Source of the DNA: a virus
Reading direction: 5' to 3' (one strand)
UHGV virus genome: UHGV-2160239
Length of the DNA: 34,355 nt
Numbering within the stretch: position 1 is the first letter of the stretch; the number at the start of each line of letters is the position of its first letter. This document shows positions 1 through 34,355 of the stretch, in pieces. Below the pieces are notes generated by a model. That model saw nothing but the letters and a program-made list of their open reading frames with translations. It did no database searches and had not been told where the DNA came from. A program made the position numbers and the translations under genes.

Positions 1-1023
1 TTATGTGGATGAAATGTGGATGCCTCCTTTTAACGGATTAAGTGAAATTGCATCCTGGAGGAAATCAGGAGCGAGGTGCGCATAGGTCATAGTTTGCTGG
101 ATCGTGGCGTGCCCCATAATTCGCTGGAGCGTAAGTATATTTCCTCCATTAATCATAAAGTGAGCAGCAAAGGTATGGCGTAGAACATGTACAGCCTGTC
201 CTTTTGGTAGGTCTGGTTTAACACTGCGAAGCACCTTGCGATATTCCTCATAATTGACGTCAAACAAAAGGCCGGATTTCTTTGTTTTGATCTCACTAAC
301 AACTTCATCAGAGACAGGAATAATTCGAACTTTTCCGTTTTTAGTTTTGTTAAACGTCACGCGATTATTGATGATATGTTCCGCGCGCAGATTTTTCGCT
401 TCTCCCCATCTCGCCCCAGTACTGAGACAAAGTAGCGTAATTCGCCGAGCATCACCGCTTACTGCATCCAGCAATTTGGCGATTTCTTCCGTAGTGAGGT
501 ACGTCATTTCGGGTGATTTTCGTTTCAAAGAGGGGAGGGCGCGGAGTGGATTTTCTCCGTGAAATTCTCCGGCATTTGCCAGGAGTGTAAACATTCCTCC
601 GAGATCCGACTCATCACGCCGAACAGTAGACTCTTTTACTCCCAAGGATAAACGGGAGCTTCGATAAGCTGCCATGAAACGAGCATTAATCTGGCTAACC
701 CTTGGATCATTCATTTCTTTGATGATTTTTTTCAATCTGGTTAGAACGCCGTTAGCATATGGCTTATTGCGTCCACCCAATTCCCACCATAACGGAAGCA
801 GATCTGAGAGATGACGTTGCTCTGTTGGCTTTTCAAGCCATTCCTTATCGTGCATGTGGCTGAGAACATAGCGCTCAAAGGCCACTGCATCTGCCTTTTT
901 CTTAAAAATCCGCTGAATCCGACGTCCACTTCGGCCACGCGGTCTAACATCCACTTTATACCGTCCACCATCGAGTGCTTTAATTGCCATTGGCAAGCCC
1001 TCCGGTGAAACGAGGAAAGACAT
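1..1023 (-). CDS. int: Tyrosine recombinase / phage integrase (P2 Int-like)
   Basis: 340 aa ORF; C-terminal catalytic region with HVLRHTFA and TMTYAHL (R-H-R-Y tyrosine recombinase signature); position next to the C repressor as in P2. Stop codon is at window positions 1-3. Confidence 0.9.
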   Translation of the reverse strand: MSFLVSPEGLPMAIKALDGGRYKVDVRPRGRSGRRIQRIFKKKADAVAFERYVLSHMHDKEWLEKPTEQRHLSDLLPLWWELGGRNKPYANGVLTRLKKIIKEMNDPRVSQINARFMAAYRSSRLSLGVKESTVRRDESDLGGMFTLLANAGEFHGENPLRALPSLKRKSPEMTYLTTEEIAKLLDAVSGDARRITLLCLSTGARWGEAKNLRAEHIINNRVTFNKTKNGKVRIIPVSDEVVSEIKTKKSGLLFDVNYEEYRKVLRSVKPDLPKGQAVHVLRHTFAAHFMINGGNILTLQRIMGHATIQQTMTYAHLAPDFLQDAISLNPLKGGIHISST

Positions 1024-1056
1024 TTCCAGTTTGTAAAACGTAAGAATAATAAAGGG

Positions 1057-1386
1057 TTAACCAATTTTCCTTTCGGATGGGGGTAAATCCGTTGGCTCTT
1101 GCCCATAGTGTGCGAGAGCCGGAGCTATCTGCCCGGATTCAGGCGCAATTTTTCCAGTCATAAACCACAAGGCATATTTTTCGAACCGCGGGCAATTTAA
1201 GATTTTCATCATTACATCCCCTTTGGGTATGGATTCGCCAGTCTCATAACGCCATAGCGCGTTATGCGGAATACCTATTAACTCCGCAGCCTCATTGCGA
1301 CTTGTAATGCGCTCACTTTCACGCATTAGTTTTAGTTTTTCACCAATCTCCAAAATCATATTGCATTCTCCAAATATGTAGTGCAT
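1057..1386 (-). CDS. C: Immunity repressor, P2 C-like
   Basis: 109 aa ORF diverging from cox; C-terminal segment WFMTGKIAPESGQIAPALAHYGQ matches my recollection of the P2 C repressor family; N-terminal HTH-like region. Confidence 0.8.
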   Translation of the reverse strand: MHYIFGECNMILEIGEKLKLMRESERITSRNEAAELIGIPHNALWRYETGESIPKGDVMMKILNCPRFEKYALWFMTGKIAPESGQIAPALAHYGQEPTDLPPSERKIG

Positions 1387-1453
1387 TATGCAAACAATGA
1401 GTTGAACTATGGGGTAAATATCTCACCTATACCCCAAACAGGGAGATTATCAC
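1387..1453. promoter_or_regulatory. Divergent C / cox promoter-operator region (putative)
   Basis: 67 bp between divergent repressor and cox starts; inverted repeat TGGGGTA (1410-1416) / TACCCCA (1430-1436) and direct CTATGGGG/CTATACCCC-like half sites. Inferred from position and symmetry only. Confidence 0.35.
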
Positions 1454-1780
1454 ATGAATGAAGAACTATTGAGGGCATTGTTTAAGATCCCAGACCCCAT
1501 CACCGTCGATGAATTTGCTCGCCGCACGGGCAAGACCGAATCAGCCGTAAGAAAGTTGGTGGAACGTCGACTTATCCCTCTGGCCACTGAGCGTGAAGTT
1601 TTAGGCGAGGAAGGAAGTTCACGCCGCCTTCTCATCCTATGGAACGAGTGGCTCGAAATGGTCTATGACGCAACGAAACAGCTTCCTCCTGAGCGTAAAG
1701 ATTGGCGCAACCACTGGCTTAATAAAGCCAAGAAGCTGGCGGAAGATTTGGGATTAGGCTTCCTTAATTTTGCTGCATGA
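1454..1780 (+). CDS. cox: Cox-like excisionase / early transcriptional regulator
   Basis: 108 aa first gene of the rightward early operon; GGGAG RBS 10 nt upstream; pattern EFARRTGKTESAVRKLVERRLIP resembles the Cox winged-helix family. Confidence 0.65.
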   Translation: MNEELLRALFKIPDPITVDEFARRTGKTESAVRKLVERRLIPLATEREVLGEEGSSRRLLILWNEWLEMVYDATKQLPPERKDWRNHWLNKAKKLAEDLGLGFLNFAA

Positions 1781-1798
1781 GATGCAGGGAGTTTTGAT

Positions 1799-2140
1799 AT
1801 GAAACAGCAACGTAATTCACGCTTTCGTAATGGTGCTGAACGCCACGCTAACCGTTTCGCTACCAGTGCATCACGCAGCAACATCCGCTACAGCCTGAGT
1901 GATACACACGCAACGCCGGATGGCTACCCAGTAAAACAAATCGGCGAGCATGCCTGGCTGATTGAGAAAGCTGGAATCGTGGTCCACAAATGCCCACGCA
2001 ATCCGTTTACCGGAAACCGCATTTTTGCACTAAGCAGCGGCGACAATCAGTTCGGGCAGGATTTCACATTATACGAAGCATTACGCACGGTTGATCGTCT
2101 GCTTCGTGGGCAAAGTTTTATTAAACAGACTGATTTATAA
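1799..2140 (+). CDS. Hypothetical early protein
   Basis: 113 aa ORF with GGGAG RBS; co-directional with the early operon; no recognisable motif. Confidence 0.5.
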   Translation: MKQQRNSRFRNGAERHANRFATSASRSNIRYSLSDTHATPDGYPVKQIGEHAWLIEKAGIVVHKCPRNPFTGNRIFALSSGDNQFGQDFTLYEALRTVDRLLRGQSFIKQTDL

Positions 2141-2150
2141 CAGGTGCGTT

Positions 2151-2429
2151 ATGACCAAAGAGCATGCACAAGGTGTATTTATCCGTTTTATTGATTTTCG
2201 CGGTGAGTTGTTGTTACGCGCATCAGCTATTGATGCTGTAGTCCCGGCAGAAAAAGACGTGGCCACTTACCTTTATCTGAACGGCACGCGATTGTTTGTG
2301 GAGCTTCCGTACCACACCGTACGCGAAATCATTAGCGAAGCTGAAAAGGCACGCCAGGTTAATGGCGATGAACCCTATATCGAAATTATTTGCATGGATT
2401 CAGAAGCTGAAATACAGAAAGCAGATTAA
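2151..2429 (+). CDS. Hypothetical early protein
   Basis: 92 aa ORF (internal ATG of track ORF 2091..2429), tightly packed in the early operon. Confidence 0.45.
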   Translation: MTKEHAQGVFIRFIDFRGELLLRASAIDAVVPAEKDVATYLYLNGTRLFVELPYHTVREIISEAEKARQVNGDEPYIEIICMDSEAEIQKAD

Positions 2430-2440
2430 AGGGCGTTGTG

Positions 2441-2683
2441 ATGGGCAAAGAATATAAAACTCTCATTAACAAAGCACTTGAGCGTTTTTATTTTCGCTTA
2501 AGTGCATCAGGCGCTCATGCTGAACGTGCGGCCCGTGACTCATTGACCAGAGCAATCCGAAGTCTGTATGACGTGGCTTTTTACGCTGATGATCTGGATG
2601 CACTTAACGAACTTTCCGAGCTGATCTGTGCCGCAGAATGCGGGGAACACATTGAACCGTATAAGCTGGGGAATATCGCATGA
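2441..2683 (+). CDS. Hypothetical early protein
   Basis: 80 aa ORF starting at ATG 2441 (GTG 2438 also possible); stop overlaps the start of the next small ORF. Confidence 0.45.
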   Translation: MGKEYKTLINKALERFYFRLSASGAHAERAARDSLTRAIRSLYDVAFYADDLDALNELSELICAAECGEHIEPYKLGNIA

Positions 2684-2793
2684 GTATATTTATCTCATGG
2701 CTTGTTCTGATTATTTCGGTGGCCTGTGCCATTGGAATTATGCGAATTATTCATTCAGTGAAAAAGATCGAGCGTTTTTTCTCTGATGAATAA
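2680..2793 (+). CDS. Small hydrophobic single-pass membrane peptide (37 aa)
   Basis: ATGA start/stop overlap with the upstream gene; translation MSIFISWLVLIISVACAIGIMRIIHSVKKIERFFSDE is one TM helix plus a charged tail; below the ORF-track length cutoff. Confidence 0.35.
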   Translation: MSIFISWLVLIISVACAIGIMRIIHSVKKIERFFSDE

Positions 2794-2885
2794 CGATACA
2801 AATAAAACATCAAATTAAATAAGAAAACGTGAAAACCATCCGTATTAACGGAGGTATTCGCACACGTAAATAACGGAGATATAAA

Positions 2886-3302
2886 ATGAACGCAAAAGAA
2901 AAAAATATTATCAATACATTAAAAATAGTGTCAGCAGAGCAAGACAAGCTGTCCAGGGCAGCCCAGAAAGATAATCAACATATGGTAGCGCTTTACGCAC
3001 TGACCATCGCAATAGCCACCTCTGAAGCAGCCAAAGTTATTGAGGAACAGAGCAAAGAAATCGACACTCTTAAAACACCGTCAACAGTTGCAACCATGAA
3101 TCCGTCCAGCATTGGACGCTGCATTTATATTCTTGGTTCAGCAATGATGCTGCAATACACCATTATTGCCGAACTGCACGGCAAATACCTGATAACGCCT
3201 TACCACACAAAAGAGTCAGAGCTTCTGACAAATCTCCGCCTGATAGAACGCTCTCAAGCTGTATTCATTGATGACGCGCAACGTGCCGTATTTAACGCAT
3301 AG
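2886..3302 (+). CDS. Hypothetical protein in AT-rich insert
   Basis: 138 aa ORF; GGAG RBS; local base composition visibly more AT-rich than flanking phage genes. Confidence 0.5.
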   Translation: MNAKEKNIINTLKIVSAEQDKLSRAAQKDNQHMVALYALTIAIATSEAAKVIEEQSKEIDTLKTPSTVATMNPSSIGRCIYILGSAMMLQYTIIAELHGKYLITPYHTKESELLTNLRLIERSQAVFIDDAQRAVFNA

Positions 3303-3330
3303 GGTTATTGGACAAAAAAAAGGGGGGGCA

Positions 3331-3534
3331 ATGGCAATTAAGCATTTTCCCGTCGTTCGCTTTACCTCCAGAGGGCGCGAATACGAGGTCGACGAACGCC
3401 TGATTACCACTATCGACAAACATCGTTCGGAAAAGGATGCACACCACATCTACCTCACTGACGGCACTTATTTCTGCGCCACTAATGTGGCGCGGGTAAA
3501 CCTTATCCGACAGGTACAGGAGCAGCGTAAATGA
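3331..3534 (+). CDS. Hypothetical small protein, first gene of coupled four-gene operon
   Basis: 67 aa from ATG 3331, preceded by an A8 G7 homopolymer that serves as the RBS; stop overlaps the next start (ATGA). Confidence 0.45.
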   Translation: MAIKHFPVVRFTSRGREYEVDERLITTIDKHRSEKDAHHIYLTDGTYFCATNVARVNLIRQVQEQRK

Positions 3535-3749
3535 ACAGAAGGCGAATCACACGCAGGCATCGCCGCACACACATGAATTCCTTACCGACGCTGAAAGAAC
3601 TCATTCAACACGAGATCGCTGATTTCTGCGCAACGCTGGGGTCGCCTGGCGAACCGGAAACACCAGAAGCGATGCAGCGCGAACTCATGATGCGCATCGA
3701 TAACGTTTTTGACTTTTTCCTGAATAACAAAAGAGAGCAATCAACATGA
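3531..3749 (+). CDS. Hypothetical small Arg-rich protein
   Basis: 72 aa; ATGA overlaps on both sides; alternative in-frame start at 3573. Confidence 0.45.
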   Translation: MNRRRITRRHRRTHMNSLPTLKELIQHEIADFCATLGSPGEPETPEAMQRELMMRIDNVFDFFLNNKREQST

Positions 3750-3949
3750 ACAAAAAGACCTGGTTTCGCGCATACATGTGGGCGCTGGTATGCGTCCTCG
3801 TCTCTCTCATTCTGTATGCAGGACTACTCCCCCGAATGATTTCATCAGACAGCTCCTTCCTGGTATTGCTGGGCATTTTCATTGCCATGCTGTACCCGGC
3901 AGGCGTTGTTCGCCTTTTCAGTAAGTACATCAAGGAAATCAAACAATGA
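3746..3949 (+). CDS. Small two-helix membrane protein (possible NfeD/YqiJ-like partner of the SPFH protein)
   Basis: 67 aa with two hydrophobic stretches (WALVCVLVSLILYAGLL and FLVLLGIFIAMLYPAGVV); ATGA overlap with the downstream SPFH gene. Confidence 0.55.
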   Translation: MNKKTWFRAYMWALVCVLVSLILYAGLLPRMISSDSSFLVLLGIFIAMLYPAGVVRLFSKYIKEIKQ

Positions 3950-4776
3950 AGAAACTCAAACTCTTTCAGATTATCCCGCTTTTTGCGGCCATCCTGTTGG
4001 TTGGTTGCGATCGCGTTGAGCCAGGTAATGTGGGCATCAAAGTCAACAAGCTGGGCGACGACAAAGGCGTCGGCGAAGTGGTTGGCGTTGGCCGCTACTG
4101 GACTGGCTGGAATACCGAGGTTTACATCTTCCCGACCTTCAAACAAATGAAGACCTACGATGAGCCGTTCAGTTTCCAGATGAGCGATGGCACAACCATC
4201 GGCTATCACATCGGCGTGGCCTACAAGGTTGATCCATCCAAAGTGACCACAGTGTTTCAGACCTACCGCAAAGGCGTGGATGACATTACCGACACTGACC
4301 TGCGCCAGAAGATCGCCGATGCACTCAACCGACTGGCCAGCAAAATGACCACCGATAAGTTTATCGACGGTGGCAAGTCTGAACTGCTGGATTCAGCACT
4401 TAAAGACATTCAGGCAGAAATGACACCTATCGGCATTCAGGTAATGAGCCTCTCTTATGTCGGTAAACCGGAATACCCACCAACCGTTATCGACAGCATT
4501 AATGCCAAAGTCACGGCAAACCAGAAAACTCTGCAACGCGAACAGGAAGTCAAGCAGCGCGAAGCAGAAGCCAACATGCTACGCGCAGAAGCAGCCGGAC
4601 AGGCTGATGCCATTCGCACAAAAGCCCAGGCTGAAGCCGACGCCATTCGTTTGCGCGGTGAAGCTCTGCGCCAGAACCCCGGCGTTATGGAGCTGGAAGC
4701 TATCAACAAATGGAACGGCACGCTGCCGCAATACATGACCAGTAATACCGCTGTTCCGTTTGTTCCGGTGAAGTAA
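3946..4776 (+). CDS. SPFH / band-7 (stomatin-prohibitin-flotillin-like) lipoprotein
   Basis: 276 aa; signal peptide with lipobox LLVGC; central SPFH-like region followed by an Ala/Glu/Arg-rich coiled coil (QREQEVKQREAEANMLRAEAAGQADAIRTKAQAEADAIRLRGEALRQ) typical of band-7 proteins. Confidence 0.8.
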   Translation: MKKLKLFQIIPLFAAILLVGCDRVEPGNVGIKVNKLGDDKGVGEVVGVGRYWTGWNTEVYIFPTFKQMKTYDEPFSFQMSDGTTIGYHIGVAYKVDPSKVTTVFQTYRKGVDDITDTDLRQKIADALNRLASKMTTDKFIDGGKSELLDSALKDIQAEMTPIGIQVMSLSYVGKPEYPPTVIDSINAKVTANQKTLQREQEVKQREAEANMLRAEAAGQADAIRTKAQAEADAIRLRGEALRQNPGVMELEAINKWNGTLPQYMTSNTAVPFVPVK

Positions 4777-4782
4777 TTAAAC

Positions 4783-4807
4783 CCGGCCAGTGGAAACCGC
4801 TGGCCGG
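4783..4807 (+). terminator. Stem-loop downstream of the SPFH gene (possible terminator)
   Basis: CCGGCCAG ... CTGGCCGG inverted repeat right after the stop codon; T-run is displaced about 14 nt, so termination efficiency is uncertain. Confidence 0.35.
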
Positions 4808-5143
4808 AGCAGCATCAGGATTTTTTAGTATGCCGTTCTCACAAAAAAACCGCTTGCCATGCCGCAATCAGTCAGGTTACATTTCCGCTGCACCTCATAA
4901 AACGGGTGCCGGGTTTCGCAGCCTGCTGACTAGCAAAGCGCACAACCGCGCCAGCGGTTTTTTTGTGCGTACTGTATTGCCACGTCTTTTTCGCACACGA
5001 ATTATGGCGGGGCGTACGGGGCCGACTTCGGTCGGGCCGGGTTCTTTGCTAGCCGGTACTGCGAACCTCGTACGTCTCGCCACCCACAGTTTCGCAGCTC
5101 TGGATGGTGAGTTTTCAAAACTTACTAGCAAAGAGGCCACACC

Positions 5144-5374
5144 ATGGCAAACCGCAAACAGCACCGCGCTATCGCGGAGCGTCGTCACATCCAGACTGAA
5201 ATCAACCGCAGACTTTCCCGCGCATCACGCGTCGCGCAAATCATGCACATCAATATGCTGCATGAGCGCAGCCACGCACTATCAAACATTTATTCCGCCT
5301 CTGTTTTCAGCTATCTGGCGGATGATCTGCGCGAGCTTCAGCAGCTCATCCAGCAGCAAAACCAACTCCATTAA
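5144..5374 (+). CDS. Hypothetical small protein upstream of A
   Basis: 76 aa; AGAGG RBS; basic, helical-looking sequence, possibly a regulator. Confidence 0.5.
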   Translation: MANRKQHRAIAERRHIQTEINRRLSRASRVAQIMHINMLHERSHALSNIYSASVFSYLADDLRELQQLIQQQNQLH

Positions 5375-5446
5375 TTCCTGTTCCGGGCCTTTCCTGCACC
5401 TTGCGGCGGGAGGCCTTCGCACATCTGTACTTTGACGGAGTTTGTG

Positions 5447-7753
5447 ATGAGTACCTCTCACTCATACCCGTGGAACGCGCCGGACTGGGACGTGGCAACA
5501 GCAAACGGCATCACGCCCGACGCTGCCGTCTCTGCCGTGCATGAAACCACCGAAACCACAAGCAACACAGCATTCGCCTACCTGACACCGGACGGCGAAC
5601 GCCGCGTGCTGGATATGAGCGACCTCCGCGCAGTCTGCCGCGAGTATCAGAAGGGGCTTCTGGAGCGCGAACGACAGGAAATCATCCGCCGCCGGAAACA
5701 TGAGGAGTGGCTGCGTCGCCGTCTGGCCACGCTGCCTTCATTCATCCGCACCACCTTCTCCAGAAAACTGGAAAAGATGGACAGAGAAACGCCGGAACGC
5801 GCTTACCACTGGCTTTGCGGAACGTTCGAGAAGCACGTTCTGCGCCGCGTGGATGTGGTAAATGAACAGTACGAACCGCAGACACCGTGGCCCGACATGC
5901 TGCTCCCTTTGCGCGACGCGTTTCACCGCCTGCCGTGGGCGGACAGGAAGAAAATGCGCCACCTCGCCTGGTTGCTGGCCTCCGTCATGACATCGGAATT
6001 CACACGCCGGTTTGATGACCAGTACGCGCTCACGGGCGATCTGGAATCATCCGTGGTGGACGCATACGGCTATATTGCAAGCCGCGCGACTTTTCTGAAC
6101 ATCTTCATCCCCGGTTGGCGGCATTATCAGGGTGAAAGTCTGACACCGGATGATGCACTCCGCTGTGTTTCCCGCCTCCAGTCGCAGAAGTGGTGGCTGG
6201 GAAAAATCCGGCGAATCCACGAATGCTGGCGCGAACATCTGTTGATTGCCACGGGGCACGTGAGCAAATACGCAGGCGCAAAATGCTCTGACGAGTGTCT
6301 CGCATCGTGGCGTGCGCAACGCAAGGCAAACCTTGAATGGATGTCGGCAATGGACCTGGAAAACGAGGATACGGGCGAGCGTATGCCGCTGCTCGACAAG
6401 GTGCTGGGCAGCGTTGCTAACCCGAAAATAGCCCGTCATGAACTCACCGTTCGTGCGGCTGGCTTTCAGGCGACCGCTGACGAGATGGGTTACGTCGCCA
6501 TGTTTTACACACTGACCGCCCCTTCCTCGTATCACTCAATGCGCGTCAAAGACGGAAAACGGAACGACAAATACAACGGGGCCAGTCCGCGTGCCACGCA
6601 GAAATATCTCTGTAAGGTCTGGAGCCGCGTTCGCGCCGCGTGGCGGCGTAAAGGCATCCGCACCTTTGGCATTCGCACCGCTGAGCCTCACCACGACGGA
6701 ACGCCGCACTGGCATCTCGTTCTCTGGTTCCACCCGGACGACACCGAAGAGGCCACACGCATATTCCGGGAGTATGCGCTGGCGGAAGACGGTGGTGAGT
6801 CGGGTGCTGACAAGTACCGCTTTGAAGCGGTCGAAGAGGACAAAACGCGCGGCCGCGCAATTGGCTACATCGTCAAATACATCTCCAAAAACATCGATGG
6901 CTACGGGCTGGATGGCGAAGCCGACCGCGAAACAGGAAAATCCCTGAAAGACGAAGCGCGACGCGTCAGGGCATGGGCTTCGCGCTGGCGTATTCGTCAG
7001 TTCCAGCAGATTGGGGGCGCACCTGTTTCGGTCTGGCGTGAACTGCGCCGACTGGGGGGGTGTGAACTGGTACTGCATCCACAGATTGAAGGCATTCGCG
7101 CCGCAGCAGATGAGGGGGACTGGCAGGCGTACACCATGCTTCAGGGTGGGCCTTTTGTGGAGCGTTGCGAACTGGTGGTTCGTCTCGCCTATGACAGACA
7201 GGAGGATGCCAACGCCTACGGCGACACAGTTTGCAAAATTGCAGGAGTCCGCGACATGACAATGCCGCCGGAAGACATGATTTTCACTCGCCTTAACACT
7301 TACAAAATTGTGCCAAAAGTCAGCAAAAACAATGACAAAGAACAAACAGAAGGCCGCGACGCGGCCCCTTGGAGTTCTGTCAATAACTGTACGCACAGAC
7401 GAAGCAGTGGTGAGCATGAAGGCGAGCATTCCGACAAAACACCACCGGAATCACCGCCGGAAACGGTGAAAAAAGCGCCGGAATCACCATCACAGACAGA
7501 AGAAGATAGCGCCAGTCTTAACCAAATCATCGGGCCGCTGGAGCGACTCGGCTTTACCGTGTCCCGCCACCTCGCAAAATCCGTTCTTGCGGGTGGCGTA
7601 GTGCGCTCAACCGACGGTGTTGTCGCCCGCTGGGACACATCATGTAACAGACTGGTGGTCACGCGCGCGAACGCGTCGCCGTCGCTGGTTGTTTCGAAGG
7701 TTTCCGAATACACCAGACGACTGAAATGGGCGCTGGCACGGAGGTCGCTGTGA
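5447..7753 (+). CDS. A: Replication initiation endonuclease (P2 gpA-like, HUH rolling-circle)
   Basis: About 768 aa from ATG 5447 (GGAG 6 nt upstream); HUH-type metal motif in TPHWHLVLWF and catalytic tyrosine motif GYIVKYISKNIDGY; size and position match P2 gene A. Confidence 0.9.
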   Translation: MSTSHSYPWNAPDWDVATANGITPDAAVSAVHETTETTSNTAFAYLTPDGERRVLDMSDLRAVCREYQKGLLERERQEIIRRRKHEEWLRRRLATLPSFIRTTFSRKLEKMDRETPERAYHWLCGTFEKHVLRRVDVVNEQYEPQTPWPDMLLPLRDAFHRLPWADRKKMRHLAWLLASVMTSEFTRRFDDQYALTGDLESSVVDAYGYIASRATFLNIFIPGWRHYQGESLTPDDALRCVSRLQSQKWWLGKIRRIHECWREHLLIATGHVSKYAGAKCSDECLASWRAQRKANLEWMSAMDLENEDTGERMPLLDKVLGSVANPKIARHELTVRAAGFQATADEMGYVAMFYTLTAPSSYHSMRVKDGKRNDKYNGASPRATQKYLCKVWSRVRAAWRRKGIRTFGIRTAEPHHDGTPHWHLVLWFHPDDTEEATRIFREYALAEDGGESGADKYRFEAVEEDKTRGRAIGYIVKYISKNIDGYGLDGEADRETGKSLKDEARRVRAWASRWRIRQFQQIGGAPVSVWRELRRLGGCELVLHPQIEGIRAAADEGDWQAYTMLQGGPFVERCELVVRLAYDRQEDANAYGDTVCKIAGVRDMTMPPEDMIFTRLNTYKIVPKVSKNNDKEQTEGRDAAPWSSVNNCTHRRSSGEHEGEHSDKTPPESPPETVKKAPESPSQTEEDSASLNQIIGPLERLGFTVSRHLAKSVLAGGVVRSTDGVVARWDTSCNRLVVTRANASPSLVVSKVSEYTRRLKWALARRSL

Positions 7754-8205
7754 GTACCAGCGCCACGCCGTCGTTTTTGCTCTCGCTCGACAATCCCGAC
7801 TGTTGCCGGGTTTTCGGGGGCGCTGTCACGCAACTGGAGCTTACGGGCTGCCGCCGCGCACCTGAGGTCGGCGACATTATCAAAGTCGAGTGGCTTTTTC
7901 TGGGGACTGTCGCGCAGTCGTTTCTGGTTGAGGTTGCCGGGGTTGAGCTCGTTTCCCCCGCCGTTCGCGGCGCTTATGTGGTGGTTCTTCGCTGGCCTGA
8001 ATCCAGTCACGACGGGGTACCCGCCCGTCCGCAGCTTGCTACCCCGCCCGCGCCCCCGCAATTACCCGCCAGCGCAAGTGCTGTCATTGATTGCTACAGA
8101 CAGGAATTGCAGGAAAAGAAGGCGGTGAAATTCCGCAGCAGCATCGCTGCCGCATGGCGAAAGGCCGAACTACTGCAACGAACGCATCAGACAGCTGGCA
8201 GTTGA
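7750..8205 (+). CDS. Hypothetical Pro-rich protein downstream of A
   Basis: Open frame in GC-rich DNA starting at GTG 7750 overlapping the A stop; long ORFs arise by chance in DNA this GC-rich. Confidence 0.3.
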   Translation: MSTSATPSFLLSLDNPDCCRVFGGAVTQLELTGCRRAPEVGDIIKVEWLFLGTVAQSFLVEVAGVELVSPAVRGAYVVVLRWPESSHDGVPARPQLATPPAPPQLPASASAVIDCYRQELQEKKAVKFRSSIAAAWRKAELLQRTHQTAGS

Positions 8206-8261
8206 GGGGGCAACGAATGAAAAGAATTAACGCCAACACGAAGGCGAAAAAACAGACAGAA

Positions 8262-8354
8262 ACGGGATTCACAAATCCCGTAAATGAGCAAAAAACGCGC
8301 CGCGATATATGAAGCGCGCATAAAACAGGCAAAAACGGGATTTCAGAATCCCGT
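8262..8354. promoter_or_regulatory. parC-like centromere / promoter with paired palindromic repeats
   Basis: Two near-identical 20-bp palindromes, ACGGGATTCACAAATCCCGT (8262-8281) and ACGGGATTTCAGAATCCCGT (8335-8354), each ACGGGATT/AATCCCGT around a 4-bp core, directly upstream of parM. Confidence 0.5.
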
Positions 8355-8388
8355 AAACGATTAATTAATCAACATAAGGAAAAACGAC

Positions 8389-9348
8389 ATGAAAATTTGT
8401 ATCGACGACGGCTCCACCAACATCAAGCTGGCATGGACTGAGAACGGCGAACGCCGCAACGCCATCAGCCCGAACAGCTTCAAGTCGGAATGGTCTGCGC
8501 CGTTCGGTGGCACGCAGCCCGCGAACTACATGCTTGATGGCGTGCGCTATGGTTTTGATCCGGTTAGCGATCGCTTTGTCCAGACGACCGACACGCAATA
8601 CCAGTACAGCGATGTGAATGTCATTGCCATTCATCACGCGCTGGTCAAATCAGGCATCACACCACAGGAGGTGGATGTGGTTGTCACCCTTCCACTGAGC
8701 GAGTATTTCGACACAAACGCACAACCGGACATGGCCAACATCAACCGCAAAAAAGCGAACGTTATGCGCCCGGTGGAATACCAGAACGGCGAAGCATTCA
8801 CTATCCGCAACGTACGGGTTATGCCTGAATCCATTCCGGCTGGCTTTAAGGCACTGGCTGACATGAGTCCGTTTGAATCCCTGCTGATTGTGGATTTAGG
8901 CGGAACCACGCTGGATGTGGCAAAGGTTCAGGGACAACTGGCAGGTATCAGCCAGGTGTTTTGCGATCCACACGTAGGCGTTTCCCTGATAGCCGATGCC
9001 GTACTGTCGGTGATGGCCACTAACGGTATGCGTACCAGTCACCATATCGCCAATACCATCATCGAACATCGCCACGATGAAGTCTGGCTGCGCCAGCACA
9101 TCCACAATGACGCGCATTACGACAGCCTGATGGCGGTAATTCGTGAAAAGGAAGAAACACTGAAACAACGCGTGATCCGCGCGCTGGCGGGTTTTTCGGG
9201 TTACGGGCAGGTGATGGTTGTCGGTGGAGGGGCGGAGATTGTGGCACCCGCTATCCGCGAAGCCTGCGGAGTTAATGCGACTTTCATCGCGGACGGGGTG
9301 CCACAGTTTGCTCTGGTTAATGGGCTGTACGCAATGGACAAGGAGTAA
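8389..9348 (+). CDS. parM: Actin-like plasmid segregation ATPase ParM/StbA
   Basis: 319 aa; N-terminal IDDGSTNIKLAW phosphate-1 motif, YSDVNVIAIHHAL, VMPESIPAGF, LIVDLGGTTLDVA phosphate-2 and VMVVGGGAE adenosine motif, collinear with plasmid R1 ParM as I recall it. Confidence 0.9.
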   Translation: MKICIDDGSTNIKLAWTENGERRNAISPNSFKSEWSAPFGGTQPANYMLDGVRYGFDPVSDRFVQTTDTQYQYSDVNVIAIHHALVKSGITPQEVDVVVTLPLSEYFDTNAQPDMANINRKKANVMRPVEYQNGEAFTIRNVRVMPESIPAGFKALADMSPFESLLIVDLGGTTLDVAKVQGQLAGISQVFCDPHVGVSLIADAVLSVMATNGMRTSHHIANTIIEHRHDEVWLRQHIHNDAHYDSLMAVIREKEETLKQRVIRALAGFSGYGQVMVVGGGAEIVAPAIREACGVNATFIADGVPQFALVNGLYAMDKE

Positions 9349-9352
9349 ACCA

Positions 9353-9664
9353 ATGACGACTCCAACCAGACGGATAAGTTTCTATCTGAAGCCCGCCGTC
9401 GTCAAGAACGAAGGCGAAGCATGCGCCTGGCTGGACAGCCTTACACCAGAAGCCCGCAAAAGCGGCCAACGCGTGGCTTTTCTGGCCGGGCTGGCACTAC
9501 TGAAAATGAATCCGGCAGAGGCTTACCGACTGGCTGCATGGGCTGATGATGAGGCGTTATCAGTGACACAAATCAGGACAGAACGCCCCGCGTCACAGCC
9601 AGTATCAACCGCACAGATAACCAGTCAGATGGCCGGAAATATCCGGGCGTTATTTCCCGAATAA
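9353..9664 (+). CDS. parR: ParR-like centromere-binding adaptor
   Basis: 103 aa immediately after parM (AAGGAG RBS); RRISFYLKP ... LDSL ... AFLAGLALL parallels the R1 ParR N-terminal ribbon-helix-helix region RTIAFKLNP ... LDSI ... ALTAGLAL. Confidence 0.7.
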
Positions 9665-9726
9665 CACAACATCAGGGCGTATCCGCCCTGATGACTTTAA
9701 CCCGGGAGCATAAACAAGGGGACACA

Positions 9727-10062
9727 ATGCAACACATTGACAGAGAAAAAGCGCAGCGACTGATTGAGCGGATGGAAGCGCTGGCGAAAGAAGAAAATGT
9801 CAACATCCAAAAAATAGCTGAATGTGGACAGATAGTTCTTCGTCGTGAAAAAGACCTCAAACAACTGATGTTTGGCGAAACCAGTAAAACATGGACTTCA
9901 GGCGAGAAGACGGTTTATTGCAGTTTCTGCAATAAATCCCAGTACGAAGTCACAAAGGTGATTGCCGGACCGTCTGTTTACATCTGCAATGAGTGCGTGG
10001 ATTTGTTCAATGAAATTATCAGGAGAGAAGTGACAGGCCATGAAGAAAAAACGCATGAATGA
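9727..10062 (+). CDS. Standalone ClpX-type C4 zinc-finger domain protein
   Basis: 111 aa from ATG 9727 (AGGGG RBS); C-terminal [38 protein letters not shown] is collinear with the ClpX N-terminal zinc-binding domain (CxxC ... CxxC); N-terminal about 60 aa is a charged helical region. Confidence 0.7.
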
Positions 10063-10123
10063 CGAATTTGACGGTTTTTAATTTTATCGGGGCGCACTGT
10101 CCACCCCGCACGAGGAAAACACG

Positions 10124-10648
10124 ATGAAAAAATACGAATACATGCTGATGAAAGAAGCACTGCGGGTTGGTTTGGCTCCCTGTCCTGTATCCGTAGAAGC
10201 TGTTGTTGGGAACACGATTTTCCGAACGCTGCGAAATCGCGTATCCGTGAAAATGATTCACCAACCACCCAATTCTATCAGCATGATTTATCTGCCGCTG
10301 CCCGAGGCTATCAAACTTATGCGTTCGTTGAAATTTGCGATTTGGATGCAGACACAACTCAACAAAGCGGTGCAAAACACCTTCGTTAAGAAACTGATGC
10401 CGGAGCTTGCTGCCAGATGTGCAAAATGTACCAGACCCGCACTTCAATTTGATCTGTCATTGATTCAACAAGCTACGGAGGCAGAACTGTACCGCCTGTC
10501 ACCTCTCCGTGATGCTCACACGGAAGCCTCAGAAATGTTCCGGCTCATGTTTCAATTTAATTTTGCCGTTCGACGCACACGCGTTCAGGTCAATCGCATG
10601 ATGCAGGCGCAGGAAGAGCTGGCGCAACACAAAGGAGACAACCAGTGA
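10124..10648 (+). CDS. Hypothetical protein (174 aa), first gene of a coupled pair
   Basis: GAGGAAAA RBS; stop overlaps the GTG start of the next gene; no recognisable catalytic motif. Confidence 0.5.
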   Translation: MKKYEYMLMKEALRVGLAPCPVSVEAVVGNTIFRTLRNRVSVKMIHQPPNSISMIYLPLPEAIKLMRSLKFAIWMQTQLNKAVQNTFVKKLMPELAARCAKCTRPALQFDLSLIQQATEAELYRLSPLRDAHTEASEMFRLMFQFNFAVRRTRVQVNRMMQAQEELAQHKGDNQ

Positions 10649-11184
10649 GCAAGATTGACTATCAGGCACTACAAATGGCAGCAGAACGTGCAATTCCGGC
10701 AATGGAACGCCTGTTAATATTGCCAGTTGATGATGATTTGTTAAGCGAACAGGAACTTAAAGATTGCGGTGTGGATATTGACGCGATCAACACCTTCAGA
10801 CTTCTGGCTGGACCGGAAACCATGCTGGCACTGCTGGAACAACAGAAAGTCAAGGACAACCGAATCGCTGAACTGGAAAAAATCGTTACTGACTATGCAC
10901 TTAAATTCCAGAAAGCACAGGACGCATTAAAGTATGCCGCTTTGCTGCATAGCCGGACGGCGCAACAAACAAATAATTTTGCAGTATTGCTTCCGGACAT
11001 AAGCGAATATTTCATTAATGACGTATTTCAGCCCTTGCGATATGAGCGGGATGTTGAAAGAGCCATCATAAAGGCTGGCGGAAAAGCATTGTGGCAGGAG
11101 AAACAGGAGGACAGAACGCATCAGTCCTGCGATGTAAATCGCGGATGGTTTAGCCCACTGACGACAGATAAAAATAACACCTGA
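10645..11184 (+). CDS. Ead/Ea22-like family protein (tentative)
   Basis: 179 aa, GTG start with AAAGGAGA RBS; N-terminus MSKIDYQALQMAAERA and coiled-coil LALLEQQKVKDNRIAELEK resemble the lambdoid Ea22/Ead family as I recall it. Confidence 0.5.
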   Translation: MSKIDYQALQMAAERAIPAMERLLILPVDDDLLSEQELKDCGVDIDAINTFRLLAGPETMLALLEQQKVKDNRIAELEKIVTDYALKFQKAQDALKYAALLHSRTAQQTNNFAVLLPDISEYFINDVFQPLRYERDVERAIIKAGGKALWQEKQEDRTHQSCDVNRGWFSPLTTDKNNT

Positions 11185-11623
11185 TCCCCCTCAAACTAGG
11201 GCGATAATCGCGCATCGCCCTGCTGCACAATAGTGCACAAACTTGCACAATTTTTTTGAACGACTTTTTGCCCTTCCAGCCCCCGTGGCGGCTGGATCCG
11301 TCAAGGATCCGTGCGTGCACAAAAAAACGCGTTTTTTCTGCGCGCAGGTGACGGGGGAACAGCCCGCGTTTCAGGGGGTAAATAGCATTCCCTGAACGAT
11401 GTCGCAGCGACACAACAGAATGGCTGTATTTCTCACACTGAGCGTGAAAAAGGCGTGAGGGCTTTTGATTTGATGGGGTGACAGATAAGGCCGTCAAAAT
11501 CGCACTGAGGCGGCAGGAACATGCAGTCAACGCGGTGGGATTGCGTAAGAGCCTGACCGTCGATGATGGCGATAAGCTGGAAGACGTCGTGAAATTATCT
11601 GATTGATACAGGAGCTGGAGAGT

Positions 11624-11646
11624 CGGGGCATAAATTTTTTATGCCC
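11624..11646. terminator. Hairpin terminator downstream of portal gene Q
   Basis: GGGGCATAAA TTTTTTATGCCCC perfect inverted repeat with a central T/A run, just 3-prime of the Q stop on the minus strand; could act in both directions. Confidence 0.5.
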
Positions 11647-11674
11647 CGGCGAAGCAGCAGACAAGCGAAGCGCG

Positions 11675-12721
11675 TCAGGATGTGGGCTGGGTGTCCAGCA
11701 GTGCGTAAGGGTTAAAGCGGATCACCTCTTCGCCAAGCCAGTCATTGATATGCTTCATGGCCTCCATGACGGGCATCAGCTCGTTAATTGCGTAAACCCG
11801 CGCTGCCTTCTCCACATCACCAAACGCACTTTTTTCGCCCGGCATCGCCCCCATCAGTTGCGGCGGAACGCGGTGCGCAGCCAGCACATCATCACGGGAT
11901 GCCGCCTTAACATTCATGAACTCATCCTTTGCGGTGATCTGCTGGAACGGCAAAATTTGCACACCTTCTTTGCCCCCGTTGGGCGCGTGAATGAGCACGT
12001 TTTTAAATGCACCACCACCACGCGCACCCTGTAGCGTTTCCTTCAGGGAGTCCATGCTTTCGCGGTTTACCTGCGCTGCACCGATGTAGATGATGCACCC
12101 GGCGTGGGATCCATTGTCGTAGTACAGTTTTCTGAACATGTCCGCCGAATGAGACAGGCTGGCCGAGAGTAATGCGCCAAGATATTCCGGCATGCCGTAA
12201 ATTTCCTGGTTAATGTCCGGATTCATCAGGTGGCACACTTTGCCAGGGCGAAACTGAAACGCGTCGTTGCCATCCTGCACATACCACCATGATTCAAGAT
12301 CGCTTCCGCGCCGCATGTATTTCGCCAGTGCGTGCCGTAATTTAAGTGGTTCGCCGAGCATATTGCTCCGAAGCTCAAGGAATGCGTTACCGAACACAAA
12401 CCAGTCCAGCGCCAGCGCCGAGAAATCCTGCCGGGAAAGCAGCGGGTGCGGGATGTAGCAACCGAGTAATACATTGCGCTTAAAGTAAAGCGCAGACTGA
12501 TGCCAGGACGTTTGCCGGGCGGCTCTTGCCAGACCGTACCAGTCCACCGGGGTTTCATACCACCGCCCGTTATCAGCACAGTACATATTGTCCAGCAGGT
12601 CATGCCCGGTCAGGCGGTAAGGACCATCAAATGTGAATGCACTGAGCGACGATTCTTTCCTGAGCGCATCAGCGAGATCAATGCGTGAACTCATGCGCAC
12701 TTTTTTATTTTTTCTGCTCAT
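11675..12721 (-). CDS. Q: Portal protein (P2 gpQ-like)
   Basis: 348 aa; start overlaps the terminase stop; divergent from the capsid operon exactly as P2 Q-P; size matches gpQ. Confidence 0.85.
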   Translation of the reverse strand: MSRKNKKVRMSSRIDLADALRKESSLSAFTFDGPYRLTGHDLLDNMYCADNGRWYETPVDWYGLARAARQTSWHQSALYFKRNVLLGCYIPHPLLSRQDFSALALDWFVFGNAFLELRSNMLGEPLKLRHALAKYMRRGSDLESWWYVQDGNDAFQFRPGKVCHLMNPDINQEIYGMPEYLGALLSASLSHSADMFRKLYYDNGSHAGCIIYIGAAQVNRESMDSLKETLQGARGGGAFKNVLIHAPNGGKEGVQILPFQQITAKDEFMNVKAASRDDVLAAHRVPPQLMGAMPGEKSAFGDVEKAARVYAINELMPVMEAMKHINDWLGEEVIRFNPYALLDTQPTS

Positions 12722-14472
12722 CAGAACTCCATAACCGTGAAACGCTCGTTTTCTCCTTCGCCGCCAATTGGTTCGTTAATGACAGCAAGCATGGTTGCCC
12801 ACGCAAGGTCGCCGTGGCTGATCCCCCTCGCGCGGTCCGTTTCGTAAGTGATAAAGCCGCCCGGTGTTTTCACCTTACGCACGGCGTTAAAGGCCGCGAC
12901 CAGCTCGCGTTCGGCGCGATCGTATTCCCACCGCCCGGCACGCATTATTTGCAGCATTTTCAGTACCAGCGACCGTTTTGATGACAGCGTGAAGGTGTAC
13001 GGAATAGCAGCAGGGAAAAAACGTTTCACTATCTGATAAACAGCCTCCCCGTTCCCGCCCGTCACATCAATGCCGATGTGTTCCACGTTGTAGCGACACG
13101 TGAACTCCTCAATGACTCTGGCCTGTTCTTCAAACTCCAGCCCCTGAACGCGTCGCGTCTCCACCGTTCGAAAACGGCCACCAGGAACAGCCGGAGGAAC
13201 CACCACGGACACCGCGCCACTGTCGCCGTTTCCACTGCTGCCGTTTGCGTCATACCCAATCCATACCGGACGATTCCCCATCGGGCGGGGAGCAAAAGGT
13301 TTCCAGTCTTTCCAGTCGTCGTATCCGTCAACGCCGCAGCCAATCAGGATATTCAGGTTAAATGCCGATTCCCCTTCGCGGACAAACTCACACATATAGA
13401 GATTGCGGAACTCGTCTTCGGTGTTTTCATCACGAATTTCATCAATATCGGTGTGTTTCCAGCCGTGATTAACCACATCTTCCAGCGTGACAATTTGCCG
13501 CCACGTCCGGTCGGGGCAGATAAGCCCGTTATGCAGCGTTTTCCAGTCCACAGAAAAACGCTGGCGTTTATGCGCGGCCTTTTTCTCGTTCCAGCGGTCG
13601 CCGTTCCAGTAGACGTATGCCTCGTGCGTTTCGGTTGATGGCGTGGAGAAGTAGGTGCGTCGCAGCCCGCTGAGGGTTGCCATAGCGCCAGCCACCTTGC
13701 GCAGTTCAGCAAAGCGACTGACCCAGAAAAATTCATCAAAATAAAAATTGCCTGTGTAGGACTGTGCCGTCGCAGCAGAAGTGCCGAGAAAATGCAGCTC
13801 TGCGCCGTTGGAGAGGATGATTTTATCGCCCCCTTTCAGCTCCACATCAACTTCAGATGCAGCCTTCTGAATAATGCTTTTAAACTGGAACGCCTGACGA
13901 CGCGACGCAGACAAAAAAATCTGGTTACGCTGGTAAGGTTGCGCCACATCGTCACGCAGCGCCATCAGCAGTGCTTCCTGTGCAAAATACCAGGTCGCCC
14001 CAATCTGTCGGGATTTCAGGATCATCCTGTTACGTATCCCGGCTTCCCTGCAAAGGGTCAGGGAGTCAAACCAGCCCCGCTGATGCCACTCCAGCCTGCT
14101 GATGATTTTTTCCCGCAGTGCGGCAATCTGTTCCGGCGTGAAATGATTTTTAAGCTTTTTCGCCCGGCCTTTCTTTCCTGTGGCCGTCGCATCCGGCTGG
14201 TCATCATGCAGTTTTTTAAGCTGCCGGGTCAGCAGGTCTATTTCCTTAAAGTCACCGCCTGTTTTATTCTGTTTTTCAGTAAGCTGGATGAGGCGCGCAT
14301 CGATGGACTGCGTGACACGCTGCACGGGTGGCGTTTCATCCCACTGGTCGCGTTTTTTCCACGCATAAATCGTGTTCGGGTTTATTCCCATCAGACGTGA
14401 TATTTCAGCGGGCGGATAACCCTGCCAGTAAAGTTGTCGCGCACGCTGGCGCACAAAAGCGTCCTGAATCAT
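12721..14472 (-). CDS. P: Terminase large (ATPase) subunit (P2 gpP-like)
   Basis: 583 aa; N-terminal HTH-like segment YWQGYPPAEISRLMGINPNTIYAWKKR, then ATPase and nuclease regions; size and position as P2 P. Confidence 0.9.
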   Translation of the reverse strand: MIQDAFVRQRARQLYWQGYPPAEISRLMGINPNTIYAWKKRDQWDETPPVQRVTQSIDARLIQLTEKQNKTGGDFKEIDLLTRQLKKLHDDQPDATATGKKGRAKKLKNHFTPEQIAALREKIISRLEWHQRGWFDSLTLCREAGIRNRMILKSRQIGATWYFAQEALLMALRDDVAQPYQRNQIFLSASRRQAFQFKSIIQKAASEVDVELKGGDKIILSNGAELHFLGTSAATAQSYTGNFYFDEFFWVSRFAELRKVAGAMATLSGLRRTYFSTPSTETHEAYVYWNGDRWNEKKAAHKRQRFSVDWKTLHNGLICPDRTWRQIVTLEDVVNHGWKHTDIDEIRDENTEDEFRNLYMCEFVREGESAFNLNILIGCGVDGYDDWKDWKPFAPRPMGNRPVWIGYDANGSSGNGDSGAVSVVVPPAVPGGRFRTVETRRVQGLEFEEQARVIEEFTCRYNVEHIGIDVTGGNGEAVYQIVKRFFPAAIPYTFTLSSKRSLVLKMLQIMRAGRWEYDRAERELVAAFNAVRKVKTPGGFITYETDRARGISHGDLAWATMLAVINEPIGGEGENERFTVMEF

Positions 14473-14626
14473 TGCTCCCCCTGAGTAATTACAGGAAGAT
14501 TACCCGCGCGCGAAACCGTTCTCCTTAACCCCCTGTTCTGGCCATTTTCTTACAACAAAAGCCCTTTGTATCAGCCTGTTACGCTTTGCCATCATGACTG
14601 AAGAACCAGTCAGAGGGGCAAAAACT

Positions 14627-15463
14627 ATGGCTAATGAAAAAAAGACATCACGCAAAAAGTTTCGCGTGGCTGTCTCCGGATCAACTGTTGATGGCCGCGA
14701 AATCAGTCCGGTGCATCTGCGTGAAGCTGCTGAGAACTTCGACCCGGATGTTTACGCTGCCCGCGTGAACGTTGAGCACTATCTCTCGCCATGCCCGTCA
14801 AGCGAATTTTCCGCAATGGGCGATGTCACTGCACTGAGTACGGAAGACATTACGGAAGGTCCGCTGGCCGGGCGTACTGCGCTGTATGCAGAAATCGAAC
14901 CGACCGAGCGCATGAAGAAGCTTGTCGCTGACGGCAAGAAAATTTATTCCAGTATCGAACTGCACCCGCAGTTCTCCGTTAACGGGCGCGCCTATCTGGT
15001 CGGGCTGGCGATGACCGACACCCCGGCAAGCCTGGGCACTGAACGTCTGAAATTCACGGCACAGCAACGTCAGGCAGTGATGAAATTCAACAGTGTCCAG
15101 GGTGAGGCTCCGCTTATCTCCGAAGCCATCGAGTCTGAAATCATCGAAATGGCAGAACAACGCCAGGAAGAAGGCACCCAGTGGTTTAACCGCGTAATGG
15201 GAATTATTGGCCGTGGCCGCAAAGCGGATGACGCCAGTTTTTCCCGCATTCAGGAAGCGGTGGAAGGCGTCGCAACGTCACAGGCCGACATTATCGACCG
15301 TTTTAATGCACTGGAAGCCCGCCATAAGCAGGACCGTCAGAAAATCACATCACTGACCACAGAGCTGGCAGCACTGAAGGAAAAACTGCGCACGCAGGAC
15401 GGCGATCCGCAGAACCGGTTCACCGCAACGGGCGCAGCCTCCGACCAGCTGGCTGACTTCTGA
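14627..15463 (+). CDS. O: Capsid scaffolding protein (P2 gpO-like)
   Basis: About 278 aa from ATG 14627 (AGAGGGG RBS); N-terminus KKFRVAVSGSTVDGREI ... FDPDVYAARVNVEHY matches the gpO family; first gene of the rightward late operon. Confidence 0.85.
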   Translation: MANEKKTSRKKFRVAVSGSTVDGREISPVHLREAAENFDPDVYAARVNVEHYLSPCPSSEFSAMGDVTALSTEDITEGPLAGRTALYAEIEPTERMKKLVADGKKIYSSIELHPQFSVNGRAYLVGLAMTDTPASLGTERLKFTAQQRQAVMKFNSVQGEAPLISEAIESEIIEMAEQRQEEGTQWFNRVMGIIGRGRKADDASFSRIQEAVEGVATSQADIIDRFNALEARHKQDRQKITSLTTELAALKEKLRTQDGDPQNRFTATGAASDQLADF

Positions 15464-15486
15464 CAAGACAAAGGAGCAAATTTTTT

Positions 15487-16539
15487 ATGAATCTGGTGAT
15501 GTCAGATATTACCCGCAACAAACTGGGTTGCTATATGGCGCAGCAGGCGTCGCTTAACAATATCCCGGTTTCTGCACTGGTATCGCGATTTACCGTAGAA
15601 CCCTCGGTGCAGCAGCGTTTTGAAAACGCAGTAAAGGAGAGCACTGAATTTACAAAAAAAATTAACGTATTCGGTGTGACCGACCAGAAAGGCGAAAAAA
15701 TCCTCCTGGATACCACCGGGCCGATTGCGCGCACGAATACCAGTTATGACGGCACAAAACGCCGTAACCCGAATAACGTGGTTGATCTGAAAAACCGCAA
15801 ATACCAGTGCGAACAGGTGAACTACGACACGTTTATTTCGTATCCGCAGCTTGATGCCTGGGCGGCACACCCTGATTTTCAGTCCCGCGTCAGCACACAG
15901 ATTGCCCGGCAGGTGGCGCTTGACCGCATCATGATTGGTTTCAACGGCACGTCTCACGCAGATGAGTCCAACTTCAGCACTAACAAGCTGCTTCAGGACG
16001 TTAACGTGGGCTGGCTGGAGCACATCAGAACCGATGCCAGTGAACGCGTTATGAATGATGTAACGCTGACCTCCCGCAACATGGACAACACCGTGGCGCA
16101 CGCGGGTAAGTATGCGAACGCTGATGCACTGGTACAGGACGCGCGCTCATCCCTGCTGGATGAATGGCACAAGGAAGCTGACGACCTCGTGGTGATTATG
16201 GGGCGCAACCTGTTTAACTCGCTGCGTCTGCCCGTGCTGAACAGCATCAGCGGCCAGAATCCCAATGCGGAATTACTTGCCGGACAGCTCATCCTGTCAT
16301 CGCGCGCCATTGGCGGGCTGGATGTATTCCTTGCGCCGTTCTTCCCGGATTCAACGATGCTGATCACCTCGTTCAACAACCTGTCGATTTACTGGCAGAA
16401 AGGAACAATGCGTCGCCTGATGAAAGACGAGCCGGAATACAACCGCATCGCCACTTACCAGTCCATCAATGACGCTTATGTCGTTGAAGACTATGGCAAG
16501 TGCGCGATGGTCACTGGCCTGAAGTTCGCCGACAGCTAA
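15487..16539 (+). CDS. N: Major capsid protein (P2 gpN-like)
   Basis: 350 aa; FTVEPSV motif near the N-terminus as in gpN; an alternative start at 15499 is possible. Confidence 0.9.
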   Translation: MNLVMSDITRNKLGCYMAQQASLNNIPVSALVSRFTVEPSVQQRFENAVKESTEFTKKINVFGVTDQKGEKILLDTTGPIARTNTSYDGTKRRNPNNVVDLKNRKYQCEQVNYDTFISYPQLDAWAAHPDFQSRVSTQIARQVALDRIMIGFNGTSHADESNFSTNKLLQDVNVGWLEHIRTDASERVMNDVTLTSRNMDNTVAHAGKYANADALVQDARSSLLDEWHKEADDLVVIMGRNLFNSLRLPVLNSISGQNPNAELLAGQLILSSRAIGGLDVFLAPFFPDSTMLITSFNNLSIYWQKGTMRRLMKDEPEYNRIATYQSINDAYVVEDYGKCAMVTGLKFADS

Positions 16540-16584
16540 TCAACTCACGGCGGGCATCATGCCCGCCTGTAACGGAGAGAAAGA

Positions 16585-17385
16585 ATGATTACCCCTGCAC
16601 AGCAACACTGGCAGAACGTGATGGCGCAGCGCGCAGGCCGGGCGAATGAAGGCGTGGATCACGCCGCACGTACCGCGCATGAAGAGGTGCTGTATCGTCT
16701 GCGTCTGGCACAGGTCCGACTTAAGGGCGTACAGGCCAGAAGCGCCAAAGCCGCCATCAAAAAAGAGTTGTTACCGGACTTTTCTGGCTGGATTGAAGGA
16801 ACGCTGGAGGCTGACGGCGGGCAGCAGGATGAGGTGATTGCCACGCTGATGGTGTGGGCGATTGACTGTGGCGATCTTCCGCTGGCATTGCGTATTGGTG
16901 CGTATGTGGTCCGTCACAACCTCATCATGCCGGATAACTTTGGCCGTACTGCTGCCACAGTGCTGACCGAAGAAATCTGCAACCCGGTACTGACGCAGGC
17001 CGGGACGGATGCCGACGCGGATTTGTCCGCCTTTATCGAACCACTGGACACCCTCCGGGAGATTGTCACCGACCAGGATATGCCGGACGAAGTACGCGCC
17101 AAATTATGCAAGGCGTGCGCCTTTGCCCGCCGTGGCCTGAGCGATGCGGACAGCATGGCCCTGTCACTGAAGCTGCTGCGCGAAGCGATGCACCTGAACC
17201 CGAACGCAGGTGTGAAACGCGAGATTGCAACCCTTTCCCGCGCCCTGAAAAAAGCCGATTCCGCAGCCGCCCCAGATGACGCCAGCGCACAGCAGGCGCA
17301 GGACGAAAGCAGCAAAAGTAAAAAGACAACGCGGAAGCCTGCAACACGAAAAACCACCGCGACGCAGAAGACGAAGCGCGGTTAA
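16585..17385 (+). CDS. M: Terminase small (endonuclease) subunit (P2 gpM-like)
   Basis: 266 aa following N; basic Lys/Arg-rich C-terminal tail; position as P2 M. Confidence 0.8.
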   Translation: MITPAQQHWQNVMAQRAGRANEGVDHAARTAHEEVLYRLRLAQVRLKGVQARSAKAAIKKELLPDFSGWIEGTLEADGGQQDEVIATLMVWAIDCGDLPLALRIGAYVVRHNLIMPDNFGRTAATVLTEEICNPVLTQAGTDADADLSAFIEPLDTLREIVTDQDMPDEVRAKLCKACAFARRGLSDADSMALSLKLLREAMHLNPNAGVKREIATLSRALKKADSAAAPDDASAQQAQDESSKSKKTTRKPATRKTTATQKTKRG

Positions 17386-17402
17386 CGACTGACCCCGTCA
17401 GC

Positions 17403-17470
17403 GGGCGGCGTGCGCGGTGTTCCGGTTTGACTCCGTGACCGTTTACACCGCGCACCCACCGCCCGATTTT
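17403..17470 (+). terminator. Long imperfect hairpin plus T-run between M and L (possible attenuator)
   Basis: GGCGGCGTGCGCGGTG ... CACCGCGCACCCACCGCC inverted repeat followed by GATTTTTTC, just upstream of the L start. Confidence 0.35.
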
Positions 17471-17477
17471 TTCAGGA

Positions 17478-17981
17478 GTGAACCCCATGAGTATGGTTGC
17501 CAGAACCAACCCCGGACCCGCAGAGGATGACATCACCGATACCGATGATGGTGATACCCGTATTTCAGCGGGTGCATTCTGGCCGGATATTGTGCTGCGT
17601 GAGCTGCGTCTGGCGGTACGACTGCCGGGGCGCGTGACCACCTCCCGCCTGCTGCATACCGCCACCGGGGCGGTGGCTCACGTTACCCGCGAGCTGGAAG
17701 CATGGCAGCAGGAACAGCAGGCGGCTGGCCATCAGACGCTGGCCGATGTTCCGGCACCCGTAATTAACGGAGAAAGCGTCAATCTCTGGCACTGGCGCAA
17801 TGCGGTTTATACCGCCACGCGCGCCCTGATTCTGGAGCGTTACCGCGATGCGGACACAACGGATAAGGGCGACCGCCGGGCGGACGCACTGGATATACAG
17901 ACATCGGATTTGTGGCGCGATGTGAGCTGGGCCATCTCTGACATTCTGCGCCGCCCGCGAATTTTTGCGGAGCTGTGCTGA
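17478..17981 (+). CDS. L: Head completion / stabilisation protein (P2 gpL-like)
   Basis: 167 aa; position and size as P2 L; stop overlaps the X start. Confidence 0.8.
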   Translation: MNPMSMVARTNPGPAEDDITDTDDGDTRISAGAFWPDIVLRELRLAVRLPGRVTTSRLLHTATGAVAHVTRELEAWQQEQQAAGHQTLADVPAPVINGESVNLWHWRNAVYTATRALILERYRDADTTDKGDRRADALDIQTSDLWRDVSWAISDILRRPRIFAELC

Positions 17982-18181
17982 TGAAAGTGAAGGCACTGGA
18001 AGGCGACACCGTGGATTCGCTCTGTTTCCGGTACTACGGCACGACGCAGGGCGTCACCGAAAAGGTGCTGGATGCCAACCCCGGACTCTGTCAGCAGGTA
18101 TTTCTGGACGCCGGGCAGGACGTGGAGATGCCGGAGCCGGAGAAGAAGAAACGAGAAATGATTCAGTTGTGGGGGGAGTAG
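17981..18181 (+). CDS. X: Tail protein X (LysM-like, P2 gpX)
   Basis: 66 aa from ATG 17981; MKVKALEGDTVDSLCFRYYGTTQGV ... ANPGL matches the gpX pattern. Confidence 0.8.
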   Translation: MKVKALEGDTVDSLCFRYYGTTQGVTEKVLDANPGLCQQVFLDAGQDVEMPEPEKKKREMIQLWGE

Positions 18182-18183
18182 CA

Positions 18184-18507
18184 GTGAGCACCATTCAAAC
18201 AGGGATCACAGAGCAGGTTATTGCGTGGCTCTTTGACCACCTGCCAACGGTGTATGCAGTAGGCGCGGCGGTCAGCATTTCCGCGCTGATGAGTCTTTAT
18301 GACGGACGAACACTGGTTCAGACCGTAACGGGATCGCTGGCGTGCGGCGTTCTTGCCATGGCCGTGGCCGGGTCGTTGCGCTTCTTCGGTTTTCCTGAAG
18401 ATGCCGTGACGTTTATCGGCGCATCAATCGGTTTTATGGGGGCAGAGAAAGCACGCGACAAGGTTATTGCGGCCTTTAATCGCAGGGTGAAGGAGAAAGA
18501 CGAATGA
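18184..18507 (+). CDS. Holin (putative)
   Basis: 107 aa from GTG 18184 (GGGGAG RBS); hydrophobic helices and charged C-terminus; directly upstream of the endolysin, stop overlaps its start. Confidence 0.55.
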   Translation: MSTIQTGITEQVIAWLFDHLPTVYAVGAAVSISALMSLYDGRTLVQTVTGSLACGVLAMAVAGSLRFFGFPEDAVTFIGASIGFMGAEKARDKVIAAFNRRVKEKDE

Positions 18508-18896
18508 GCAACACATTTAAATTCAGCAGCCGGAGCGAAAAGAATTTGCAGGGCGTAAATCCTGATCTGGTGAAAGTGACCCGACGGGCACTGGAAATCT
18601 CGGAAGTGGATTTTGGTATCACCGAAGGGTTGCGCAGCCGTTACCGCCAGAAGCAACTTGTGGCCACAGGTAAGAGCCAGACCATGAACAGCCGCCACCT
18701 TACGGGGCATGCCGTGGATGTTGTGGCTTATATCGGCAGCCAGGTGTCATGGGAATGGCCGCTGTACGAAAAAATCGCAGCAGCATTCAGACAGGCCAGC
18801 CGGGAACTGAATATTCCGGTGGAATGGGGCGGCGACTGGAAGACCCTGAAAGACGGACCGCATTTTCAGTTACCACACGGAGCCTATCCGGCATGA
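18504..18896 (+). CDS. Endolysin, peptidase M15 family (zinc L-Ala-D-Glu / D-Ala-D-Ala peptidase type)
   Basis: 130 aa; SRHLTGHAVDVVAY (His-x6-Asp zinc ligands) and C-terminal GGDW ... DGPHFQ histidine, the M15/VanY-like signature; sits in the lysis cassette. Confidence 0.8.
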   Translation: MSNTFKFSSRSEKNLQGVNPDLVKVTRRALEISEVDFGITEGLRSRYRQKQLVATGKSQTMNSRHLTGHAVDVVAYIGSQVSWEWPLYEKIAAAFRQASRELNIPVEWGGDWKTLKDGPHFQLPHGAYPA

Positions 18897-19300
18897 AGCT
18901 CTGGCCCACGCTGGGTGTCGCTTTCCTTCTGATTGCCGCATGGGGAACATCCATGCGTCTGTCGTGGTCGCTGGGTCGGGAGAACACCAGAAACGAAGCG
19001 CAGGCCAGCACCCTGAAAAGTACCGTCGACACACTGAATATCATCAGCGCCGGGGTACAGGATATGCAGCAGGTGCTGGCGCAACTCCGCGTGGAAAATC
19101 AACAGCGAAATCAGGACGGAGAGGCCAGACGTGAACAGCTACGCAACGATATTGCAAAAGATGAATGCGCCCACGCTTTGCCTGACGCTCGTTTTACTGA
19201 CAGGTTGCGCAGGCACGCAGAACGCGCCACGGCCAGCGCCGTCAGTCCGGCTTATACCGCAGACGCTGACCATACCGGTAATGCCTCCCCCCTTCCCTGA
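18893..19300 (+). CDS. Inner-membrane spanin (i-spanin, LysB/Rz-like)
   Basis: 135 aa from ATG 18893 (start overlaps the endolysin stop); N-terminal TM helix LWPTLGVAFLLIAAW then a charged coiled coil. Confidence 0.6.
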   Translation: MKLWPTLGVAFLLIAAWGTSMRLSWSLGRENTRNEAQASTLKSTVDTLNIISAGVQDMQQVLAQLRVENQQRNQDGEARREQLRNDIAKDECAHALPDARFTDRLRRHAERATASAVSPAYTADADHTGNASPLP

Positions 19301-19451
19301 TACTCCCACATGGGGAAATCTCGGTATATGGGGCGACCGCCTTCTGGATGCACTTGAAACCTGTAACGCGGATAAACGGGCCATTGAATTACTGGAACAG
19401 CGCAGGCTGCAACGACTGAACAACGAGGACAACAACCATGCTGAAAACTGA
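19161..19451 (+). CDS. Outer-membrane lipoprotein spanin (o-spanin, LysC/Rz1-like)
   Basis: 96 aa from ATG 19161; signal plus lipobox LLTGC; Pro-rich; starts inside the 3-prime end of the i-spanin gene in another frame. Confidence 0.55.
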   Translation: MNAPTLCLTLVLLTGCAGTQNAPRPAPSVRLIPQTLTIPVMPPPFPDTPTWGNLGIWGDRLLDALETCNADKRAIELLEQRRLQRLNNEDNNHAEN

Positions 19452-19905
19452 TTCCCTGCGTGAAGCCATGACCCGTTCATGCCGATGGTGTCAGGCCAAC
19501 CCGGAAAAATTCACCATTTTCGTGGAGAGCGGCAACATTGAAACGACCGGAGAAACGCCCTCGTTTGTTTACCGCTATCAGATGGTGATGTTTGTCATGG
19601 ATTACGCCGGGGAGCTGGACGACCTCACGCTGCCGTTACTGGCGTGGTTATCCGAAAATCAGCCACAGTTGTTGCTCAATCCGGAGCGTAATCAGGACAT
19701 CAAATTCTCTGCCGTTATTAATGACGATGACAGCGCCGATCTCCTGTTTACGCTTCCCCTGCGGGAACGTGTTCGCATCACGCGCAGCAGTCAGGGCACA
19801 CCGCAGGCAGAACACCTTCCGGAGCCAAAAACCCGCCTGCCATCTTCCGAAGGCGACTGGTCGCATGTATTCCAGGATGTGACGTGGGGGGAAAGCGATG
19901 GATAA
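19438..19905 (+). CDS. R: Tail completion protein (P2 gpR-like)
   Basis: 155 aa; position after the lysis genes and before S; family-typical size. Confidence 0.75.
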   Translation: MLKTDSLREAMTRSCRWCQANPEKFTIFVESGNIETTGETPSFVYRYQMVMFVMDYAGELDDLTLPLLAWLSENQPQLLLNPERNQDIKFSAVINDDDSADLLFTLPLRERVRITRSSQGTPQAEHLPEPKTRLPSSEGDWSHVFQDVTWGESDG

Positions 19906-20533
19906 GGCATTCATTCGCGTGGATGAAACTTTTGAGGCCATCCGCGACAGCCTGAATCAGCAGGCCATCAATAACATCGCCAGAAAGCTGGCACAGGATT
20001 TACGCCGCGCCCAGCAGGCGCGTATCCGGTCACAGAAAGCGCCGGACGGGACCGCGTGGACACCACGCAGACGCCGCGTAACCCGGATACAGGAGCGCAT
20101 TCGCTTTATCTGGAATAACGAAACACGCACGCTGAAAAACTGGCATCACGACACGGGGAAATACGGGCGAACCATTACCGGGTGGGATGAGGATAAAAAC
20201 AATATCCGCACGTTTTACCGGGATGACATCGACCGTTTTCTGGAAATACGCACCCGGCGTATCAACCAGGACAGCACAAAGCACGTCCCCATGTTCGTGA
20301 AACTGCGCACCACCCGTTACCTGAAAGCCCGCGCGGATGCCTCCGGTGTGACGGTGGGTTACAGCGGCGTGGCCGCACGTATTGCACGCGTTCATCAGTT
20401 CGGCGAGCGCGATCAGGTTGCGCCGGGCATTTTCACCGATTACCCGGTACGTGAGCTGCTGGGTATCAGTCAGGCAGATGAACGCCTGATTTATAACACG
20501 GTGCTGGGCCGGATTGCGGAGGCTGTACGGTGA
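19898..20533 (+). CDS. S: Tail completion protein (P2 gpS-like)
   Basis: 211 aa; overlapping start/stop with R and V as in P2. Confidence 0.75.
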   Translation: MDKAFIRVDETFEAIRDSLNQQAINNIARKLAQDLRRAQQARIRSQKAPDGTAWTPRRRRVTRIQERIRFIWNNETRTLKNWHHDTGKYGRTITGWDEDKNNIRTFYRDDIDRFLEIRTRRINQDSTKHVPMFVKLRTTRYLKARADASGVTVGYSGVAARIARVHQFGERDQVAPGIFTDYPVRELLGISQADERLIYNTVLGRIAEAVR

Positions 20534-21111
20534 GCGCAGAACTCATGCGACTGCTGAGCAACATCATCCGCACCGGGATCATCTCTGAAGTTGATGAGAA
20601 GTCCTGGCGCGTGCGCGTTCGCAGCGGCGAACTGGAAACAGGCTGGCTGCGCTGGAACACCACGCGCGCGGGAGCCTTCAATGTGTGGCTGCCGCCATCA
20701 CCAGGCGAACAGGTGGTAATTGCCTGCATTGGCGGCAACCCGGAAACCGCCATGATAATTGGCAGCCTGTGGAGTGATACCAATCCGGCACCCGGCAAAA
20801 GCCTGAAAGAAATCGTGATCAGCGCGCCGGACGGCGCGGTGTTCCGCTACGACGCGGACGCAGGCGCACTGAGCGCCAGCGGCATGAAAACGGCCACTTT
20901 ACAGGCATCCGTCAGCGTGAAACTGGATACGCCCGTCGTGGAATGCACAGACCTTCTGAGAACGGCGACGCTTGACGTCACAAAAGGAGGAAAGATGAGC
21001 GGCAATATCACGCACAGCGGCGGCAACTTCACCTCAAACGGCATTACCGTGCATACGCATAAACACGGTGGCGTGAAAGGCGGCAGCGATTCGACAGGAG
21101 GCCCGCAGTGA
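20530..21111 (+). CDS. V: Baseplate central spike (P2 gpV-like)
   Basis: 193 aa from GTG 20530; C-terminal HTHKHGG iron-binding apex motif typical of gpV/gp5-like spikes. Confidence 0.85.
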   Translation: MSAELMRLLSNIIRTGIISEVDEKSWRVRVRSGELETGWLRWNTTRAGAFNVWLPPSPGEQVVIACIGGNPETAMIIGSLWSDTNPAPGKSLKEIVISAPDGAVFRYDADAGALSASGMKTATLQASVSVKLDTPVVECTDLLRTATLDVTKGGKMSGNITHSGGNFTSNGITVHTHKHGGVKGGSDSTGGPQ

Positions 21112-21458
21112 CAACCCGCTACACAGGAATGAATCCGGACGGGACGGGAAACCTGAACGATATGGAGCACCTGAAACAGTCAGTCAGGGACATCCTGATC
21201 ACCCCGCTGGCAAGCCGGGTTATGCGACGGGAATATGGCAGCCTTGTGCCTGATTTGATTGACGAACCCATGAATAACACCACGCGTCTGCAATGCATGA
21301 GTGCTGCCGTGATTGCACTGACACGATGGGAACCCCGCATTGCCCTGGATGCCATCGACGTTGTCTGGAAGGCAGGAGGCCGCGCCGGGGTGACGCTGTC
21401 GGGCACTGTCATGCAGACCATGCAGAATGTTGAATTAACCATCACGCTGAGAGAGTAA
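21108..21458 (+). CDS. W: Baseplate wedge protein (P2 gpW / gp25-like)
   Basis: 116 aa, GTG start overlapping the V stop; N-terminus MTTRYTGMN ... SVRDIL ... RVMRREYGS matches the gpW pattern. Confidence 0.85.
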   Translation: MTTRYTGMNPDGTGNLNDMEHLKQSVRDILITPLASRVMRREYGSLVPDLIDEPMNNTTRLQCMSAAVIALTRWEPRIALDAIDVVWKAGGRAGVTLSGTVMQTMQNVELTITLRE

Positions 21459-21461
21459 ATC

Positions 21462-22358
21462 ATGCCTGCCGTTGACCTTTCACAGTTACCGGACCCGGCC
21501 ATCATCGCGGAGCCTGATTTTGAGGCAATTCTGGCTGACACAAAGGCCATGATGATTGCGGCTTATCCCGCCGAACAGCGTGAAGCCGTCTCCGCTGCGC
21601 TGGAGCTGGAATCGGAACCTCTGAACGTTATCGCCCAGACAACAGCGTTTCGTGAAATGCTGTTACGCCAGCGGGTCAATGAGGGTGCACGCGCCTGCAT
21701 GTTAAGCCACAGCGCCGGGACAGACCTGGACAACCTCGCGGGTAATATGAACACAAAGCGCCTGGTTATCACTCCGGCAACGGACACCACCGACGCGGTG
21801 ATGGAGAGCGACACCTCACTGAGACTGCGGGCGCAGCGGGCGTACGACGGCCTGAGTGTCGCTGGCCCGTCAGGTGCATACGAGTATTTTGCCCGCAGCG
21901 CCAGCGGTCTGGTGCGCGATGCGCGGGCTATCAGTCCGTCTCCGGCCTGTGTGACGGTTTCCATCCTGTCCACTGAAGGCGACGGCACAGCAACGGAGGC
22001 GTTGCTTAATACCGTTCGCGCCGTTCTGAATGCAGAGGATACCCGCCCGGTGGCCGACCGCCTGACCGTACAGAGCGCCAGAATCGTGACATGGCGGCTG
22101 AATGCAAAACTGTACTTTTACCCCGGCCCGGAATCCGAACCTATTCTGGCCGCGGCGGAATCGTCGTTCAGGAAGTGGCTGGCTGAGCAGGGGCTTATCG
22201 GTCAGGACGTGGCGTTGTCCGCCATTGCTGCCGCACTGCATGTGCACGGTGTGCAACGCGTGGAGATAATCGAACCCACACAGAATATGGCCATCAGCGA
22301 CATACAGGCGGCGCGCTGTGAGTCATTCACCATCAGCGAAGGTGGGCGTAATGAGTAA
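21462..22358 (+). CDS. J: Baseplate protein J
   Basis: 298 aa; conserved position in the V-W-J-I-H-G operon. Confidence 0.85.
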   Translation: MPAVDLSQLPDPAIIAEPDFEAILADTKAMMIAAYPAEQREAVSAALELESEPLNVIAQTTAFREMLLRQRVNEGARACMLSHSAGTDLDNLAGNMNTKRLVITPATDTTDAVMESDTSLRLRAQRAYDGLSVAGPSGAYEYFARSASGLVRDARAISPSPACVTVSILSTEGDGTATEALLNTVRAVLNAEDTRPVADRLTVQSARIVTWRLNAKLYFYPGPESEPILAAAESSFRKWLAEQGLIGQDVALSAIAAALHVHGVQRVEIIEPTQNMAISDIQAARCESFTISEGGRNE

Positions 22359-22959
22359 TTCACTGTTACCGCCATCAGCCAGCAATTTCATGCGTTGTGC
22401 CGAAGCTGTCGGAACGCGCATTACAGACATCCCGGTAGACCTCAACACGCTGTGGTCGCCGGACACCTGCCCGGTGCATCTGCTGCCTTATCTCGCCTGG
22501 GCGTTTTCCGTTGACCGCTGGGATCGCAACTGGCCGGAAGAGACAAAGCGACAGGTGATTCGTGATGCATGGCTGATACACCGACACAAAGGGACCATCA
22601 GCGCACTGCGAAGAGCCGTGGAACCTCTCGGCTACCTGATTGAAGTAAAGGAGTGGTGGCAACTCAACGAGGAGCCGGGAACATTTCGCATTGTTGTCGG
22701 AGTACTTGATCAGGGCATCACCGATGAAATGTATCAGGAACTTGAGCGCCTTATTGCGGATGCAAAACCAGTAAGTCGCCATCTGACGGGGCTGGCGATC
22801 AGCCTGAGTGTGAACGGAAAGATTTTCGTTGGTACGGGATGCTATCACGGCGATGCCCTGACGGTTTATCCCTACACCCCGGAGTCCATTATTGTCGAAG
22901 GGGATTATTTCCCTGCCCCGGCCATTCATTTAATTGATAATCTGAGAGTAAACGCATGA
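22351..22959 (+). CDS. I: Baseplate protein I
   Basis: 202 aa from ATG 22351; stop overlaps the H start. Confidence 0.8.
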   Translation: MSNSLLPPSASNFMRCAEAVGTRITDIPVDLNTLWSPDTCPVHLLPYLAWAFSVDRWDRNWPEETKRQVIRDAWLIHRHKGTISALRRAVEPLGYLIEVKEWWQLNEEPGTFRIVVGVLDQGITDEMYQELERLIADAKPVSRHLTGLAISLSVNGKIFVGTGCYHGDALTVYPYTPESIIVEGDYFPAPAIHLIDNLRVNA

Positions 22960-24728
22960 CAGTGAAATACTACGCCATTCTGACTAATCAGGGCGCGGCA
23001 CGACTGGCTAACGCGACGATGCTCGGCAGTAAGCTGAATCTGACGCAAATGGCCGTTGGTGATGCAAATGGTGTGTTACCAACACCAGACCCTGCACAAA
23101 CAAAACTGATTAACCAGAAACGCATTGCACCGCTGAATCTTCTGAGTATTGACCCGAACAACCAGAACCAGATTATCGCGGAGCAAATCATCCCTGAGAA
23201 CGAGGGCGGATTCTGGATCCGTGAGATTGGTCTTTATGATGATGAAGGCGTACTCATTGCGGTGGCAAACTGCCCGGAAACGTACAAACCGCAGTTGCAG
23301 GAAGGCAGTGGACGCACCCAGACTATCCGCATGATTCTGGTTGTCACGAACACCGAAGCCATCACGCTGAAAATCGACCCGTCTGTGGTTCTGGCAACCC
23401 GCAAATATGTAGATGACAAAATCTCAGAGCACGAACAATCACGACGTCACCCGGACGCCTCGCTGACCGCAAAAGGTTTTACTCAGTTAAGCAGTGCAAT
23501 TAACAGTGAATCAGAAACACTGGCCGCAACACCGAAAGCGGTTAAGACTGCATATGACCTGGCTGACGGGAAATATACTGCCCAGAACGCCACCACGACA
23601 CAAAAAGGCATTGTTCAGCTCAGTAGCGCCACGAACAGCACATCTGAAACGCTGGCTGCAACGACAAAAGCTGTTAAGGCAGCATACGACCTTGCTAACG
23701 GGAAATATACCGCTCAGGACGCGACTACGGCACGAAAAGGCATTGTTCAGCTCAGTAGCGCCACAAACAGCACATCTGAAACGCTGGCTGCAACGACAAA
23801 AGCTGTTAAGACGGTAATGGATGAAGCGAACAAAAAAGCGCCATTAAACAGCCCGGCACTGACCGGAACGCCAACAACGCCAACAGCGCCAAAGGGTACT
23901 AATAATACTCAGATCGCAAGCACGGCTTATGTTATGGACGCGATTACCGCGCTTGTAGACTCATCACCTGACGCACTGAACACGCTGAACGAGCTGGCGG
24001 AGGCGCTGGGTAACGACCCGAATTTTGCGACCACCATGACTAACGCGCTTGCGGGTAAGCAACCGAAGGATGCCACCCTGACGGCGCTGGCAGGACTTGC
24101 TACAGCAGCAGATAAACTCCCTTATTTTACAGGGGCAGATCGTGCCGCGTTAACTGCACTGACAAGTGTTGGACGCGCCATTATTGGCAAGACCAGCACA
24201 CAGGGGGTTCTTGATTACCTTGGTTTGGGGGGAGGTTCGGCGCTTCCTGTTGGTGTACCAGTTCCGTGGCCCTCTGCAACCCCGCCAACGGGCTGGCTGA
24301 AATGCAACGGCGCTGCCTTTGATAAGGTGAAATATCCAACTCTTGCCAAAGCATACCCATCAGGAAAACTGCCTGATTTACGCGGTGAGTTTATTCGTGG
24401 CTGGGATGATGGACGCGGTGTAGACAGTGGACGATCACTACTCAGTAGTCAGGATGCAACTTTTATTCGTACAGCGTTACAGGATTATTACGGGGTTGAT
24501 ACAACAACCTCTGTCAAGGTGGGGATAGCATTTGCTTCCGCCGATAAAGTACAAACAAGCGGGATACCTGCTAATTCTAAAGCTGGCGACAGCAGTAACT
24601 ATGTTCCGGCTTCGTCTGATAACTCCATTACGGGAACACAGAGAACAGCAGAAGACGGTTTTAATGGTGCATGGATATCAGTGCGACCACGTAATACATC
24701 ATTTAATTATATTGTGAGAGCTGCATAA
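22956..24728 (+). CDS. H: Tail fibre protein (P2 gpH-like) with exchangeable C-terminal receptor-binding domain
   Basis: 590 aa; conserved N-terminus MTVKYYAILTNQGAARLANA; internal 44-aa tandem repeats; C-terminal GWLKCNGAAFDKVKYPTLAKAYPSGKLPDLRGEFIRGWDDGRGVD typical of shared side-fibre tips. Confidence 0.9.
   Translation: MTVKYYAILTNQGAARLANATMLGSKLNLTQMAVGDANGVLPTPDPAQTKLINQKRIAPLNLLSIDPNNQNQIIAEQIIPENEGGFWIREIGLYDDEGVLIAVANCPETYKPQLQEGSGRTQTIRMILVVTNTEAITLKIDPSVVLATRKYVDDKISEHEQSRRHPDASLTAKGFTQLSSAINSESETLAATPKAVKTAYDLADGKYTAQNATTTQKGIVQLSSATNSTSETLAATTKAVKAAYDLANGKYTAQDATTARKGIVQLSSATNSTSETLAATTKAVKTVMDEANKKAPLNSPALTGTPTTPTAPKGTNNTQIASTAYVMDAITALVDSSPDALNTLNELAEALGNDPNFATTMTNALAGKQPKDATLTALAGLATAADKLPYFTGADRAALTALTSVGRAIIGKTSTQGVLDYLGLGGGSALPVGVPVPWPSATPPTGWLKCNGAAFDKVKYPTLAKAYPSGKLPDLRGEFIRGWDDGRGVDSGRSLLSSQDATFIRTALQDYYGVDTTTSVKVGIAFASADKVQTSGIPANSKAGDSSNYVPASSDNSITGTQRTAEDGFNGAWISVRPRNTSFNYIVRAA
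23468..23820 (+). repeat. Tandem 132-bp (44-codon) repeats inside H, about 2.7 copies
   Basis: Units starting near 23468, 23600 and 23732; copies 2 and 3 nearly identical at DNA level (KGIVQLSSATNSTSETLAATTKAVK...). Confidence 0.7.
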
Positions 24729-25330
24729 TGGATAACGCGATATTGAATAATGAACTTATTGCCGTACAGGCAGGAAGCCTCATCGTTTACAACTATGACA
24801 GTGAGACGCGGGAATATATTTCCTCATCAACTGAATATCTTGCTGTGGGAGTCGGTATTCCGGCATATTCTTGTTTAGACGCACCTGGTATACATAAGGC
24901 TGGTTATGCAATCTGCCGTTCTGTGGATTTAAATTCATGGGAATATGTGCCAGACCATCGCGGTGAAATCGTCTATAACACCGAAACGGGTGACGCCAAA
25001 GAAATCACAGCACCGGGCGAATATCCTGAAAACACAACTACTATCGCCCCGTTAACGCCATACGATAAATGGGATGGTGAGAAATGGGTGACAGACACTG
25101 AGGCACAACACAGTGCCGCAGTAGAAGCGGCAGAAGCACAGCGCCAGTCACTGATTGATGCTGCTATGGCTTCCATTAGTCTGATTCAGTTGAAATTGCA
25201 GGCCGGGCGCAAACTGACGCAAACAGAAACAACCCGACTAAACATCGTGTTGGATTACATTGACGCGGTGACGGCAACAGACACCAGCACCGCGCCAGAT
25301 GTCATCTGGCCTGAACTGCCGGAGGCGTAG
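24728..25330 (+). CDS. G: Tail fibre assembly chaperone (P2 gpG / Tfa-like)
   Basis: 200 aa; C-terminal LDYIDAV ... TSTAPDVIWPELP motif characteristic of Tfa proteins; start overlaps the H stop. Confidence 0.85.
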   Translation: MDNAILNNELIAVQAGSLIVYNYDSETREYISSSTEYLAVGVGIPAYSCLDAPGIHKAGYAICRSVDLNSWEYVPDHRGEIVYNTETGDAKEITAPGEYPENTTTIAPLTPYDKWDGEKWVTDTEAQHSAAVEAAEAQRQSLIDAAMASISLIQLKLQAGRKLTQTETTRLNIVLDYIDAVTATDTSTAPDVIWPELPEA

Positions 25331-25553
25331 GCCATTCAATATCTGGAGCACTGGAAATATCGCCCAGTTCCAGTGCATCCAGATAATCCAGCCACAAATT
25401 ATATTGCGTCAGTTCCTCACCTTTCAGACGACCAACAGCTGCTTTACCTGGCCATTGCCTTCTGTTCATGTATTCGTTGGTCTGATTAATCAGTTGCTGT
25501 TTTTTGATGGGGCCGACTAAAGACAGTCGCGACAGGAAACAACTGGCAATAAT
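25302..25553 (-). pseudogene. Remnant of a second, inverted tail fibre assembly gene (C-terminal part only)
   Basis: Minus-strand frame reads ...RLKGEELTQYNLWLDYLDALELGDISSAPDIEWPTPPAVQAR, a Tfa C-terminal motif; ends tail-to-tail with and overlapping the G 3-prime end; N-terminal portion absent. Confidence 0.5.
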
Positions 25554-25641
25554 TTACGGCACTGGTACATCGACGATTTATCGTTACCACCCCGCAGGAG
25601 AATCAAGCGGAACAATTGAGAAGAGTCAGGAAACAAAATAA

Positions 25642-25668
25642 CCGCTAATCTGGCCATTAACGGTTTTT
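25642..25668. terminator. Putative bidirectional terminator between the fibre genes and the U 3-prime end
   Basis: Quasi-palindrome CCGCTAATCTGGCCATTAACGG flanked by an A-run upstream and TTTTT downstream, so it could terminate both convergent transcripts. Confidence 0.4.
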
Positions 25669-25676
25669 GTGTTAAA

Positions 25677-26171
25677 TCAGAACAGCCCTTTAACGGAACT
25701 GGCCGCGCTGTTAAGGGATGATGTCACCTTATCTTTGAAGCCGGACAGCATATCACTGAACGATGAGGATTGCAGGCGCTCCCGCAAATCCTCATCACAA
25801 CGTTCAAGAGTCAGTGAAAATTCTATCTTTTTCGCCTTACCATAGCGATCAAACTCGGAGCGGGTCGTATTCGTTTCAGTCAGCACATACATGCCGTAAA
25901 TCTGCCCGACACCATCAATCAGAGGCCAGGGGCGTCCTGTATATGCCTGCGTGGTCAGCAACGAAAGCGACACTTCGCCACCTGTAATTTCAGGATAAAG
26001 CACGCCGGAAAGCACAATGCGATCATCACCTGCACCTATATACTGCCAGCTTGCTGAACGGTTAACGCGTTCATTTTTCACATGCCGCCAGCTTTTGTTT
26101 TGCTGTAACTGCTGATGCGGCAGTGTGCGCAGCTCAAAAACAAACATGCCGTAGATCATCATCATGACCAT
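25677..26171 (-). CDS. U: Tail protein U (P2 gpU-like)
   Basis: 164 aa; SWRH..N.RVNR ... LSGVL.PE(I/L)TGG pattern matches gpU as I recall it; last gene of the minus-strand tail operon. Confidence 0.8.
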   Translation of the reverse strand: MVMMMIYGMFVFELRTLPHQQLQQNKSWRHVKNERVNRSASWQYIGAGDDRIVLSGVLYPEITGGEVSLSLLTTQAYTGRPWPLIDGVGQIYGMYVLTETNTTRSEFDRYGKAKKIEFSLTLERCDEDLRERLQSSSFSDMLSGFKDKVTSSLNSAASSVKGLF

Positions 26172-26177
26172 GACTCC

Positions 26178-29021
26178 TCAATCTTTATCGTAAAAACTGC
26201 CACGTCCGGCACGGGCGCGCCGTTCCATCTCTGCCCTGACCATTTCACCGACCAGTTTCGCCAGTTCGCGGGGATTCTGCGTAACAACGTTATGCAGATG
26301 AACATGAATTTCACCGCCAAATCTGGAGACAGCAGGCTCCCGATTACGGGAAGCTGCAGGAACTGATGCCACTGGCGATCGTATGGCCTCCGCCACTGGG
26401 CGGGAGCTGGCCGTAACAACAGGGACCAGCGCCGGAGGCAGCGGAGCCGGGACCACGGGTGTGATCTTAATTGCGGGGGCAGGCTTACTGACCTGCGCAA
26501 TCTTCCGCTCCTGCCACTCCCCACGAACAGCAAGTGCGCGGGGCAGGTTCTTAAAGACAATATCGCCAGGGCCAATGCGTTTTTTCGTCTCATCAACCAG
26601 CTTACCTGTGTTATCAGCAATCTTGCTGAGTCTGCGTAGCGTACCGGTATTGCTGTCTGTGAGCGGTTTGTTGTCTTTGGGTTTATCGCCTCCGGTGCCA
26701 TTGCCATTTTCCGTAGACTTCGGCGGATTGATTTTCGCAATGTCTCCCTGAAACAGAGCAACCTTGTCCTGAAGAATGGCTGCACGCTGCGCGTCTTCGA
26801 TTTTCTTTCTCGCCATTTCCGCTTCATCCGGAAGCACACCGAGTTTTTCAAGTATCCACGCCAGCGTATCCAGCAACATTTTTGCAGGCGTCAAAACAAG
26901 CTGTAACGCGCCACCAAGAACGTTACCGAATACCTCGCCAGCACTGGCACATTTATCCAGCGTTTCCTTGCTGGACTCCATCGGTGACAGCAGCGATTTA
27001 AACCAGTTAAACACCTGGCTGATCCCGCTTCCGATTACGTCAAAAACAGGGCCAAACCGTTCAAAGGTTTCGCGCAACGGGGTCAGCCTTTCCATAATCC
27101 CGCTGAACACCCCGGCAAAAAATGCCCTGATGGGATCCCAGTATTTCCAGATAAGAATGGCAGCTCCGGCAAGCGCAGCCACGATAAGACCAACCGGACT
27201 GAACAGCGCTCCGATAGCACCTCCCAGCAAAGAAACGGAACCCGTCACCATTCCCCATAGTGCTGGCAGGAGCCTGACAGCATTCATTGATCCGGTCAGG
27301 AGGGAAAAACCAAGACGCAGTTTTGCCAGTGGGCCAGCAAGCACACCAAGAGCAAGCGACAACGAGCCTACGGTTGCAGTCACTGCCAGCAGCGCACCGC
27401 CTGCAATCAGTAGCTGGCGCGTCAGTACAGGATGGGCCTGCGCCAGTGCCGTCACCTTTGAGACCACCCGCGTTAGCCACTGCGTGACAGAACGCAGCGA
27501 ACCGTCAACCAGATCACTGATGCGAATACGAAGACCTTCCCATGCGCTGTCGAGATTTTTCAGGTCGCCATCAAGGTTGTCGGCCATAACCTTTGCTGTG
27601 CGTTCAGCCTCACCGCGTGCGCCCTCAAGTTCTTTTCTCAGTTTGGGTAAGGAACCGTCACCCGCCGCATCAACGAGCGCCATAAACGATGTGAAAGCCT
27701 CTTCCCCGGCGATGTCCTTAAAGAAGGATACCCGGTCAACTTCCCCGTATTTGCGGGTAGCTTTATAAAGGTCAGCCAGCAGATCTTCCATCGGGCGCAT
27801 TTTGCCCCCGGCATCCGAGACGGACACGCCCAGCTCTTTCAGAGCTTCTGCCGCCGCCTTTGGCGGTGATGCCAGACGAGCCAGGCTGGCACGCATTGCC
27901 GTCCCGGCATCACTCCCTCTGATGCCCATATTCGCCAGCACGCCAGCCATCGCTGCGGCCTGCTCCAGCGATATTCCCAGTTTACCCGCCACCGGACCTG
28001 CATATTTCATGGTTTCGCCCAGTGCGCGAAGGTCAGTGTTGGTACGGGTAAACGCTGCGGTGAGTGTGTCACCGACCCGGTCCATCTGGTCAGCAGAAAG
28101 GCCGAACTGCGTCAGGATATTTGAGCCAATATCTGCCGTCTCGCCGAGATCCATACCGCCAGCCGTTGCCATGCTCAGCACGCCGGGAAGCGCAGCCTGA
28201 ATGGCCTGCGGAGTGAAGCCAGCCATTGCAAGAAATGCCTGTCCACTGGCGGCATCGCCTGCGGTGAACTGCGTTTCAGAGCCAAGTTTTAACGCCTGCT
28301 CACGCAGCGCCTTAAACTGCGGGCTGTTTTTGTCGATTCGCGTCAGCGCCTGAACGCGGGACATCTCTTTCCCGAACCCGATCGCAGGCTGCAAAAAACG
28401 CCCGGCGGCATAACCGCCAGCCGCTGCCGCACCAATTGCCAGCGCACCACCTGTTTTCAGTTTTCCCGCAGTTTCCTGCGCGCGCGAATACCGCTCACGC
28501 GCCCGCGTTACACGCGCAAGCGCCTGCCGTTCGCGTTCAAGCTGGTTGTTGTACTGTTCGGTGCGTCTGATGGCCTGCTGGATGGTGTTATCGCTGCCTG
28601 TCAGGGAAATGCCGTGGCGTTTCAGCTCTCCGCCAAGCTCCCGCATTTTCTGAATTTCCCGTGTGCGCGATTCATTCAGGCGTTCAAGCCGGGTGCTTAA
28701 CTGCTGCATCAGCTTTTGCTGTTTTTCGCTGAGCACTGTACCCGTGCGTTGTAACTGATTAAGGGCGTTAAGCTGGCGTCGTGCTTTTACGATGCCCGCA
28801 TCCGCTTTACTGACAGCGTCACGGGCGCGCTCAAATGAACGCGCCTGACGCTCGAGATTTTTGATCGCCCCCTGCGTTCGCTGGATAGAGTCACCAAACT
28901 GCCCCATCAGGCGGCGGGCGTTTTCGGCAGGCCGGGTCAGCCTGTCAACGGCGCTGAAAGCGACCCGGATATCAAGAGTCTTCATTGTCTGCATTCCCGC
29001 TGCGAAGTGCCGCCCGCTCAC
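26178..29021 (-). CDS. T: Tail tape measure protein (P2 gpT-like)
   Basis: 947 aa; coiled-coil N-terminal region, central Gly/Ala-rich hydrophobic repeats; between E and U. Confidence 0.9.
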   Translation of the reverse strand: MSGRHFAAGMQTMKTLDIRVAFSAVDRLTRPAENARRLMGQFGDSIQRTQGAIKNLERQARSFERARDAVSKADAGIVKARRQLNALNQLQRTGTVLSEKQQKLMQQLSTRLERLNESRTREIQKMRELGGELKRHGISLTGSDNTIQQAIRRTEQYNNQLERERQALARVTRARERYSRAQETAGKLKTGGALAIGAAAAGGYAAGRFLQPAIGFGKEMSRVQALTRIDKNSPQFKALREQALKLGSETQFTAGDAASGQAFLAMAGFTPQAIQAALPGVLSMATAGGMDLGETADIGSNILTQFGLSADQMDRVGDTLTAAFTRTNTDLRALGETMKYAGPVAGKLGISLEQAAAMAGVLANMGIRGSDAGTAMRASLARLASPPKAAAEALKELGVSVSDAGGKMRPMEDLLADLYKATRKYGEVDRVSFFKDIAGEEAFTSFMALVDAAGDGSLPKLRKELEGARGEAERTAKVMADNLDGDLKNLDSAWEGLRIRISDLVDGSLRSVTQWLTRVVSKVTALAQAHPVLTRQLLIAGGALLAVTATVGSLSLALGVLAGPLAKLRLGFSLLTGSMNAVRLLPALWGMVTGSVSLLGGAIGALFSPVGLIVAALAGAAILIWKYWDPIRAFFAGVFSGIMERLTPLRETFERFGPVFDVIGSGISQVFNWFKSLLSPMESSKETLDKCASAGEVFGNVLGGALQLVLTPAKMLLDTLAWILEKLGVLPDEAEMARKKIEDAQRAAILQDKVALFQGDIAKINPPKSTENGNGTGGDKPKDNKPLTDSNTGTLRRLSKIADNTGKLVDETKKRIGPGDIVFKNLPRALAVRGEWQERKIAQVSKPAPAIKITPVVPAPLPPALVPVVTASSRPVAEAIRSPVASVPAASRNREPAVSRFGGEIHVHLHNVVTQNPRELAKLVGEMVRAEMERRARAGRGSFYDKD

Positions 29022-29243
29022 GCCAGCTAACCACTTCGCCGGGCGTCATCATGAAGATTTCGGCGGGCGACCAGTTAAAAATGGCGGCAATATCCGCCAC
29101 CAGATCTTCGATGTGCTCAAAGCACACCAGGGTGATTACGCTGCCGTCTCCTGCACGCTCTTCGCGCCAGAGTCTGGCTCGCTCATAAAATTTACAGCCA
29201 CAGCGCACAACTGAATAAAATCGCGTGACGACATTTTTTTAAT
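28972..29243 (-). CDS. E-prime extension frame (translated only after a -1 frameshift from E)
   Basis: Open -1 frame beginning at the A7 slippery run (plus-strand T7 at 29234-29240) inside E and ending just inside the T start; arrangement analogous to P2 E/E+E' and lambda G/GT. Confidence 0.45.
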
Positions 29244-29504
29244 CATCACTTCATCCAGTCGTGGCGAAGTCACGCGAGGCAACAGCGTGAACATGGTATC
29301 CGCTTTCAGATTCAGCACATCAGACAGCGACAAACCTCGCAGGGATCCAGCCTGCTCAATAGCCCCGGTGATCTCCACATACGTGATTTTTTCGCCGCCA
29401 CGCTCAATTGGCCGGGAAAGTTTTACGCCGCGCTCGCTGGTTTCTTTCGCAGTATCAGCAACCACCACAGCGTTTTCAGTATCGGTATTTTTCGTCTCTT
29501 TCAT
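29136..29504 (-). CDS. E: Tail assembly chaperone (P2 gpE-like)
   Basis: 122 aa between the tube and tape measure genes; contains the in-frame AAA AAA A slippery run near its 3-prime end. Confidence 0.8.
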   Translation of the reverse strand: MKETKNTDTENAVVVADTAKETSERGVKLSRPIERGGEKITYVEITGAIEQAGSLRGLSLSDVLNLKADTMFTLLPRVTSPRLDEVMIKKMSSRDFIQLCAVAVNFMSEPDSGAKSVQETAA

Positions 29505-29558
29505 CAGAAAACTCCTTTCAGTCAGAGGCGACGCACTGCGCCGCCTGCATATTACTTA

Positions 29559-30071
29559 TCAGCCAAGCCCAAGCGCGGAACGGATGCGATCGGGCACAAT
29601 GTCCTTGCCGTCCTTCCGGTAAATGAAGTTCAGCAGGTCAATCTCCCACAACGGGCGATCGTTAACACTCAGCTTGTAGTAGGTGTTTTTAATGGCGTAA
29701 GTGTGTGATGTGGCTTCGCCCTGTTTGGCTTCTCCCATATCAATTTCCGTCACACGTCCGCGCATTTCGACTTCATACAGGTCGCTTTCTGCATCGGTGT
29801 AGTATTCACCCGCAAAACGCAGCAGCGTGCCGTCAATCGTGCCGCCATACTTAAGGAACAGCTCACGAACTGCGCCCCCCATGACAAAGCTTGCATCAAG
29901 CGCGGAGTCGTCCAGACCGAGATCAATACTTACCGCCCCCATCATGCCACCACCCCGGTAGCTGTCGGTTTTGCGCGTCAGCTTAGGCAGAGTGACGGAC
30001 GTCACCTTACCCACTTCGTTTTCACCATCCACAAACAGCGTAAAAAAGCGAAGATGTTTTGGCACAGCCAT
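29559..30071 (-). CDS. FII: Tail tube protein (P2 gpFII-like)
   Basis: 170 aa; LPKLTRK..YRGGGM.GA ... DLGLDD pattern matches gpFII as I recall it. Confidence 0.9.
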   Translation of the reverse strand: MAVPKHLRFFTLFVDGENEVGKVTSVTLPKLTRKTDSYRGGGMMGAVSIDLGLDDSALDASFVMGGAVRELFLKYGGTIDGTLLRFAGEYYTDAESDLYEVEMRGRVTEIDMGEAKQGEATSHTYAIKNTYYKLSVNDRPLWEIDLLNFIYRKDGKDIVPDRIRSALGLG

Positions 30072-31255
30072 CAGGCACCTCCCAACACCGCAAATGCGGG
30101 TTCAAAGTATTCATCAGTAAACGTCTGGTAAAGCTCCATGTCTTCCAGTGGCGGAACGGGCGTATATTTGTAGCGAATACGCACACGCCCCTGACGTAAA
30201 TCCGTGGTGCTGTTATCCACCACGTCATACCAGCACTCCGCGCCAATCAGTTTCCCGGCAGTAACCAGCGAATCCAGTTTTGCCCTGATGGCACTGATAA
30301 CATCCTTCACGTTCGCAGGCGTCAGTGGACTGTCGATGGTTTCAAACTGCGCTTCCGCAATTGAATCAGCCAGCACCTGTGCGGTTCGGGTATACACCTC
30401 AAAGATGTAGGCGTTCGTTTCCGGTGTGCGATTGCCCCAGAAGCGGAACCCGTTGCGACGAATAATGGTCGTGATTTCTTTGTTGTTGAGGCTGTTGGCA
30501 TCACTGTCTTCGGCCTGCAACGACCAGAACACATGCCTGGACATTCCCAGCACATTTTTAACCGGAACGTTGGACAGCGATTTGTGCCAGCCCTGCTCAT
30601 GGTCAATGTACGCACGAAGGCCGCACGCATAGGCAGGCGCGGGTAACGTTTCGTTTTCGCCACTTTTCGGGTTGTAGGCGATGAAGTCCGGCCATAAGAG
30701 CATCACTTCACGTTCGTTGAATTTCTGGCGGTAGGTAATCGCTTCAGCCATCGTGTTACAGCCGTGACATGAGGCATACACAAACGCGCGCAGTTTACCC
30801 GCAATCACGCACAGGGATTTTGTCACCGCCTCCGTGTCCAGCTCCGGCGCGGCCAGAATACGCGGACGGTATCCGATGCTTTCATCCTGCTCTGCAACAA
30901 GCAGCGCATACATCCCCGTATAGCTGCCGTCATCCTCAGAACCACCGATAACCAGTTGATCCTGCGTCTTACCGTCTTCTTCTTTGTGTTCAGCCACGCG
31001 AACGACGATCACCTTTGTGCTCACCTGGTCTGCGATGGCCTTAAGCGCACGATAAAGCGTCCCCGTTGTTCCGCATTTTCCCAGCACGTCATTGACGCGG
31101 GTCAGCAGTGTGGGCTTGTTCAGCGGGAACAGCTTCGCGTCCGCATCATCCGCCGTTGCCACGATACCGATAACGCTGGAATCAACATCGTTAATCGCTG
31201 TTACCAGGTCGGTATTTTCCGTAACACGGGCACCATGAAAACGAGTTTCACTCAT
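30071..31255 (-). CDS. FI: Contractile tail sheath protein (P2 gpFI-like)
   Basis: 394 aa; blocks FPLNKP, LRAF.YASC.GC, QGWHKSLSNV, RRNGFRFWGNRT, YTRTAQV, YKYTPVPPLE collinear with the sheath family. Confidence 0.9.
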   Translation of the reverse strand: MSETRFHGARVTENTDLVTAINDVDSSVIGIVATADDADAKLFPLNKPTLLTRVNDVLGKCGTTGTLYRALKAIADQVSTKVIVVRVAEHKEEDGKTQDQLVIGGSEDDGSYTGMYALLVAEQDESIGYRPRILAAPELDTEAVTKSLCVIAGKLRAFVYASCHGCNTMAEAITYRQKFNEREVMLLWPDFIAYNPKSGENETLPAPAYACGLRAYIDHEQGWHKSLSNVPVKNVLGMSRHVFWSLQAEDSDANSLNNKEITTIIRRNGFRFWGNRTPETNAYIFEVYTRTAQVLADSIAEAQFETIDSPLTPANVKDVISAIRAKLDSLVTAGKLIGAECWYDVVDNSTTDLRQGRVRIRYKYTPVPPLEDMELYQTFTDEYFEPAFAVLGGA

Positions 31256-31412
31256 AGCTTCAGCCCCTTGTATCCGTTAAATGATTCGGCAACAATCATC
31301 ACCCACCACGCGCGTAATCTCACCCCTGCGCCGTTCTCCCGACCCAGCGACAACAAAAAGCAGTAACCCCCTCCGCACGCACATGCGACCATGCCGCACA
31401 GGGAGGGAACAG

Positions 31413-32522
31413 ATGACCGACACCACCATGCAATTGCTCAGTCAGGGCACAGACCCCGTGAAAATGCCGGATTTTGATATTCTTGCGGAGGGTAAAACGC
31501 TGTCAGGCGTGGCAGAGCGCCTGATGAGCCTGTCACTGACCGACAACCGGGGATTTGAGGCGGACCAGCTCACCATCACGCTGGATGATGCGGATGGTCA
31601 GTTGCAGCTACCGCCACGGGGCGCGCGCCTGACGGTTCTCATTGGCTGGAAAGGAGAACCGCTGACAGAAAAAGGCACTTACATTGTTGATGAAATCGCT
31701 CACGAAGGACCGCCGGACAGGCTGACAGTTTCAGCCAGAAGCGCAGATTTTCGGGATGAATTTAACGTTAAACGTGAGGTGTCCTGGCATGATGTGACCG
31801 TTGAGCGTGTGGTATCCGCCATCGCTCATCGGTATGGTCTGAAACCGCAAATCAGCGAAATGCTGATGGATATTGAAATCGACCACGCCGACCAGACCGA
31901 AGAAAGCGACATGTCCTTCCTTACGCGCATGGCGGAAATGCTGGGCGCAATCACTACGGTAAAAAGCGGTAATCTGTTATTCATCATGCCAGGCGGTGGC
32001 GTGAACGCGCAGGGCCAGCCGTTGCCCTCGTTCGCCATCACACGCAGCAGCGGCGATCGCCATCAGTTCCGCATTGCTGACCGAGAGGCGTATACGGGGG
32101 TACGCGCTTACTGGCTTGATCTTAATTACGGGAAAAAGAAAAAAGTCAGCGTGAAACGCCGCAAACCGACAAAACCCAAAAAGGAGAAAAGCAGCAGCCG
32201 TGAAGGTGATTATATGGAAGGCGCGGAAGGCAATGTGTTTGTGTTACGCAAGACTTATCAGAACGAGCAGGCAGCAAGACGCGCAGCGGCGGCAAAGTGG
32301 CAGCAGCTACAACGCGGAGCCGCATCATTCTCCATCACGCTGGCGCGTGGACGCGCAGAACTCTATCCCGAAATGCATGGCACGGTAGCAGGCTTTAAAA
32401 GCGATATTGATAATCAGGACTGGATTATTGCAAAAGCCGAGCACACCATTGATAACAGCGGCTTTACCACGCAGCTTGAGCTTGAAGCAAAAATCCCGGA
32501 ATGGATAGCAGAAACAGAGTGA
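31413..32522 (+). CDS. D: Tail / late control protein D (P2 gpD-like)
   Basis: 369 aa from ATG 31413 (GGGAGGG RBS); size and position next to ogr as P2 D; on the strand opposite to FI-U here. Confidence 0.8.
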   Translation: MTDTTMQLLSQGTDPVKMPDFDILAEGKTLSGVAERLMSLSLTDNRGFEADQLTITLDDADGQLQLPPRGARLTVLIGWKGEPLTEKGTYIVDEIAHEGPPDRLTVSARSADFRDEFNVKREVSWHDVTVERVVSAIAHRYGLKPQISEMLMDIEIDHADQTEESDMSFLTRMAEMLGAITTVKSGNLLFIMPGGGVNAQGQPLPSFAITRSSGDRHQFRIADREAYTGVRAYWLDLNYGKKKKVSVKRRKPTKPKKEKSSSREGDYMEGAEGNVFVLRKTYQNEQAARRAAAAKWQQLQRGAASFSITLARGRAELYPEMHGTVAGFKSDIDNQDWIIAKAEHTIDNSGFTTQLELEAKIPEWIAETE

Positions 32523-32564
32523 GCAACTTAGAATAGCGGCAACACCACGTTAAGGGAGGTCGCT

Positions 32565-32825
32565 ATGTTCCGTTGTCCGCTTTGTGGCGCATCTGCCCGT
32601 ATCCGCACCAGTCGTTCGGAAAATGATTCAAACACCGTACGGAAAAAATATTACCAGTGTAACAACCTGGAATGCGGCATAAGTTTCTCAACACTGGAAG
32701 CTTTCCATAAATTCACATCGAAACACGCCCCCGGCGTTCACTCTTCAGAAGGTATCCCGTGGAATGAGCTGCCAGCTTCGCACAGGGGAAACAATCAGAT
32801 GAGCTTGCCTTTACCTCAGAATTAA
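32565..32825 (+). CDS. ogr: Late gene transcriptional activator, Ogr/Delta zinc-finger family
   Basis: 86 aa; MFRCPLCGASARIRTSR ... YYQCNNLECGISF gives the Cys4 zinc finger of Ogr; strong GGGAGG RBS. Confidence 0.85.
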   Translation: MFRCPLCGASARIRTSRSENDSNTVRKKYYQCNNLECGISFSTLEAFHKFTSKHAPGVHSSEGIPWNELPASHRGNNQMSLPLPQN

Positions 32826-32913
32826 CAGGCAGAATTGCCGGAGTAACAAAAAAGCGATAGATTACGCGCGGGTGCCTTTCGGCTGATGGTCGGAGGGAGT
32901 ACCCGAAGGCCAG

Positions 32914-33099
32914 ATGTGGAAAGGCCCCGAGTCAACTTTAATGTTAACCCGAGGCCCTAACCATCTACCCTTAGCAAGTGATAGGTTAGCGCCTCCCCGA
33001 AAAAGGAGCAAGCGCTATGTCGCAAAAATCGCTTACGGTCATCACGTTCTGCGTGACGGCAATCCTCATCATCTGGATGCTGCACGGTTCGCTGTGTGA
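32914..33099 (+). CDS. mok: mok-like overlapping reading frame of the hok locus
   Basis: 61-aa ORF in a different frame overlapping most of the hok coding sequence, as in hok/mok/sok loci; may only be a translational-coupling frame. Confidence 0.35.
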   Translation: MWKGPESTLMLTRGPNHLPLASDRLAPPRKRSKRYVAKIAYGHHVLRDGNPHHLDAARFAV

Positions 33100-33157
33100 A
33101 ATACGGATGAGCTTCTGGGGAGCGGAGTTTGCGGCGTTCTTACAGTGTAAGCAGTAA
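33017..33157 (+). CDS. hok: Hok/Gef-family type I toxin (46 aa)
   Basis: MSQKSLTVITFCVTAILIIWMLHGSLCEIRMSFWGAEFAAFLQCKQ: N-terminal TM helix plus the SLCEIR and E.AAF Hok/Gef signature; AGGAG RBS; 5-prime GGTGCCTTTCG and 3-prime CGAAACGGCACC are complementary, like hok mRNA tac/fbi elements. Confidence 0.7.
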   Translation: MSQKSLTVITFCVTAILIIWMLHGSLCEIRMSFWGAEFAAFLQCKQ

Positions 33158-33243
33158 GGAAACCGCGACGGGGGAGTAATCCCCCGTCAATCGGTTGCTA
33201 AGGTCGGTCGAAACGGCACCCTATCTCACAGACATGAACAACA

Positions 33244-33276
33244 AACCCGCAGCGTAAAAACTGCGGGTTTTCTTTT
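33244..33276 (+). terminator. Rho-independent terminator downstream of hok
   Basis: ACCCGCAG-CGTAAAAA-CTGCGGGT stem-loop followed by TTTTCTTTTT. Confidence 0.6.
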
Positions 33277-33406
33277 TGCTACCCTCACAAATGAGGGCAC
33301 CATACATAAGCAATAGACATAACAGATCGATGCAATAAATCCGATCGATAAAAACGATCGATTTGTTATCATATCGGCAGCAGTAACCACACAAGAGGTG
33401 CCGCAA

Positions 33407-33604
33407 ATGACGCAAAATGTACGATGCAAAAATTGCAACAAACTACTTGCCCGCGCCTCATTTCACTACATTGAAATAAAATGTCCGCGCTGCAAAACAC
33501 TTAACCAGATAACGAGAGCCATTGAGCACCCCACACGCATGAGGAGTTATGACCGTGGGGATCGCAACCCAGCATCAACCAGTACATACACCGGAACACA
33601 CTAA
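33407..33604 (+). CDS. com: Com-like zinc-finger translational regulator (Mu Com family)
   Basis: 65 aa; RCKNCNKLLARASFHYIEIKCPRCKTLNQ is closely similar to Mu Com (CKNCNKLL ... IEIRCPRCK); 3-prime end overlaps the start of the methyltransferase gene as com overlaps mom in Mu. Confidence 0.75.
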   Translation: MTQNVRCKNCNKLLARASFHYIEIKCPRCKTLNQITRAIEHPTRMRSYDRGDRNPASTSTYTGTH

Positions 33605-34355
33605 GATTTACCAGATTGACAATGCCACGCTCTGTTGTGGAAATGCACTGGAAATATTGCCGCTGATTGAGCCAGAAAGCATTGATGCCTTAATCACTGA
33701 CCCGCCTTACAGTTCGGGGGCGACACACAAGGCCGGACGCACCAACCAGGGCAGTCATGCAAAATATCTGAACGGCGAGAACCTTCACCGCTTTGATGGG
33801 TTCGCGGGTGAGAACATGGACGCCCGTTCGTGGGCTTACTGGACACAATTATGGATGGCACAGGCACTACGTGCAGTCAGGTCGGGCGGTTATGCCCTGG
33901 TATTTACTGACTGGCGACAACTGCCTGCTTTAACCGATGCGTTTCAGGCCAGCGGTTTTACATGGCGTGGAATCATTGCGTGGAACAAAGGAAAGGGGTC
34001 ACGAACACCCCATACGGGGTATTTCCGGCATCAGTGCGAATACATTGTCTGGGGCAGCAAAGGCCATTTAGGTAAATCGCCTTCGGGGCCGTTCGACGGC
34101 TGCATGACGTTCCCGGTTATCCCGTCAAAGAAAATGCACCCGACCGGAAAACCAGAAGAACTAATGGCGGAGCTGGTCAGGACTGCGAATAGTGGCGGAA
34201 CAGTCCTTGATCCTTTTATGGGGTCGGGAACAACGGGTGTGGCTGCACTGAAAGCAGGGCGAAAATTTATTGGTATAGAAACCAGTGATCATTATTTTGA
34301 GGTAGCAGCGCAGCGGCTTCGGGGGAGTATTACCACAACCATTTCGACGACATAA
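33549..34355 (+). CDS. DNA methyltransferase, beta-class N6-adenine (or N4-cytosine) type, no restriction partner in window
   Basis: 268 aa; motif IV DPPY near the N-terminus and AdoMet motif I FMGSGTTGVAA near the C-terminus (beta-class order, CcrM/M.RsrI-like); stop is at the window end. Start at 33549 or GTG 33555. Confidence 0.85.
   Translation: MTVGIATQHQPVHTPEHTKIYQIDNATLCCGNALEILPLIEPESIDALITDPPYSSGATHKAGRTNQGSHAKYLNGENLHRFDGFAGENMDARSWAYWTQLWMAQALRAVRSGGYALVFTDWRQLPALTDAFQASGFTWRGIIAWNKGKGSRTPHTGYFRHQCEYIVWGSKGHLGKSPSGPFDGCMTFPVIPSKKMHPTGKPEELMAELVRTANSGGTVLDPFMGSGTTGVAALKAGRKFIGIETSDHYFEVAAQRLRGSITTTISTT

Follow-up and report, generated by a model that had tools for sequence, protein, structure and literature searches.

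A core micropeptide gene, a conserved stem-loop and an optional gene in an AT-rich stretch of the early operon of a P88-like prophage

Positions 2680-3302 of the DNA analysed here (a stretch of 34,355 nt, hereafter the window) are probably a mosaic of three parts: a core gene for a 37-aa membrane peptide (pep37), a spacer bearing a stem-loop, and an optional 138-codon gene (orf138), all within the early lytic (Pe/cox) operon. The single acquired AT-rich insert proposed in an earlier note does not describe them well. The arrangement is ordinary phage mosaicism and not a new kind of system.

Genomic setting

The window is a P88-like (Xuanwuvirus, P2-like) Escherichia coli prophage: its nearest phages are Xuanwuvirus/P88, and genes for int, the C repressor, cox, DUF4761, DUF4754 and gpA were all found in it. 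Positions 2680-3302 fall within the early (cox) operon, which contains pep37, begins with cox and is divergent from the C repressor gene. In P2-type phages C represses this operon in lysogens. The early operons that carry orf138 also carry Ead/Ea22-like proteins. A P88-like backbone was found in 1365 of 5426 complete E. coli genomes, i.e. about a quarter, including O157:H7 and ExPEC lineages, and its early operon is annotated almost wholly as 'hypothetical'. Our literature searches found no paper naming DUF4754 or DUF4761, and nothing functional on Xuanwuvirus/P88 early genes or on CP-933T with ribosome profiling. The core of the region (DUF4754, its coupled micropeptide and the stem-loop) can now be separated from an optional hairpin/KOW-like protein, and the separated parts are concrete, cheap targets for studying the early functions of the P2 family as well as small membrane proteins. 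The features of the region are as follows.

2438..2683, + strand: DUF4754 gene, 81 aa from GTG or 80 aa from the ATG at 2441, Pfam PF15946
2680..2793, + strand: pep37, 37-aa single-pass membrane peptide, its ATG overlapping the DUF4754 TGA (ATGA)
2794..2885, + strand: A-rich untranslated spacer, GC 0.315, backbone up to 2866
2839..2852, + strand: stem-loop TCCGT-ATTA-ACGGA, extended by GGTATTCGC to 2861
about 2867..3313, + strand: presence/absence (indel) segment relative to phage P88, from alignment and junctions
2886..3302, + strand: orf138, 138 aa, PHROG 9338, optional early gene
3315..3328, + strand: A8G7 homopolymer pair, located after the orf138 stop and before the start of orf67
3331..3534, + strand: orf67, 67-aa gene, PHROG 3459, conserved backbone and right border of the slot

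On the + strand, no sigma-70-like site was found between 2494 and 4854 in a simple consensus scan, which a weak or activator-dependent promoter could escape, and no terminator-like site between 2111 and 3859. Promoter-like matches were at chance level (7 found vs 5.5 expected), and a promoter-like site on the - strand lies within the pep37 gene at 2764-2737. The 138-aa ORF described in the earlier note is present at 2886-3302 with its own GGAG Shine-Dalgarno (SD) sequence 8 nt upstream; having an SD of its own and neither promoter nor terminator, it is therefore read from the early transcript. Its stop is separated from the orf67 start by 28 nt. The marks of a phage moron, i.e. own promoter, own terminator and distinct composition, were all lacking in orf138.

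Base composition

The low GC content that had drawn attention to 2680-3302 is real: 0.401 against a window mean of 0.533, the minimum of the window at the 600-nt scale, with only 0.28% of same-length windows reaching values as low. The idea of one AT-rich insert holds for the low GC and fails for the uniform block, whose ends differ from those of the indel (about 2867-3313). The trough is centred on 2680-2885 (0.335), that is, on the pep37 gene (0.351) and the spacer (0.315), and orf138 has a higher GC (0.434; GC3 0.439), so that 2680-3302 is not compositionally uniform. Nor does low GC serve as a sign of separate acquisition, since the trough lies in the backbone and orf138 resembles its left-hand neighbours among the early and immunity genes (int 0.460, C 0.442, the phrog_3800 gene 0.444, DUF4754 0.467). 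The trough exists because the codons of pep37 are rich in Ile, Phe and Lys (14 of its 37 residues) and the untranslated spacer is rich in A, not because of foreign origin. A hydrophobic micro-gene followed by an A-rich leader can thus produce a GC trough without foreign DNA.

The coupled peptide pep37

Both the 37-aa single-TM ORF and its ATGA coupling to the upstream gene stand as the earlier note described them. The peptide is encoded at 2680-2793 (MSIFISWLVLIISVACAIGIMRIIHSVKKIERFFSDE; GRAVY 1.17, a single hydrophobic span covering roughly residues 3-23), and its ATG at 2680-2682 overlaps the TGA at 2681-2683 of the DUF4754 gene. What did not survive is its membership of an insert, as the peptide accompanies DUF4754 in every locus examined, with or without orf138. 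pep37 is a core backbone micro-gene, coupled to DUF4754 and under purifying selection. It was present in the window and in 86 retrieved loci, the frame being intact in 86 of these 87 (23 peptide variants), with a pN/pS of 0.17-0.29 that is comparable to flanking genes (0.14-0.23 for DUF4754) and with variable sites at codon positions 1/2/3 numbering 13/5/14, position 2 being the least variable. Besides its one TM span, the peptide has a basic tail at the C-terminus and a conserved (I/F/M)-S/M-W motif. In tblastn against phages it was found in Xuanwuvirus only, and it matched nothing in Pfam, NCBIfam, PHROG or PADLOC. Its architecture is kept in distant phages at 22-30% identity: diverged single-TM equivalents of 41-47 aa occur in four distant loci (L094, L095, L097 and L109), and a small coupled TM ORF follows DUF4754 in every locus examined, including those where DUF4754 is at 42-43% identity. 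The P88 record annotates the equivalent of pep37 as 'membrane protein', and RefSeq annotates the ORF too.

The DUF4754 protein matches Pfam PF15946 with an E-value of 2.9e-54 (181.7 bits vs a gathering cut-off of 27) and is acidic (pI 5.3) and soluble. A scan of genome contigs with DUF4754 gave a single locus, from E. albertii, and the word-indexed search for DUF4754 gave solely homologs of at least 71% identity. We suggest that pep37 would insert N-out/C-in and that its basic cytoplasmic tail would, early in lytic growth, cooperate at the inner membrane with the acidic protein encoded by DUF4754, a partnership proposed solely from coupling, co-occurrence and opposite charge.

The earlier note had further suggested that the peptide could be a toxin or an exclusion factor. 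pep37 does share with type I toxins the form of a small hydrophobic single-TM peptide (37 aa, GRAVY 1.17). It is not a stand-alone locus with its own promoter and antisense RNA, its start overlapping the DUF4754 stop, and no Rfam RNA was found at the pep37 region. PADLOC-DB defence models gave no match at E 0.1 to pep37, orf138 or alt87 (another small gene, described below). With no match in the four databases named above, no + strand promoter-like site for its expression in a repressed prophage and coupling within the lytic early operon, the suggestion found nothing in its support at the level of sequence; translational coupling in that operon makes pep37 unlike type I toxins or exclusion genes expressed from a prophage.

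The spacer and its stem-loop

Within the untranslated spacer at 2794-2885 lies a stem-loop whose structure is conserved. The spacer aligns with its counterparts in P88, Shae_phiSM and 569R5 as far as the GCACACG at 2860-2866, and the folding z-score for 2780-2900 is -3.4. The stem-loop occurs as a single copy in the window, 34 nt 5' of the orf138 start, where it borders the variable slot on the left, and its 3' arm together with the following GG forms a GGAGG motif. Among 91 loci the stem reads TCCGC/GCGGA in 64, TCCGT/ACGGA in 16 and TCCGT/ATGGA in 9, with varying loops. One pair is thus altered on both sides (TCCGC/GCGGA vs TCCGT/ACGGA), and the TCCGT/ATGGA form contains a G-U and hence pairs only in + strand RNA. 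The stem-loop is found nearly verbatim in the same four distant loci that hold diverged pep37 equivalents, and matches no Rfam family. The stem-loop could be a + strand RNA element that affects the processing or translation of the next gene.

Two further candidates in this region were discarded. A predicted outer extension of the hairpin (2829-2861) is not kept in P88-type sequences, and only the inner 5-bp stem is supported. An antisense RNA running from a promoter-like site on the - strand (2934-2907) to a terminator-like hairpin on the same strand (2852-2839) was rejected because the promoter is present in one cargo allele only, such matches occur at chance frequency, and the G-U stem pairs on the + strand only.

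orf138 and the variable slot

In line with the idea of an optional element, P88, E. coli SE11 and, in all, 47 of 89 relatives pass from pep37 and the spacer directly to the 67-aa gene. Of the remaining slots, 32 hold a member of the orf138 family and 10 hold alt87. The distance from the last pep37 codon to the orf67 start, which includes the stop codon of the peptide, is 88-100 nt in empty slots, 355 nt with the 87-aa gene and 530-546 nt with the orf138 family. The indel segment begins with a 19-nt leader that contains the SD, continues through orf138 and ends with some 10 nt of 3' flank, the P88 counterpart being only CCAAGGAGGCG. Junctions lie just 3' of the stem-loop, as judged from alignment and from junction sequences across the 89 loci. 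On the right, orf67 (PHROG 3459, E 5e-45) is present in all 87 loci at 79-100% identity.

Genes of the orf138 family fill the same slot, and always this slot, in divergent backbones. The slot cargo itself served to retrieve several of the divergent loci, and the backbones selected via DUF4754 alone, without regard to cargo, were all occupied as well. Cargo identity is independent of backbone identity: in one locus (L095) DUF4754 is 43% and the cargo 47% identical, and in another (L092) DUF4754 is about 80% identical, as read from the sequences, and the cargo 17%. A link between orf138 allele or presence and C-repressor (immunity) type was considered and rejected, slot states being mixed across the 12 C clusters; alleles are reshuffled independently of both backbone and immunity type. 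Judging from these sequences, the orf138 family appears to be a long-standing resident of the slot, in which homologous recombination between the conserved flanking sequences would exchange the cargo. Empty slots may have arisen by deletion; the indel could be a loss in P88 or a gain in the window.

Slot contents vary in architecture too. Some slot proteins consist of the hairpin only, without a barrel, and in many relatives the orf138-family gene has a conserved partner gene of about 110 aa, which bears WIANRW and RPRFRTMY motifs. A weak match of this partner to a fragment of Avs2 (E 1e-3) was regarded as chance, and searches of Pfam, NCBIfam and PADLOC with orf138, pep37, alt87 and the 110-aa partner returned nothing else. 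alt87 may be a remote relative of the hairpin family (hhalign E 0.002, probability 14%).

The orf138 protein corresponds end to end to PHROG 9338 (E 6.1e-77, residues 1-138 aligned with all 138 profile positions), and a homolog from E. albertii matches the same profile at E 1.8e-27. An exhaustive profile search over 1.8 billion representatives gave only 25 proteins, all of one narrow family. The orf138 protein is near-neutral (pI 6.8; 6.6-6.7 for the separate domains) and probably cytoplasmic. In the AF2 model (pLDDT 84; 77-89 in the C-terminal barrel, a moderate confidence) it is predicted to comprise a helical hairpin (residues 3-63; 2892-3074), a variable linker (64-78) and a five-strand SH3/KOW-like barrel (79-127; 3120-3266), followed by a conserved tail that ends in FNA. 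Foldseek matches to the barrel, Spt5 KOW domains among them, were non-significant (E 6e-3 to 0.2), and a fold search against BFVD gave no match at E 1e-3 or better. PDB sequences yielded chance-level matches only, whether searched with the family profile or with just the C-terminal domain, and in Pfam neither a family nor the sequence motif of KOW (PF00467) was found at E 0.1. Across the Pfam, NCBIfam, PDB sequence and BFVD fold searches, nothing specific pointed to an anti-defence family. The gene evolves at two to four times the rate of its neighbours, with a dN/dS of 0.3-0.8 that, being below 1, does not demonstrate positive selection.

We infer that orf138 is an early-lytic accessory factor that binds protein. 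The hairpin would be a probable dimerisation module and the SH3/KOW-like barrel a probable protein-binding module, and orf138 may bind a host or competitor protein in lytic growth as a host-takeover or counter-defence factor. Such a role in conflict is suggested solely by a pattern, in that the gene is optional, fast-evolving and early-expressed.

Alternative explanations

The reading closest to the earlier note, one horizontally acquired AT-rich moron in which the 138-aa protein partners a peptide that acts as toxin or superinfection-exclusion factor, would account for the GC contrast (0.40 in the interval vs 0.53 in the window), for the lack of orf138 in P88 and many relatives, and for a hydrophobic peptide with one TM span. 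Yet pep37 and most of the spacer occur in all relatives regardless of orf138, the peptide is coupled to DUF4754 and not to orf138, the trough is in the backbone part with orf138 matching the GC of its left neighbours, no promoter or terminator belongs to the supposed cassette, and the cargo family is restricted to one phage lineage and one position, all of which makes it very improbable. Less improbable, though still rather unlikely, is that pep37 damages membranes early in the lytic cycle, be it as a type I-toxin-like peptide, a holin-like or lysis-timing peptide or a depolariser for host shutoff, with DUF4754 as modulator or antidote. Hok/TisB-like toxins and small lysis modulators have the same general shape as pep37. 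Its 37 aa, single TM span and basic amphipathic tail fit this, as does tight translational coupling to a small acidic protein, and the promoter-like site at 2764-2737 on the - strand could in principle yield an antisense RNA. However, that site belongs to a class of matches at chance level (7 vs 5.5 expected), no Rfam antisense RNA was found at the locus, no toxin, holin or defence family is matched, and the peptide is universal in its lineage and sits in a replication and early-regulation operon, not near lysis genes. That one or both ORFs are non-coding chance frames in AT-rich DNA has next to no probability: 37 codons make a short ORF and no PHROG, Pfam or NCBIfam model covers pep37, but its frame is kept in 86 of 87 loci, its pN/pS is well below 1, distant phages keep its architecture at 22-30% identity, it is annotated in RefSeq and in the P88 record, and for orf138 there are a PHROG match over the full length and a confidently modelled fold.

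For orf138, the strongest competitor to a protein-binding accessory factor is a housekeeping role internal to the phage, e.g. tuning replication or the lysis-lysogeny switch in concert with adjacent early proteins, in which the gene is dispensable only through substitute alleles or genes and is not a factor in conflict. The position among early regulatory and replication genes speaks for it, as do the presence of some helical-hairpin protein in the slot of all divergent backbones sampled, the possible remote kinship of alt87 to the hairpin family (at the E-value of 0.002 and probability of 14% given above) and the conserved partner gene of ~110 aa found in many relatives. Against this, the slot is empty in 47 of 89 relatives, among them P88, an isolated and viable phage, the evolutionary rate is well above that of the neighbours, and there is no link to immunity type; we consider it unlikely. 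An RNA-binding regulator, whose barrel would recognise the stem-loop at 2839-2852 for autoregulation or for control of downstream early genes, is clearly less probable still. KOW, Sm and SH3-like barrels frequently bind RNA, the fold matches include Spt5 KOW domains, and the stem-loop lies 34 nt upstream of the start, contains GGAGG and is kept in every lineage. But it is equally conserved in the 47 loci with an empty slot, some slot proteins are hairpin-only, both domains are near-neutral (pI 6.6-6.7), unlike typical RNA binders, and there is neither a KOW motif nor a Pfam match at E 0.1.

Relation to known systems

orf138 is a plain member of PHROG 9338 ('FIG00639447 hypothetical protein' in vB_EcoM-569R5) and differs from it in nothing; homologs occur at the same position in Xuanwuvirus phages, and the family has no Pfam or NCBIfam model. 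Its barrel resembles KOW/Tudor/SH3-like barrels (Spt5 KOW5, PDB 5xog_W, 8qsz_Y) in predicted fold only, and differs in being fused to an N-terminal helical hairpin and in having a family-specific insertion (ESExLTNLRLIER) and the FNA tail. With Ead/Ea22-like proteins (PF13935) orf138 shares small size, an early-region location and a variable, helical, coiled-coil-like N-terminus, but the C-terminal domains differ and there is no match at E 0.1. As for pep37, Hok/TisB toxins, the regulators AcrZ/MgtS and T4 Imm are likewise under 50 aa with one TM helix and a charged cytoplasmic tail. A sequence relationship to these was not detected, and pep37 differs from them in being coupled, in a lytic operon, to a soluble acidic protein instead of standing alone with an antisense RNA, and in being universal in its phage lineage.

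Three hotspots have been described for P2-like phages: old/tin, flanked by gpA and portal, Z/fun, flanked by tail genes, and tail-CI, lying between tail and CI (bioRxiv 10.1101/2024.10.15.618418); the early-operon slot is absent from those named there. Like them, the slot has a set position flanked by conserved genes, where a gene may be absent or one of several alternative cargoes may be found. It differs in that the pep37-orf67 interval lies inside the early operon, upstream of gpA and outside old/tin, Z/fun and tail-CI, and in that orf138, which lacks its own promoter and terminator, would presumably be silent in a repressed prophage. Moreover, orf138 matches no defence family, and slot cargoes are all small and mostly helical-hairpin proteins, not diverse systems. 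A second P2 hotspot paper reports that known anti-defence systems are very scarce in P2-like prophages. A more far-reaching proposal, which could be right although we would not favour it, is that the slot is a fourth variable site of P2-like phages, devoted to one fast-diversifying helical-hairpin family (with or without a KOW-like barrel, often with the ~110-aa partner) that would act early in counter-defence or host takeover, and that the stem-loop, ATCCGY-N4-RCGGAGG, would be a new cis-acting RNA element in control of the cargo or a fixed recombination boundary at which cargo is exchanged.

A minor variation was seen at the right border of the slot, where the G-run of the A8G7 pair is the SD region for orf67. 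Alternative alleles read ACAAAGGGGGCG, and the window has 5 more bases here than 569R5 and Shae_phiSM.

A variable slot in the early operon

Three elements make up the locus: a conserved micro-gene paired with DUF4754, an RNA hairpin that is likewise conserved, and an early gene of a lineage-restricted family that evolves fast and is optional. The surrounding prophage is of the P2 family and closest to Escherichia phage P88 and further Xuanwuvirus (Peduoviridae); of 5426 complete E. coli genomes, 1365 carry its DUF4754/peptide backbone. A literature search returned no paper mentioning DUF4754 or DUF4761.

Gene order of the window from integrase to gpA
1-1023, - strand: integrase
1057-1386, - strand: HTH C-type repressor
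1454-1780: Cox-family gene, first of the early operon, divergent from the C repressor
1799-2140: DUF4761 gene, early operon
ending at 2429: PHROG 3800 gene, early operon
2438-2683: DUF4754 gene, early operon, directly before the 37-aa and 138-aa ORFs
2680-2793, + strand: pep37, 37-aa single-TM peptide
2886-3302, + strand: orf138, 138 aa
3331-3534: orf67, 67-aa PHROG 3459 gene, early operon, followed by further small genes and then gpA
5432-7753: replication endonuclease gpA, 3' of the early small genes

The earlier note had read 2680-3302 as an AT-rich insert, probably acquired separately, whose small peptide might be a toxin or exclusion factor. The observation was largely right: both ORFs are where it placed them, the pep37 ATG (2680) overlaps the DUF4754 TGA (2681-2683) in an ATGA coupling, and GC is 0.401 against 0.533 for the window, a value as low as which occurs in only 0.28% of equal-length windows and which marks the window's GC minimum at the 600-nt scale. 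The drop is not uniform, however: GC is 0.351 in the pep37 gene and 0.315 in the spacer (2794-2885), but 0.434 in orf138 (GC3 0.439), near that of the genes to its left (0.44-0.47). Of the 37 residues of the peptide, 9 are Ile, 3 Phe, and 2 Lys, amino acids whose codons here are all AT-rich; together with the A-rich leader sequence of the spacer, this explains the trough.

Nor is the segment a unit. In alignments, the pep37 gene and spacer are common to the window, P88, vB_EcoM-569R5, and Citrobacter phage Shae_phiSM up to GCACACG (2860-2866). Beyond this point P88 has CCAAGGAGGCG followed by the orf67 ATG, whereas the window has a 19-nt leader, orf138, about 10 nt, and the closely similar ACAAAAAAAAGGGGGGGC, which places the indel at about 2867-3313. 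Only the orf138 segment is thus optional, and the data do not support a single acquired cassette whose peptide is a toxin or exclusion factor. Among 89 loci the slot was empty in 47, held an orf138-family gene in 32 (alleles that form at least seven clusters at 88% identity), and in the remaining 10 carried an 87-aa gene of PHROG 21900, unrelated-looking to orf138; in E. albertii, the orf138 homolog is found with a 110-aa gene. Slot state was unlinked to C-repressor (immunity) type. The A8G7 tract before orf67 (3315-3328) is 5 nt longer in the window than in other alleles; this tract and a T-run within pep37 (2772-2777) could be slippage-prone.

The peptide gene and DUF4754

We found the pep37 gene at every surveyed locus (80 IMG/VR loci, fetched through DUF4754, plus annotated records and the window). 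Of 87 loci, 86 preserve its frame; in 7 of the 87, a T-run close to the 3' end differs by one base, which shifts the last residues and gives a 45-aa variant. Against four diverged relatives, pep37 pN/pS was 0.17-0.29, similar to its neighbours (DUF4754 0.14-0.23, PHROG 3800 0.16, orf67 0.16), with least variation at codon position 2. That pep37 is a genuine gene of the backbone is shown best by four diverged relatives (loci L094 and L095, with DUF4754 only 42-43% identical; L109, with 79%; and the further diverged L097): in all four an ORF of 41-47 aa overlaps or abuts the DUF4754 stop, and the encoded peptides are built alike, beginning with a short N-terminus and an aromatic/Ser-Trp motif (ISW, FSW, FMW) and continuing into one TM helix with a basic tail. 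The pep37 gene belongs with DUF4754 and not with orf138. In one deposited Xuanwuvirus record (phage 503458, locus L088, 125-470), frameshifts break both the DUF4754 and the peptide ORF, owing to sequencing error or else to the two genes decaying together.

Coupling, co-occurrence, and charge suggest that the peptide may be a membrane anchor or partner of the acidic DUF4754 protein, our preferred reading though less likely than not. As for a toxin, pep37 does not match a type I toxin locus: although the peptide is small, hydrophobic, and single-TM, its gene does not stand alone but lies in the early operon, with no + strand promoter-like site of its own in a consensus scan. As is known of P2-type switches, the operon would be off in the lysogen, which argues against a prophage-expressed exclusion function for pep37 or orf138 alike.

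A conserved stem-loop at the left junction

The untranslated spacer contains a stem-loop, TCCGT-ATTA-ACGGA (2839-2852), followed by GGTATTCGC and present in single copy in the window. Its closing pair is C:G in 64 of 91 loci and T:A, with both sides changed, in 16; in another 9, G-U pairing is possible only in the + strand RNA, and loops vary. ATCCGC-N4-GCGGAGG is kept in L094, L095, L097, and L109 despite strongly diverged neighbouring proteins, and across divergent P2-like phages the element at 2838-2861, ATCCGY-N4-RCGGAGG(TATTCGC), is more conserved than the flanking proteins. It had no Rfam match. All cargo junctions fall directly 3' of the stem-loop, which marks the left junction of every slot cargo. 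It is equally conserved in phages with an empty slot and so is not simply an operator for orf138.

The orf138 family in divergent backbones

Distant family members (17-47% identity), whose loci were retrieved through the cargo, all lie in P2-like early operons, immediately 3' of DUF4754, a TM peptide, and the stem-loop. In a second set of backbones, picked by DUF4754 alone (76-79% identity), the slot was occupied in 14 of 14 places, by a family member of 137 aa, behind which a 109-aa protein with the motifs WIANRW and RPRFRTMY is often found, or by a 92-aa hairpin-only protein. Diverged backbone L097 carries a 75-aa hairpin-only version. The alignment of the 87-aa alternative cargo with the hairpin is weak (hhalign E 0.002, probability 14%). 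How similar two cargoes are does not follow from how similar their backbones are, indicating that the gene has been exchanged among these phages, always in the same slot, of which the family is therefore a long-term resident. Deletion in P88 is at least as likely as insertion in the window.

Many relatives carry, next after the orf138-family gene, a conserved protein of about 110 aa (PHROG 16975; WIANRW, RPRFRTMY), of which tblastn found no trace in the window. Both genes together may have formed the ancestral content of the slot, as a two-gene module.

PHROG 16975 genes (about 110 aa) in relative loci
L087: 4864-5196
L089: 429-764
L092: 6667-7005
L094: 970-1302
L095: 3516-3854
L097: 5240-5584
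L102: 3367-3696

The orf138 gene and protein

In a consensus scan, + strand promoter-like sites were absent from 2494 to 4854 and + strand terminator-like sites from 2111 to 3859, so orf138, preceded by GGAG 8 nt upstream, is presumably read from the early transcript. With neither kind of site to itself, nor a distinct composition, it differs from a moron. The region's best promoter-like match (CTGACA-16-GATAAT, 10/12) lies on the - strand at 2934-2907, antisense within the orf138 5' end and directed toward the spacer hairpin; it is probably fortuitous, since such matches occur here at chance frequency and alignment suggests it is unconserved in other orf138 alleles.

The protein matches PHROG 9338 along its full length; Pfam, NCBIfam, and PADLOC gave no match. 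Its family is a very narrow one, with 83 clusters at 90% identity, the named ones all Escherichia, and an occurrence in a Citrobacter phage as well; searching 1.8 billion proteins exhaustively with its profile yielded only 25 representatives. An AlphaFold2 model built with a 30-sequence alignment (pLDDT 84) predicts with confidence a hairpin of antiparallel helices (residues 3-63, pLDDT above 92), then a linker of low confidence, enlarged by DTGLNLS repeats in E. albertii, and a five-strand small barrel (residues 79-127, pLDDT 77-89). Foldseek against the PDB ranked Spt5 KOW, Tudor, PWWP, and SH3 domains highest with non-significant E-values, and BFVD gave no match; the predicted barrel resembles KOW in fold only, and both domains are near-neutral, which argues against nucleic-acid binding.

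Against other alleles, dN/dS was 0.3-0.8 overall (0.57-0.67 for the hairpin in most comparisons), two to four times that of the neighbours yet below 1. Synonymous divergence among alleles reaches 0.5 where flanks differ by about 5%, so the alleles are old and have been recombined into similar backbones. Tentatively, orf138 might be a protein-binding factor in conflict or host takeover, our preferred reading though somewhat less likely than not.

Other variable sites of the prophage

For P2-like phages, three hotspots of variation have been described, namely old/tin between gpA and portal, Z/fun among the tail genes, and tail-CI (bioRxiv 10.1101/2024.10.15.618418); the early-operon slot is not one of them. 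PMC13586616 reports known anti-defence systems as rare in P2-like prophages. Proteins of the window's gpA-portal hotspot (8389-11184) had no PADLOC match; a plasmid-partition module is unusual in an integrating P2-like prophage.

Contents of the gpA-portal hotspot
8389-9348: ParM/StbA actin-like ATPase
within ORF 9218-9664: Plasmid_stab_B (ParR-like) protein
9691-10062: ClpX-type zinc-finger protein (the hotspot also has an uncharacterised 174-aa ORF)
10645-11184: Ead/Ea22-like protein

The early operon varies elsewhere too. A MarR-like winged-helix gene, next after orf67 in P88, SE11, E. albertii, and others, is missing from the window, where the PHROG 4144 (Ead/Ea22-related) gene (3531-3749) retains only profile positions 34-99, behind a new Arg-rich N-terminus, MNRRRITRRHRRTH; the early operon of this prophage thus seems to have undergone a deletion or fusion. 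The gene for a membrane protein of 67 aa (PHROG 1130, 3746-3949) is translationally coupled to a 276-aa SPFH/Band-7 protein of the operon (3946-4776), which matches PHROG 200 ('lipoprotein'); the pair is found in P88 and many relatives and missing from others, and is thus another optional early module. Finally, Rfam gathering-level matches to isrK (65.5 bits, 4890-4964) and C4 antisense RNA (82.8 bits, 5000-5087), both on the + strand, lie immediately 5' of a Derepression-family ORF (PF25738, 5144-5374), an arrangement resembling a P1 c4/ant-style antirepressor control module within a P2-like early region.

Follow-up and report, generated by a model that had tools for sequence, protein, structure and literature searches.

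Phase variation driven by SSRs has been assigned to transcriptional (-10/-35 spacing), in-ORF frameshift, and C-terminal classes (PMC5320596, PMC6321876). The poly-G/C tracts of Neisseria, Haemophilus, and Campylobacter lie either in promoter spacers (porA/fetA) or in coding regions (pilC) (PMC5320596, PMC6321876), and according to the authors of PhasomeIt reversible ON/OFF switching is inefficient below ~1e-5 (PMC6321876). G runs have also been described in mRNA leaders. The G-repeat in the 5′UTR of H. pylori tlpB is the target of the sRNA RepG (Pernitzsch et al. 2014, reviewed in PMC8322730), and in the 5′UTR of M. tuberculosis espR one additional G in a poly-G run raises translational efficiency, a change that recurs in natural isolates (PMC11898584).

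The tract described here lies in a P2-like E. coli prophage, P88-like (Peduoviridae, Xuanwuvirus), on the 34,355-nt stretch of DNA that was analysed as a whole and is called the window below. A direct reading of positions 3310-3333 gives GGAC AAAAAAAA GGGGGGG CA ATG, that is, an A8 run (3314-3321, + strand) followed by a G7 run (3322-3328, +), which C3329 and A3330 separate from the ATG at 3331-3333. An earlier, sequence-only reading had described and placed this A8 G7 tract (3314-3328, before ATG 3331) correctly. The entire tract is contained in a 28-nt intergenic spacer (3303-3330, +) extending from the TAG (3300-3302) of a 138-aa gene to ATG 3331; the corresponding spacer is 23 nt in most relatives. 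The last two A's of the A8 run fall inside the predicted Shine-Dalgarno (SD) sequence AAGGGGG and the rest form an unstructured A-rich leader. Locus comparison identifies A8 as an expansion of the A3 present in most relatives, and G7 is the length-variable part, with G6 to G10 among relatives. As a composite, A8G7 has a single occurrence in the window and none in 100 dinucleotide-preserving shuffles, even when one mismatch is permitted. G7 alone is unremarkable (2 observed vs 3.16 expected on both strands of the window). The second G7 is found at 7054-7060 (+) within the replication endonuclease gene (5432-7753), where the frame constraint should fix its length and make it an internal sequencing-error control for the tract. 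Another A8 is present in the window at 15654.

Pairing and positional homology support the view, also taken by the sequence-only reading, that the A8G7 tract contains the putative ribosome-binding site of the 67-aa gene starting at 3331. The predicted SD core, AAGGGGG at 3320-3326 (+), lies 4 nt (GGCA) from the AUG and pairs with the 16S 3′ end (ACCUCCUUA) over 7 bp including one G.U, with a duplex energy of -11.2 kcal/mol and an aligned spacing of 3. At the position of the tract, and at an equal 4-nt distance, P88, Chuche, P884B11, and 520873 carry AAGGAGG-CG(C/T)A-ATG ahead of the orthologous gene. The P88-type phages, which are without the 138-aa gene, read ccAAGGAGG-CG(C/T)A-ATG, most prophages with the 138/136-aa gene read acAAAGGGGG-CGCA-ATG, and the window reads AAGGGGG-GGCA-ATG. 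Set beside the G5CG of the relatives, G7 corresponds to G5CG after one C-to-G change, with the A run grown from 3 to 8. An RNA structure hiding the SD was considered and rejected, as the leader (3286-3380) has no stable RNA structure and folds more weakly than shuffled sequence (z = +1.37). The 138-aa gene itself (2886-3302, +; phrog_9338) is not found in P88-type phages and has its 3′ module boundary at the SD. Phages that have it and phages that lack it meet at a mosaic boundary exactly there (window 3303-3326 vs L091-L094), and BLAST homology to P88-type phages begins at window 3320, where the SD has its AAGG.

Several observations support ATG 3331 as the start of the 67-aa gene (3331-3534, +), a conserved early gene. 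RefSeq starts the identical 67-aa protein (WP_000985158.1) at the same codon, positions 1-67 of the PHROG profile phrog_3459 match residues 1-67 end to end (E = 5e-45), the spacers just upstream in relatives (12, 13, 15, 16, 17, 18, 19, and 20 nt) differ in length by non-multiples of three, and a Citrobacter relative has GTG at the equivalent position. The structure model of the protein is a small all-beta fold, for which no significant structural neighbour was found; searches also gave no Pfam hit, no PADLOC hit, and no predicted membrane or signal segment. Public gene calls often run the gene upstream through the tract, giving products of 84-88 aa, for example from TTG 3268 (window 3268-3534; proteins P0001, P0002, P0004, P0008). 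We regard these calls as annotation artefacts because the openness of the extended frame depends on tract length. A programmed frameshift or transcriptional slippage (A AAA AAG type) fusing the 138-aa and 67-aa proteins was likewise rejected, since the run lies past the stop: the TAG of the upstream ORF is 11 nt before the A run, and both the frame relation and the spacer length are unconserved among relatives.

The left end of the window encodes an integrase (1-1023, -) and a C-type repressor (1057-1386, -), and the early operon starts with a Cox-family gene and ends with the replication endonuclease gene (5432-7753, +). A search for promoter-like and terminator-like sites between the tract and the upstream genes found none, so that the operon in question is the phage early operon. 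The sequence-only reading had taken the 67-aa gene as the first gene of an SPFH operon, an assignment that the relatives contradict. In most of them, homology to which stops at ~3537, a MarR-family gene and an Ead-like gene come after the 67-aa gene. Preceding MarR modules in some phages and SPFH modules in others, the 67-aa gene is not SPFH-specific; it belongs to the backbone of the Cox-to-A (replication endonuclease) early operon. By analogy with P2 biology, this operon is expected to be repressed in the lysogen.

Downstream of the 67-aa gene the window carries three genes joined by ATGA overlaps. The first, a 72-aa ORF (3531-3749, +) with a start overlapping the 67-aa stop, is what remains of the C-terminal part of an Ead/Ea22-like gene; the C-terminal half of the Ead/Ea22-like protein is preceded in it by a new N-terminus rich in arginine (MNRRRITRRHRRTH). 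Compared with P88 (L093 2712-3268), the window is without the MarR gene and the Ead N-terminus. PGAP flags the ORF as a partial pseudogene, yet 9 of 10 related loci keep it intact. It is followed by a 67-aa membrane protein (3746-3949, +; phrog_1130, “moron” category) and by an SPFH/Band-7 lipoprotein of 276 aa (3946-4776, +; PF01145, 7.6e-31; phrog_200). Each of the three has its own SD-like motif, GGAG, GAGAG, and AAGGA, respectively. A PADLOC search of the SPFH cassette gave no significant hit. The charged C-terminal region of the SPFH protein contains an imperfect 21-nt tandem duplication (4533-4574, +; 2 copies, 81% match). Just past the SPFH gene are an isrK Hfq-binding RNA (4890-4964, 65.5 bits) and a C4 antisense RNA (5000-5087, 82.8 bits), both above the Rfam gathering threshold, and after the C4 RNA a “derepression protein” ORF (5144-5374, PF25738). 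Promoter-like sites precede isrK (4854-4883) and C4 (4977-5005), and the isrK terminator is a terminator-like hairpin (4944-4959) with a T7 run. The whole stretch (4890-5374, +) resembles an RNA-controlled antirepressor module of the P1 c4/ant or isrK type, placed in a P2-like early region.

The corresponding loci of relatives were collected from IMG/VR (64 hits), metagenomes (22 hits), contigs encoding the exact window proteins, and complete E. coli genomes. About 900-940 of the complete genomes have the locus, and alleles were read in the rows listed and in the loci fetched. A scan of genome_contigs with the flank pattern gave no match. Among the 106 loci read, 87 have a short spacer and 19 a long tract. 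The short spacers are AAAGGGGGCGCA (66 loci), AAAGGGGGTGCA (11 loci), AAAGGGGGGCGCA (5 loci), AAAAGGGGCGCA (4 loci), and AAAAGGGGGCGCA (1 locus), that is, A3G5CGCA and close variants, which are non-repetitive. With ~82% of the sampled relatives carrying a non-repetitive SD, the tract is not a conserved device, and the homopolymeric SD is, on this sequence comparison, a derived and rare form; among the ~940 complete E. coli genomes with the locus, long alleles were seen at least 14 times.

The sequence-only reading had proposed comparing tract length among related prophages, and the length does vary among them, so that the invariance across relatives which that reading named as a refuting result is not seen. 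The 19 long loci have nine alleles, with A7-8, G6-10, and in some a GA insert: A7G6 (5 loci), A8G7 (3 loci, or 6 counting three flank-identical contigs), A7GAG7 (3 loci), A7GAG6 (2 loci, UPEC132 among them), A8G6 (2 loci, W13-16 among them), and A7G7, A7G8, A7GAG8 (266917_2), and A8G10 (PEC41), with 1 locus each. Some of the differences between A7 and A8 can equally be substitutions at the A/G boundary, A8G7 and A7G8 being equal in length. Every allele of the long class has at least 6 G's, which is consistent with selection keeping a functional SD. Two control runs of the same loci, a non-coding A7 at 4843 and a T7 at 4958, are invariant in 24/24 and 65/66 cases, respectively. This near-invariance makes the variation specific to the tract, and mainly to its G run, which marks a genuine indel hot spot and not generic homopolymer noise.

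Long tracts are found on at least 3 flank backgrounds, 11-13% apart, with both MarR and SPFH modules downstream. Such a distribution needs either short-patch recombination or repeated origin, the latter of which would hint at selection. A strict link between long tract and SPFH held in the first 68 loci and failed when more loci were added: SPFH occurs with a short spacer in L029, L046, L057, L045, L097-98, and L102-104, and MarR with a long tract in L088, L107, and L108. The metagenome contig L112, which has 98% overall identity to window 1386-4807 and an unchanged 138-aa protein, carries the short spacer AAAGGGGGCGCA, with C for T at 3308; short and long spacers thus coexist on very similar backgrounds.

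A comparison of tract identity with flank divergence shows both how readily the tract changes and how far its alleles are inherited. The loci L061 and L082, 0.19% diverged, have G7 and G8; L001 and L002, also 0.19% diverged, have G7 and G6; and L051 and L106, 0.14% diverged, have A7G6 and A8G10, the latter from a single assembly and possibly an error. As even such close pairs differ, the tract changes faster than its surroundings, and a still higher rate of change within populations is conceivable. Conversely, A7G6 is common to four loci 0.1-0.75% apart and A7GAG7 to two loci 0.5% apart. Allele sharing declines with flank divergence: pairs with one and the same tract number 1/1 at zero divergence, 4/11 at 0.05-0.5%, 4/22 at 0.5-2%, 2/41 at 2-5%, and 6/85 above 5%. 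Three further contigs from independent metagenome/Logan samples match the window at 100% identity over 1.1-3.4 kb and have A8G7 without exception (3/3); one of them is present in 7 samples. SRR29115815 is among the samples with the exact window sequence. In probable clonal genome sets, namely EC556, EC571, and EC581 (equal match length and score) and ETEC1732, ETEC1734, and ETEC4090 (equal match span), each set shows one match span, and one allele where the sequence was read. The sharing of alleles with flanks, together with these clonal sets, indicates that alleles are inherited and, indirectly, that the rate of change is far below that of phase variation. Among six metagenome contigs with the exact 138-aa gene of the window, two (L114 and L115) end inside the tract (~3314-3328), one of them with A10G16A; these ends point to an artefact of poly-G reads or of assembly, or else to a sample with tracts of mixed length.

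Since about half of the pairs differ at ~0.3% divergence, the tract would change at ~200-300 times the per-site substitution rate (order 10^2-10^3 times), a rough estimate that is distorted by both recombination and selection on the flanks. With the E. coli per-site rate of ~2e-10 per generation known from mutation-accumulation work, this would put tract changes at some 1e-8 to 1e-6 per generation. Such a pace fits the exponential rise of the E. coli indel rate with run length (PMC8510543) and, roughly estimated as it is, would be well below the ~1e-5 level of PMC6321876.

The consequence of these length changes for translation was estimated with a simplified initiation model that combines the ViennaRNA duplex energy, a Salis-type spacing penalty, and the mRNA folding energy. 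Relative to A8G7 (1), the predicted rates are 0.87 for the ancestral A3G5CGCA, 0.17-0.18 for the G6 alleles A7G6 and A8G6 (0.17 for A7G6), 2.0 for A7G8, 1.0 for A8G10, and 0.15, 1.25, and 0.88 for A7GAG6, A7GAG7, and A7GAG8, respectively. The 67-aa gene is thus predicted to be translated ~5-fold less with G6 and ~2-fold more with G8, and the observed alleles would span 0.15-2-fold (a spread of ~13-fold) with none of them OFF. Only the length of the G run matters here, and the ribosome can slide along that run. The expectation that tract length alters SD spacing therefore holds for the G run, as a predicted graded effect, and fails for the A run, whose length leaves the SD-to-ATG distance unaffected and is predicted to have no effect on initiation.

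Taken together, we favour, with a probability of roughly 0.7, the reading that in A8G7 an ordinary ribosome-binding site has drifted into a run prone to slippage, whose slow, inherited length changes would tune translation without a high-frequency ON/OFF switch. The 3′ end of 16S rRNA would pair with AAGGGGG at 3320-3326, 4 nt ahead of AUG 3331, at a site that the upstream A-rich stretch presumably leaves unstructured. The SD would have passed from AAGGAGG-CGCA to AAGGGGG-CGCA and, by the C-to-G substitution, to AAGGGGG-GGCA, while the A run expanded. On reaching a length of at least 6, the G run would have become a replication-slippage hot spot, a mechanism that we infer from the present state of the relatives (G6-G10, A7/A8, and sometimes a GA insert). 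Length changes would then build up over evolutionary time and be inherited and, since any part of the G run can pair with the ribosome, they would be tolerated. The outcome would be a modest graded shift in translation of the 67-aa gene, which the translationally coupled downstream genes might follow. The tract would on this account be at most an evolutionary tuning knob for the 67-aa early protein.

True phase variation, in which the G run would be an evolved contingency tract switching at high frequency in lysogen or phage populations and reversibly setting the translation of the 67-aa gene and of the ATGA-coupled cassette (SPFH here, MarR elsewhere), takes up the possible switch of the sequence-only reading, and we consider it unlikely. 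The nine alleles in 19 long loci, the differing pairs that are merely 0.14-0.19% diverged, the invariant neighbouring A7/T7 runs, the several backgrounds with long tracts, the ~13-fold modelled spread among observed alleles, and the contigs that break at the tract would all be expected of a contingency tract, and a 5′UTR poly-G indel does alter translation in M. tuberculosis espR (PMC11898584). G7 also reaches the poly-G/C cut-off of at least 7 applied in Campylobacter to predict phase-variable loci, with A8 falling short of the cut-off of at least 10 (PMC6321876). Against a switch, the alleles have phylogenetic signal and are identical among flank-identical sequences, all of them A8G7, and in probable clonal sets; 82% of the relatives have a non-repetitive SD, the model predicts no OFF state, each downstream gene has its own SD-like motif, and the operon would, judging from P2, be repressed in the lysogen. 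The product is moreover small, has no predicted membrane or signal segment, and does not look like a surface or restriction-modification protein. Cut-offs of the Campylobacter type also derive from species without MutS/MutL repair, unlike E. coli, which has such mismatch repair.

It is similarly improbable that the apparent length variation is mostly homopolymer sequencing or assembly error around a tract that within each lineage is effectively stable. Several sequencing platforms make errors in G runs, 4 of the 9 long alleles are singletons (A7G7, A7G8, A7GAG8, and A8G10), A8G10 of PEC41 is an extreme at +5 nt relative to a locus 0.14% diverged, and one MEGAHIT contig ends in A10G16, resembling a poly-G read artefact. 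The remaining five alleles, however, recur across independent assemblies and track flank haplotypes, and the A7/T7 runs of the same assemblies are nearly without variation. We likewise see little chance that the long tract is a fixed adaptive variant of the ribosome-binding site, in which an unstructured A-rich leader and an extended G-rich SD were selected for making initiation stronger or more robust and then disseminated through recombination, with the length variation incidental. Recombination could have carried it to its several backgrounds and next to both downstream modules, the region folds less than shuffled sequence does, and all alleles keep at least 6 G's. The model, on the other hand, gives A8G7 no more strength than the ancestral A3G5CGCA (1.00 vs 0.87), predicts the commonest long allele, A7G6, to be weaker (0.17), and the long alleles are a small minority (19/106 loci; at least 14 among ~940 complete E. 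coli genomes). More speculative, and in our estimate very unlikely, is the idea that the poly-G SD is a selected “translational rheostat” of temperate phages, a contingency tract in the very sequence that pairs with the ribosome, which has arisen repeatedly on different P88-like backgrounds and, in phage or lysogen populations, reversibly grades an early gene and its coupled cassette (SPFH or MarR). If true, it would constitute an SSR class distinct from the promoter-spacing, frameshift, and C-terminal classes, in a host proficient in mismatch repair.

If drift of an ordinary SD into a length-drifting homopolymer is indeed the explanation, the value of the locus is mainly practical. The tract would illustrate how such a drift can come about, explains the inconsistent gene calls at the locus (the upstream-extended versions of 84-88 aa), marks a site where assemblies break or miscount, and provides a natural allelic series for the influence of a G-run SD and a very short SD-start spacing on initiation in E. 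coli (G6, G7, G8, and G10, with or without GA, and A3 vs A7/8). Should switching within cultures be frequent, the locus would gain wider importance as an SD-embedded phase-variable element in a prophage of a mismatch-repair-proficient host.

In comparison with the SSRs of Neisseria, Haemophilus, and Campylobacter, the window shares a G run of at least 7 near a gene start, with strain-variable length. As in contingency loci, length differs between close strains; conservation of the repeat across the gene family was not observed. Unlike in those SSRs, the run of the window is the SD itself, frame and promoter spacing are unchanged by its length, and no OFF state is predicted; mismatch repair operates in the host, and the alleles act like heritable markers. 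None of the described SSR classes covers a run that constitutes the SD. The likeness to tlpB and RepG lies in an mRNA leader with a homopolymeric G run of variable length and in a graded post-transcriptional control of translation, which is a prediction for the window. tlpB needs a C/U-rich sRNA partner, and none is evident in the window, where isrK and C4 are the sole Rfam RNAs; RepG-like pairing by these local sRNAs was rejected, as their duplexes with 3306-3340 are weaker than those with shuffled targets. The espR effect is ascribed to refolding of a structured 5′UTR, whereas the leader of the window is unstructured and the run is the ribosome-pairing sequence. The canonical SDs of P2-like phages, exemplified by AAGGAGG-CGCA-ATG of P88, are like the tract in position, gene, 4-nt distance, and 16S pairing register. 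The window differs from P88 in having G for the central A and GG for the following CG, so that its SD is embedded in a G7 run preceded by A8 and is, unlike that of P88, prone to slippage.

Follow-up and report, generated by a model that had tools for sequence, protein, structure and literature searches.

Proteins of the SPFH type recur in phage genome papers, and in the most recent of these the reason for their presence in phages still 'remains unclear' (PMC13239085). What such a protein does for a phage, which neighbouring genes belong with it and at what stage of the phage cycle it would act are the questions raised by the locus described here, which lies in a virus genome of 34,355 nucleotides (UHGV-2160239; this whole stretch of DNA is referred to below as the window). 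The phage is a P88-like (P2-family) Escherichia coli prophage. An earlier note on positions 3331–4776 of the window described a four-gene early operon ending in an SPFH lipoprotein, gave this protein a small NfeD-like membrane partner, and took the operon to be cargo that might alter the host envelope or act in exclusion or abortive infection. The same genes are represented by PHROG 200 and 1130, P88 gp11–gp12, phiP27 L05 and RCS47 gp078, all of which are annotation-only entries. No published description of the pairing and fusion, the cassette boundaries or the topology was found for these phage SPFH entries, and literature searches with the protein accessions, and with SPFH combined with anti-phage, defence or exclusion, returned no functional study of this phage SPFH family.

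Gene arrangement and transcription

The four open reading frames (67, 72, 67 and 276 aa) and the three ATGA overlaps were all recovered at the positions first reported for them. The genes are arranged as follows.

3331–3534, + strand: gene 1, 67 aa, an upstream early gene outside the cassette
3531–3749, + strand: gene 2, 72 aa, with an Arg-rich N-terminus (MNRRRITRRHRRTH), outside the cassette
3746–3949, + strand: gene 3, 67 aa, with two hydrophobic helices, the two-transmembrane (two-TM) hairpin partner
3946–4776, + strand: gene 4, 276 aa, the SPFH/Band-7 lipoprotein

Direct reading of the sequence places start/stop overlaps of the ATGA type at 3531, 3746 and 3946, coupling genes 1–4, and each of the four starts is preceded by a plausible Shine–Dalgarno sequence (AAGGGGGGG, AGGAG, GAGAG and AAGGAA). 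Since the corresponding region of the P88 early operon contains five ATGA overlaps, three successive overlaps are ordinary in this setting. The proposal that the four genes form a self-contained operon could not be maintained, as the cox-to-gpA early transcription unit extends to either side of them. A crude promoter scan of the + strand returned no promoter-like site between 3000 and 3950, and equally crude scans returned no convincing promoter upstream of the cassette in RCS47 or phiP27; an internal promoter that escapes such scans might still drive expression in lysogens. The cassette would most simply be transcribed with the early (Pe, cox-to-gpA) operon, in which case it would act as lytic growth begins rather than in the repressed lysogen.

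Limits of the mobile unit

Comparison with related phages showed that genes 3 and 4 make up a mobile two-gene cassette (~3740–4839), the features of which are listed here.

~3740–4839, + strand: mobile cassette of ~1.1 kb, comprising the two-TM gene, the SPFH gene and a 3′ hairpin
4003–4776, + strand: mosaic segment with 87–92% DNA identity to lambdoid/Stx phages and P1-like phage-plasmids
4783–4807, + strand: GC-rich hairpin with an 11-bp stem, just past the SPFH stop codon and within the cassette

In a blastn comparison with phage 569R5, window positions 3606–3739 matched 3812–3949 of its sequence (L005) and window positions 4840–5429 matched 3956–4545; because both flanks align there at near-contiguous positions, the intervening segment is missing from 569R5. 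Of 69 IMG/VR contigs that share the right junction, the cassette is present in 27, the site is empty in 31 and a different insert is found in 11, and such presence or absence at one site among otherwise collinear P88-like relatives is what marks an accessory cassette. The view of the genes as cargo rather than P2 core was thus borne out by their absence from the close relatives 569R5 and 520873. Nor is the pair universal in P88-like prophages: the P88-type allele is found in 145 E. coli genomes, compared with 1098 that have P88-like portal/terminase genes, which puts the cassette in ~13% of the genomes with P88-like structural genes. Portal/terminase served as the denominator for P88-like prophages because the gpA allele, present in just one of 5426 genomes, was unusable for this purpose.

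Genes 1 and 2 have a history of their own. Gene 1 is a separate early gene that is translationally coupled to the run; it matches phrog_3459, of unknown function (E = 5e-45), is 82% identical to P88 gp08 and also has a homologue in phage 569R5. Gene 2 is a deletion chimera, made up of the tail of a winged-helix gene and the C-terminal half of an Ead/Ea22-like gene. Its residues 19–67 share 69% identity with the C-terminal half of P88 gp10 (a 104-aa Ead/Ea22-like protein), ~340 bp have been lost relative to P88 gp09–gp10 in the DNA alignment, only positions 34–99 of phrog_4144 are covered, and PGAP labels the equivalent ORF in strain EC556 a pseudogene with an incomplete N-terminus. In 37 IMG/VR contigs, homologues of genes 1 and 2 occur without the SPFH cassette, so that the functional unit comprises the last two genes and not four; on these contigs and the clean indel relative to 569R5, the four-gene unit was rejected.

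A further boundary lies inside the cassette, where the lipobox Cys of gene 4 is a mosaic boundary: megablast matches to phiP27, Stx2 phages and the P1-like RCS47 start at query positions 904–907, corresponding to window positions 4003–4006. In comparisons with RCS47 and phiP27, the mature SPFH protein is 97–98% identical, the signal peptide 30–40% and the two-TM partner 22–38%. The cassette fills the plp/upl-to-ban interval in RCS47, which in P1 holds tciABC, and in lambdoid phages it is located in the int-proximal early-left region, where lambda encodes its FtsH inhibitor cIII.

The 3′ hairpin has a calculated folding energy of −23.2 kcal/mol (z = −4.3 against shuffles). It was rejected as a canonical terminator, as the U-run begins ~13 nt downstream and a terminator scan of the + strand made no call.

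The SPFH lipoprotein

The SPFH domain and fold that had been assigned to the 276-aa protein were confirmed by a Pfam match, an AlphaFold2 model and a Foldseek search, all of which agree. The match to Pfam Band_7 (PF01145; E = 7.6e-31; score 107.9 bits, cut-off 23.6) spans residues 23–209 and profile positions 2–176 of 176. The protein corresponds to phrog_200 'lipoprotein' (E = 1e-111) and is 98.9% identical to P88 gp12. In the AlphaFold2 monomer, strands were modelled at residues 48–95 and 164–176, helices at 97–162 and a 65-residue helix at 179–243, with a pLDDT of 73–92 in the core, a mean of 68 over the monomer and values below 50 for the N-terminal 35 residues, which are the most conserved. 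The top Foldseek matches were cage subunits of prohibitin, erlin, HflK/C and stomatin (E ~ 1e-9); with flotillin included, E values ran from 1e-9 to 1e-5 across 200–250 columns. In a profile search of the PDB, HflK ranked first (E = 1.5e-8).

Several more specific labels were tried and discarded. The annotation 'serine protease' was rejected because the protein has no protease domain, its sole Pfam match above the cut-off being Band_7. Orthology to HflK/HflC was rejected on the NCBIfam equivalogs, for which the scores were 24.8 bits against a cut-off of 134.4 for hflC and 22.7 against 159.4 for hflK; in NCBIfam the protein could be placed no more precisely than as generic SPFH, and the defence models of PADLOC-DB 2.0.0 gave no match.

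The N-terminal features of gene 4 are as follows.

3946–4005, + strand: signal peptide
4006–4008, + strand: codon of the lipobox Cys21, followed by Asp at +2, in a protein with the conserved N-terminal region GxVGxKVxxxGxxKGV and the conserved C-terminus EAINKWNGxLP...PF

The lipoprotein signal was upheld, with the lipobox LVGC in the context MKKLKLFQIIPLFAAILLVG-C21-D22; the n-region, h-region and lipobox can be read directly as MKKLK-LFQIIPLFAAILLV-G-C21, in agreement with the pattern [LVI][ASTVI][GAS]C. Of the 28 enterobacterial homologues, 24 retain the lipobox Cys, as do 82 of the 105 non-fused representatives, and every Cys-bearing member of the 28-sequence enterobacterial alignment has Asp or Glu at +2. 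The gene 4 protein itself reads C21-D22-R23, in line with the enterobacterial Asp+2 rule for Lol avoidance. With Arg at +3, this is not one of the classic strong contexts for Lol avoidance; retention may be incomplete, and some of the protein may be sorted to the outer membrane. In SSU5-like alleles Tyr stands in place of the lipobox Cys, which implies an uncleaved signal anchor with unchanged orientation. These sequence features would put the SPFH domain on the periplasmic side of the inner membrane, the location that it has in HflK/C.

The two-helix partner

The gene 3 product matches phrog_1130 'membrane protein' (E = 1e-22). Its N- and C-termini are predicted to be cytoplasmic and its loop, LLPRMISSDSS, to be periplasmic; the family motif in this loop is P-x-[LM]-[ILV]-S-[SA]-x-[STD]. 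That it is a genuine small two-helix membrane partner, as had been suggested, is supported by its position next to, or its fusion with, the SPFH gene in distant genomes and unrelated phages. The suggestion that it is NfeD-like failed, as there was no match to Pfam NfeD (PF01957) at E ≤ 1, nor any NCBIfam match, and the protein, at 67 aa with two helices and a short loop only, is too short for an OB-fold.

Approximately 32 of 37–38 loci from several bacterial phyla have the partner (30 adjacent and two fused), including those of Dyella, Pseudomonas, Leptospira, Bacteroidales, Saprospirales, Eubacteriaceae and Iamiaceae. Phages with the partner include phiP27, RCS47, SSU5-like, N4-like, SSE121, Paer4 and crAss cr85_1, and virulent carriers are found among SSE121, Bruynoghevirus and crAss-like phages; in the RefSeq records of phiP27 and RCS47 the gene is unannotated. 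Fusion is seen in ~18–20 of the ~123 full-length representatives at 50% identity (~15%), which carry an N-terminal two-TM domain with the same loop motif; the fused forms have three hydrophobic segments, with a loop 2 rich in Arg/Lys, in line with a periplasmic SPFH domain. Alignment of the standalone partners with the N-terminal domains of the fused SPFH proteins gave a probability of 98.3% in hhalign (E = 1.2e-14). These data establish the 67-aa protein as an evolutionarily conserved SPFH partner, encoded next to the SPFH gene or fused to it. When its sequence was used in a word-based homologue search, close E. coli alleles only were returned, distant partners being identified via synteny and motif, and the genome pattern scan used a narrower alignment that was biased to the 'CSKVPAG' clade. 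Against PADLOC-DB 2.0.0 the two-TM protein gave a single 21-residue match, to PDC-M18B (E = 0.0078), which was treated as chance.

Distribution and related systems

The SPFH gene is present in ~31% of complete E. coli genomes, many of them from pigs or humans, and its carriers include Stx-converting phages and P1-like resistance phage-plasmids. The family as a whole was found in 379 of 50,697 phage records, many of them of virulent phages, with members in crAss-like, Lak, N4-like and Pseudomonas therapeutic-type phages as well as in environmental virulent phages of Caulobacter, Rhizobium and planctomycetes; the gene pair spans crAss-like phages to Leptospira chromosomes. This abundance in virulent phages makes a purely lysogen-specific role unlikely and, together with the placement in the early operon, argues against a function in lysogens only. 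Homologues also occur in housekeeping chromosomal settings (RNR, LptFG, aminopeptidase), and in Dyella and Leptospira species they are stably placed beside housekeeping genes. A Pfam census of neighbouring genes gave a mixture of prophage and housekeeping contexts, with no support for an exclusively mobile or defence-island association.

For a role in membrane homeostasis, it can be observed that the chromosomal contexts of homologues are of the housekeeping type and not those of prophages alone; against it, the cassette is patchy (~13% of genomes with P88-like structural genes), occupies variable accessory positions and couples a near-identical SPFH protein to a hypervariable partner, a pattern seen more in genes of phage–phage or phage–host conflict than in housekeeping helpers.

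Of the characterised systems, HflK/HflC is the closest solved relative by sequence and likewise has an SPFH fold followed by long wall helices; its topology, with a periplasmic SPFH domain on an inner-membrane anchor, is also that inferred for the phage protein. The phage cassette differs in that it is phage-borne, has a single SPFH gene and a separate two-TM partner instead of a K/C pair, and encodes a lipid-anchored protein without an N-terminal TM helix. The SPFH–NfeD operons (QmcA/YbbK–YbbJ and Pyrococcus PH1511–PH1510) also combine an SPFH gene with a gene for a small membrane protein; however, the phage partner has no NfeD OB-fold or ClpP domain, being a two-TM hairpin with a nine-residue loop, and its gene is upstream of the SPFH gene whereas theirs is downstream. 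YbbK–YbbJ is documented to form a cage of SPFH:partner heterodimers that protrudes into the cytoplasm, whereas the phage complex would face the periplasm.

By description, Bacillus subtilis YdjI is another SPFH protein with non-NfeD small membrane proteins, YdjG/H, which work with it. This system differs in being Gram-positive, in facing the cytoplasm and in having PspA as effector; an ORF survey found no PspA-like gene beside the phage cassette. YdjI is reported to belong to the PspA (ydjFGHI) membrane-stress operon, with a part in membrane surveillance and repair (PMC8581546). Similar in size, and likened here by description only, is PM0222 (Pmorf0222) of Pasteurella multocida, an HflK/C-like SPFH protein encoded by a prophage; it has 25–35 kDa and differs in being reported as a TLR1/2 agonist of outer-membrane vesicles and as a virulence factor (PMC9872710).

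Discussion

The overall explanation that we favour, with a probability of about 45%, is that the cassette encodes an HflK/C-like cage with a fence of partner helices, which acts in early lytic growth and stabilises or insulates the inner membrane. After export, the SPFH domain would be anchored in the periplasmic leaflet of the inner membrane and, by homology with HflK/C, prohibitin, stomatin and QmcA, its subunits would build a ring or cage. The partner would expose only its short conserved loop (P-x-M-I-S-S) to the periplasm. Since the SPFH protein has a lipid anchor only, the ring of transmembrane helices would be provided by the partner, whose helices would surround the cage and fence off a patch of inner membrane; the fused homologues suggest an SPFH:partner stoichiometry of roughly 1:1. 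Such a cage may keep the inner membrane of the infected cell energised and intact until programmed lysis. As the family is present in 379 phage records, many of them of virulent phages, its benefit must fall during lytic infection. By analogy, the cage may stabilise or compartmentalise the infected inner membrane through membrane-protein quality control or integrity, as a non-essential, host-dependent fitness function, a tentative assignment to which we give appreciably less than even odds. The characterised bacterial SPFH systems are reported to serve membrane-protein quality control or stress.

The accessory character of the cassette also fits superinfection exclusion or another envelope defence, in which a periplasm-facing complex would block genome translocation or tail-tip insertion, with the conserved SPFH cage as scaffold and the fast-diverging two-TM partner as the source of specificity; it would act in the lytic phase, in the manner of T4 Imm/Sp, or in lysogens given an unrecognised promoter. 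The present-or-absent state of the cassette in a variable early region, the restriction of the allele to 145 genomes against 1098 and the divergence of partner and signal peptide (22–40% identity) beside a mature SPFH protein at 97–98% are in its favour, as are the location of the RCS47 cassette in the interval that holds tciABC in P1 and the proposed position of the complex on the side of the inner membrane that entering DNA must cross. However, the PADLOC defence models gave no match, the literature on SPFH with exclusion or defence yielded nothing, the Dyella and Leptospira homologues are stable beside housekeeping genes, and the genes lie in a repressed early operon in which the crude scan saw no internal promoter-like site. 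To our knowledge, the known exclusion proteins are small and unrelated to the SPFH cassette, and we regard exclusion as a serious but less probable alternative. A related and rather unlikely proposal is a modular envelope-conflict device, in which a periplasmic SPFH cage is retargeted by swapping of the hypervariable two-TM 'specificity' partner; swapping would explain why near-identical SPFH proteins (97–98%) are joined at the lipobox Cys to partners of 22–38% identity in P2-like, P1-like and lambdoid phages.

The likeness to HflK/C could itself be the function, if the phage cage captured or displaced the periplasmic domains of FtsH and thereby altered, to the advantage of the phage, the turnover of FtsH substrates (phage regulators, LpxC, sigma-32 and membrane proteins). 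HflK is the nearest solved relative in sequence, HflK/C is among the top folds, the inferred periplasmic orientation is the same and the lambdoid cassette lies in the region where lambda has cIII; yet the equivalog scores are far under their cut-offs, a single SPFH gene replaces the K/C pair, and the family abounds in virulent phages and in phyla whose FtsH has diverged, which makes such mimicry improbable. Counter-defence appears quite improbable: early cages would shield the inner membrane from depolarising or perforating abortive-infection effectors, or hide envelope perturbation from membrane defences. In its place in the early operon and its accessory distribution the cassette resembles anti-defence genes, the family is abundant in virulent phages, and SPFH proteins are tied to membrane-stress repair in the YdjI report (PMC8581546), but chromosomal housekeeping homologues exist and the case is purely circumstantial. 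A surface or vesicle lipoprotein of lysogenic conversion, acting on the animal host and modelled on PM0222, is very improbable. The precedent is a prophage SPFH protein of 25–35 kDa reported as a virulence factor (PMC9872710), the gene 4 product is a predicted lipoprotein, and E. coli carriers are often from pigs or humans; against this, inner-membrane retention is indicated by Asp at +2, by the fused three-TM forms and by the variants with Tyr for Cys, the family ranges widely among environmental virulent phages such as those of Caulobacter, Rhizobium and planctomycetes, and the genes are within a repressed early operon.

Returning to the membrane cage that we favour, the vague labels 'lipoprotein', 'serine protease' and 'SPFH domain protein' can now be replaced by a defined two-gene unit of 1.1 kb with mapped boundaries, new features of which are a non-NfeD partner with natural gene fusions, a predicted periplasmic inner-membrane topology and a probable early-lytic expression. 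If the modular device were true, it would mean partner-dependent exclusion of superinfecting phages or neutralising of membrane-acting host defences, and thus a new class of phage membrane-compartment immunity or counter-immunity in approximately a third of E. coli genomes. Whether the role of the cassette is exclusion, counter-defence or sustenance of the infected cell matters for phage therapy, for prophage ecology and for SPFH biology, which would gain a minimal lipid-anchored cage whose transmembrane fence is separable.

A two-gene cassette in the early operon

The window is an E. coli prophage of the P88-like group (genus Xuanwuvirus, family Peduoviridae, P2-like), which phage P88 matches with 95.7% identity across 68% of the first 25 kb; its best chromosomal match, in pig isolates, adjoins dmsA. 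The features of the early region are as follows.

1-1023, minus strand: integrase
1057-1386, minus strand: C repressor
1454-1780, plus strand: cox, followed by a run of small plus-strand early genes
3331-3534, plus strand: gene 1, 67 aa
3531-3749, plus strand: gene 2, 72 aa
3746-3949, plus strand: gene 3, 67 aa, two-helix membrane (2-TM) partner
3946-4776, plus strand: gene 4, 276 aa, SPFH lipoprotein
4890-4964, plus strand: isrK Hfq-binding sRNA (65.5 bits; gathering score 50), directly 3' of the cassette
5000-5087, plus strand: C4 antisense RNA (82.8 bits; gathering score 45)
5144-5374: 76-aa open reading frame, homologous to a 'derepression protein' annotated in P88
5432-7753: replication endonuclease gpA
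8389-9348: ParM-like gene (ParM-type plasmid segregation ATPase), just after gpA

Genes 1-4 and their three ATGA overlaps were found exactly as the earlier note had described them, each with a plausible ribosome-binding site. Such coupling is common in this early operon, with five junctions of this kind in the P88 counterpart. The proposal that the four genes form one unit was not sustained. In blastn comparison, the related phage vB_EcoM-569R5 (569R5) is collinear with the window up to 3739 and again from 4840, and the 1.1 kb missing from it comprises genes 3 and 4 together with a 3' hairpin. When IMG/VR was scanned with the right-junction sequence, the 69 contigs with enough upstream DNA to be scored comprised 27 with the cassette, 31 with an empty site, six with a different open reading frame of ~183 aa and five with other content; 37 cassette-less contigs carry genes homologous to 1 and 2. 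As delimited by sequence comparison, the unit is one of two genes, not four. Furthermore, of 5426 complete E. coli genomes, 1098 have the P88-like portal and terminase genes, and in only 145 do the 2-TM gene and the signal-peptide region occur in this allelic form. The indel, the mixed IMG/VR sites and these genome counts bear out the view of the cassette as accessory cargo. No promoter-like site was found upstream of it within the early operon.

Gene 1 is a homologue of P88 gp08 (82% identity) whose PHROG falls in the 'unknown function' class. When gene 2 is set against gp09 (winged helix) and gp10 (Ead/Ea22-like) of P88, it lacks ~340 bp, and only its C-terminal 49 residues align to gp10; judged from this alignment it is a deletion chimera, and PGAP labels the frame a truncated pseudogene.

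An 11 bp microhomology at the junctions, ACAAAAAGACC at 3750-3760 (left) and ACAAAAAAACC at 4843-4853 (right), may lie behind the deletion that yielded the empty site in 569R5. The ~183-aa frame (MKLKPMGTPGVAPAHVKPWTQQEDELL...) fills the SPFH slot (equivalent to ~3740-4839) in contigs L138, L142, L153, L154 and L195, and in contigs L135 and L190 it is preceded by a DPPY-motif DNA methyltransferase-like frame and a 103-aa frame. In the P1-like phage-plasmid RCS47 (L003 2947-3774) the cassette has plp/upl on one side and, on the other, a tRNA-Met gene and then ban (dnaB-like). In P1 the plp/upl-ban interval carries tciABC, pointing to an accessory site that both use for cargo related to the envelope.

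Neighbouring modules

Directly beyond the cassette, isrK, the C4 RNA and the 76-aa frame are, on sequence similarity, a P1/P7-type c4-antirepressor-like immunity element inside a P2-like early region; an 'ash family' pseudogene is annotated by PGAP in this stretch as well. The gpA allele has a GC content of ~60%, compared with 48-53% in its flanks, and at the megablast level it was detected in one of 5426 complete E. coli genomes, compared with 1098 for the portal and terminase of the same prophage, as if a common phage had taken in a rare or foreign replication module by exchange. The ParM-type gene precedes a gene for a partition protein in relatives; its presence in an integrated P2-like prophage is a hint that P88-like phages may also be able to persist in the manner of plasmids.

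The SPFH lipoprotein and its partner

The SPFH domain recognized in the earlier note was substantiated by a Pfam SPFH/Band-7 match (E = 7.6e-31) and by an AlphaFold2 model (mean pLDDT 68, core 73-92) in which a 65-residue helix comes after the SPFH alpha/beta domain; in structure comparison the protein is closest to the cage subunits of prohibitin, erlin, HflK/C and stomatin. The N-terminus, MKKLKLFQIIPLFAAILLVG-C-D, conforms to the lipobox consensus and has Asp at +2. HflK is the nearest solved relative by sequence, weakly (E = 7e-4 with the single sequence and 1.5e-8 with a family profile); orthology to HflK or HflC was rejected, the score being far below both equivalog thresholds. The gene is frequently mislabelled 'serine protease'.

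The lipoprotein signal and the small two-helix companion were both as envisaged, whereas the suggested NfeD kinship of the latter was not borne out: NfeD, Pfam and NCBIfam searches with the 67-aa protein gave no match, and it has no room for an OB-fold domain. It consists of two hydrophobic helices with basic termini and a short loop. An exhaustive HMMER search with the SPFH protein returned 2890 related 50%-identity clusters, 220 of them at E <= 1e-30. Among the best 150, most are lipoprotein-like proteins of ~280 aa, and ~18-20 are forms of 330-390 aa in which an N-terminal extension, comprising two hydrophobic helices around the motif P-x-[LM]-[ILV]-S-[SA]-x-[STD], is followed by a third hydrophobic segment, a Cys and the SPFH domain. 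The partner in the window carries the matching motif (LLPRMISSDSS). When standalone partners and fused N-termini are aligned as profiles, the probability is 98.3% (E = 1.2e-14); scores of this kind are inflated by transmembrane composition, yet the invariant Pro and Ser align. Across 38 loci from Dyella, Pseudomonas, Luteibacter, Leptospira, Bacteroidales, Saprospirales, Eubacteriaceae and Iamiaceae, the partner is immediately upstream in 30 and fused in two, and two further partners were spotted by eye. Unannotated partner genes, lying upstream of the SPFH gene and overlapping its start codon region, were found in the RefSeq records of phiP27 (NC_003356; L002 2762-2950, 62 aa) and RCS47 (NC_042128; L003 2730-2966, 78 aa), and partners also occur in SSU5-like phage-plasmids, one N4-like contig and the virulent phages SSE121, Bruynoghevirus Paer4 and crAss-like cr85_1. 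From these sequences, the partner is a real, ancient, non-NfeD companion of the SPFH protein.

Of the 5426 complete E. coli genomes, ~1700 carry the SPFH gene, 388 of its places being on plasmids. The family was detected by tblastn in 379 of 50,697 phage records, virulent phages being numerous among them. Host genera include Pseudomonas, Klebsiella, Erwinia, Burkholderia, Caulobacter, Salmonella, Rhizobium and Aeromonas; further carriers are Prevotella Lak megaphages, crAss-like phages and one planctomycete phage. Bacterial loci are of mixed character: some have the marks of a prophage (integrase, S24 repressor, P22-type portal), and many lie beside housekeeping genes.

Mosaic boundary and topology

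DNA similarity to the lambdoid/Stx and P1-like copies runs from window 4003-4006, at the lipobox Cys codon (4003-4008 region), to the stop codon. Identity to the RCS47 and phiP27 copies is 97-98% over the mature SPFH protein, 30-40% in the signal peptide and 22-38% in the partner, which indicates one mature allele joined to long-diverged partner-plus-signal modules. Either the partner may have been under diversifying selection, or the conserved 5' part of the mature region may have undergone gene conversion.

From four independent observations on the sequences, the SPFH domain is predicted to lie on the periplasmic side of the inner membrane. The protein has a Sec/lipoprotein signal. Asp or Glu at +2, the enterobacterial rule for inner-membrane retention of lipoproteins, is found in every Cys-bearing sequence of a 28-sequence enterobacterial alignment; in relatives from other phyla this residue is mostly Ser, Thr or Gly. 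In the fused homologues, which have three membrane segments, the loop between helices 2 and 3 is rich in Arg and Lys, so that the SPFH domain lies outside. In the SSU5-like phage-plasmid alleles (P0115, P0116, P0118 and P0120; locus L088 4001-4831), Tyr replaces the lipobox Cys (GIIGYDRVEPG); lipidation is therefore not possible, and the protein is presumably held by its signal as an uncleaved anchor with unchanged orientation. One of these alleles, P0116, was found on 175 contigs. The deduced orientation is the same as that of HflK/C.

Discussion

Given the established gene pair, fold, signal, conserved and sometimes fused partner, cassette mobility and position within the early operon, a working model can be proposed. 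By homology with solved SPFH cages, including that of YbbK-YbbJ, the SPFH subunits would assemble at the periplasmic leaflet as a ring or cage. Since a lipid anchor is all that these subunits are predicted to have, the helices of the partner would supply a transmembrane fence around the cage, at a ratio that the fusions suggest is roughly 1:1, and its conserved loop would be the only part of it placed to touch the SPFH domain.

The complex would act during lytic infection, and the reading we favour, with a probability of about 35-40%, is that the cage stabilizes and compartmentalizes the membrane and so sustains the infected cell. This reading draws on the chromosomal members in housekeeping contexts, on the action of characterized bacterial SPFH systems in membrane quality control or stress and on the frequency of the family in virulent phages. 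Superinfection exclusion, a role raised in the earlier note, would account for the accessory, patchy distribution and the hypervariable partner, and can be entertained tentatively; the PADLOC defence models gave no match to the cassette. Modulation of FtsH by the phage SPFH complex is improbable, counter-defence is still less to be expected and a host-directed lipoprotein in the manner of Pasteurella PM0222 is very doubtful. Overall, the observation in the earlier note is confirmed and part of its interpretation is supported.

Both genes have existing catalogue entries (PHROG 200 for the lipoprotein, PHROG 1130 for the partner and RefSeq 'SPFH domain-containing protein'). Literature mentions of phage SPFH genes were found at the annotation level only, and a search by SPFH protein accessions returned nothing. 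A 2026 paper on an N4-like phage calls the reason for SPFH genes in phages unclear (PMC13239085), and a 2009 classification of prokaryotic SPFH proteins lists small uncharacterized subfamilies and mentions neither lipoproteins nor phages. New here are the definition of the two-gene cassette, the non-NfeD partner as backed by fused homologues, the predicted periplasmic topology of the lipoprotein and the mosaic boundary. The cassette, the function of which we infer, is both widespread and testable.

Follow-up and report, generated by a model that had tools for sequence, protein, structure and literature searches.

The window analysed here, 34,355 nucleotides of viral DNA, is a P88-like prophage (Xuanwuvirus, Peduoviridae). 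It contains a 367-bp gap (4777-5143) that is flanked on one side by a gene for an SPFH-domain protein (3946-4776) and on the other by a 76-aa ORF on the plus strand (5144-5374). The replication gene A starts 72 nt past this ORF on the same strand (5447-7753; Phage_GPA, Pfam PF05840, 311 bits). The window is 94-97% identical to P88 and its relatives across positions 4777-5429, where the P88 homology ends. The exchange point is at 5429/5430, the downstream replication gene module having been swapped, and the A gene module found after 5429 has no close match within the phage collection searched. The stop in the P88 homology, taken with the different A module, implies that the contents of the gap were retained whilst the replication gene was exchanged. 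The locus is widespread, with a match in 1374 of 5426 complete E. coli genomes. Existing annotation does not recognise it as RNA: the P88 record places a minus-strand hypothetical protein here, and the RefSeq genome that we examined carries a PGAP 'ash family protein' pseudogene.

A preliminary description of the sequence had seen in this gap an unknown structured region with repeats and hairpins. The features are real, but the region is a recognisable one. An Rfam scan of the whole window at curated thresholds gives exactly two matches above threshold, both inside the gap and both on the plus strand. These are an isrK-type small RNA (4890-4964; RF01394, 65.5 bits against a threshold of 50, full length) and, immediately downstream, a C4 antisense RNA (5000-5087; RF01695, 82.8 bits against a threshold of 45, model positions 1-87 of 87).

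The isrK-type RNA is made up of a first hairpin, a second hairpin with an element a1 in its loop, a single-stranded element b1 and an intrinsic terminator. The terminator (4944-4964, plus strand) has the form AACCGC-GCCA-GCGGTT followed by a T-run, occupies positions 56-77 of the Rfam isrK model, is called terminator-like in a scan, and corresponds to the CCGC/GCGG stem with seven T residues that the preliminary description had noticed. A promoter scan places a promoter-like site, P(isrK), at 4854-4883 on the same strand, with a -35 hexamer TTGCCA (4854-4859), an 18-nt spacer and a -10 hexamer TACATT (4878-4883) that ends 6 nt ahead of the isrK 5' end. A -35/-10 pair is found at the equivalent position before isrK in every relative read, and the position of the terminator-like site is conserved as well. 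The equivalent stretch of P4, which reads TTGCCT/TATAGT and lies just ahead of the isrK-like leader, is presumably the P_LE promoter. On its own the isrK RNA folds no more stably than shuffled sequences (z = -0.68), so that the support for it comes from the covariance model and from conservation, and not from folding energy. A second promoter-like site (4977-5005) overlaps the 5' end of C4. We also considered a half LexA box, TACTGTAT, at 4970-4977 but dropped it, the second half-site being absent.

The C4 RNA has a tRNA-like 17-bp outer stem (5005-5021 with 5066-5082) enclosing a UUCG-loop hairpin 1 (5022-5035) and a hairpin 2 (5036-5057), and ends in a conserved 3' ...GCCACC tail. The UUCG hairpin is one that the preliminary description had noticed but had positioned incorrectly at about 5029-5047; it is CCGAC-TTCG-GTCGG at 5022-5035. 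By analogy with the annotated ends of P1 c4, the mature RNA is predicted to run from about 5006 to 5084, and the minimum free energy structure of this segment is the Rfam structure (-47.2 kcal/mol, z = -4.35). Downstream of C4 lies a further element, which we call 'c' (TGGTGAG, 5105-5111, plus strand), which can pair with the 3' side of the outer stem of C4 (5076-5082). Of the 17 phages, 16 have 7 or more consecutive pairs here, with covariation in P4, PhiR46_1 and PA2/TL-2011c. The helix formed by 'c' would be an alternative in the unprocessed read-through RNA, in which a target site termed a2 would be placed in a loop. The whole leader (4890-5150) is likewise predicted to fold stably (minimum free energy -108 kcal/mol, z = -4.2), with the middle of IsrK pairing with the C4 core in cis, and this modelled fold is the counterpart of the inactive Gifsy-1 conformation that PMC4825925 calls 'structure A'.

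The repeats of the gap fall into place within these two RNAs and the leader that follows them. The preliminary description had reported a motif, ACTAGCAAAG, at 4929-4938 and 5124-5133, and both positions are correct. The inverse copy that it also reported, CTTTGCTAGC, exists, but at 5044-5053 and not at 5053-5062. The ACTAGCAAAG/CTTTGCTAG repeats are the b1, b' and b2 triple of the antisense system of P1, P7 and P4. The first copy, b1 (CTAGCAAAG, 4930-4938), is complementary to b' (CTTTGCTAG, RNA CUUUGCUAG, 5044-5052), the inverse copy, which occupies the 12-nt loop of C4 hairpin 2. The third copy, b2, is CTAGCAAAG with a following A, that is CTAGCAAAGA (5125-5134). A second triple had been overlooked in the earlier reading, which found only the b elements. 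Its members are a1 (TTCGCAG, 4915-4921), the complementary a' (CTGCGAA, RNA CUGCGAA, 5059-5065) in the single-stranded C4 junction, and a2 (TTCGCAG, 5091-5097), a target site that begins 4 nt past the C4 match and whose position matches that of the annotated a2 of P1. All six elements are on the plus strand. In the window a' (5059-5065) can pair with a2 (5091-5097) over 7 bp and b' (5043-5052) with b2 (5125-5134) over 10 bp. The b2 element overlaps the GAGG Shine-Dalgarno sequence (5133-5136) of the 76-aa ORF and ends 10 nt before its ATG at 5144. The earlier suggestion of a small RNA or attenuator controlling entry into the downstream genes is therefore supported, in that the isrK-type and C4 RNAs lie there and the loops of C4 can pair with the leader of this ORF, its Shine-Dalgarno sequence included.

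The decisive evidence for the motif is comparative rather than statistical. The exact 9-mer CTAGCAAAG occurs three times, counting either strand, in the 367 bp; when the region is shuffled with its dinucleotides preserved, 41 of 5000 shuffles contain some 9-mer that is present three or more times. Scanning the whole window for the motif with one mismatch allowed gives a result that is not significant alone, finding 3 occurrences against 1.45 expected, with at least 3 in 17 of 100 shuffles.

For the comparison we assembled 16 further loci, from P88, a Citrobacter relative, eleven lambdoid, Stx or Salmonella phages, a Hafnia phage, P4 and P1. The C4 family is matched in all 16 loci and isrK lies upstream of it in 15, P4 included, P1 having the related c4-a1b1 family instead. 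In P4 the isrK match falls on the P_LE leader and the C4 match on the CI RNA. The helices of both RNAs covary. Across the internal helices of isrK and C4, 92% of positions are paired and 20 pairs have changed on both sides, a score reached by none of 500 shuffles. The C4 stems account for 15 of these 20 pairs, including 10 in the outer stem, which is 100% paired, and 4 in hairpin 1.

Among the 17 phages there are 17 distinct a/b combinations, built from 10 a' types and 16 b' types. The comparison of the window with P88 illustrates this directly, as all six elements differ, each set is complementary and the surrounding sequence is almost identical. The window has TTCGCAG at its a sites with CTGCGAA as a', and CTAGCAAAG at its b sites with CTTTGCTAG as b'; P88 has TTTCCAC at its a sites with GTGGAAA (RNA GUGGAAA) as a', and CAACTACAG at its b sites with CTGTAGTTG (RNA CUGUAGUUG) as b'. 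The MAFFT alignment is in register for isrK, a1, b1 and C4, permitting a column-by-column test of these elements. Cognate a1:a' pairing is 7/7 in 15 of the 17 phages and 6/7 in the other two. Taking a1:a' and b1:b' together, 92% of positions are paired and 14 of the 16 pairs have changed on both sides. The covariation score for these helices is 0.887, compared with 0.226 after shuffling and with none of 500 shuffles reaching it, and sliding the partner by 1-3 columns leaves 28-51% of cells paired. Register is lost at a2 and b2, and so the pairing of these sites was assessed by searching downstream of C4 with cross-phage controls. A cognate 7/7 Watson-Crick partner for a' (the a2 site) is present downstream of C4 in 17 of 17 phages, compared with 4 of 250 non-cognate combinations, and a cognate 8/8 partner for b' (the b2 site) is present in 16 of 17 phages, compared with 11 of 268. 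A matrix of longest complementary runs allowing G-U pairs was dropped, its off-diagonal mean being 11 of 16, in favour of these cognate/non-cognate and column counts.

A similar picture is obtained on a single type of backbone. We collected 59 modules, namely the window, P88, the Citrobacter phage and 56 IMG/VR loci retrieved with a pattern based on the conserved leader sequence. About 5 a types and 6 b types occur among them, joined in at least 11 a/b combinations, and nearly all of the modules are perfectly self-complementary. The a and b elements assort independently, and the a/b type of the window occurs in 5 of the 59. Two modules look like partial exchanges, one (L064) having a b' of one type and b1 and b2 of another, and one (L019) having a deviant a1. 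Extraction at fixed offsets mis-registers a few loci with 1-nt indels (L036, L055 and L063, and L048), and the low pair counts of these loci are artefacts. Thus, both across the 17 phages, P1 and P4 among them, and across the 59 prophages with a P88-like backbone, the six elements change together, retain their complementarity and are set within constant flanks. Replacement with retained complementarity is the signature of RNA-RNA pairing and not of a conserved protein operator.

Predicted duplex energies follow the same division. The b' duplex with b2 of the window is predicted at -14.6 kcal/mol, as against -6.3 and -9.2 kcal/mol with two non-cognate leaders. Among the window, P88 and the Citrobacter phage, the predicted energies of cognate a' duplexes are -9 to -10.5 kcal/mol (-10.5 for the window) and those of cognate b' duplexes about -14 kcal/mol, whilst non-cognate a/b combinations give -3 to -9 kcal/mol. 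Such a gap between cognate and non-cognate energies would be the expected look of a type-specific RNA immunity, and we propose that the a/b sequences set immunity specificity.

The gene that follows the cassette is also informative. The 76-aa protein belongs to the P4 epsilon ('Derepression') family (Pfam PF25738, 32.4 bits against a cutoff of 27), is 29% identical to P4 epsilon over 66 aa in BLASTP (E = 3e-9), and is assigned to PHROG 3688, with reciprocal PHROG cross-hits. Similarity to P1 Icd was not found, nor was a PDB relative of the 76-aa protein, and NCBIfam gives nothing for this ORF, gpA or the 201-aa ORF that runs through the gap. P4 epsilon derepresses P2 by acting on the P2 C repressor. 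This action on C is credited to Liu et al. 1997 in the passage of PMC8628076 that cites that work. The window encodes a full-length homologue of P2 C on the minus strand (1057-1386; PDB 2XCJ/2L49, E = 3e-30), and the gene for this repressor is followed by that for a Cox homologue. As a homologue of the P4 derepression protein, the 76-aa protein is likely to be a regulated product of the cassette and is not likely to bind the repeats.

Taken together, these data make us confident that a P88-like prophage of the P2 family carries in this interval an antisense-RNA immunity cassette, made up of IsrK and C4 and belonging to the P1 immI / P4 CI type. We envisage the following operation, in which other systems serve as the model for how the RNA is processed, how it represses, how A is affected by polarity, what IsrK does and how the epsilon-like protein would bind C. 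Transcription would start from the promoter at 4854-4883, at about position 4890, and most transcripts would end at the 4944-4964 terminator to give a 75-nt IsrK-like RNA. The C4 fold (5000-5087) would be cut from read-through RNA, by RNase P at the 5' end if the analogy holds, to yield an RNA of about 79 nt. Its two exposed segments, b' in the loop of hairpin 2 and a' in the junction, could then pair with b2 (5125-5134) and a2 (5091-5097) in the leader of the same operon. Because b2 overlaps the Shine-Dalgarno sequence, this pairing would block translation of the 76-aa epsilon-like gene. Rho-dependent polarity or termination operates in P1 and P4. In the window, loss of coupling with consequent Rho-dependent polarity or termination, or decay of the untranslated RNA, would keep gene A low as well, so that A is likely to be affected by polarity. 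IsrK, with its a1 and b1 elements, could base-pair either with free C4 or with the C4 segment of the long transcript, and would relieve repression as a competitor or as a conformational switch. The epsilon-like protein would in turn inactivate the phage's own P2-type C repressor, giving a cascade in which C4 represses the epsilon-like gene and the epsilon-like protein counteracts C. The cassette lies inside the early operon, and transcripts from the upstream early promoter may therefore also enter it.

The alternative with the best claim is that the cassette mainly confers a replication immunity of the P4 type, in which pairing of C4 with a1/b1 and a2/b2 would cause premature transcription termination and keep the constitutive promoter from expressing gene A in the lysogen, the epsilon-like gene being incidental. 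The parts follow the same order as in the P4 left operon (isrK-like leader, C4, equivalent to CI RNA, then epsilon and the replication gene), the distance of only 72 nt from the 76-aa ORF to A would fit, and the cassette has been kept whilst the replication module was exchanged at 5429/5430. For the CI RNA, moreover, PMC4825925 describes a role in termination, with seqA and seqC as the sites of action. However, in every phage b2 sits on the Shine-Dalgarno sequence of the epsilon-like gene, which points to translational control first; the lambdoid versions of the cassette precede anti-repressors and not replication genes; and no intrinsic terminator was called on the plus strand between 5087 and 5447. 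We see this as a genuine possibility, though not the one that we would choose, and it is compatible with the translational switch set out above.

There is very little to recommend the idea, put forward in the preliminary description as a regulator-binding array, that C, Cox or the 76-aa protein binds the repeats as DNA operators and that the hairpins are incidental. Two direct copies and one inverted copy do lie within 205 bp and near promoter-like sites. However, at least six unrelated 9-mers replace the motif at all three places on a constant backbone, even between near-identical phages, with complementarity kept throughout; b1 tolerates substitutions that are compatible with G-U pairing; and one of the copies is located in the loop of a high-scoring RNA structure. 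A protein operator needs neither an inverted copy that is an exact complement nor covariation of this kind.

We similarly regard it as highly improbable that the gap is a protein-coding gene (for the 201-aa ORF product, the 'Ash family protein' of RefSeq) to which the RNA matches are secondary: the plus-strand frame is open in most relatives, has a weak Phage_ASH match, coincides with the PGAP pseudogene annotation and has in Gifsy-1 orf45 a counterpart at the equivalent position that is reported to be translated (PMC4825925), but the Phage_ASH score of the 201-aa ORF (PF10554, 21.9 bits) is below the cutoff of 26, its ATG at 4830 lacks a Shine-Dalgarno sequence, the frame crosses the isrK terminator and overlaps the 76-aa ORF in another frame, and one P88-like locus (L036) is frameshifted mid-frame with its RNA elements unaffected. 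The earlier judgement that the gap is without a credible ORF agrees with this. The Phage_ASH match itself falls exactly on isrK, C4 and the leader in P4, Hafnia yong2, ST64B and Stx2a_WGPS2, which makes it probable that this Pfam family was built from an RNA locus in translation.

Read as an IsrK-C4 cassette, the former 'structured gap' becomes a mapped switch, with a promoter, two RNAs, six pairing elements and a regulated gene. The presence of this switch in a P2-family phage with a P2-type repressor suggests that an epsilon-like anti-repressor could govern the choice between induction and silence. We can also imagine, as a speculation that we think rather doubtful, that in P88-type prophages the P4-style RNA cassette is a second immunity layer over the P2-type C, and that combinatorial a/b 'barcodes' (no fewer than 5 types of a and 6 of b on one backbone) decide cross-induction and repression among co-resident P2-like prophages and P4-like satellites by way of the epsilon-like anti-repressor. 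If that were so, the P4 immunity-epsilon module and the helper-type module would share ancestry, and the Pfam 'Ash' family, which published work has taken as a marker of epsilon, would model an RNA locus and not a protein. Whatever its role, the occurrence of many a/b types on one backbone offers a natural panel for studying how the specificity of RNA-based immunity evolves. The kind of cassette is already known, and its principles are not new, having been established for P1/P7, P4, N15 and Gifsy-1. We did not find a description or annotation of it in a P2-like context ahead of an epsilon-like gene and A, and our literature search gave no paper combining 'c4 antisense RNA' with 'P2-like'.

Amongst the known systems, the isrK - orf45 (STnc1160) - anrP region of Gifsy-1 and the lambdoid and Stx loci have the same tandem of isrK and C4, at 68-72% DNA identity to the window. 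In Gifsy-1, IsrK is made as a short, terminated RNA and also by read-through, its sequence complements that of the RNA downstream, an RNA of about 80 nt (STnc1160) is processed from the read-through transcript downstream of IsrK, and the downstream anti-repressor is under translational control (PMC4825925). In the Gifsy-1 study the C4 region figures as a small ORF, orf45, but the study notes that its nucleotide and not its amino-acid sequence is conserved and likens it to the P4 CI RNA (PMC4825925). Barquist et al. equate IsrK and C4 with seqA and the CI RNA of P4 and record copies in lambdoid prophages (PMC3632133). In Gifsy-1 the C4-like RNA, when expressed constitutively, did not behave as a simple repressor (PMC4825925), and the logic of IsrK and C4 may therefore go beyond that of decoy versus repressor. 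The genes under control also differ, the lambdoid loci regulating an anti-repressor of about 290 aa of the Rha/Ant type, whereas the window has a 76-aa epsilon-like protein and A in a P2-like phage.

In the phage-plasmid N15 an anti-repressor operon is repressed by the CA RNA, which is likewise small and processed and is of the same structural class. The anti-immunity RNA of that phage is credited to Ravin et al. 1999 where PMC3632133 cites that work. N15 differs from the window in being a linear plasmid prophage and in the genes that lie downstream.

P4 resembles the window in having isrK and C4, then an epsilon-family gene and then a replication gene, with the a and b triples arranged alike. 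The distance from isrK to C4 is, however, 107 nt in P4 and 35 nt in the window. The first ORF after b2 in P4 is another gene, beginning ATGGCTACA as in the lambdoid phages, with epsilon coming later, and the replication protein is the alpha primase-helicase in P4 but the gpA endonuclease in the window. P4 is also without a protein repressor, whereas the phage in the window has C and Cox in addition to its cassette.

The P1 GenBank record gives the order of immI as promoters, a1, b1, c4 RNA, a2, b2, icd and ant, and describes the a and b sites as targets of the C4 RNA. The specificity of P1/P7 heteroimmunity is reportedly set by the a/b sequences, a result ascribed to Citron and Schuster in 1990. 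The P1 c4 RNA belongs to the same Rfam family (68.8 bits, compared with 82.8 for the window), both loci are ordered promoter, a1, b1, C4 (with b' then a'), a2, b2 and first ORF, and the spacing of b2 from the start codon is 10 nt in each (P1 b2 8453-8460, icd ATG 8471). The window differs from P1 in that its a1/b1 segment is an isrK-type RNA with its own terminator, scoring only 20.5 bits against the c4-a1b1 model (threshold 46.7). Icd and Ant1/2 are both absent, the first ORF encoding the epsilon-like protein and the next one gpA, and the phage is P2-like with a P2-type C repressor and not C1. The cassette of the window would thus work like immI, in a different operon.

The Phage_ASH family (PF10554) matches exactly the locus made up of isrK, C4 and the leader in every case that we mapped. 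In the window the match spans 4878-5157, corresponding to residues 17-109 of a 201-aa ORF, and the equivalent matches lie at 8330-8521 on the minus strand of P4, 842-1123 of the Hafnia phage yong2 locus, 689-976 of ST64B and 689-979 of Stx2a_WGPS2. Because of this consistent coincidence, PF10554 probably models a translated RNA region. In the RefSeq genome examined, the isrK-C4 locus carries an 'ash family protein' pseudogene. A published survey that covered P4-like satellites identified epsilon by PF10554 (PMC8628076), but the family to which epsilon truly belongs is PF25738. Annotation also overruns the RNAs in the lambdoid loci L004, L005, L010, L014 and L015, where the deposited Rha/Ant anti-repressor ORFs reach ~600 nt further upstream, across isrK and C4. 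The real start of these genes is most likely an ATG ~10 nt downstream of b2.

A third conserved long-range pairing joins the 3' side of the outer stem of C4 to an element lying between a2 and b2 (5076-5082 with 5105-5111 in the window). The complementarity is also present in P4, PhiR46_1 and the PA2/TL-2011c pair, and the helix covaries in all of these (in P4, GCTATCGCC with GGCGATAGC). This helix and the C4 fold are mutually exclusive, and in the unprocessed RNA the helix would place a2 within the loop of a hairpin.

Specificity elements a and b assort independently on a single P88-type backbone, with at least 11 combinations present among the IMG/VR loci L019-L074, the window, P88 and its Citrobacter relative. 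Two of the IMG/VR loci deviate, L064 having a b' mismatched to its own b1 and b2, and L019 having a deviant a1. Both look like incomplete exchanges, and modules with such sequences should be derepressed or defective.

The noncoding gap contains two further features. A second sigma-70-like site (4977-5005; TTGCCA, 17 nt, AATTAT) is located in the isrK-C4 spacer, its -10 element being the conserved AATTAT directly 5' of the C4 start; in the lambdoid phages the spacer lacks this site. RNA initiated at this putative promoter would lack the start of C4. Immediately 3' of the SPFH gene stop is an 8-bp GC-rich hairpin (4783-4807; CCGGCCAG-N9-CTGGCCGG) with no adjoining T-run on the plus strand. This hairpin may act as a terminator, either weak or bidirectional, or may stabilise an RNA end of the early operon.

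Near-identity to P88-like sequences stops at a mosaic junction at 5429/5430, 55 nt past the 76-aa ORF. The gpA gene beyond it has no close relative in the phage collection searched, and its product is 768 aa long; in P88 the corresponding length is 940 aa, and there is an additional ORF of 121 aa. Further downstream, this integrated P2-like prophage carries a gene for a ParM-type plasmid segregation ATPase (8389-9348; StbA_N and ParM_N, 275 and 229 bits). The P88 record labels as 'recombinase' a gene of equivalent length at the corresponding position 3' of the replication gene.

Follow-up and report, generated by a model that had tools for sequence, protein, structure and literature searches.

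The interval between genes A and Q of a P88-like prophage: probably a composite of a replication-module tail, a fixed partition cassette, a variable cargo slot and conserved end DNA

The window analysed here, the 34,355-nt viral genome UHGV-2160239, comes from a P2-family prophage of the P88-like (Xuanwuvirus) lineage. The interval of interest was delimited by the replication gene A and the portal gene Q, placed from the window ORFs and Pfam (Table 1); Q lies on the minus strand, and the genes between, from parM to an Ead/Ea22-like gene, are all on the plus strand. The original prediction had listed here a partition pair, a ClpX zinc-finger protein and two further plus-strand genes, and the ORFs and Pfam matches confirmed this. 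Of the two genes it called unknown, the first (o174) indeed belongs to no family, while the second proved to be Ead/Ea22-like. Two elements had been overlooked, namely orf151 and a remnant of a P88-type gene A, both annotated by NCBI in Escherichia coli SWHEFF_58. The length of the ORFs, their strong family matches and dN/dS values of 0.05–0.29 (parM, the ClpX-domain gene and o174) indicate that the genes of the interval are not chance ORFs.

Local blastn searches against 14 sister loci found the flanks to be conserved at 8247–~9700 and from 11224 onwards. The interval is very probably a composite of four units with separate histories, not a single accessory island. The first unit (7750–8312) is the tail of the gene-A cassette, i.e. 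orf151 plus the A remnant; the second (8247–9664) contains the candidate parC palindromes, parM and parR; the third (9665–11223) is the true variable cargo slot, some 1.56 kb of the 3.9 kb; the fourth is conserved non-coding DNA beside the genome end. The proposal of a variable cargo island thus holds for the third unit, but not for the first ~0.5 kb (replication module), for parMR (core) or for 11224–11674.

Table 1. Features of the A–Q interval and its borders (positions are those of the window)
Feature	Position	Strand	Evidence and remarks
Replication gene A, unusual type	5447–7753	+	768 aa from ATG 5447; Pfam Phage_GPA, E 8e-93
A–Q interval	7754–11674		Bounded by A stop (7753) and Q end (11675)
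orf151, 151 aa, family-less	7750–8205	+	GTG start overlaps A stop; NCBI-annotated in SWHEFF_58
Remnant of P88-type A (last 22 codons, 66 nt)	8247–8312	+	tblastn; right-hand swap junction
Candidate parC site 1, 20-bp palindrome ACGGGATTcacaAATCCCGT	8262–8281		Repeat search; within 39-nt direct repeat, inside A remnant
Candidate parC site 2, 20-bp palindrome ACGGGATTtcagAATCCCGT	8335–8354		Repeat search; 35 nt 5′ of parM start
parM, actin-like type II partition ATPase, 319 aa	8389–9348	+	Pfam StbA_N 1.8e-82; ParM C-terminal domain 4.6e-68
parR, partition adaptor, 103 aa	9353–9664	+	Pfam Plasmid_stab_B 8.4e-24; phrog_2515 ‘partition protein’ 8.8e-58
Stable hairpin directly after parR, left slot edge	9670–9693	+	-18.7 kcal/mol, z -4.7
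Stand-alone ClpX zinc-binding-domain (ZBD) protein, 111 aa	9727–10062	+	Pfam zf-C4_ClpX 1.5e-17; phrog_6797 (‘unknown function’)
o174, 174-aa ORFan	10124–10648	+	Real gene by dN/dS 0.24–0.29; coupled to next gene
Ead/Ea22-like protein, 179 aa	10645–11184	+	Pfam Ead_Ea22 (PF13935) 4.7e-18
Conserved non-coding DNA, right slot flank	11224–11674		Homology with all sister loci
Weak terminator-like hairpin	11233–11248		Within right flank
42-aa ORF	11478–11606		Within right flank
Strong hairpin	11622–11650		-21.5 kcal/mol, z -6.8; P2 has tQ at matching position
Portal gene Q	11675–12721	-	Pfam Phage_portal

Gene A of this prophage has been swapped. Its ORF opens at 5432, and its product shares only 31% identity with P88 A and 38% with P2 A; it is 97% identical to the A proteins of E. 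coli SWHEFF_58 and of one metagenome scaffold, and the closest A proteins of isolated phages are those of Klebsiella peduoviruses (56–58%). The gene that follows, orf151, is translationally coupled to A, its GTG start overlapping the A stop, and so belongs to the swapped replication module. In SWHEFF_58 it occupies the same place behind the same type of A, and it was also called in one sister locus (L005). Identity among its relatives is 97–99%, with a dN/dS of 0.56 at a dS of 0.027, too few substitutions for judging selection. No match to orf151 was found in Pfam, PHROG, NCBIfam or PADLOC, nor any similarity to P2 Orf91. Downstream of it lies the A remnant, which in tblastn matched the C-terminus of PhiR44_2 A at 100% identity and that of P88 A at 86%; SWHEFF_58 has it annotated as a pseudogene, a partial ‘DNA replication protein’. 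In all P88-like loci, homology to the window starts exactly at 8247. The unusual A and its coupled orf151 were recombined in, replacing the usual P88-type A, and the final 66 nt of the earlier gene stayed behind because this fragment carries half of the putative partition site.

The parM–parR pair is a fixed core feature of the P88-like branch and is under purifying selection. It was present in every sister locus examined, and among 80 IMG/VR loci (related viral contigs retrieved using parR) parM adjoined parR in all 80, the pair being at least 94% identical and parR 94–100%. Of 5426 complete E. coli genomes, 1303 (24%) carry parM at an identity of at least 95%; the dN/dS of this gene is 0.05–0.08. 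ParM residues 2–316 align with residues 2–318 of the plasmid R1 ParM structure (1mwk, E 1e-92). The similarity to R1 parMRC thus includes an end-to-end ParM match, a ParR of the Plasmid_stab_B family and the order repeats-parM-parR. However, R1 parC consists of ten 11-bp direct iterons, whereas the candidate site in the window consists of two 20-bp palindromes 73 bp apart; further, R1 is a plasmid, and the replicon of the window is a phage that integrates and is almost always found in the chromosome. Loci of E. albertii and Salmonella keep the arms of the first palindrome and the 73-bp spacing, with differences in the central bases, and the second palindrome is conserved in two sister loci (L023 and L025); arms and spacing persist also at a ParR identity of only 55%. 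The cassette is of type II (R1-like), with two putative ParR-operator palindromes around a likely promoter and the genes parM and parR behind them. On binding these palindromes, ParR would cap ParM filaments, pushing circular phage genomes apart, and this would stabilise an excised or not-yet-integrated episome. As a promoter scan detected no sigma-70-like site, neither for parM nor for any cargo gene, the transcription scheme is one that we infer.

Homology to the sister loci stops between 9664 and 9751 and resumes at 11178–11225. The slot is bounded by the hairpin after parR, which has no U-tract on the plus strand, and by the weak terminator-like hairpin on the right, and the first cargo gene is swapped at a shared leader. 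Among 57 complete slots, 986–4169 bp in length, 20 arrangements were catalogued. The one in the window is rare: the trio of ClpX-domain gene, o174 and Ead-like gene occurred in seven of the 5426 complete E. coli genomes. By synteny, parM–parR are core genes of a P2-like sublineage, as the prediction had allowed might be the case for the whole interval, but the three downstream genes are not. Sister phages hold in this slot IetA/IetS (3.6e-89 and 6.6e-41), an RmrA-like protein with a PIN protein (a RosmerTA-like pair), or Doc/Phd or YafO modules. Since no promoter of its own was detected for the cargo, transcription probably reaches it from the par promoter, and the cargo would thus be expressed in lysogens.

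To the right of the slot, the linear phage record LR595891 has its two termini meeting at 11268|11269 of the window, and 11224–11674 is conserved packaging-end DNA; the P2 cos 19-mer is absent from the window. The Q product is 48% identical to P2 Q and 98–100% identical to Q of P88-like loci. The P2 record (NC_001895, 30.3–33.6 kb) holds orf91, tin, old and cos between A and Q, which bears out the predicted correspondence with the P2 tin/old position. In both phages a small ORF is translationally coupled behind A (orf91 in P2, orf151 here), and non-essential cargo lies between this ORF and cos. P2 cargo, however, is on the minus strand with its own promoter near cos, whereas that of the window is on the plus strand behind parMR. 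Partition genes are missing from P2, and the window has no homologue of Old, Tin or Orf91: as the prediction had noted for the first two, tblastn with these P2 proteins gave nothing in the window at E ≤ 1.

The layout of this hotspot is not new; the A–Q locus, the partition cassette and the domain combinations were already catalogued by Rousset et al. 2022 (PMC9122126). Their survey of the locus in 18,150 E. coli prophages found a putative plasmid partitioning system in about a quarter, and the arrangements in their Table S5 include StbA + Plasmid_stab_B + zf-C4_ClpX / Ead_Ea22; the gpA–gpQ hotspot of E. coli P2-like prophages was revisited in PMC13586616. The window agrees with that hotspot in its position between A and Q, on the genome-end side, and in a content that is highly variable among close relatives. 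The survey treats A–Q as one locus, whereas here it resolves into a fixed partition cassette and a 1.56-kb slot with defined edges; and while defence systems fill the slot in sister phages, none of the cargo in the window fits a known defence family.

The second cargo gene, o174, is a lineage-restricted real gene, translationally coupled to the Ead-like gene. It had no match in Pfam, PHROGs, NCBIfam or PADLOC and no remote homologues; its relatives amount to eight clusters among 5.8 billion proteins and three representatives among 1.84 billion, and its AF2 model has a pLDDT of 49. In other slot classes with o174 the start of an Ead-like gene comes next, and in one sister locus (L013), where a YafO module is inserted, an Ead remnant was left. 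The Ead/Ea22-like gene, the third cargo item, is chimeric: positions 10631–10839 are ~88% identical to Stx and lambdoid phages, while from 10831–10851 onwards, over the C-terminal two thirds, the match is to the Ead-like gene of other P88-like phages. It shares with lambda Ea22 and P22 Ead (PF13935) the N-terminal Ead/Ea22 domain and a coiled-coil region, but its C-terminal domain bears no relation to the solved CTD of lambda Ea22 (the protein had no PDB match), and it lies beside the genome end of a P2-like phage instead of in the exo-xis region. Ead/Ea22 relatives are lambdoid early-region developmental genes favouring lysogeny (PMC7093339, PMC10834534), and this holds for the lambda relative of this protein.

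The entire 3.9 kb, parMR included, might be a single accessory island, as the original prediction had it, acquired horizontally, for example as a plasmid fragment recently captured by this prophage. Both par genes are of plasmid type, the parM product is a close relative of R1 ParM, parM DNA is ~66% identical to that of many conjugative enterobacterial plasmids, and P2 lacks both genes. This explanation is nevertheless highly improbable and is already contradicted by synteny: the cassette lies at one fixed position in every P88-like locus examined, with the high identity, prevalence in E. coli and strong purifying selection described above. Moreover, the first of the parC palindromes lies within coding sequence at the end of the A gene native to the lineage, which indicates an old integration into the phage backbone, so that any capture of parMR would be ancestral to the lineage and not specific to this prophage. 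A different question is whether parMR mainly serves a low-copy plasmid-prophage life of P88-like phages, as suggested in passing by Rousset et al. (PMC9122126). ParM, ParR and candidate parC are complete and conserved, and one whole P88-like genome of 34.5 kb, the only such case found, is on record as a circular ‘plasmid’ from an E. coli isolate. Yet that copy has an annotated tyrosine integrase (which the 340-aa ORF at 1–1023 of the window matches by position only), such a circular contig could just as well stem from spontaneous induction and represent excised, replicating DNA, and 1441 of the 1443 places of parM in complete E. coli genomes are chromosomal. A plasmid lifestyle would therefore be at best transient, and it is rather unlikely to be the main function of parMR.

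It is unlikely, though less so than the single capture, that the three cargo genes, singly or jointly, form an unrecognised anti-phage exclusion system in the role of P2 old/tin. Their position by the genome end, the bona fide defence or toxin-antitoxin modules that sister phages hold in the exact slot and the coupling of o174 to the Ead-like gene would fit such a system, and several formerly unknown systems of the hotspot were validated by Rousset et al. (PMC9122126). However, PADLOC gave no match in the window at E ≤ 0.01, in line with the original prediction, which had recognised no Old-like or Tin-like genes here, and an enzymatic or effector domain was found in none of the three genes. 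They also recur in differing combinations and so do not form an obligate system; the Ead/Ea22 relatives are developmental genes, and the hotspot contains non-defence genes too, according to the same survey.

Within the four-unit composite, the single lead worth pursuing is the ClpX-domain protein, a mimic with a possible decoy role towards ClpXP adaptors. Its gene has a good Shine-Dalgarno sequence before ATG 9727, while ATG 9691 falls within the hairpin. In its AF2 model (pLDDT 73) an N-terminal, phage-specific helical hairpin is followed by a flexible disordered linker and a C-terminal ZBD. The protein matches PDB 1ovx/2ds5 at an E of about 1e-17; the modelled ZBD superposes on 2ds5–2ds8 at 0.6–0.8 Å with 75–78% identity, and 29 of 36 E. 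coli ClpX core residues are identical. It thus shares with the E. coli domain the C4 zinc-finger fold, 75–81% domain identity and a sub-angstrom superposition, but differs from ClpX in the position of the ZBD and in its linker and hairpin; having no AAA+ module, it cannot unfold substrates. [quoted passage not shown] 1d). The phage protein may compete with host ClpX for adaptors or substrates or, alternatively, pair with ClpX N-domains, and the net effect would be a dampening of adaptor-dependent ClpXP proteolysis. Literature searches retrieved no published function for stand-alone phage ClpX ZBD proteins. The dN/dS of the gene is 0.09–0.21; at least two prophages carry it as a pseudogene, and it is missing from about half of the slot classes, which indicates that it is dispensable. 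A Salmonella homologue, 41% identical, was found in the A–Q slot of P2-like prophages that lack parMR; its ZBD remains near that of the host, and its N-terminus is divergent.

The window is a P88-like peduovirus of the genus Xuanwuvirus, and both flanks of the interval between replication gene A and portal gene Q showed 93–97% DNA identity to P88, PhiR44_2, P88_4B11, Chuche, Citrobacter phage phiSM and others. The ORF listing and family scans bore out the original prediction that a partition cassette, a ClpX zinc-finger protein and two more genes, all on the plus strand, lie between A and Q, although that inventory had overlooked a 151-aa ORF following A (orf151) and a remnant of gene A. One of the two genes described as unknown, o174, is indeed without a family, while the other codes for an Ead/Ea22-like protein. 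The 490 bp separating the latter from Q contained no convincing gene. A minus-strand ORF at 11150–11530 was treated as spurious: it lies inside conserved non-coding DNA, has no annotation at NCBI, and recurs because the underlying DNA is conserved. Pfam, PHROGs, NCBIfam and PADLOC returned nothing for orf151, o174, a 42-aa ORF or this minus-strand ORF.

Features in and around the interval between genes A and Q
Feature	Position	Strand	Evidence or remark
Gene A	ends 7753	+	ORF listing, family scan
orf151, 151 aa	7750–8205	+	GTG start overlaps the A stop codon
Candidate parC palindromes, 20 bp	8262–8281 and 8335–8354		73 bp apart
parM	8389–9348	+	StbA_N 1.8e-82; ParM C-terminal domain 4.6e-68
parR	9353–9664	+	Plasmid_stab_B 8.4e-24
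ClpX zinc-finger protein, 111 aa	9727–10062	+	zf-C4_ClpX (PF06689) 1.5e-17
o174, 174 aa	10124–10648	+	ORF, without family
Ead/Ea22-like protein	10645–11184	+	PF13935 4.7e-18; start overlaps the o174 stop codon
Portal gene Q	11675–12721	-	followed by terminase gene P

The position, between A and Q and adjoining the genome end, is that of tin/old in P2, as had been proposed: the P2 record has orf91, tin and old there. The absence of these P2 occupants was confirmed, since tblastn searches with P2 Old, Tin and Orf91 gave no match in the window at E ≤ 1, and the Pfam scan found no ATPase/TOPRIM domains of the Old type in the interval genes. PADLOC, run as the defence-predictor check, matched no ORF of the interval.

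Local blastn comparisons showed that, in 14 of 14 sister loci, homology with the window extends from 8247 to ∼9664–9751 and resumes at ∼11224, continuing into Q, while the middle differs. A scan of IMG/VR with ParR provided a catalogue of 80 loci (94–100% identity). In all 80, parM adjoined parR at an identity of at least 97%, and all 75 loci with a captured upstream flank had a P88-type A upstream. Fifty-six loci had a complete slot; together with the window these gave 57 slots, which fell into 20 arrangements with lengths of 986–4169 bp. The slot of the window (2010 bp) was common to only one other locus. Content therefore varies among near-identical phages at 9665–11223, but not in the invariant parC-parM-parR. 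In complete E. coli genomes, parM was present at 95% identity or more in 1303 of 5426 (24%), and the trio formed by the ClpX-domain gene, o174 and the Ead-like gene, at a query coverage of at least 80%, in seven. Since parM-parR is invariant and the trio is found in only these seven genomes, the partition cassette is core to the P88-like sublineage, the alternative against which variable cargo had been set, but the three genes behind parR are not. The initial observation was largely correct, and its interpretation as a variable island is supported in part. Slots of sister phages were found to contain IetA/IetS (PADLOC, 3.6e-89 and 6.6e-41), an RmrA-like protein with a PIN protein, Doc/Phd, a YafO module, DUF4760, DUF3800 and several unknowns. 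PADLOC recognized no anti-phage system in the cargo of the window; the slots of its sisters do hold IetAS and an RmrA-like protein.

The ParR scan of genome contigs yielded only four loci, two of them probably derived from contaminated assemblies. These two contigs, NZ_JBQPOM010000071.1 and JBLKRX010000173.1, are labelled Vagococcus sp. and Fredinandcohnia humi (Firmicutes), and their ParR is 91–94% identical to that of the window, which looks like enterobacterial contamination.

The gpA–gpQ locus was described as a hotspot by Rousset et al. in 2022 from 18,150 E. coli prophages, and their Table S5 includes StbA and Plasmid_stab_B with zf-C4_ClpX, Ead_Ea22, DUF4760 and other partners (PMC9122126); the island idea therefore restates a published feature. 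A follow-up from 2026 upholds the GpA–GpQ hotspot (PMC13586616). The literature searched yielded nothing specific on parMR in P88-like phages. What the present analysis adds is the distinction between a fixed cassette and a variable slot with defined edges, the candidate parC reaching into gene A, the swap of the A cassette, and a testable idea on the ClpX-domain protein. In roughly one in four E. coli genomes, annotation can split the A–Q locus of the P2 family, with the partition cassette counted as backbone and cargo sought only in the ∼1–4 kb after parR. Two questions become testable, namely the reason why an almost always integrated phage keeps an intact, strongly constrained partition machine, and whether a stand-alone host ClpX docking domain serves as a phage switch on ClpXP proteolysis; neither of them stems from the island idea.

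The left edge of the slot is marked by a hairpin at 9670–9693, just 3′ of parR (−18.7 kcal/mol, z −4.7), which lacks a U-tract. The first cargo gene of sister phages, whichever it is, starts at +64 from the parR stop codon, after a common leader. At the right edge, a weak terminator-like hairpin (11233–11248; −6.1 kcal/mol, z −1.65) is followed by a T-run. The promoter scan found no promoter-like site for the cargo; on the simplest reading, the cargo genes would be transcribed by read-through from the par promoter. The final 450 bp (11224–11674), previously counted as cargo, proved instead to be non-coding DNA conserved in all the sister phages compared. In the linear record LR595891 the two termini meet at window position 11268|11269, which may be cos. 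The P2 cos 19-mer was absent when up to three mismatches were allowed, and aligning the P2 cos junction locally to 11150–11700 gave a weak, gapped resemblance at ∼11504–11526, which lies within the conserved 42-aa ORF and about as far from Q as in P2. Both 11268|11269 and ∼11504–11526 are accordingly kept as candidate cos positions. A strong hairpin (11622–11650) occupies the position of P2 tQ; the order in P2 at the same map position is A, orf91, tin, old, cosR / cosL, tQ, Q. A second insertion point was observed directly beside the Q stop codon (window 11678–11694; positions 6400–7028 and 4236–4856 in sister loci L001 and L012). An extra gene of ∼525–560 nt (174–187 aa), absent from the window, is present there in PhiR44_2, EcPF40 and four IMG/VR slot classes, and had no Pfam or PADLOC match.

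Residues 2–316 of ParM align with residues 2–318 of the ParM of plasmid R1 (E 1e-92). Both ParM domains are present at full length, and parR lies directly downstream, starting 5 nt after the parM stop codon; a PDB sequence search with ParR gave no match. A 39-nt repeat occurs twice upstream of parM, and both copies contain the palindrome ACGGGATT-N4-AATCCCGT. The arms and spacing were unchanged in one Salmonella and one E. albertii locus, while the four central bases vary, a pattern that would fit the binding site of a dimeric protein. Unlike the parC of R1, which has iterons, the candidate parC of the window consists of two 20-bp palindromes. The promoter scan detected no promoter around the candidate parC or parM. 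The dN/dS of parM (0.05–0.08) indicates strong purifying selection. Judged by these sequence features, the cassette probably is a working type II partition system. In the E. albertii locus L025 (6890–8315, compared with window 8247–9664), the upstream palindromes are unchanged and ParM shows 98% protein identity but ParR only 55%, with a dN/dS of 0.43 for ParR relative to that of the window; this par operon is a mosaic inside the operon.

Nearly all the parM places found in complete E. coli genomes (1441 of 1443) are chromosomal. A complete 34.5-kb P88-like genome (NZ_CP148288.1, 1–34461) has been deposited as a circular non-mobilizable E. coli ‘plasmid’; it carries an integrase, parMR and all the structural genes. 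The circle fits equally well with excised or not-yet-integrated DNA and with a plasmid lifestyle.

Gene A of the window differs from that of the lineage. Its product (768 aa) shares 31% identity with the A of P88 and 38% with that of P2, the best match among isolated phages being that of Klebsiella peduoviruses (56–58%). This A type was found in none of the 80 IMG/VR P88-like loci nor in isolated phages; the same A plus orf151 is present in E. coli SWHEFF_58 and in one metagenome scaffold. Relative to the prophage of E. coli ET358, at 98% identity elsewhere, homology ends at 5429 and restarts at 8247. The segment 8247–8312 corresponds to the final 22 residues of a P88-type A, is 100% identical to PhiR44_2, and is annotated by NCBI as a pseudogene fragment in SWHEFF_58. 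In region 5430–8312, A and the coupled orf151 have therefore replaced the P88-type A in a clean cassette replacement, with junctions at the start of A and at 8246|8247, and the leftmost 0.5 kb of the interval is part of this swap. The 66 nt left over from the old A include the first parC-candidate palindrome; the extension of the candidate partition site into the end of the A gene native to this lineage would explain the place of the right junction.

The first cargo gene codes for a 111-aa protein whose C-terminal 36-residue core is identical to E. coli ClpX at 29 of 36 positions (PDB 1ovx, 2ds5–2ds8; E ∼1e-17). The likeness to ClpX rests on these PDB chains. The C4 zinc-binding domain (ZBD) is present with its four Cys conserved, and the AAA+ module is absent. 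An AF2 model (pLDDT 73) predicted a helical hairpin (residues 6–48), a disordered linker (49–62) and the ZBD, which superposed at 0.6–0.8 Å on solved ZBDs, including that in complex with the tail of the adaptor SspB. In a 123-aa ORF read from 9691, only residues 72–119 matched the first ∼50 positions of ClpX models, scoring 46 bits against a family cut-off of 359. The ATG at 9691 was rejected as the start of the gene: it lies inside the hairpin, and annotated homologues all start at the equivalent of 9727, where the ATG is preceded by a Shine-Dalgarno sequence. In PHROGs the family is phrog_6797, of unknown function, and a literature search for phage-encoded stand-alone ClpX zinc fingers found nothing specific.

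The ClpX-domain gene has a dN/dS of 0.09–0.21 and is missing from 11 of the 20 slot classes. A Salmonella homologue (41% identity), with a ZBD near that of its host and a divergent N-terminus, occupies the same A–Q slot in P2-like prophages without parMR and with other A types. Annotated pseudogenes, one with a frameshift and one with an internal stop, were observed in ET358 (L003, 5482–5816) and CDE6306 (L013, 3124–3312); as both prophages differ little from the window elsewhere, established lysogens can do without the gene. Free ClpX ZBD supplied in trans inhibits the RssB-dependent degradation of sigma-S by ClpXP (PMC7226468). This inhibition, together with the near-host ZBD, the lack of an AAA+ module and the signs of selection, leads us to propose, tentatively and with low confidence, that the 111-aa protein acts as a phage-encoded decoy of the host ClpX N-domain, or as a modulator of adaptor-dependent ClpXP proteolysis. 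A near-host ZBD on a flexible tether would soak up ZBD-docking adaptors or substrates (SspB, RssB/sigma-S); alternatively, the protein would pair with ClpX N-domains. Either route would selectively shut off those ClpXP reactions that depend on adaptors, whether in the lysogen or at an early stage of infection. Other substrates that depend on the ClpX N-domain, among them proteins like lambda O or MuA and certain antitoxins, could be captured likewise. If true, the decoy proposal would add a novel type to the protease modulators made by phages, comparable in logic to T7 Gp4.5, which acts on Lon. The ClpX-domain protein recurs in the A–Q slot of several P2-like lineages. In RM10740 (L008, 2840–4093) and in IMG/VR slot class 7, the ClpX zinc-finger gene adjoins a Phd/Doc toxin-antitoxin pair; since P1 Phd is a ClpXP substrate, a functional link between the two is conceivable.

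The second cargo gene, o174, is limited to P88-like prophages: a word-indexed search of 5.8 billion proteins found eight clusters, and searching 1.84 billion representatives exhaustively with its HMM profile recovered only three proteins, all close relatives. Its dN/dS (0.24–0.29) indicates that it evolves as a real gene. The AF2 model, built from a six-sequence alignment, was unusable (pLDDT 49). In the other four slot classes holding o174, an Ead-like start follows it; in one o174 slot class a YafO module is inserted, leaving an Ead remnant. The Ead-like protein of the window matched the Ead/Ea22 N-terminal and coiled-coil region with 66.5 bits (cut-off 27). The first ∼60 codons of its gene are ∼88% identical at the DNA level to Stx and lambdoid phages, while the remainder matches the version common in P88-like phages; the protein is chimeric. 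It had no PDB sequence match, and its C-terminal domain is unrelated to the solved C-terminal domain of lambda Ea22. Ea22 of lambda favours lysogeny (PMC7093339, PMC10834534), an activity reported for lambda and Stx phage and known for lambdoid phages only (PMC7093339). As a working guess, o174 and the Ead-like protein may have a developmental or host-modulating role rather than one in defence.

Outside the interval, window 3946–4776 contains the gene for a 276-aa lipoprotein, variously annotated as an SPFH-domain protein, a ‘serine protease’ or a lipoprotein, with ∼92% DNA identity to a phiP27 gene and to many Stx-converting lambdoid phages. Like the Ead N-terminus, this gene is a segment that P2-like and lambdoid phages have exchanged.

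Follow-up and report, generated by a model that had tools for sequence, protein, structure and literature searches.

A candidate ParMRC partition module tied to the replication gene of P88-like, P2-type prophages

Background

Among described type II partition systems, the one nearest to the locus reported here is parMRC (parA/stb) of the IncFII plasmids R1 and NR1, in which centromere, parM, and parR follow each other in this order, an order common to both loci. The R1 centromere parC comprises ten 11-bp direct iterons arranged around an autoregulated promoter, and its replicon is a low-copy theta plasmid. Lineage-specific centromeres are usual among partition systems. An R1-family ParM also occurs in a tailed phage, namely as StbA/ParM of D6, a 91-kb P1-like plasmid prophage whose lifestyle depends on partition.

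Two further actin-type systems are comparable to the present cassette by their descriptions. SrpMRC of the SXT/R391 ICEs is expressed only together with the excision/transfer regulon of an element whose excised circle replicates via a rolling-circle relaxase; it was shown to stabilise both the element and a test plasmid, and its authors describe SrpM as a distant relative, at most, of R1 ParM and SrpR as lacking homology to ParR (PMC4489591). Unlike a prophage, its host element is conjugative and not a virus. The second, AlpAC/alpS of the Corynebacterium glutamicum prophage CGP3, is switched on early, once its prophage has excised, and efficient replication of the phage DNA depends on it (PMC4446434, PMC5539076); in this case the host is Gram-positive, the actin-like family divergent, and the gene order of the adaptor different.

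In phage P88 and other members of Xuanwuvirus (NC_026014, NC_049391, phiSM), genes annotated as ParM or partition protein are on record. The literature that we searched contained no experiment or study on the function of this cassette in a phage, and mentions of it in P88 and phiSM were at the level of annotation. Here, we analyse such a cassette in a viral DNA stretch of 34,355 nucleotides (UHGV-2160239), hereafter the window, to which all coordinates refer.

Results and discussion

From its start, the window carries an integrase gene (1-1023), followed by genes for a C-type repressor, Cox, gpA, portal, terminase, capsid and tail proteins, gpD, and a DNA methylase. Given this gene set, the window represents a complete P2-like prophage. 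The first-pass annotation had placed a complete type II cassette with parM, parR, and two 20-bp palindromes at 8262-9664 of an integrase-bearing P2-like prophage, and both the coordinates and the content were borne out. The features of this region are:

5432-7753, + strand: gpA, rolling-circle replication endonuclease (Pfam Phage_GPA, 8.3e-93)
7726-8205, + strand: ORF of 159 aa between gpA and the par module (hypothetical protein in E. coli SWHEFF_58)
8244-8312, + strand: orphan 3' end of a P88-type gpA, carrying site 1 ('DNA replication protein', incomplete, in SWHEFF_58)
8249-8287, no strand: repeat unit 1 of the candidate parC, 39 nt, containing the palindrome 8262-8281 ACGGGATTCACAAATCCCGT
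8322-8360, no strand: repeat unit 2 of the candidate parC, containing the palindrome 8335-8354 ACGGGATTTCAGAATCCCGT
8361-8388, + strand: conserved leader with the ATTAATCAA element and an AAGGA ribosome-binding site
8389-9348, + strand: parM, actin-like ATPase of 319 aa (Pfam, PDB match, alignment to the R1 type)
9353-9664, + strand: parR, predicted centromere-binding adaptor of 103 aa (PF10784, 3.4e-24)
9670-9693, no strand: GC-rich hairpin just 3' of parR (-18.7 kcal/mol, z = -5.8), which marks the end of the module

Judged by its sequence, the cassette is a complete type II system, with ParM, ParR, and predicted upstream repeated sites, residing in an integrase-bearing P2-like prophage.

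ParM is matched from end to end by Pfam StbA_N (1.8e-82) and the ParM C-terminal domain (4.6e-68), and a PDB sequence search returned ParM of plasmid R1 (1mwk, E=1e-92) over residues 2-316. Pairwise alignment with the IncFII R1-type ParM revealed 47 % identity and collinearity interrupted by two one-residue gaps only, in line with the initial claim. The phosphate-1, connect, phosphate-2, and adenosine motifs of the actin-fold ATPase are all present; rather than being degenerate, the nucleotide-binding and catalytic motifs are identical to those of R1, namely DDGSTNIK (6-13), MPESIPAG (in which E147 equals R1 E148), DLGGTTLD (in which D169 equals R1 D170), and GGGAE (279-283). The gene was intact in 91 of 95 related loci, and a dN/dS of ~0.08 across 82 distinct intact alleles indicates purifying selection. 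Shortened ParM database clusters of 188-261 aa exist as well, with hundreds of members each, and thus parM decays in some lineages; as an observation, this counts against the functional role that we favour below.

Separated from parM by a gap of 4 nt, the downstream parR encodes a member of PF10784 (StbB/ParR), the Pfam family of R1 ParR, although it is shorter than the R1 type (103 versus 116 aa). The expected match of the N-terminus was confirmed at 36 % identity to the R1-type protein across 56 aa (residues 6-61). Conservation extends over residues 1-67, the predicted N-terminal DNA-binding domain of ribbon-helix-helix type, with the RRISFYLKP strand and R35/R40/G46 among the conserved features. 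Among 39 E. coli-lineage homologues variation is confined to a hypervariable linker (residues 68-94), and hardly any change occurs in the eight C-terminal residues, N-I-[RQ]-x-[LF]-F-P-E (in general form N-I-x-x-[LFM]-F-P). This C-terminal motif aligns with the R1-type end ...KKNAMKLIN and the IncI-type end ...NNIKNLFP. Its N96 is invariant in 12/12 aligned ParRs, IncI-type and R1-type plasmid ParRs included, and the hydrophobic residue five positions further on is F in 11 of these and I in R1. The C-terminal peptide of R1 ParR is reportedly the element that binds ParM. Together, the apparent DNA-binding head, free linker, and conserved tail fit the pattern of an active adaptor. A PDB sequence search with ParR gave no match. 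An AlphaFold model of the monomer, built on a 39-sequence alignment, reached a pLDDT of just 58; at this low confidence, it contained the expected helices (20-29 and 32-52) as well as one at the C-terminus (86-100). The weak model and the lack of a PDB match are further observations that count against the functional role favoured below.

Upstream of parM, the two palindromes (ACGGGATT-N4-AATCCCGT, 20 bp each, at 8262-8281 and 8335-8354) are the sole matches in the 34-kb window at <=3 mismatches, with 0.07 expected by chance and two matches in 0/100 shuffles. They belong to a 39-nt direct repeat, whose two units are 82 % identical and 73 bp apart, and the palindrome of unit 2 ends 35 bp 5' of the parM ATG. 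Hafnia and Plesiomonas prophages with a ParM of 62 % identity possess exactly two GGG-N10-CCC dyads each, 73 and 72 bp apart, respectively, and a second such pair is found neither there nor in the window. The dyads start 128/55 nt before parM in Hafnia, 131/59 nt in Plesiomonas, and 125/52 nt in the window, and ATTAATCAA...AAGG is found 5' of parM in Hafnia and Plesiomonas too. Despite this like geometry, the upstream DNA of Hafnia and Plesiomonas cannot be aligned to that of the window. Within 95 E. coli-lineage loci the CGGGA..TCCCG core is kept and the 4-bp spacer and outermost bases vary, in counts that are biased since the loci were partly chosen for having one perfect palindrome. The Serratia/Enterobacter clade follows a different upstream design, consisting of one long palindrome with arms of 14-20 nt that are 26-28 nt apart, and the centromere assignment hence rests on three lineages. 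Five IMG/VR loci with the palindrome and without parM turned out to be unrelated single occurrences.

These observations make the two dyads upstream of parM a candidate parC. From the original proposal of an upstream centromere, the unique pair gained support through the Hafnia/Plesiomonas geometry; its intergenic placement, however, does not extend to P88-type phages, in which palindrome 1 lies inside the end of gpA. Compared to R1 parC, the prophage has two 20-bp dyads 73 bp apart and no iteron array; the presence of only two ParR sites, versus ten R1 iterons, is an observation that weighs against a working partition module.

Instead of a centromere, the palindromes might constitute RNA hairpins, minus-strand intrinsic terminators, or gpA-related signals, with the true ParR sites lying elsewhere. 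Indeed, in a terminator scan both resemble minus-strand terminators, each having a stem of 8 bp and a tail rich in T, and their hairpins fold at -10 to -11 kcal/mol; but no minus-strand gene converges on them, and an Rfam search at parC matched no family. Furthermore, the Hafnia/Plesiomonas equivalents, having stems of 3-4 bp and 10-nt loops, are poor hairpins, yet GGG-N10-CCC and the spacing of 72-73 bp are kept. Such retention of dyads and spacing despite minimal stems favours a dimeric DNA-binding protein reading two half-sites, and we deem an origin as hairpins, terminators, or gpA signals improbable.

With respect to P88, the comparison covered P88 bases 1-19167, equivalent to the window up to 19489, and showed 91-97 % identity over 1820-2866, 3621-5429, 8247-10059, and 11224-19489. 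Within this compared part, the window displays the synteny and high nucleotide identity to P88 by which Xuanwuvirus / P88-like Peduoviridae are recognised. The cassette segment 8247-10059 is 97 % identical at the nucleotide level, and P88 shares both sites as well as the ClpX-zinc-finger gene that follows the cassette. Otherwise the window is mosaic, departing from P88 in gpA, in the integrase/immunity region, and in the cargo at 10060-11223. Its gpA is another allele than the 940-aa gpA of P88, with no DNA homology between them, and recurs in E. coli SWHEFF_58. The P88-type gpA ends at the equivalent of 8312, and palindrome 1 is thus located within the last 17 gpA codons there, whereas in the window, with its other gpA allele and extra ORF, site 1 comes to lie in an orphan gpA remnant and not in a live gpA frame. 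This remnant (8244-8312) is apparently a leftover from replacement of the gpA allele. The extra 159-aa ORF (7726-8205) had no Pfam, PHROG, or PADLOC match. It was considered as a split-off gpA C-terminal domain or a homologue of the Hafnia ORF in the same position, but resembles neither the C-terminus of P88 gpA nor that ORF.

Homology to ~1300 E. coli prophages begins at 8247, 2 nt 5' of repeat unit 1, and this position forms the left homology end in 117/127 related loci, while right ends cluster at the parR stop (9664/9665). As the shared block starts at 8247 and often extends to the parR stop, the repeats stay with parM and parR through exchanges of gpA, forming a single block.

In a collection of 5.8 billion proteins, ParM matches fell into three groups: 91-98 % identity in the E. 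coli lineage, 62 % in Hafnia and Plesiomonas, and 54-58 % in Serratia and Enterobacter. A scan of genome contigs with ParM alone yielded three near-identical loci only, and the distant contexts were taken from contigs encoding the relatives. All four distant relatives checked (54-62 %, one for each of these four genera) proved to lie in P2-like prophages in which parM follows gpA, either adjacent or with one or two small genes in between; in each, a gene for a PF10784 ParR comes next, with the portal gene after it. ParM relatives of 48-52 % identity, on the other hand, reside on plasmids or a conjugative element, the closest true plasmid ParM reaching ~52 % at most. In a neighbour-joining tree (without bootstrap), phage ParMs formed two adjacent clades separate from plasmid ParMs.

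The cassette could nonetheless be a passenger, that is, a decaying fragment taken from a plasmid and without a role for the phage. It does lie at the edge of a variable cargo region between gpA and cos/portal, and some ParM clusters are shortened, as described above. However, plasmid ParMs are no closer than ~52 %, five genera share the location behind gpA, the low dN/dS and the 91 intact loci speak for maintenance, and ParR retains its functional ends despite drift in the linker. We consider a passenger very improbable, and likewise the suggestion of a captured plasmid module, understood as a recent event, is unlikely in view of the plasmid identities and of the 54-62 % relatives located after gpA in four other genera. 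By these comparisons, the tie of ParMRC to the P2-type replication region is seemingly old and under selection, and not a recent plasmid capture.

The cassette is also widespread. At 94-98 % identity it occurs in 14 phage records, including P88, Xuanwuvirus P884B11, and Citrobacter phiSM; where annotated, its genes are named ParM and partition protein, as they are in RefSeq E. coli genomes. ParM and ParR both fall into PHROG 'partition protein' families. We detected the cassette in 1307/5426 complete E. coli genomes (~24 %), in up to three copies per genome; the P88-type portal/terminase allele was present in 1125 genomes. Its occurrence in an integrating phage had first been described as unexpected, which does not hold given the annotation in P88 (NC_026014), the PHROG families, and the precedents cited above (PMC4489591, PMC4446434).

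Does this distribution point to a facultative phage-plasmid, in which P88-like phages can forgo integration for many generations and persist as circles of low copy number, with gpA replicating and ParMRC partitioning them? A record in favour is pZ1323PEC0009-2, a whole 34.5-kb P88-like phage circle with integrase, circularised at the attP side and filed as a plasmid. CP025923 and CP025874, named after E. coli host strains and bearing genome-project-style accessions, may be separate circular contigs as well, and the plasmid prophage D6 makes use of a 48 %-identical (47.8 %) StbA/ParM. D6, however, is a plasmid prophage, whereas the P88 type integrates, and of the 1455 copies counted in complete E. 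coli genomes 1453 sit on the chromosome. The cassette was present in just seven of 72,556 plasmid records, with 1-2 stand-alone copies and the rest embedded in chromosome-like DNA. Most near-identical parMR 'plasmid' matches were discarded as prophages in chromosome-like or very large records, such as the one adjoining pheA in pS2122_1. Furthermore, pENTAS02, a P2-like circle without parMR, is likewise filed as a plasmid; records of this kind may reflect induced or replicating phage and hence are no proof of ParMRC-dependent episomal maintenance. In addition, the rolling-circle gpA was the sole replication function identified, with no plasmid-type replication protein among the ORFs scanned. 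A facultative phage-plasmid is accordingly doubtful in our estimation, with little probability left to it. The earlier idea that the cassette stabilises an episomal state is weakly supported as a lifestyle for the same reasons, and the best reading in its place is that the cassette acts transiently, on circles that are excised or replicating.

A role in the lysogen is conceivable too, either as partition-type incompatibility or exclusion directed against related phages or plasmids, or through a ParR that mainly regulates transcription at the gpA-parM junction. Identity to the window ParR ranges widely among the 39 E. coli-lineage ParRs (43-95 %), an unusual diversity compared to the 91-98 % of ParM, several cassettes can share a genome, and site 1 overlaps the 3' end of gpA with site 2 lying 35 bp before parM. 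However, ParR varies in its linker and not in the DNA-binding strand or the sites, so its specificity is apparently not diversifying. PADLOC matched no defence family for ParM, ParR, and four neighbouring proteins, and parC is unlike R1 parC, which makes cross-reaction with IncF plasmids unlikely. Thus, we regard a lysogen function of either kind as unlikely, if less remote than a passenger.

We rather favour as probable that the cassette is a working type II ParMRC segregation module of the replication region in a large P2-like phage lineage. What it acts upon would, again with reasonable probability, be excised or replicating phage circles, which ParMRC may segregate or position; here, the function is read from the analysis of genes and sites. 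SrpMRC and AlpAC provide functional precedents (PMC4489591, PMC4446434).

In such a mechanism, ParR dimers would bind the two dyads (core CGGGA-N8-TCCCG) and form a minimal centromere just upstream of parM. The dyad centres are 73 bp, or ~7 helical turns, apart and therefore on the same DNA face. The C-terminal tail of ParR, NIRALFPE, would capture the ends of ParM-ATP filaments, and filament growth between two ParR-parC complexes could then push sister phage circles apart. Unlike R1 par, the prophage cassette revealed no clear internal promoter, and a consensus sigma-70 promoter scan over 7600-10200 found none, an outcome that also counts against the favoured role; nor is a terminator predicted on the + strand between gpA and parM. 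Lacking both, parMR is probably transcribed with the early operon. Such read-through would restrict its action to the extrachromosomal, gpA-replicated circle after infection or excision. The replicon served is an integrating phage with rolling-circle replication, in place of the low-copy theta plasmid of R1 par. The pay-off might be copies in both daughter cells before integration, or a good positioning for replication. What is inferred here is that ParR binds the dyads, that filaments drive the movement, when the genes are expressed, and how the phage benefits.

Conclusions

Being publicly annotated and a clear member of ParMRC, the cassette is not a new kind of system. What appears to be undescribed in the searchable literature is the phage clade tied to gpA, the two-dyad centromere with 72-73 bp spacing, and a function in an integrating P2-like phage. 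The P2-like prophages that host it are found in ~24 % of complete E. coli genomes, with relatives in Salmonella, Citrobacter, Hafnia, Plesiomonas, Serratia, and Enterobacter. From a practical point of view, the cassette can make prophage contigs resemble plasmids in automated typing.

If P88-like phages did lead a double life, facultative phage-plasmids would exist in a quarter of E. coli strains, and an actin-like motor would have been shown for the first time in a lineage of tailed, integrating coliphages. If, as we favour, ParMRC partitions or positions phage circles, its two dyads within 93 bp would represent a very compact type II centromere and a model for the minimum of ParR sites capping a ParM filament. 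An ordinary integrating coliphage would then actively segregate its DNA in the course of its life cycle, which would extend the cases of SXT/R391 and CGP3.

Exchange of gpA beside the partition cassette

A gpA gene of the Escherichia phage P88 type, encoding the rolling-circle replication endonuclease, was swapped whole for a non-homologous allele, such that window 5432-8246 stands in place of P88 (L001) 5957-8713. The window allele encodes 773 aa and is accompanied by a separate 159-aa ORF, and among 5426 complete E. coli genomes it was encountered in only one, that of strain SWHEFF_58. The replacement junction lies 2 nt before the first parC repeat, and a 69-bp orphan gpA 3' end remained at window 8244-8312 after the swap.

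Upstream of gpA, Rfam matches at gathering level were obtained on the + strand for the Hfq-binding sRNA isrK (window 4890-4964, 65.5 bits) and for C4 antisense RNA (window 5000-5087, 82.8 bits). This RNA pair has the appearance of a P1/P4-type control module, for antisense immunity or an anti-repressor, that is carried here by a P2-like prophage. Both matches fall inside an Ash-like ORF (4830-5435) located immediately 5' of gpA.

Two further prophage genes were assigned to families:

3946-4776, + strand: early-region member of the SPFH/Band 7 family (7.6e-31)
9727-10062, + strand: ClpX-type C4 zinc-finger protein of 111 aa (PF06689, 1.2e-17)

The P88 equivalent of the former is annotated as 'lipoprotein / serine protease'. 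The latter gene, immediately 3' of parR and kept in P88, encodes hardly more than its zinc-finger domain, and its product is a possible adaptor of the host's ClpX, or a decoy for it.

ParR and ParM variation among relatives

Among E. coli prophages, whole-protein identity of ParR ranges from 43 to 95%, whereas that of ParM stays at 91-98%; the spread in ParR is caused by a hypervariable linker comprising residues 68-94 (window 9554-9634). Recombination breakpoints were located within parR at ~9406 and ~9498.

A P88-type parMR that matches its E. coli counterpart at 97% identity is found on the 226-kb contig NZ_JBQPOM010000071.1 (L009), labelled 'Vagococcus sp. WN89Y', a Gram-positive genus, which is probably due to assembly contamination or mislabelling. 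Enterobacter soli pENTAS02 (NC_015969.1, L138; 32.6 kb) is filed under plasmids. This record comprises the entire genome of a P2-like phage, integrase included; it is devoid of parMR, the slot after gpA being filled by ImmA/IrrE-family and hypothetical genes.

Truncated ParM proteins of 188-261 aa make up the large clusters P0006, P0010, and P0017 (414-649 member sequences each), of which some members reside on megabase contigs. Such clusters point to decay or frameshifting of the gene in certain clonal lineages of E. coli.

Follow-up and report, generated by a model that had tools for sequence, protein, structure and literature searches.

ClpXP governs the stability of sigma-S, of SOS proteins, of antitoxins and of several phage replication and transposition proteins, and Mu-like phages need ClpX. 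The zinc-binding domain (ZBD) of ClpX is a docking platform for SspB and RssB, and its deletion abolishes the RssB-dependent degradation of sigma-S and leaves ssrA-tagged substrates unaffected (PMC7226468). [quoted passage not shown] Degradation of lambda O also requires the ZBD, in which F16 and I46 form a hydrophobic pocket, the binding site of trigger factor, lambda O, SspB and RssB, and in the ClpX hexamer the ZBDs are paired to give a trimer of dimers (PMC7804408).

Here we describe a hairpin-linker-ZBD family, newly recognized in temperate phages of Escherichia and Salmonella, from a member encoded in the virus genome UHGV-2160239, whose 34,355 nucleotides are the whole stretch of DNA that was analyzed (the window below; all coordinates are whole-window positions). 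Our literature searches found no characterization of phage ClpX-ZBD proteins, or of stand-alone or tandem ones.

A ClpX-type Zinc-binding Domain Joined to a Predicted Helical Hairpin

The gene, its ribosome-binding site and the parts of its product lie in the window as follows.

9716..9721, plus strand: Shine-Dalgarno sequence AAGGGG, 5 nt before the ATG (read from the sequence)
9727..10062, plus strand: coding sequence of the 111-residue hairpin-linker-ZBD protein (ORF listing; PHROG 6797 family; homologue of P88 gp19 and D6 orf93)
9742..9870, plus strand: two-helix hairpin, residues 6-22 and 27-48 (AlphaFold2, pLDDT 73-87)
9871..9909, plus strand: flexible linker of residues 49-61, more variable than the other parts (pLDDT below 50 at residues 53-59)
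9910..10035, plus strand: ClpX-type ZBD, residues 62-103 (Pfam, PDB sequence search, Foldseek)
9919..9930, plus strand: first CxxC, C65/C68, equivalent to ClpX C14/C17 (alignment to 1OVX/2DS5)
9925-9927, plus strand: F67, equivalent to ClpX F16 of the adaptor/substrate pocket (alignment to ClpX)
9985..9996, plus strand: second CxxC, C87/C90, equivalent to ClpX C36/C39 (alignment to ClpX)
10006..10017, plus strand: segment of the C-terminal helix with F94 (equivalent to ClpX C43) and I97 (equivalent to ClpX I46) (family alignment)

The original prediction had placed the gene at 9727-10062, and these coordinates proved exact, with an ATG at 9727 and a TGA at 10060-10062 bounding a plus-strand frame for 111 residues in the ORF listing. 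Another in-frame ATG lies 5' of this one at 9691; because it falls within a strong stem-loop, and because all homologues of the 111-residue protein have MQHIDREK as their N terminus, we take 9727 to be the true start. Although minus-strand ORFs overlap the region, it is the plus strand on which the domain and family matches fall and the reading frame is conserved and intact. The exact 111-residue protein is already recorded in public collections. Database names for such proteins are "ClpX C4-type zinc finger protein" and, often, "carboxylate--amine ligase", the second of which appears to be a propagated misannotation, without support in any domain search.

The assignment of the ZBD is far above chance. 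Pfam PF06689 (zf-C4_ClpX) matches residues 64-99 over profile positions 2-38 of 39 with an E value of 1.2e-17 (64 bits, the cut-off being 27), and in a phmmer search of the PDB the best sequence matches for the 111-residue protein were entries of the E. coli ClpX ZBD (1OVX and 2DS5-2DS8; E = 4e-18 to 1e-17 over residues 53/58-103). Of 40 core residues, 30 are identical to E. coli ClpX (~75%), both CxxC pairs have the ClpX spacing, and the four cysteines are invariant across the family alignment. A ClpX ZBD with both CxxC pairs, as originally claimed, is thus what these searches recovered. The claim had equated the domain with the C-terminal 45 residues; the collinearity stands and the exact extent does not, the ZBD covering residues ~62-103 and being followed by a variable tail of 8 residues. 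AlphaFold2 gave residues 61-100 a pLDDT of ~91 and predicted the fold of the ClpX domain, with beta-hairpins and a C-terminal helix. In Foldseek, ZBD crystal structures rank first (rmsd 0.5-0.8 Å, 75% identity, TM-target 0.88-0.92); the top set of 2DS5/2DS6/2DS7/2DS8/1OVX spans 0.5-1.8 Å, with 2DS5, 2DS6 and 2DS8 at 0.7-0.8 Å. Structure prediction and alignment, which had been suggested as a check, therefore bear out the fold.

The further claim that the protein lacks an AAA+ module was upheld by the NCBIfam ClpX equivalogs NF003745 and TIGR00382, which reach 47 and 46 bits where 359 and 371 are required and match in model positions 3-50 only, and by the length of the protein, 111 residues versus ~420 in ClpX. 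Among Pfam hits at E ≤ 0.01 there was no match to the Ogr/Delta late activator (PF04606); a separate Ogr/Delta gene occurs in related loci.

The pocket residues are kept: among 11 diverse family members C65, S66, F67 and C68 are invariant and the position of I97 holds I or V, and the equivalent of ClpX I47 is nearly invariant in the phage family. Some substitutions distinguish individual alleles. The window carries C94F at 10006-10008, a position that is Cys in almost all relatives and Phe in no other copy examined, and that lies one helix turn from the pocket residue corresponding to I46. It also carries S49F at 9871-9873, which is rare in the family and common only to the window and its nearest relative, and other alleles carry Y85C (ClpX Y34).

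The N-terminal hairpin, absent from the original prediction, is conserved and of no recognized family. In an alignment of eleven diverse relatives E17, E23 and R40 are invariant or nearly so, and the N-terminal 58 residues alone match PHROG 6797 with an E value of 6.7e-26, yet the hairpin alone returned nothing noteworthy from Pfam at E ≤ 10. A kinship with the neighboring Ead/Ea22-like protein was considered and set aside, the match being not significant (E = 0.078). Both helices bear heptad-like double hydrophobic stripes, a pattern that, on the predicted model, would let a dimer pack as a four-helix bundle. The linker that follows differs in length by up to 11 residues among relatives, with G50 invariant, and the same hairpin-linker-ZBD architecture is predicted in a distant Salmonella relative whose hairpin is only 22% identical (P0018).

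Distribution, Selection and Origin of the Family

The protein matches PHROG 6797, listed as function unknown, over its full length (E = 1.4e-55; residues 1-105 align with positions 5-106 of the 107 in the profile). Phages P88 and PhiR44_2 carry genes 92-94% identical to that of the window, and close copies (87-99% identical) are found in 40 IMG/VR contigs, all 40 as intact ORFs. By blastn, 271 of 5,426 complete E. coli genomes contain a DNA match, at 225 chromosomal places and 62 on plasmids. A second subfamily, ~48% identical, occurs in the P1-like phage D6 (orf93) and in non-mobilizable phage-plasmids of ~90-114 kb such as p09EL50, where copies follow an ead/Ea22-like gene inside a long co-oriented gene block. 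This D6-type subfamily is also present in a P88-like prophage, in the exact slot of the window gene and with the same downstream genes, so that the window and D6 types behave as alleles. More distant members, with hairpins ~20% identical, lie between gene A and the portal gene of other P2-like Salmonella phages that are without parM-stbB. The named sources are solely E. coli, E. albertii and Salmonella. When genome contigs were searched with a profile of the family alignment, the matches listed were chromosomal clpX genes of beta- and gamma-proteobacteria.

Related domains are widespread beyond this family. In a search of 1.8 billion proteins, ~10,400 representatives match at E ≤ 0.001, and numerous among the top metagenomic matches are proteins with two to four (or more) ClpX-type ZBDs in tandem and no AAA+ module (P0030, P0031, P0034, P0040, P0063, P0065 and P0066 are examples). 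The Pseudomonas lambdoid phages PP9W2 and BUCT566 encode a bare, diverged ZBD of 65 residues (at 2495-2692 of locus L141 and 2492-2689 of locus L142), the gene for which lies directly after a DksA/TraR-type zinc-finger gene and O/DnaB-like replication genes, in a nin-like region; these proteins probably represent an independent capture of the same domain. In one P2-like IMG/VR contig (L046) a distant hairpin-ZBD homologue in the A-to-portal slot is adjoined, divergently, by a gene for a Fic/Doc-family toxin (E = 2.7e-11) and one for a weakly Phd/YefM-like antitoxin, together at 2825-3630 of that contig. Since Phd of P1 is a ClpXP substrate, this juxtaposition could be significant, or it could be incidental.

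Estimated over 22 distinct alleles, pN/pS comes to 0.29 in the hairpin, 0.32 in the ZBD and 0.73 in the linker; values of ~0.3 at such low divergence offer modest evidence of purifying selection. Compared without gaps, the ZBD is 70-88% identical to that of E. coli ClpX in nine of ten members (P0127 is the exception, a one-residue insertion spoiling the count), while hairpin identity falls to 20-22%. The ZBDs of the window and L046 are 60% identical to one another and 75% identical, each, to ClpX. In nucleotide sequence the ZBD and E. coli clpX agree at 66% of positions; of the 30 codons for residues that the two have in common, 12 are the same, and blastn of the ZBD gene on the 5,426 E. coli genomes gave no clpX match. 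A recent capture from host clpX is rejected by this DNA identity and by the lack of a clpX match; rather, the few shared codons alongside a protein identity of 70-88% indicate that the capture is old and that the likeness to ClpX has been kept by selection on the protein. The ZBD of ClpX itself is identical between E. coli and Pseudomonas at 39 of 40 positions, and since the phage ZBD has 10 changes among 40 residues of so nearly invariant a domain, its constraints would be related to those of ClpX and not identical to them. The single difference in 40 between the two ClpX domains also means that a matching of phage ZBDs to their hosts cannot discriminate.

Swappable Cargo between Replication Gene A and the Portal

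Around the ZBD gene the window has the following features.

to 1023, minus strand: integrase (prophage gene match; a repressor is also present)
5432-7753, plus strand: P2-type replication gene A (PHROG 91 "nicking at origin", 1e-230)
8389-9348, plus strand: parM (Pfam StbA_N/ParM, 1.8e-82)
9353-9664, plus strand: stbB/parR-like gene (Pfam Plasmid_stab_B, 3.4e-24)
9670..9693, unstranded: GC-rich stem-loop of 10 bp, separating stbB from the ZBD gene (terminator-like scan)
9694..11184, plus strand: low-GC cargo of the ZBD gene, a 174-residue ORF and an Ead/Ea22-like gene (43-49% GC versus 52-60% in the flanks)
10124-10648, plus strand: orphan ORF of 174 residues, within the low-GC cargo
10645-11184, plus strand: Ead/Ea22-like gene (Pfam Ead_Ea22, 4.7e-18)
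11675-12721, minus strand: P2-type portal gene (PHROG 68 portal, 4e-153)
12721-14472, minus strand: P2-type large terminase gene (PHROG terminase, 1e-160)

Capsid scaffold and major head genes come after the terminase gene, and the tail fiber, tape-measure and sheath genes that were checked also match, so that by gene content the window is, in essence, an entire P88-type prophage of the P2-like group (Peduoviridae, Xuanwuvirus). P2 has its tin and old genes in this interval between gene A and the portal gene, which is a recognized hotspot of accessory and defense genes. Homology to relatives that have parM-stbB alone ends at ~9667, relatives with different cargo retain 9665-9751, and in other P88-like prophages an unrelated gene of 135 residues replaces the ZBD gene, with the junction ~25 nt into the coding sequence. 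The drop in GC content, the stop in homology and this replacement lead us, from comparison of the loci, to regard the ZBD gene as swappable cargo. It is also dispensable, being replaced in relatives, frameshifted in E. coli ET358 and recorded in truncated forms, and it decays in some lysogens: the closest chromosomal copy (positions 6064-6398 of locus L004, from ET358) is 98.7% identical in DNA and annotated as frameshifted, and the truncated family forms have 61-96 residues.

Pfam, NCBIfam, PHROGs and PADLOC all returned nothing for the 174-residue ORF, which occurs together with the Ead/Ea22-like gene in seven examined loci. At E ≤ 0.01 PADLOC-DB gave no defense match for the ZBD protein, the 174-residue ORF, the Ead/Ea22-like protein, ParM, StbB or the flanking ORFs. 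The stem-loop at 9670-9693 is a perfect CATCAGGGCG-TATC-CGCCCTGATG without a U-tract on the plus strand; its position is that of the left-hand cargo boundary, and it is kept in relatives with other cargo. The RNA fold of 9650-9740 has a free energy of -29.6 kcal/mol (z = -5.7), and a simple scan showed no sigma-70 promoter directly 5' of the ZBD gene.

A complete partition module of the actin type (ParM/StbB, 8389-9664), of the kind found on plasmids, thus resides in an integrase-bearing P2-like prophage, and many P88-like phages share it, so that one may ask whether these phages exist for a time in plasmid form. Just 5' of parM, at 8249-8360, lie two 39-nt direct repeats 73 nt apart, each containing the palindrome ACGGGATT-N4-AATCCCGT; this arrangement resembles a parC-type centromere or an StbB operator, and the terminator scan flagged the repeats on the minus strand.

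In all P2-like contexts the ZBD gene occupies the interval between replication gene A and the portal gene, and it runs in the direction of gene A and of the gene block after it. No conserved phage partner gene was found for it, neighbors varying among the loci examined, and a conserved downstream partner was rejected since the genes compared are unrelated (174 residues in the window, 112 in P88 and 173 in p09EL50). This variability of the neighbors and the lack of a conserved partner point to a host target.

A Possible Decoy of the ClpX N-domain

By analogy with the isolated domain, we propose that the phage protein imitates the ClpX N-domain as a decoy and competes for the adaptors and substrates that depend on that domain, a reading to which we give somewhat less than an even chance. 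It is mechanistically credible because an isolated ZBD in trans blocks RssB-dependent degradation of sigma-S. The protein would be made from the rightward gene block after replication gene A and, as a free mimic of the N-domain, would probably dimerize through its ZBD like the host domain, the hairpin possibly reinforcing the dimer by packing into a four-helix bundle. It would then present the hydrophobic pocket of ClpX that docks SspB, RssB, and lambda-O-like and MuA-like substrates, and the candidate beneficiaries would be a phage replication or regulatory protein, sigma-S or an antitoxin, or else the gain would lie in denying ClpX to a competing phage. The dimerization, the binding of ligands, competition in vivo, the timing of expression and the protein that benefits from being stabilized are all steps that we infer.

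Titration of adaptors or heterodimerization with ClpX, the two actions first suggested for the protein, would fit the conservation of the pocket, the closeness of the ZBD to that of ClpX, the 40 intact copies and the lack of a phage partner. The ZBD-only proteins that Pseudomonas lambdoid phages seem to have acquired independently, encoded after O/DnaB genes, likewise speak for a decoy. Against it, as aligned, the C94F change of the window allele adjoins the pocket and 10 of 40 ZBD residues are changed relative to a nearly invariant ClpX domain; the gene, moreover, is dispensable, and a simple decoy needs no conserved hairpin, which a bare decoy model leaves unexplained. Conservation of the hairpin therefore suggests something more than a bare decoy, perhaps an oligomerization that raises avidity or a second binding function. 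Dimeric SspB, for its part, tethers bivalently. The position of the gene gives a weak hint of early expression, perhaps for protection of a replication protein, and the link is weak because the same places simply house cargo in such phages.

Taken more broadly, motor-less copies of the ClpX docking domain in temperate phages of enterobacteria and, independently, of Pseudomonas may be specificity-selective antagonists of ClpXP, a tentative proposal that we think could well prove wrong. Mimicry of the platform would reprogram which host and phage proteins ClpXP degrades, with the conserved hairpin raising avidity or adding a second target; possible outcomes are that replication initiators or regulators are protected, that sigma-S or antitoxins are stabilized, or that ClpX is denied to Mu-like competitors.

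Other Explanations

The conserved hairpin is also the starting point for an alternative in which the protein is directed at ClpX itself, its ZBD pairing with a ClpX ZBD or docking on the ring and so planting the hairpin on the unfoldase, where it would block or poison the N-domain or serve as an adaptor platform for degradation or remodeling. Conservation of E17, E23, R40 and G50 together with the low pN/pS of the hairpin asks for a role other than that of a decoy, the core and helix residues of the ZBD are so host-like as to be compatible with mixed dimers, and the flexible linker of variable length resembles a tether. However, host ZBDs are already paired in the hexamer, which may make exchange unfavorable, no candidate cargo lies nearby among the varying neighbors, and the hairpin matches no adaptor or anti-adaptor family. 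We consider a modifier of this kind unlikely.

We also regard as improbable that the ZBD has been reused as a zinc-stabilized module for dimerization or protein binding, with the hairpin aimed at a target outside ClpXP, for example in replication, recombination or regulation. The fold is widely reused, since many of the top matches bear one to five ZBD-like stretches on short proteins or proteins not of ClpX length; the Pseudomonas phage versions are merely ~50-55% identical to ClpX, and the 10 differences in 40 residues from the nearly invariant host domain point the same way. What the enterobacterial family has kept, in contrast, goes beyond the needs of a fold, namely F16, I46/I47 and most surface positions, and its members are often nearer to ClpX than to each other, as the window and L046 are.

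That the protein serves the neighboring ParM/StbB partition system as an accessory subunit, as parM-stbB directly upstream and in the same orientation in 42 of 46 loci examined might suggest, is very improbable and largely refuted by distribution, because many P88-like phages have parM-stbB without the ZBD gene, Salmonella and other P2-like relatives have the ZBD gene without parM-stbB, the copies of D6 and of ~109-kb phage-plasmids follow ead/Ea22-like genes instead, and the GC drop and homology break fall exactly between stbB and the ZBD gene. We give equally little credence to a decaying, functionless fragment of a captured clpX, for which the frameshifted chromosomal copy and the truncated forms could be cited and which is contradicted by the intact state of all 40 viral copies, pN/pS of ~0.3, a good Shine-Dalgarno sequence, a hairpin-plus-ZBD architecture kept even where hairpins are ~20% identical, and high synonymous divergence from clpX with the protein conserved.

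Implications

Were the decoy reading true, it would describe a new viral way to tune a host protease, by mimicking its docking site and not by blocking its active site or its adaptor, and it would provide a ready genetic tool to separate N-domain-dependent from direct degradation by ClpXP in vivo. Since the family is common, being found in 271 of 5,426 E. coli genomes and on phage-plasmids, it could conceivably affect the stress responses of clinical lysogens of E. coli and Salmonella. If the protein is unrelated to ClpXP, its gene simply joins the other small accessory genes of an already known cargo slot.

Comparison with Known Systems

The closest described counterpart of the phage domain is the ZBD of E. 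coli ClpX, with which it shares the Pfam domain, 75% of 40 residues, the four Cys ligands, the F16/I46 pocket and the fold. Unlike in ClpX, it is motor-less, follows a helical hairpin instead of occupying the N terminus, and carries 10 substitutions in 40 residues. Motor-less and free, the protein is like the recombinant isolated ZBD used as a competitor, which is a direct laboratory analogue of the proposed mechanism (PMC7226468); the phage protein, however, is natural, diverged and equipped with an extra domain, whereas the laboratory construct has the host sequence.

The small anti-adaptors IraD, IraM and IraP stabilize a ClpXP substrate by hindering delivery by the adaptor and not the protease itself (PMC7226468). 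If the analogy holds, the outcome expected of the phage protein, stabilization of sigma-S, could be similar; the Ira proteins bind RssB with unrelated folds, whereas the phage protein would mimic the ClpX docking site. No anti-adaptor or phage protease-inhibitor family was among the Pfam hits, either for the whole protein at E ≤ 0.01 or for the hairpin at E ≤ 10.

PinA of T4 and gp4.5 of T7 inhibit Lon, and CIII of lambda inhibits FtsH. A phage ZBD decoy would be like them as a small phage protein that blunts a host ATP-dependent protease; the proteases differ, and to our knowledge none of PinA, gp4.5 and CIII copies a domain of its target.

Among phage proteins, PHROG 6797, P88 gp19 and D6 orf93 define the family of which the window protein is a full-length member, and this family has a domain label only. 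The 65-residue proteins of PP9W2 and BUCT566 are similar in being motor-less ZBDs of temperate phages, encoded in an early region by replication genes; they differ in having no hairpin, and they are identical to the window ZBD at 17 of 40 positions and to ClpX at 20-22 of 40. Judged by its sequence, then, the window protein is not ClpX, and it is not a known anti-adaptor, phage protease inhibitor or defense protein. Phage interference with host AAA+ proteases is already known; to achieve it by copying a docking domain would be new.

What the first reader, a model, noticed from the sequence alone, without database searches (positions are those of the whole stretch)
10124..11184. Translationally coupled pair of uncharacterised genes (174 aa plus Ea22-like 179 aa) at the cos-proximal end of the accessory island
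Two plus-strand genes with good RBSs whose stop and start overlap (10645-10648), sitting between the conserved A gene and cos, where P2 carries tin/old. The first has no recognisable motif; the second resembles the Ead/Ea22 family by its N-terminus and a KDNRIAELEK coiled coil. A cargo pair of this kind in a known moron slot is a plausible uncharacterised superinfection-exclusion or anti-phage module.
Basis: partly seen in the sequence, partly recalled or inferred. Interest (0 to 1): 0.65.

Follow-up and report, generated by a model that had tools for sequence, protein, structure and literature searches.

The report
Orphan gene welded to Ea22 cassette
Two real cargo genes in the variable "defence hotspot" of a P2-like E. 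coli prophage do overlap stop-to-start, but that overlap is a portable joint shared with unrelated lambdoid-phage genes, so it does not show that they work together, and what either gene does is untested.

Summary
ORF174 (10124-10648) and a GTG-started Ead/Ea22-family gene (10645-11184) overlap in GTGA, each has a Shine-Dalgarno, and they lie between gpA and portal Q of a P88-like (Xuanwuvirus) prophage, the slot where P2 carries tin/old.

ORF174 is a real gene (dN/dS about 0.2-0.3 down to 45% identity) and nearly an orphan: 3 representatives among 1.84 billion proteins, no family, fold or defence-model match, 29 of 5426 complete E. coli genomes, no deposited phage.

The "coupled module" reading is weakened. 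The about 45-nt junction (last codons ...KGGNQ*, SD, GTGA, MSKIDYQAL) is near-identical downstream of unrelated genes in at least 119 viral contigs, most often Oad2 (HK446 gp27), reported as an anti-OLD protein. ORF174 shows no homology to Oad2 (hhalign 0.9%). Near-identical ORF174 copies are joined to three Ea22 N-domain types and, in four records, to a 28-aa stub. The same Ea22 C-terminus occurs in 162 genomes, mostly without ORF174.

Best reading: two independently shuffled accessory cassettes. ORF174 probably acts alone as a small basic binding protein in phage-phage or phage-host conflict, direction unresolved. The arrangement was already catalogued, untested, by Rousset et al. 2022. Moderate-low interest.

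The parts
10124..10648 (+). ORF174: orphan protein-coding gene, 174 aa, pI 9.96, 20.2 kDa. Conserved motifs G-x-APCP, IYLPLPEA, KAV..TF, VRRTRV. The last five codons (KGDNQ*) belong to the portable joint.
   Evidence: 3 representatives in 1.84 billion; dN/dS 0.2-0.3; pI; AF2 pLDDT 49: three short strands then four helices; no family, PDB or viral fold match
10631..10675 (+). Portable joint: AAAGGAGACAACCA-GTGA-GCAAGATTGACTATCAGGCACT. It holds the SD and GTG start of the Ea22 gene plus the stop of whatever gene lies upstream. It is the 5' boundary of Ea22-type cassettes.
   Evidence: Near-identical downstream of HK446 gp27/Oad2. Pattern found in at least 119 IMG/VR contigs downstream of four unrelated families, or of no ORF in that frame. 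Stx-phage homology to the window starts at about 10631.
10645..11184 (+). Ead/Ea22-family gene, 179 aa, pI 4.93. N-terminal helical domain (res 1-55, pI 4.1), coiled-coil helix (res 57-106), small low-confidence alpha/beta CTD (about res 107-153), disordered tail (res 154-179).
   Evidence: PF13935; 2624 homologues; mosaic alignment; AF2 pLDDT 70.6; no PDB match by sequence or fold
9727..10062 (+). Stand-alone ClpX-type C4 zinc-finger protein (111 aa from ATG 9727; ORF open from 9691). A frequent but dispensable upstream neighbour of ORF174.
   Evidence: PF06689 1.5e-17; phrog_6797; kept upstream of divergent ORF174 homologues; absent; pseudogenised; 112 genomes, mostly with other downstream cargo
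8389..9664 (+). parM (8389-9348) and stbB (9353-9664) partition module. It forms the left, conserved part of the P88-type hotspot, and the variable slot starts at the stbB stop.
   Evidence: 740 genomes at 80% coverage or more
11198..11255 (+). Right boundary of the variable slot: hairpin 11198-11221, three TGCACAA motifs, and a terminator-like stem 11233-11248 followed by a T-run. Sequence is invariant across cargo variants from about 11224 onward.
   Evidence: (alignment)

Best explanation
The locus is a mosaic string of independently exchangeable accessory cassettes (ClpX-ZnF gene, ORF174, Ea22-like gene) in the gpA-gpQ hotspot of a P88-like prophage. It is not an obligate two-gene system.

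The stop/start overlap belongs to the 5' boundary of Ea22-type cassettes. This is a joint of about 45 nt: the SD, GTGA, and codons for MSKIDYQAL. Homologous recombination welds whatever gene lies upstream onto it, which gives unrelated proteins the same ...KGGNQ* tail (shown).

ORF174 is a genuine, rare, orphan gene. It occupies the position that in lambdoid phages is usually held by the EaE/Oad2 family, of which HK446 gp27 is a reported anti-OLD inhibitor. ORF174 is not homologous to that family (shown).

Inferred: ORF174 works on its own. It has no enzyme signature and is basic and largely helical, so it most likely acts by stoichiometric binding to a protein or nucleic-acid target in inter-phage or phage-host conflict. 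That would be either Tin-like exclusion of a competitor or Oad2-like neutralisation of a host or prophage immunity factor. I lean slightly to a conflict role over a housekeeping one, and I cannot resolve the direction.

Inferred by analogy: the Ea22-like protein is a coiled-coil oligomer presenting swappable N- and C-terminal domains. By analogy with lambda and Stx-phage Ea22, it modulates the lysis-lysogeny or induction outcome through an unknown partner.

Approximate sub-confidences: portable joint and non-obligate pairing 0.8; ORF174 acts alone 0.6; conflict role of either sign 0.5.
For: Joint: the HK446 gp27 3' end is CAAAGGAGGCAACCAGTGAGCAAGATTGACTATCAGGCACT against the window's CAAAGGAGACAACCAGTGAGCAAGATTGACTATCAGGCACT, followed in HK446 by a 20-codon Ea22 stub. 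The pattern occurs in at least 119 viral contigs. The upstream ORF in the KGGNQ* frame is Oad2-like in 53-54 loci, a 79-aa family in 11, a 55-66-aa family, ORF174 in 9, and absent in 27.

No homology between ORF174 and Oad2: BLASTP E=3.3; hhalign probability 0.9%, tail only, and 0% after trimming the tail.

Independence: ORF174 is intact with a 28-aa Ea22 stub in CDE6306, DSM 103246, L037 and L049, and with a 38-aa stub in L010. It is joined to Ea22 N-domain type 1, the Zn-ribbon type and other types. The Ea22 CTD is in 162 genomes against 29 for ORF174, and a lone 196-aa Ea22 follows stbB directly in O26:H11 11368 and M10.

Real gene: dN/dS 0.18-0.34. Orphan. Acquired cargo: GC 43-47% against 53-60% for the backbone. 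No plus-strand sigma-70 consensus between gpA and the terminator-like site at 11233-11255, consistent with read-through from upstream (this is a weak test).

Precedents: Oad2 binds and inhibits OLD and can be fused to EaD/Ea22 (bioRxiv 10.64898/2026.07.10.737580). Lambda Ea22 is a tetrameric, pro-lysogenic, three-part protein with variable CTDs (PMC10834534 and PMC7093339). Unknown cargo from this hotspot is often anti-phage: 3 of 8 systems tested (PMC9122126).
Against: The ORF174-to-Ea22-start adjacency holds in all 10 independently found loci, down to 45% identity. That could reflect selection for co-expression rather than recombination history alone. The opposite charges (pI 9.96 against 4.93, N-domain 4.1) would suit a complex. 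Divergent lineages keep ClpX-ZnF, ORF174 and Ea22 in order, which hints at a functional unit. No complex prediction or experiment was possible. The ORF174 model is poor (pLDDT 49), so 'no enzyme fold' is weak. The promoter scan is a crude consensus. Recognisable anti-defence genes are rare in P2-like phages (28 of 1511; PMC13586616), so positional analogy to Oad2 is only a lead.
Confidence: 0.5

Rival explanations
1. One reading: ORF174 and the Ea22-like protein form a two-gene anti-phage or superinfection-exclusion module expressed from the prophage. One partner senses infection and the other acts as effector.
For: Location in the validated gpA-gpQ defence hotspot, where 3 of 8 unknown systems tested were active. 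Known defence is found in 49% of P2-like elements. Coupling is conserved in all loci. The charges are opposite. ORF174 is under purifying selection.
Against: No PADLOC hit. No effector-type domain such as a nuclease, ATPase, TM segment, TIR or SIR2. The Ea22 partner is truncated in at least 5 records while ORF174 is intact. The partner's N-domain is interchangeable. The Ea22 gene occurs mostly without ORF174. The coupling joint is generic. No promoter was detected for lysogenic expression.
Confidence: 0.15
2. The functional unit is the three-gene set ClpX-ZnF, ORF174 and Ea22. For example, the free ClpX zinc-binding domain acts as a decoy that diverts ClpX adaptors or substrates, with ORF174 and Ea22 as co-factors. 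This would affect a competitor phage (Mu and lambda O depend on ClpX recognition; own knowledge) or the prophage's own induction.
For: The order ClpX-ZnF, ORF174, Ea22 is retained in divergent lineages with ORF174 at 58-79% identity (L007, L008, L009, L011). The ClpX-ZnF gene is intact in the window with all four Cys present.
Against: ClpX-ZnF is absent from roughly half or more of the ORF174 loci (6 of 9 IMG/VR loci). It is frameshifted in ET358 and carries an internal stop in CDE6306. It occurs in 112 genomes, mostly with other downstream cargo. The most divergent ORF174 locus lacks it.
Confidence: 0.1
3. The genes serve the phage's own life cycle rather than conflict. Like the lambda exo-xis proteins, the Ea22-like protein (with ORF174 as a DNA- or RNA-binding regulator) tunes lysogenisation, induction or replication/partition of the P88-like element.
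For: Ea22 of lambda and Stx phages is pro-lysogenic. The genes are co-oriented with gpA-parM-stbB and no intervening promoter or terminator was detected. ORF174 is basic, with a conserved VRRTRV helix.
Against: ORF174 is present in only about 4% of P88-type hotspots (29 against 740 genomes), and the slot is freely swapped for TA toxins and other cargo. So it is not part of core regulation. The CTD is unrelated to the lambda Ea22 CTD.
Confidence: 0.15
4. A toxin-antitoxin or addiction pair, with basic ORF174 as toxin neutralised by the acidic Ea22-like protein.
For: Opposite pI values; a two-gene overlap; TA cassettes (YafO) do occupy the same slot.
Against: ORF174 persists intact where the Ea22 gene is reduced to a 28-38-aa stub. 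The gene order is atypical for type II TA systems. There is no TA family hit. Ea22 is abundant without ORF174.
Confidence: 0.05

Closest known systems
Lambda / Stx-phage Ea22 and P22 Ead (Pfam PF13935, Ead_Ea22)
   Same: ORF179 matches PF13935 well above threshold. It has the same three-part plan: a conserved MSxIxYQALR start and N-region, a long coiled coil, and a swappable CTD. The family is very mosaic.
   Different: It sits in a P2-like gpA-gpQ hotspot, not the pL-driven exo-xis region of a lambdoid phage. Its CTD has no sequence or fold match to anything in the PDB copies searched, and lambda Ea22's CTD was not among the hits. A pro-lysogenic function has not been tested.
Oad2 (HK446 gp27; EaE-like anti-OLD protein) and the eaE-ead gene pair of lambdoid phages
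   Same: ORF174 has the same position immediately upstream of an Ea22-type start, the same size (174 against 175 aa), the same KGGNQ* tail and the same near-identical 45-nt joint.
   Different: There is no detectable homology outside the 5-residue tail (BLASTP E=3.3; hhalign 0.9%, then 0% after trimming). Oad2 has only been seen here in non-P88 contexts. Anti-OLD activity of ORF174 is untested.
P2 tin / old, the classical cargo of the same hotspot
   Same: The same gpA-gpQ, cos-proximal slot. Tin is likewise a single protein with no informative domain that excludes T-even phages (own knowledge for Tin's mechanism).
   Different: There is no sequence similarity to Old or Tin models (PADLOC negative). 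The cargo here is co-oriented with the early genes and preceded by a partition module.
[quoted passage not shown] 2022, Table S5A
   Same: It is the same locus type. The table lists WP_033555709 (the ORF174 of APEC37-type loci) and WP_000759757 (the CDE6306-type allele).
   Different: The arrangement is only catalogued. Neither protein sequence is among the systems cloned and tested, as far as the stored supplements show.

Membership tests
Ead/Ea22 family (PF13935) | Pfam PF13935 match above the gathering score | tested here: met
   66.5 bits against a cut-off of 27, E=4.7e-18, residues 2-123; 2624 homologues, most annotated ead/Ea22-like
Ead/Ea22 family (PF13935) | Three-part architecture: short N-region, central coiled coil, separate CTD | tested here: met
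   AF2: helices 6-54, one helix 57-106 (pLDDT about 91), small alpha/beta unit 113-150, disordered tail; module boundaries are visible in the alignment
Lambda-type Ea22 (functional prototype) | CTD homologous to the solved lambda Ea22 CTD | tested here: not met
   phmmer against PDB sequences gave 0 hits at E<=1; Foldseek against PDB had a best E of 0.7 and no Ea22 entry. The CTD model is low confidence.
Lambda-type Ea22 (functional prototype) | Encoded in the exo-xis / early-left region of a lambdoid phage | tested here: not met
   It lies between stbB and portal Q of a P88-like prophage
Lambda-type Ea22 (functional prototype) | Pro-lysogenic phenotype; tetrameric | not testable with these tools
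   Needs deletion and lysogenisation assays and SEC-MALS
Oad2 / EaE family (anti-OLD) | Sequence homology to HK446 gp27 | tested here: not met
   BLASTP E=3.3; hhalign family against family 0.9%, and 0% without the tail
Oad2 / EaE family (anti-OLD) | Position directly upstream of an Ea22-type start, sharing the joint | tested here: met
Oad2 / EaE family (anti-OLD) | Binds and inhibits OLD | not testable with these tools
   Needs rescue of OLD toxicity in a recB deletion strain and pull-down, as in bioRxiv 10.64898/2026.07.10.737580
Known anti-phage defence systems (PADLOC-DB v2) | Match of any component to a defence-system HMM | tested here: not met
   0 families for ORF174, ORF179 and ClpX-ZnF at E<=1
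Obligate two-gene module (operational definition) | Reciprocal co-occurrence of both intact genes | tested here: not met
   ORF174 is always followed by an Ea22 start (10 of 10 loci). But the Ea22 body is truncated in at least 5 records, and the Ea22 CTD is present in 162 genomes against 29 for ORF174.
Obligate two-gene module (operational definition) | Partner specificity (the same partner type across lineages) | tested here: not met
   At least four Ea22 N-domain types are joined to ORF174
Type II toxin-antitoxin | Match to a TA family, and retention of the antitoxin wherever the toxin is intact | tested here: not met
   No Pfam, NCBIfam or PADLOC TA hit; either gene occurs without an intact partner

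The most novel reading that the evidence does not exclude
ORF174 founds a new family of single-protein inter-phage conflict factors: an Oad2-like immunity inhibitor or a Tin-like exclusion protein. The KGGNQ*/GTGA/MSKIDYQAL joint is then a dedicated cassette-exchange site. It lets unrelated effector genes be swapped in front of a conserved Ea22 'docking' gene, across lambdoid and P2-like phages. That would make 'the gene upstream of Ea22' a guilt-by-position marker for finding new defence or counter-defence proteins.
Probability: 0.2. Interest if true: 0.6.

Novelty: new member of a known kind. Interest (0 to 1): 0.33.

Why it matters
If ORF174 turns out to be a conflict protein, it adds one more orphan effector to the P2 hotspot repertoire. 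The more useful result is the shared joint. It explains why stop/start overlap next to Ea22-family genes should not be read as functional coupling. It also suggests a cheap positional handle, the gene welded to the Ea22 5' joint, for mining lambdoid and P2-like prophages for fast-evolving accessory proteins. One family at that position, Oad2, is already a reported immunity inhibitor. As it stands, this is an ordinary, already-catalogued hotspot arrangement with unknown function.

Tried and rejected
1. Remote homology for ORF174. Pfam, PHROGs, NCBIfam and PADLOC, the word-indexed search of 5.8 billion proteins, a full HMM search of 1.84 billion representatives and a PDB profile search at E<=10 found nothing beyond its own narrow family.
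2. Structure of ORF174. AF2 on a 6-sequence alignment gave pLDDT 49. Foldseek against BFVD found nothing at E<=0.001. The afdb50 library was unavailable.
3. Ea22-like structure against the PDB gave no hit.
4. I suspected gpA was frameshifted (773 against 946 aa). This was rejected: it is a different allele of normal P2 size (31% identity), with a 63-nt remnant of the P88-type gpA 3' end at 8247-8309.
5. Homology between Oad2 and ORF174, suggested by equal length and tail, was rejected.
6. A P2 cos consensus was not found. The only Rfam hit was sub-threshold. A structured RNA in the spacer upstream of ORF174 was not significant, z=0.33.
7. No plus-strand sigma-70 promoter was found, but the scan is too crude to settle expression timing.
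8. Literature: no paper ties Ea22-family or ClpX-ZnF phage proteins to a defence system.
9. I could not model an ORF174:Ea22 complex because the structure jobs were exhausted and only monomers are supported.
Full report
**Observation.** The two ORFs are where the finding says. ORF174 runs 10124-10648 (+), ATG start, 174 aa. The second ORF runs 10645-11184 (+), GTG start, 179 aa. The stop of the first and the start of the second overlap as GTGA at 10645-10648. GAGG lies 8 nt before the ATG, and AAGGAG lies 7 nt before the GTG. The second protein matches Pfam PF13935 (Ead_Ea22) at 66.5 bits against a cut-off of 27, over residues 2-123. ORF174 matches nothing in Pfam, PHROGs, NCBIfam or PADLOC.

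**Setting.** The window is a P88-like (Xuanwuvirus, P2-related) E. coli prophage. The gene order is:
- gpA, 5432-7753
- parM, 8389-9348
- stbB, 9353-9664
- a stand-alone ClpX-type zinc-finger gene, 9727-10062
- ORF174
- the Ea22-like gene
- about 490 nt of non-coding sequence
- portal Q, 11675-12721 (-), and then terminase

Rousset et al. 2022 define this gpA-gpQ interval as the cos-proximal hotspot that holds old and tin in P2. About a quarter of P2-like phages carry a partition system there, and 3 of 8 unknown systems they cloned from it were anti-phage (PMC9122126). So the island holds more than the pair. The cargo has 43-47% GC against 53-60% for the backbone.

**ORF174 is real but nearly an orphan.**
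- The word-indexed search of 5.8 billion proteins finds 8 clusters.
- An exhaustive HMM search of 1.84 billion representatives finds 3.
- There is no PDB sequence match at E<=10.
- The AF2 model is poor, with pLDDT 49: three short strands followed by four helices. It has no significant viral fold match.
- Against homologues of 79, 72, 58 and 45% identity, dN/dS is 0.19-0.29, so the reading frame is under purifying selection.
- The protein is basic (pI 9.96). The Ea22-like protein is acidic (pI 4.93, N-domain 4.14).
- ORF174 is in 29 of 5426 complete E. coli genomes, always on the chromosome. It is in none of 50,697 deposited phage records by tblastn and in one Salmonella plasmid record.
- For scale, the parM-stbB backbone is in 740 genomes at 80% coverage or more, the ClpX-ZnF gene in 112, and the C-terminal half of this Ea22-like gene in 162.

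**Co-occurrence is one-sided.** In all ten independently found loci, ORF174 is followed at once by an Ea22-type start. These are the window, ET358, APEC37, CDE6306, DSM 103246, P13-6, two metagenome contigs with P0005, the contig with P0008, and the contig with P0129 at 45% identity. The overlap is GTGA, ATGA or TAATG. But the body of the Ea22 gene is not conserved with it:
- In CDE6306 and DSM 103246 it stops after 28 codons. A 197-aa gene plus a YafO toxin follow.
- Two IMG/VR contigs show the same 28-aa stub.
- In L010 it stops after 38 codons.
- Near-identical ORF174 copies are joined to the AERAIPAMERLL N-domain, to a Zn-ribbon N-domain, and, in L007, to a 99-aa form with no CTD.
- Conversely, in the two loci inspected (O26:H11 11368 and M10), the same coiled coil and CTD occur in a lone 196-aa Ea22 gene directly after stbB, with its own ATG and SD. 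At most 29 of the 162 genomes that carry this CTD can also carry ORF174.

**The junction is portable.** A 2026 preprint reports that HK446 gp27, named Oad2 and EaE-like, binds and inhibits the P2 OLD nuclease. It notes that Oad2 is sometimes fused to EaD/Ea22 proteins (bioRxiv 10.64898/2026.07.10.737580). I fetched HK446. gp27 is 175 aa and ends ...RKGGNQ*, whereas ORF174 ends ...HKGDNQ* and its homologues end KGGNQ*. The DNA at its 3' end is CAAAGGAGGCAACCAGTGAGCAAGATTGACTATCAGGCACT. The window has CAAAGGAGACAACCAGTGAGCAAGATTGACTATCAGGCACT. In HK446 a 20-codon Ea22 stub follows. In one search, the Stx-phage matches to the window begin at about 10631, which is the same point.

The upstream ORF that reads through the joint was distributed as follows:
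- Oad2-like, 50-57% identical to gp27, in 53-54 loci
- an unrelated 79-aa family in 11 loci
- a 55-66-aa family
- ORF174 in 9 loci
- no ORF of 30 aa or more in that frame in 27 loci

Eight of the nine ORF174 loci have ParM, StbB or portal nearby. None of the other loci does. ORF174 and Oad2 are not homologous. BLASTP gives E=3.3. Family-against-family hhalign gives 0.9% probability on the five tail residues only, and 0% after trimming the tail. So the SD, the overlapping start, and the last five codons of the upstream gene all belong to the 5' boundary of Ea22-type cassettes. Different genes have been welded to that boundary by recombination. The overlap is real, but it does not show that the two products work together.

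**The Ea22-like protein.** It has 2624 homologues. The alignment shows a constant MSxIxYQALR start, four or five alternative N-domains, a shared coiled coil (RIAELEKIATDYALKFQKAQDALKYA), and interchangeable CTDs. AF2 (pLDDT 70.6) gives an N-terminal helical domain, one helix spanning 57-106, a small low-confidence alpha/beta unit and a disordered tail. Nothing in the PDB matches by sequence or fold, and lambda Ea22's CTD is not among the hits. Lambda and Stx-phage Ea22 are early, tetrameric and pro-lysogenic, with CTDs that differ between phages and an unknown partner (PMC10834534, PMC7093339).

**The ClpX-ZnF neighbour.** Divergent ORF174 lineages keep it directly upstream. But it is missing from roughly half or more of the E. 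coli and IMG/VR ORF174 loci. It is frameshifted in ET358 and carries an internal stop in CDE6306. In most of its 112 genomes it is followed by other cargo. It behaves as a third independent cassette.

**Expression signals.** No plus-strand sigma-70 consensus was found between 7600 and 11800. A terminator-like stem with a T-run lies at 11233-11255, just after the Ea22 stop, at the conserved right edge of the slot. This fits co-transcription from upstream, but the scan is crude. No Rfam family or significant spacer structure was found.

[quoted passage not shown]' (with WP_000759757) in Table S5A. Neither protein sequence appears among the cloned systems in the stored supplements. In P2-like elements, recognisable defence systems occur in 49% and recognisable anti-defence genes in only 28 of 1511 (PMC13586616).

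**Interpretation.**
- Shown: both genes are real; the overlap is real; the joint is generic; the pairing is not reciprocal or partner-specific; ORF174 is an orphan at the Oad2 position and is not homologous to Oad2.
- Inferred: ORF174 acts alone, by binding rather than catalysis, most likely in phage-phage or phage-host conflict. The two precedents point in opposite directions: Tin at this locus excludes competitors, while Oad2 at this position inhibits immunity. I cannot resolve the direction.
- Inferred by analogy: the Ea22-like protein is a coiled-coil scaffold that modulates the lysis-lysogeny outcome.

Overall this is an ordinary, already-catalogued hotspot cargo arrangement. Its one useful by-product is the portable Ea22 joint as a positional marker.

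Noticed in passing
window 5432-8312: The gpA replication gene (5432-7753, 773 aa) is a different allele from P88-type gpA (946 aa): 31% identity over residues 102-731. P88-like homology resumes at 8247 with a 63-nt remnant of the P88-type gpA 3' end, and both flanks (4800-5430 and 8247 onward) are P88-like. The replication module seems to have been swapped. The 7754-8246 stretch (about 61% GC) has no match in relatives and holds only doubtful ORFs.
   Followed up: partly
window 8262-8281 and 8335-8354: Two near-identical inverted repeats (ACGGGATT-N4-AATCCCGT), 73 nt apart, lie just upstream of parM. They are candidate centromere (parC) or operator sites for the StbB/ParR-like protein. The scan flagged them only as minus-strand terminator-like sites.
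   Followed up: no
window 9727-10062: A stand-alone protein made of a helical N-region plus a ClpX-type C4 zinc-binding domain (PF06689, phrog_6797, function unknown). It is present in 112 complete E. coli genomes with varied downstream cargo, and is often pseudogenised next to ORF174. It could act as a decoy for ClpX adaptors or substrates; nothing has been published on it.
   Followed up: partly
window 11198-11255: A hairpin is followed by three TGCACAA motifs at a spacing of about 10 nt, then a terminator-like stem and T-run. The sequence is invariant across all cargo variants and marks the right edge of the variable slot. It may be a protein-binding or recombination boundary.
   Followed up: partly
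L004 (CDE6306) 3900-5059; L012 (DSM 103246) 4022-5181: The Ea22 body is replaced, after 28 codons, by a 197-aa hypothetical gene plus a YafO-family toxin gene. ORF174 stays intact. This is an example of cassette replacement at the joint.
   Followed up: partly
L005 (O26:H11 11368) 3695-4285: A lone 196-aa Ea22-like gene whose N-domain carries a CPICGEE...C Zn-ribbon-like motif, joined to the same coiled coil and CTD as in the window. This is the commonest carrier of that CTD.
   Followed up: no
IMG/VR loci L017-L135: Besides Oad2-like genes, two small unrelated families (79 aa; 55-66 aa) also end in KGG(N/S)Q* at the Ea22 joint. Some upstream proteins themselves begin with an Ea22-type N-terminus, so they may be tandem or fused forms. 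None has a known function.
   Followed up: no
window 11624-11648: A perfect 11-bp hairpin (CGGGGCATAAA TTT TTTATGCCCCG), flanked by T/A runs, lies just downstream of portal gene Q and is probably its terminator. It gives a sub-threshold Rfam 'gyrA RNA' hit (22 bits against a cut-off of 45), which is almost certainly chance.
   Followed up: no
NZ_CP110658.1 (Salmonella enterica, 272-kb record in PLSDB) 118843-119364: This is the only plasmid-collection record with ORF174 (96.6% identity) next to an Ea22-like gene. It could be a P88-like element on a large plasmid or a mis-assigned replicon.
   Followed up: no
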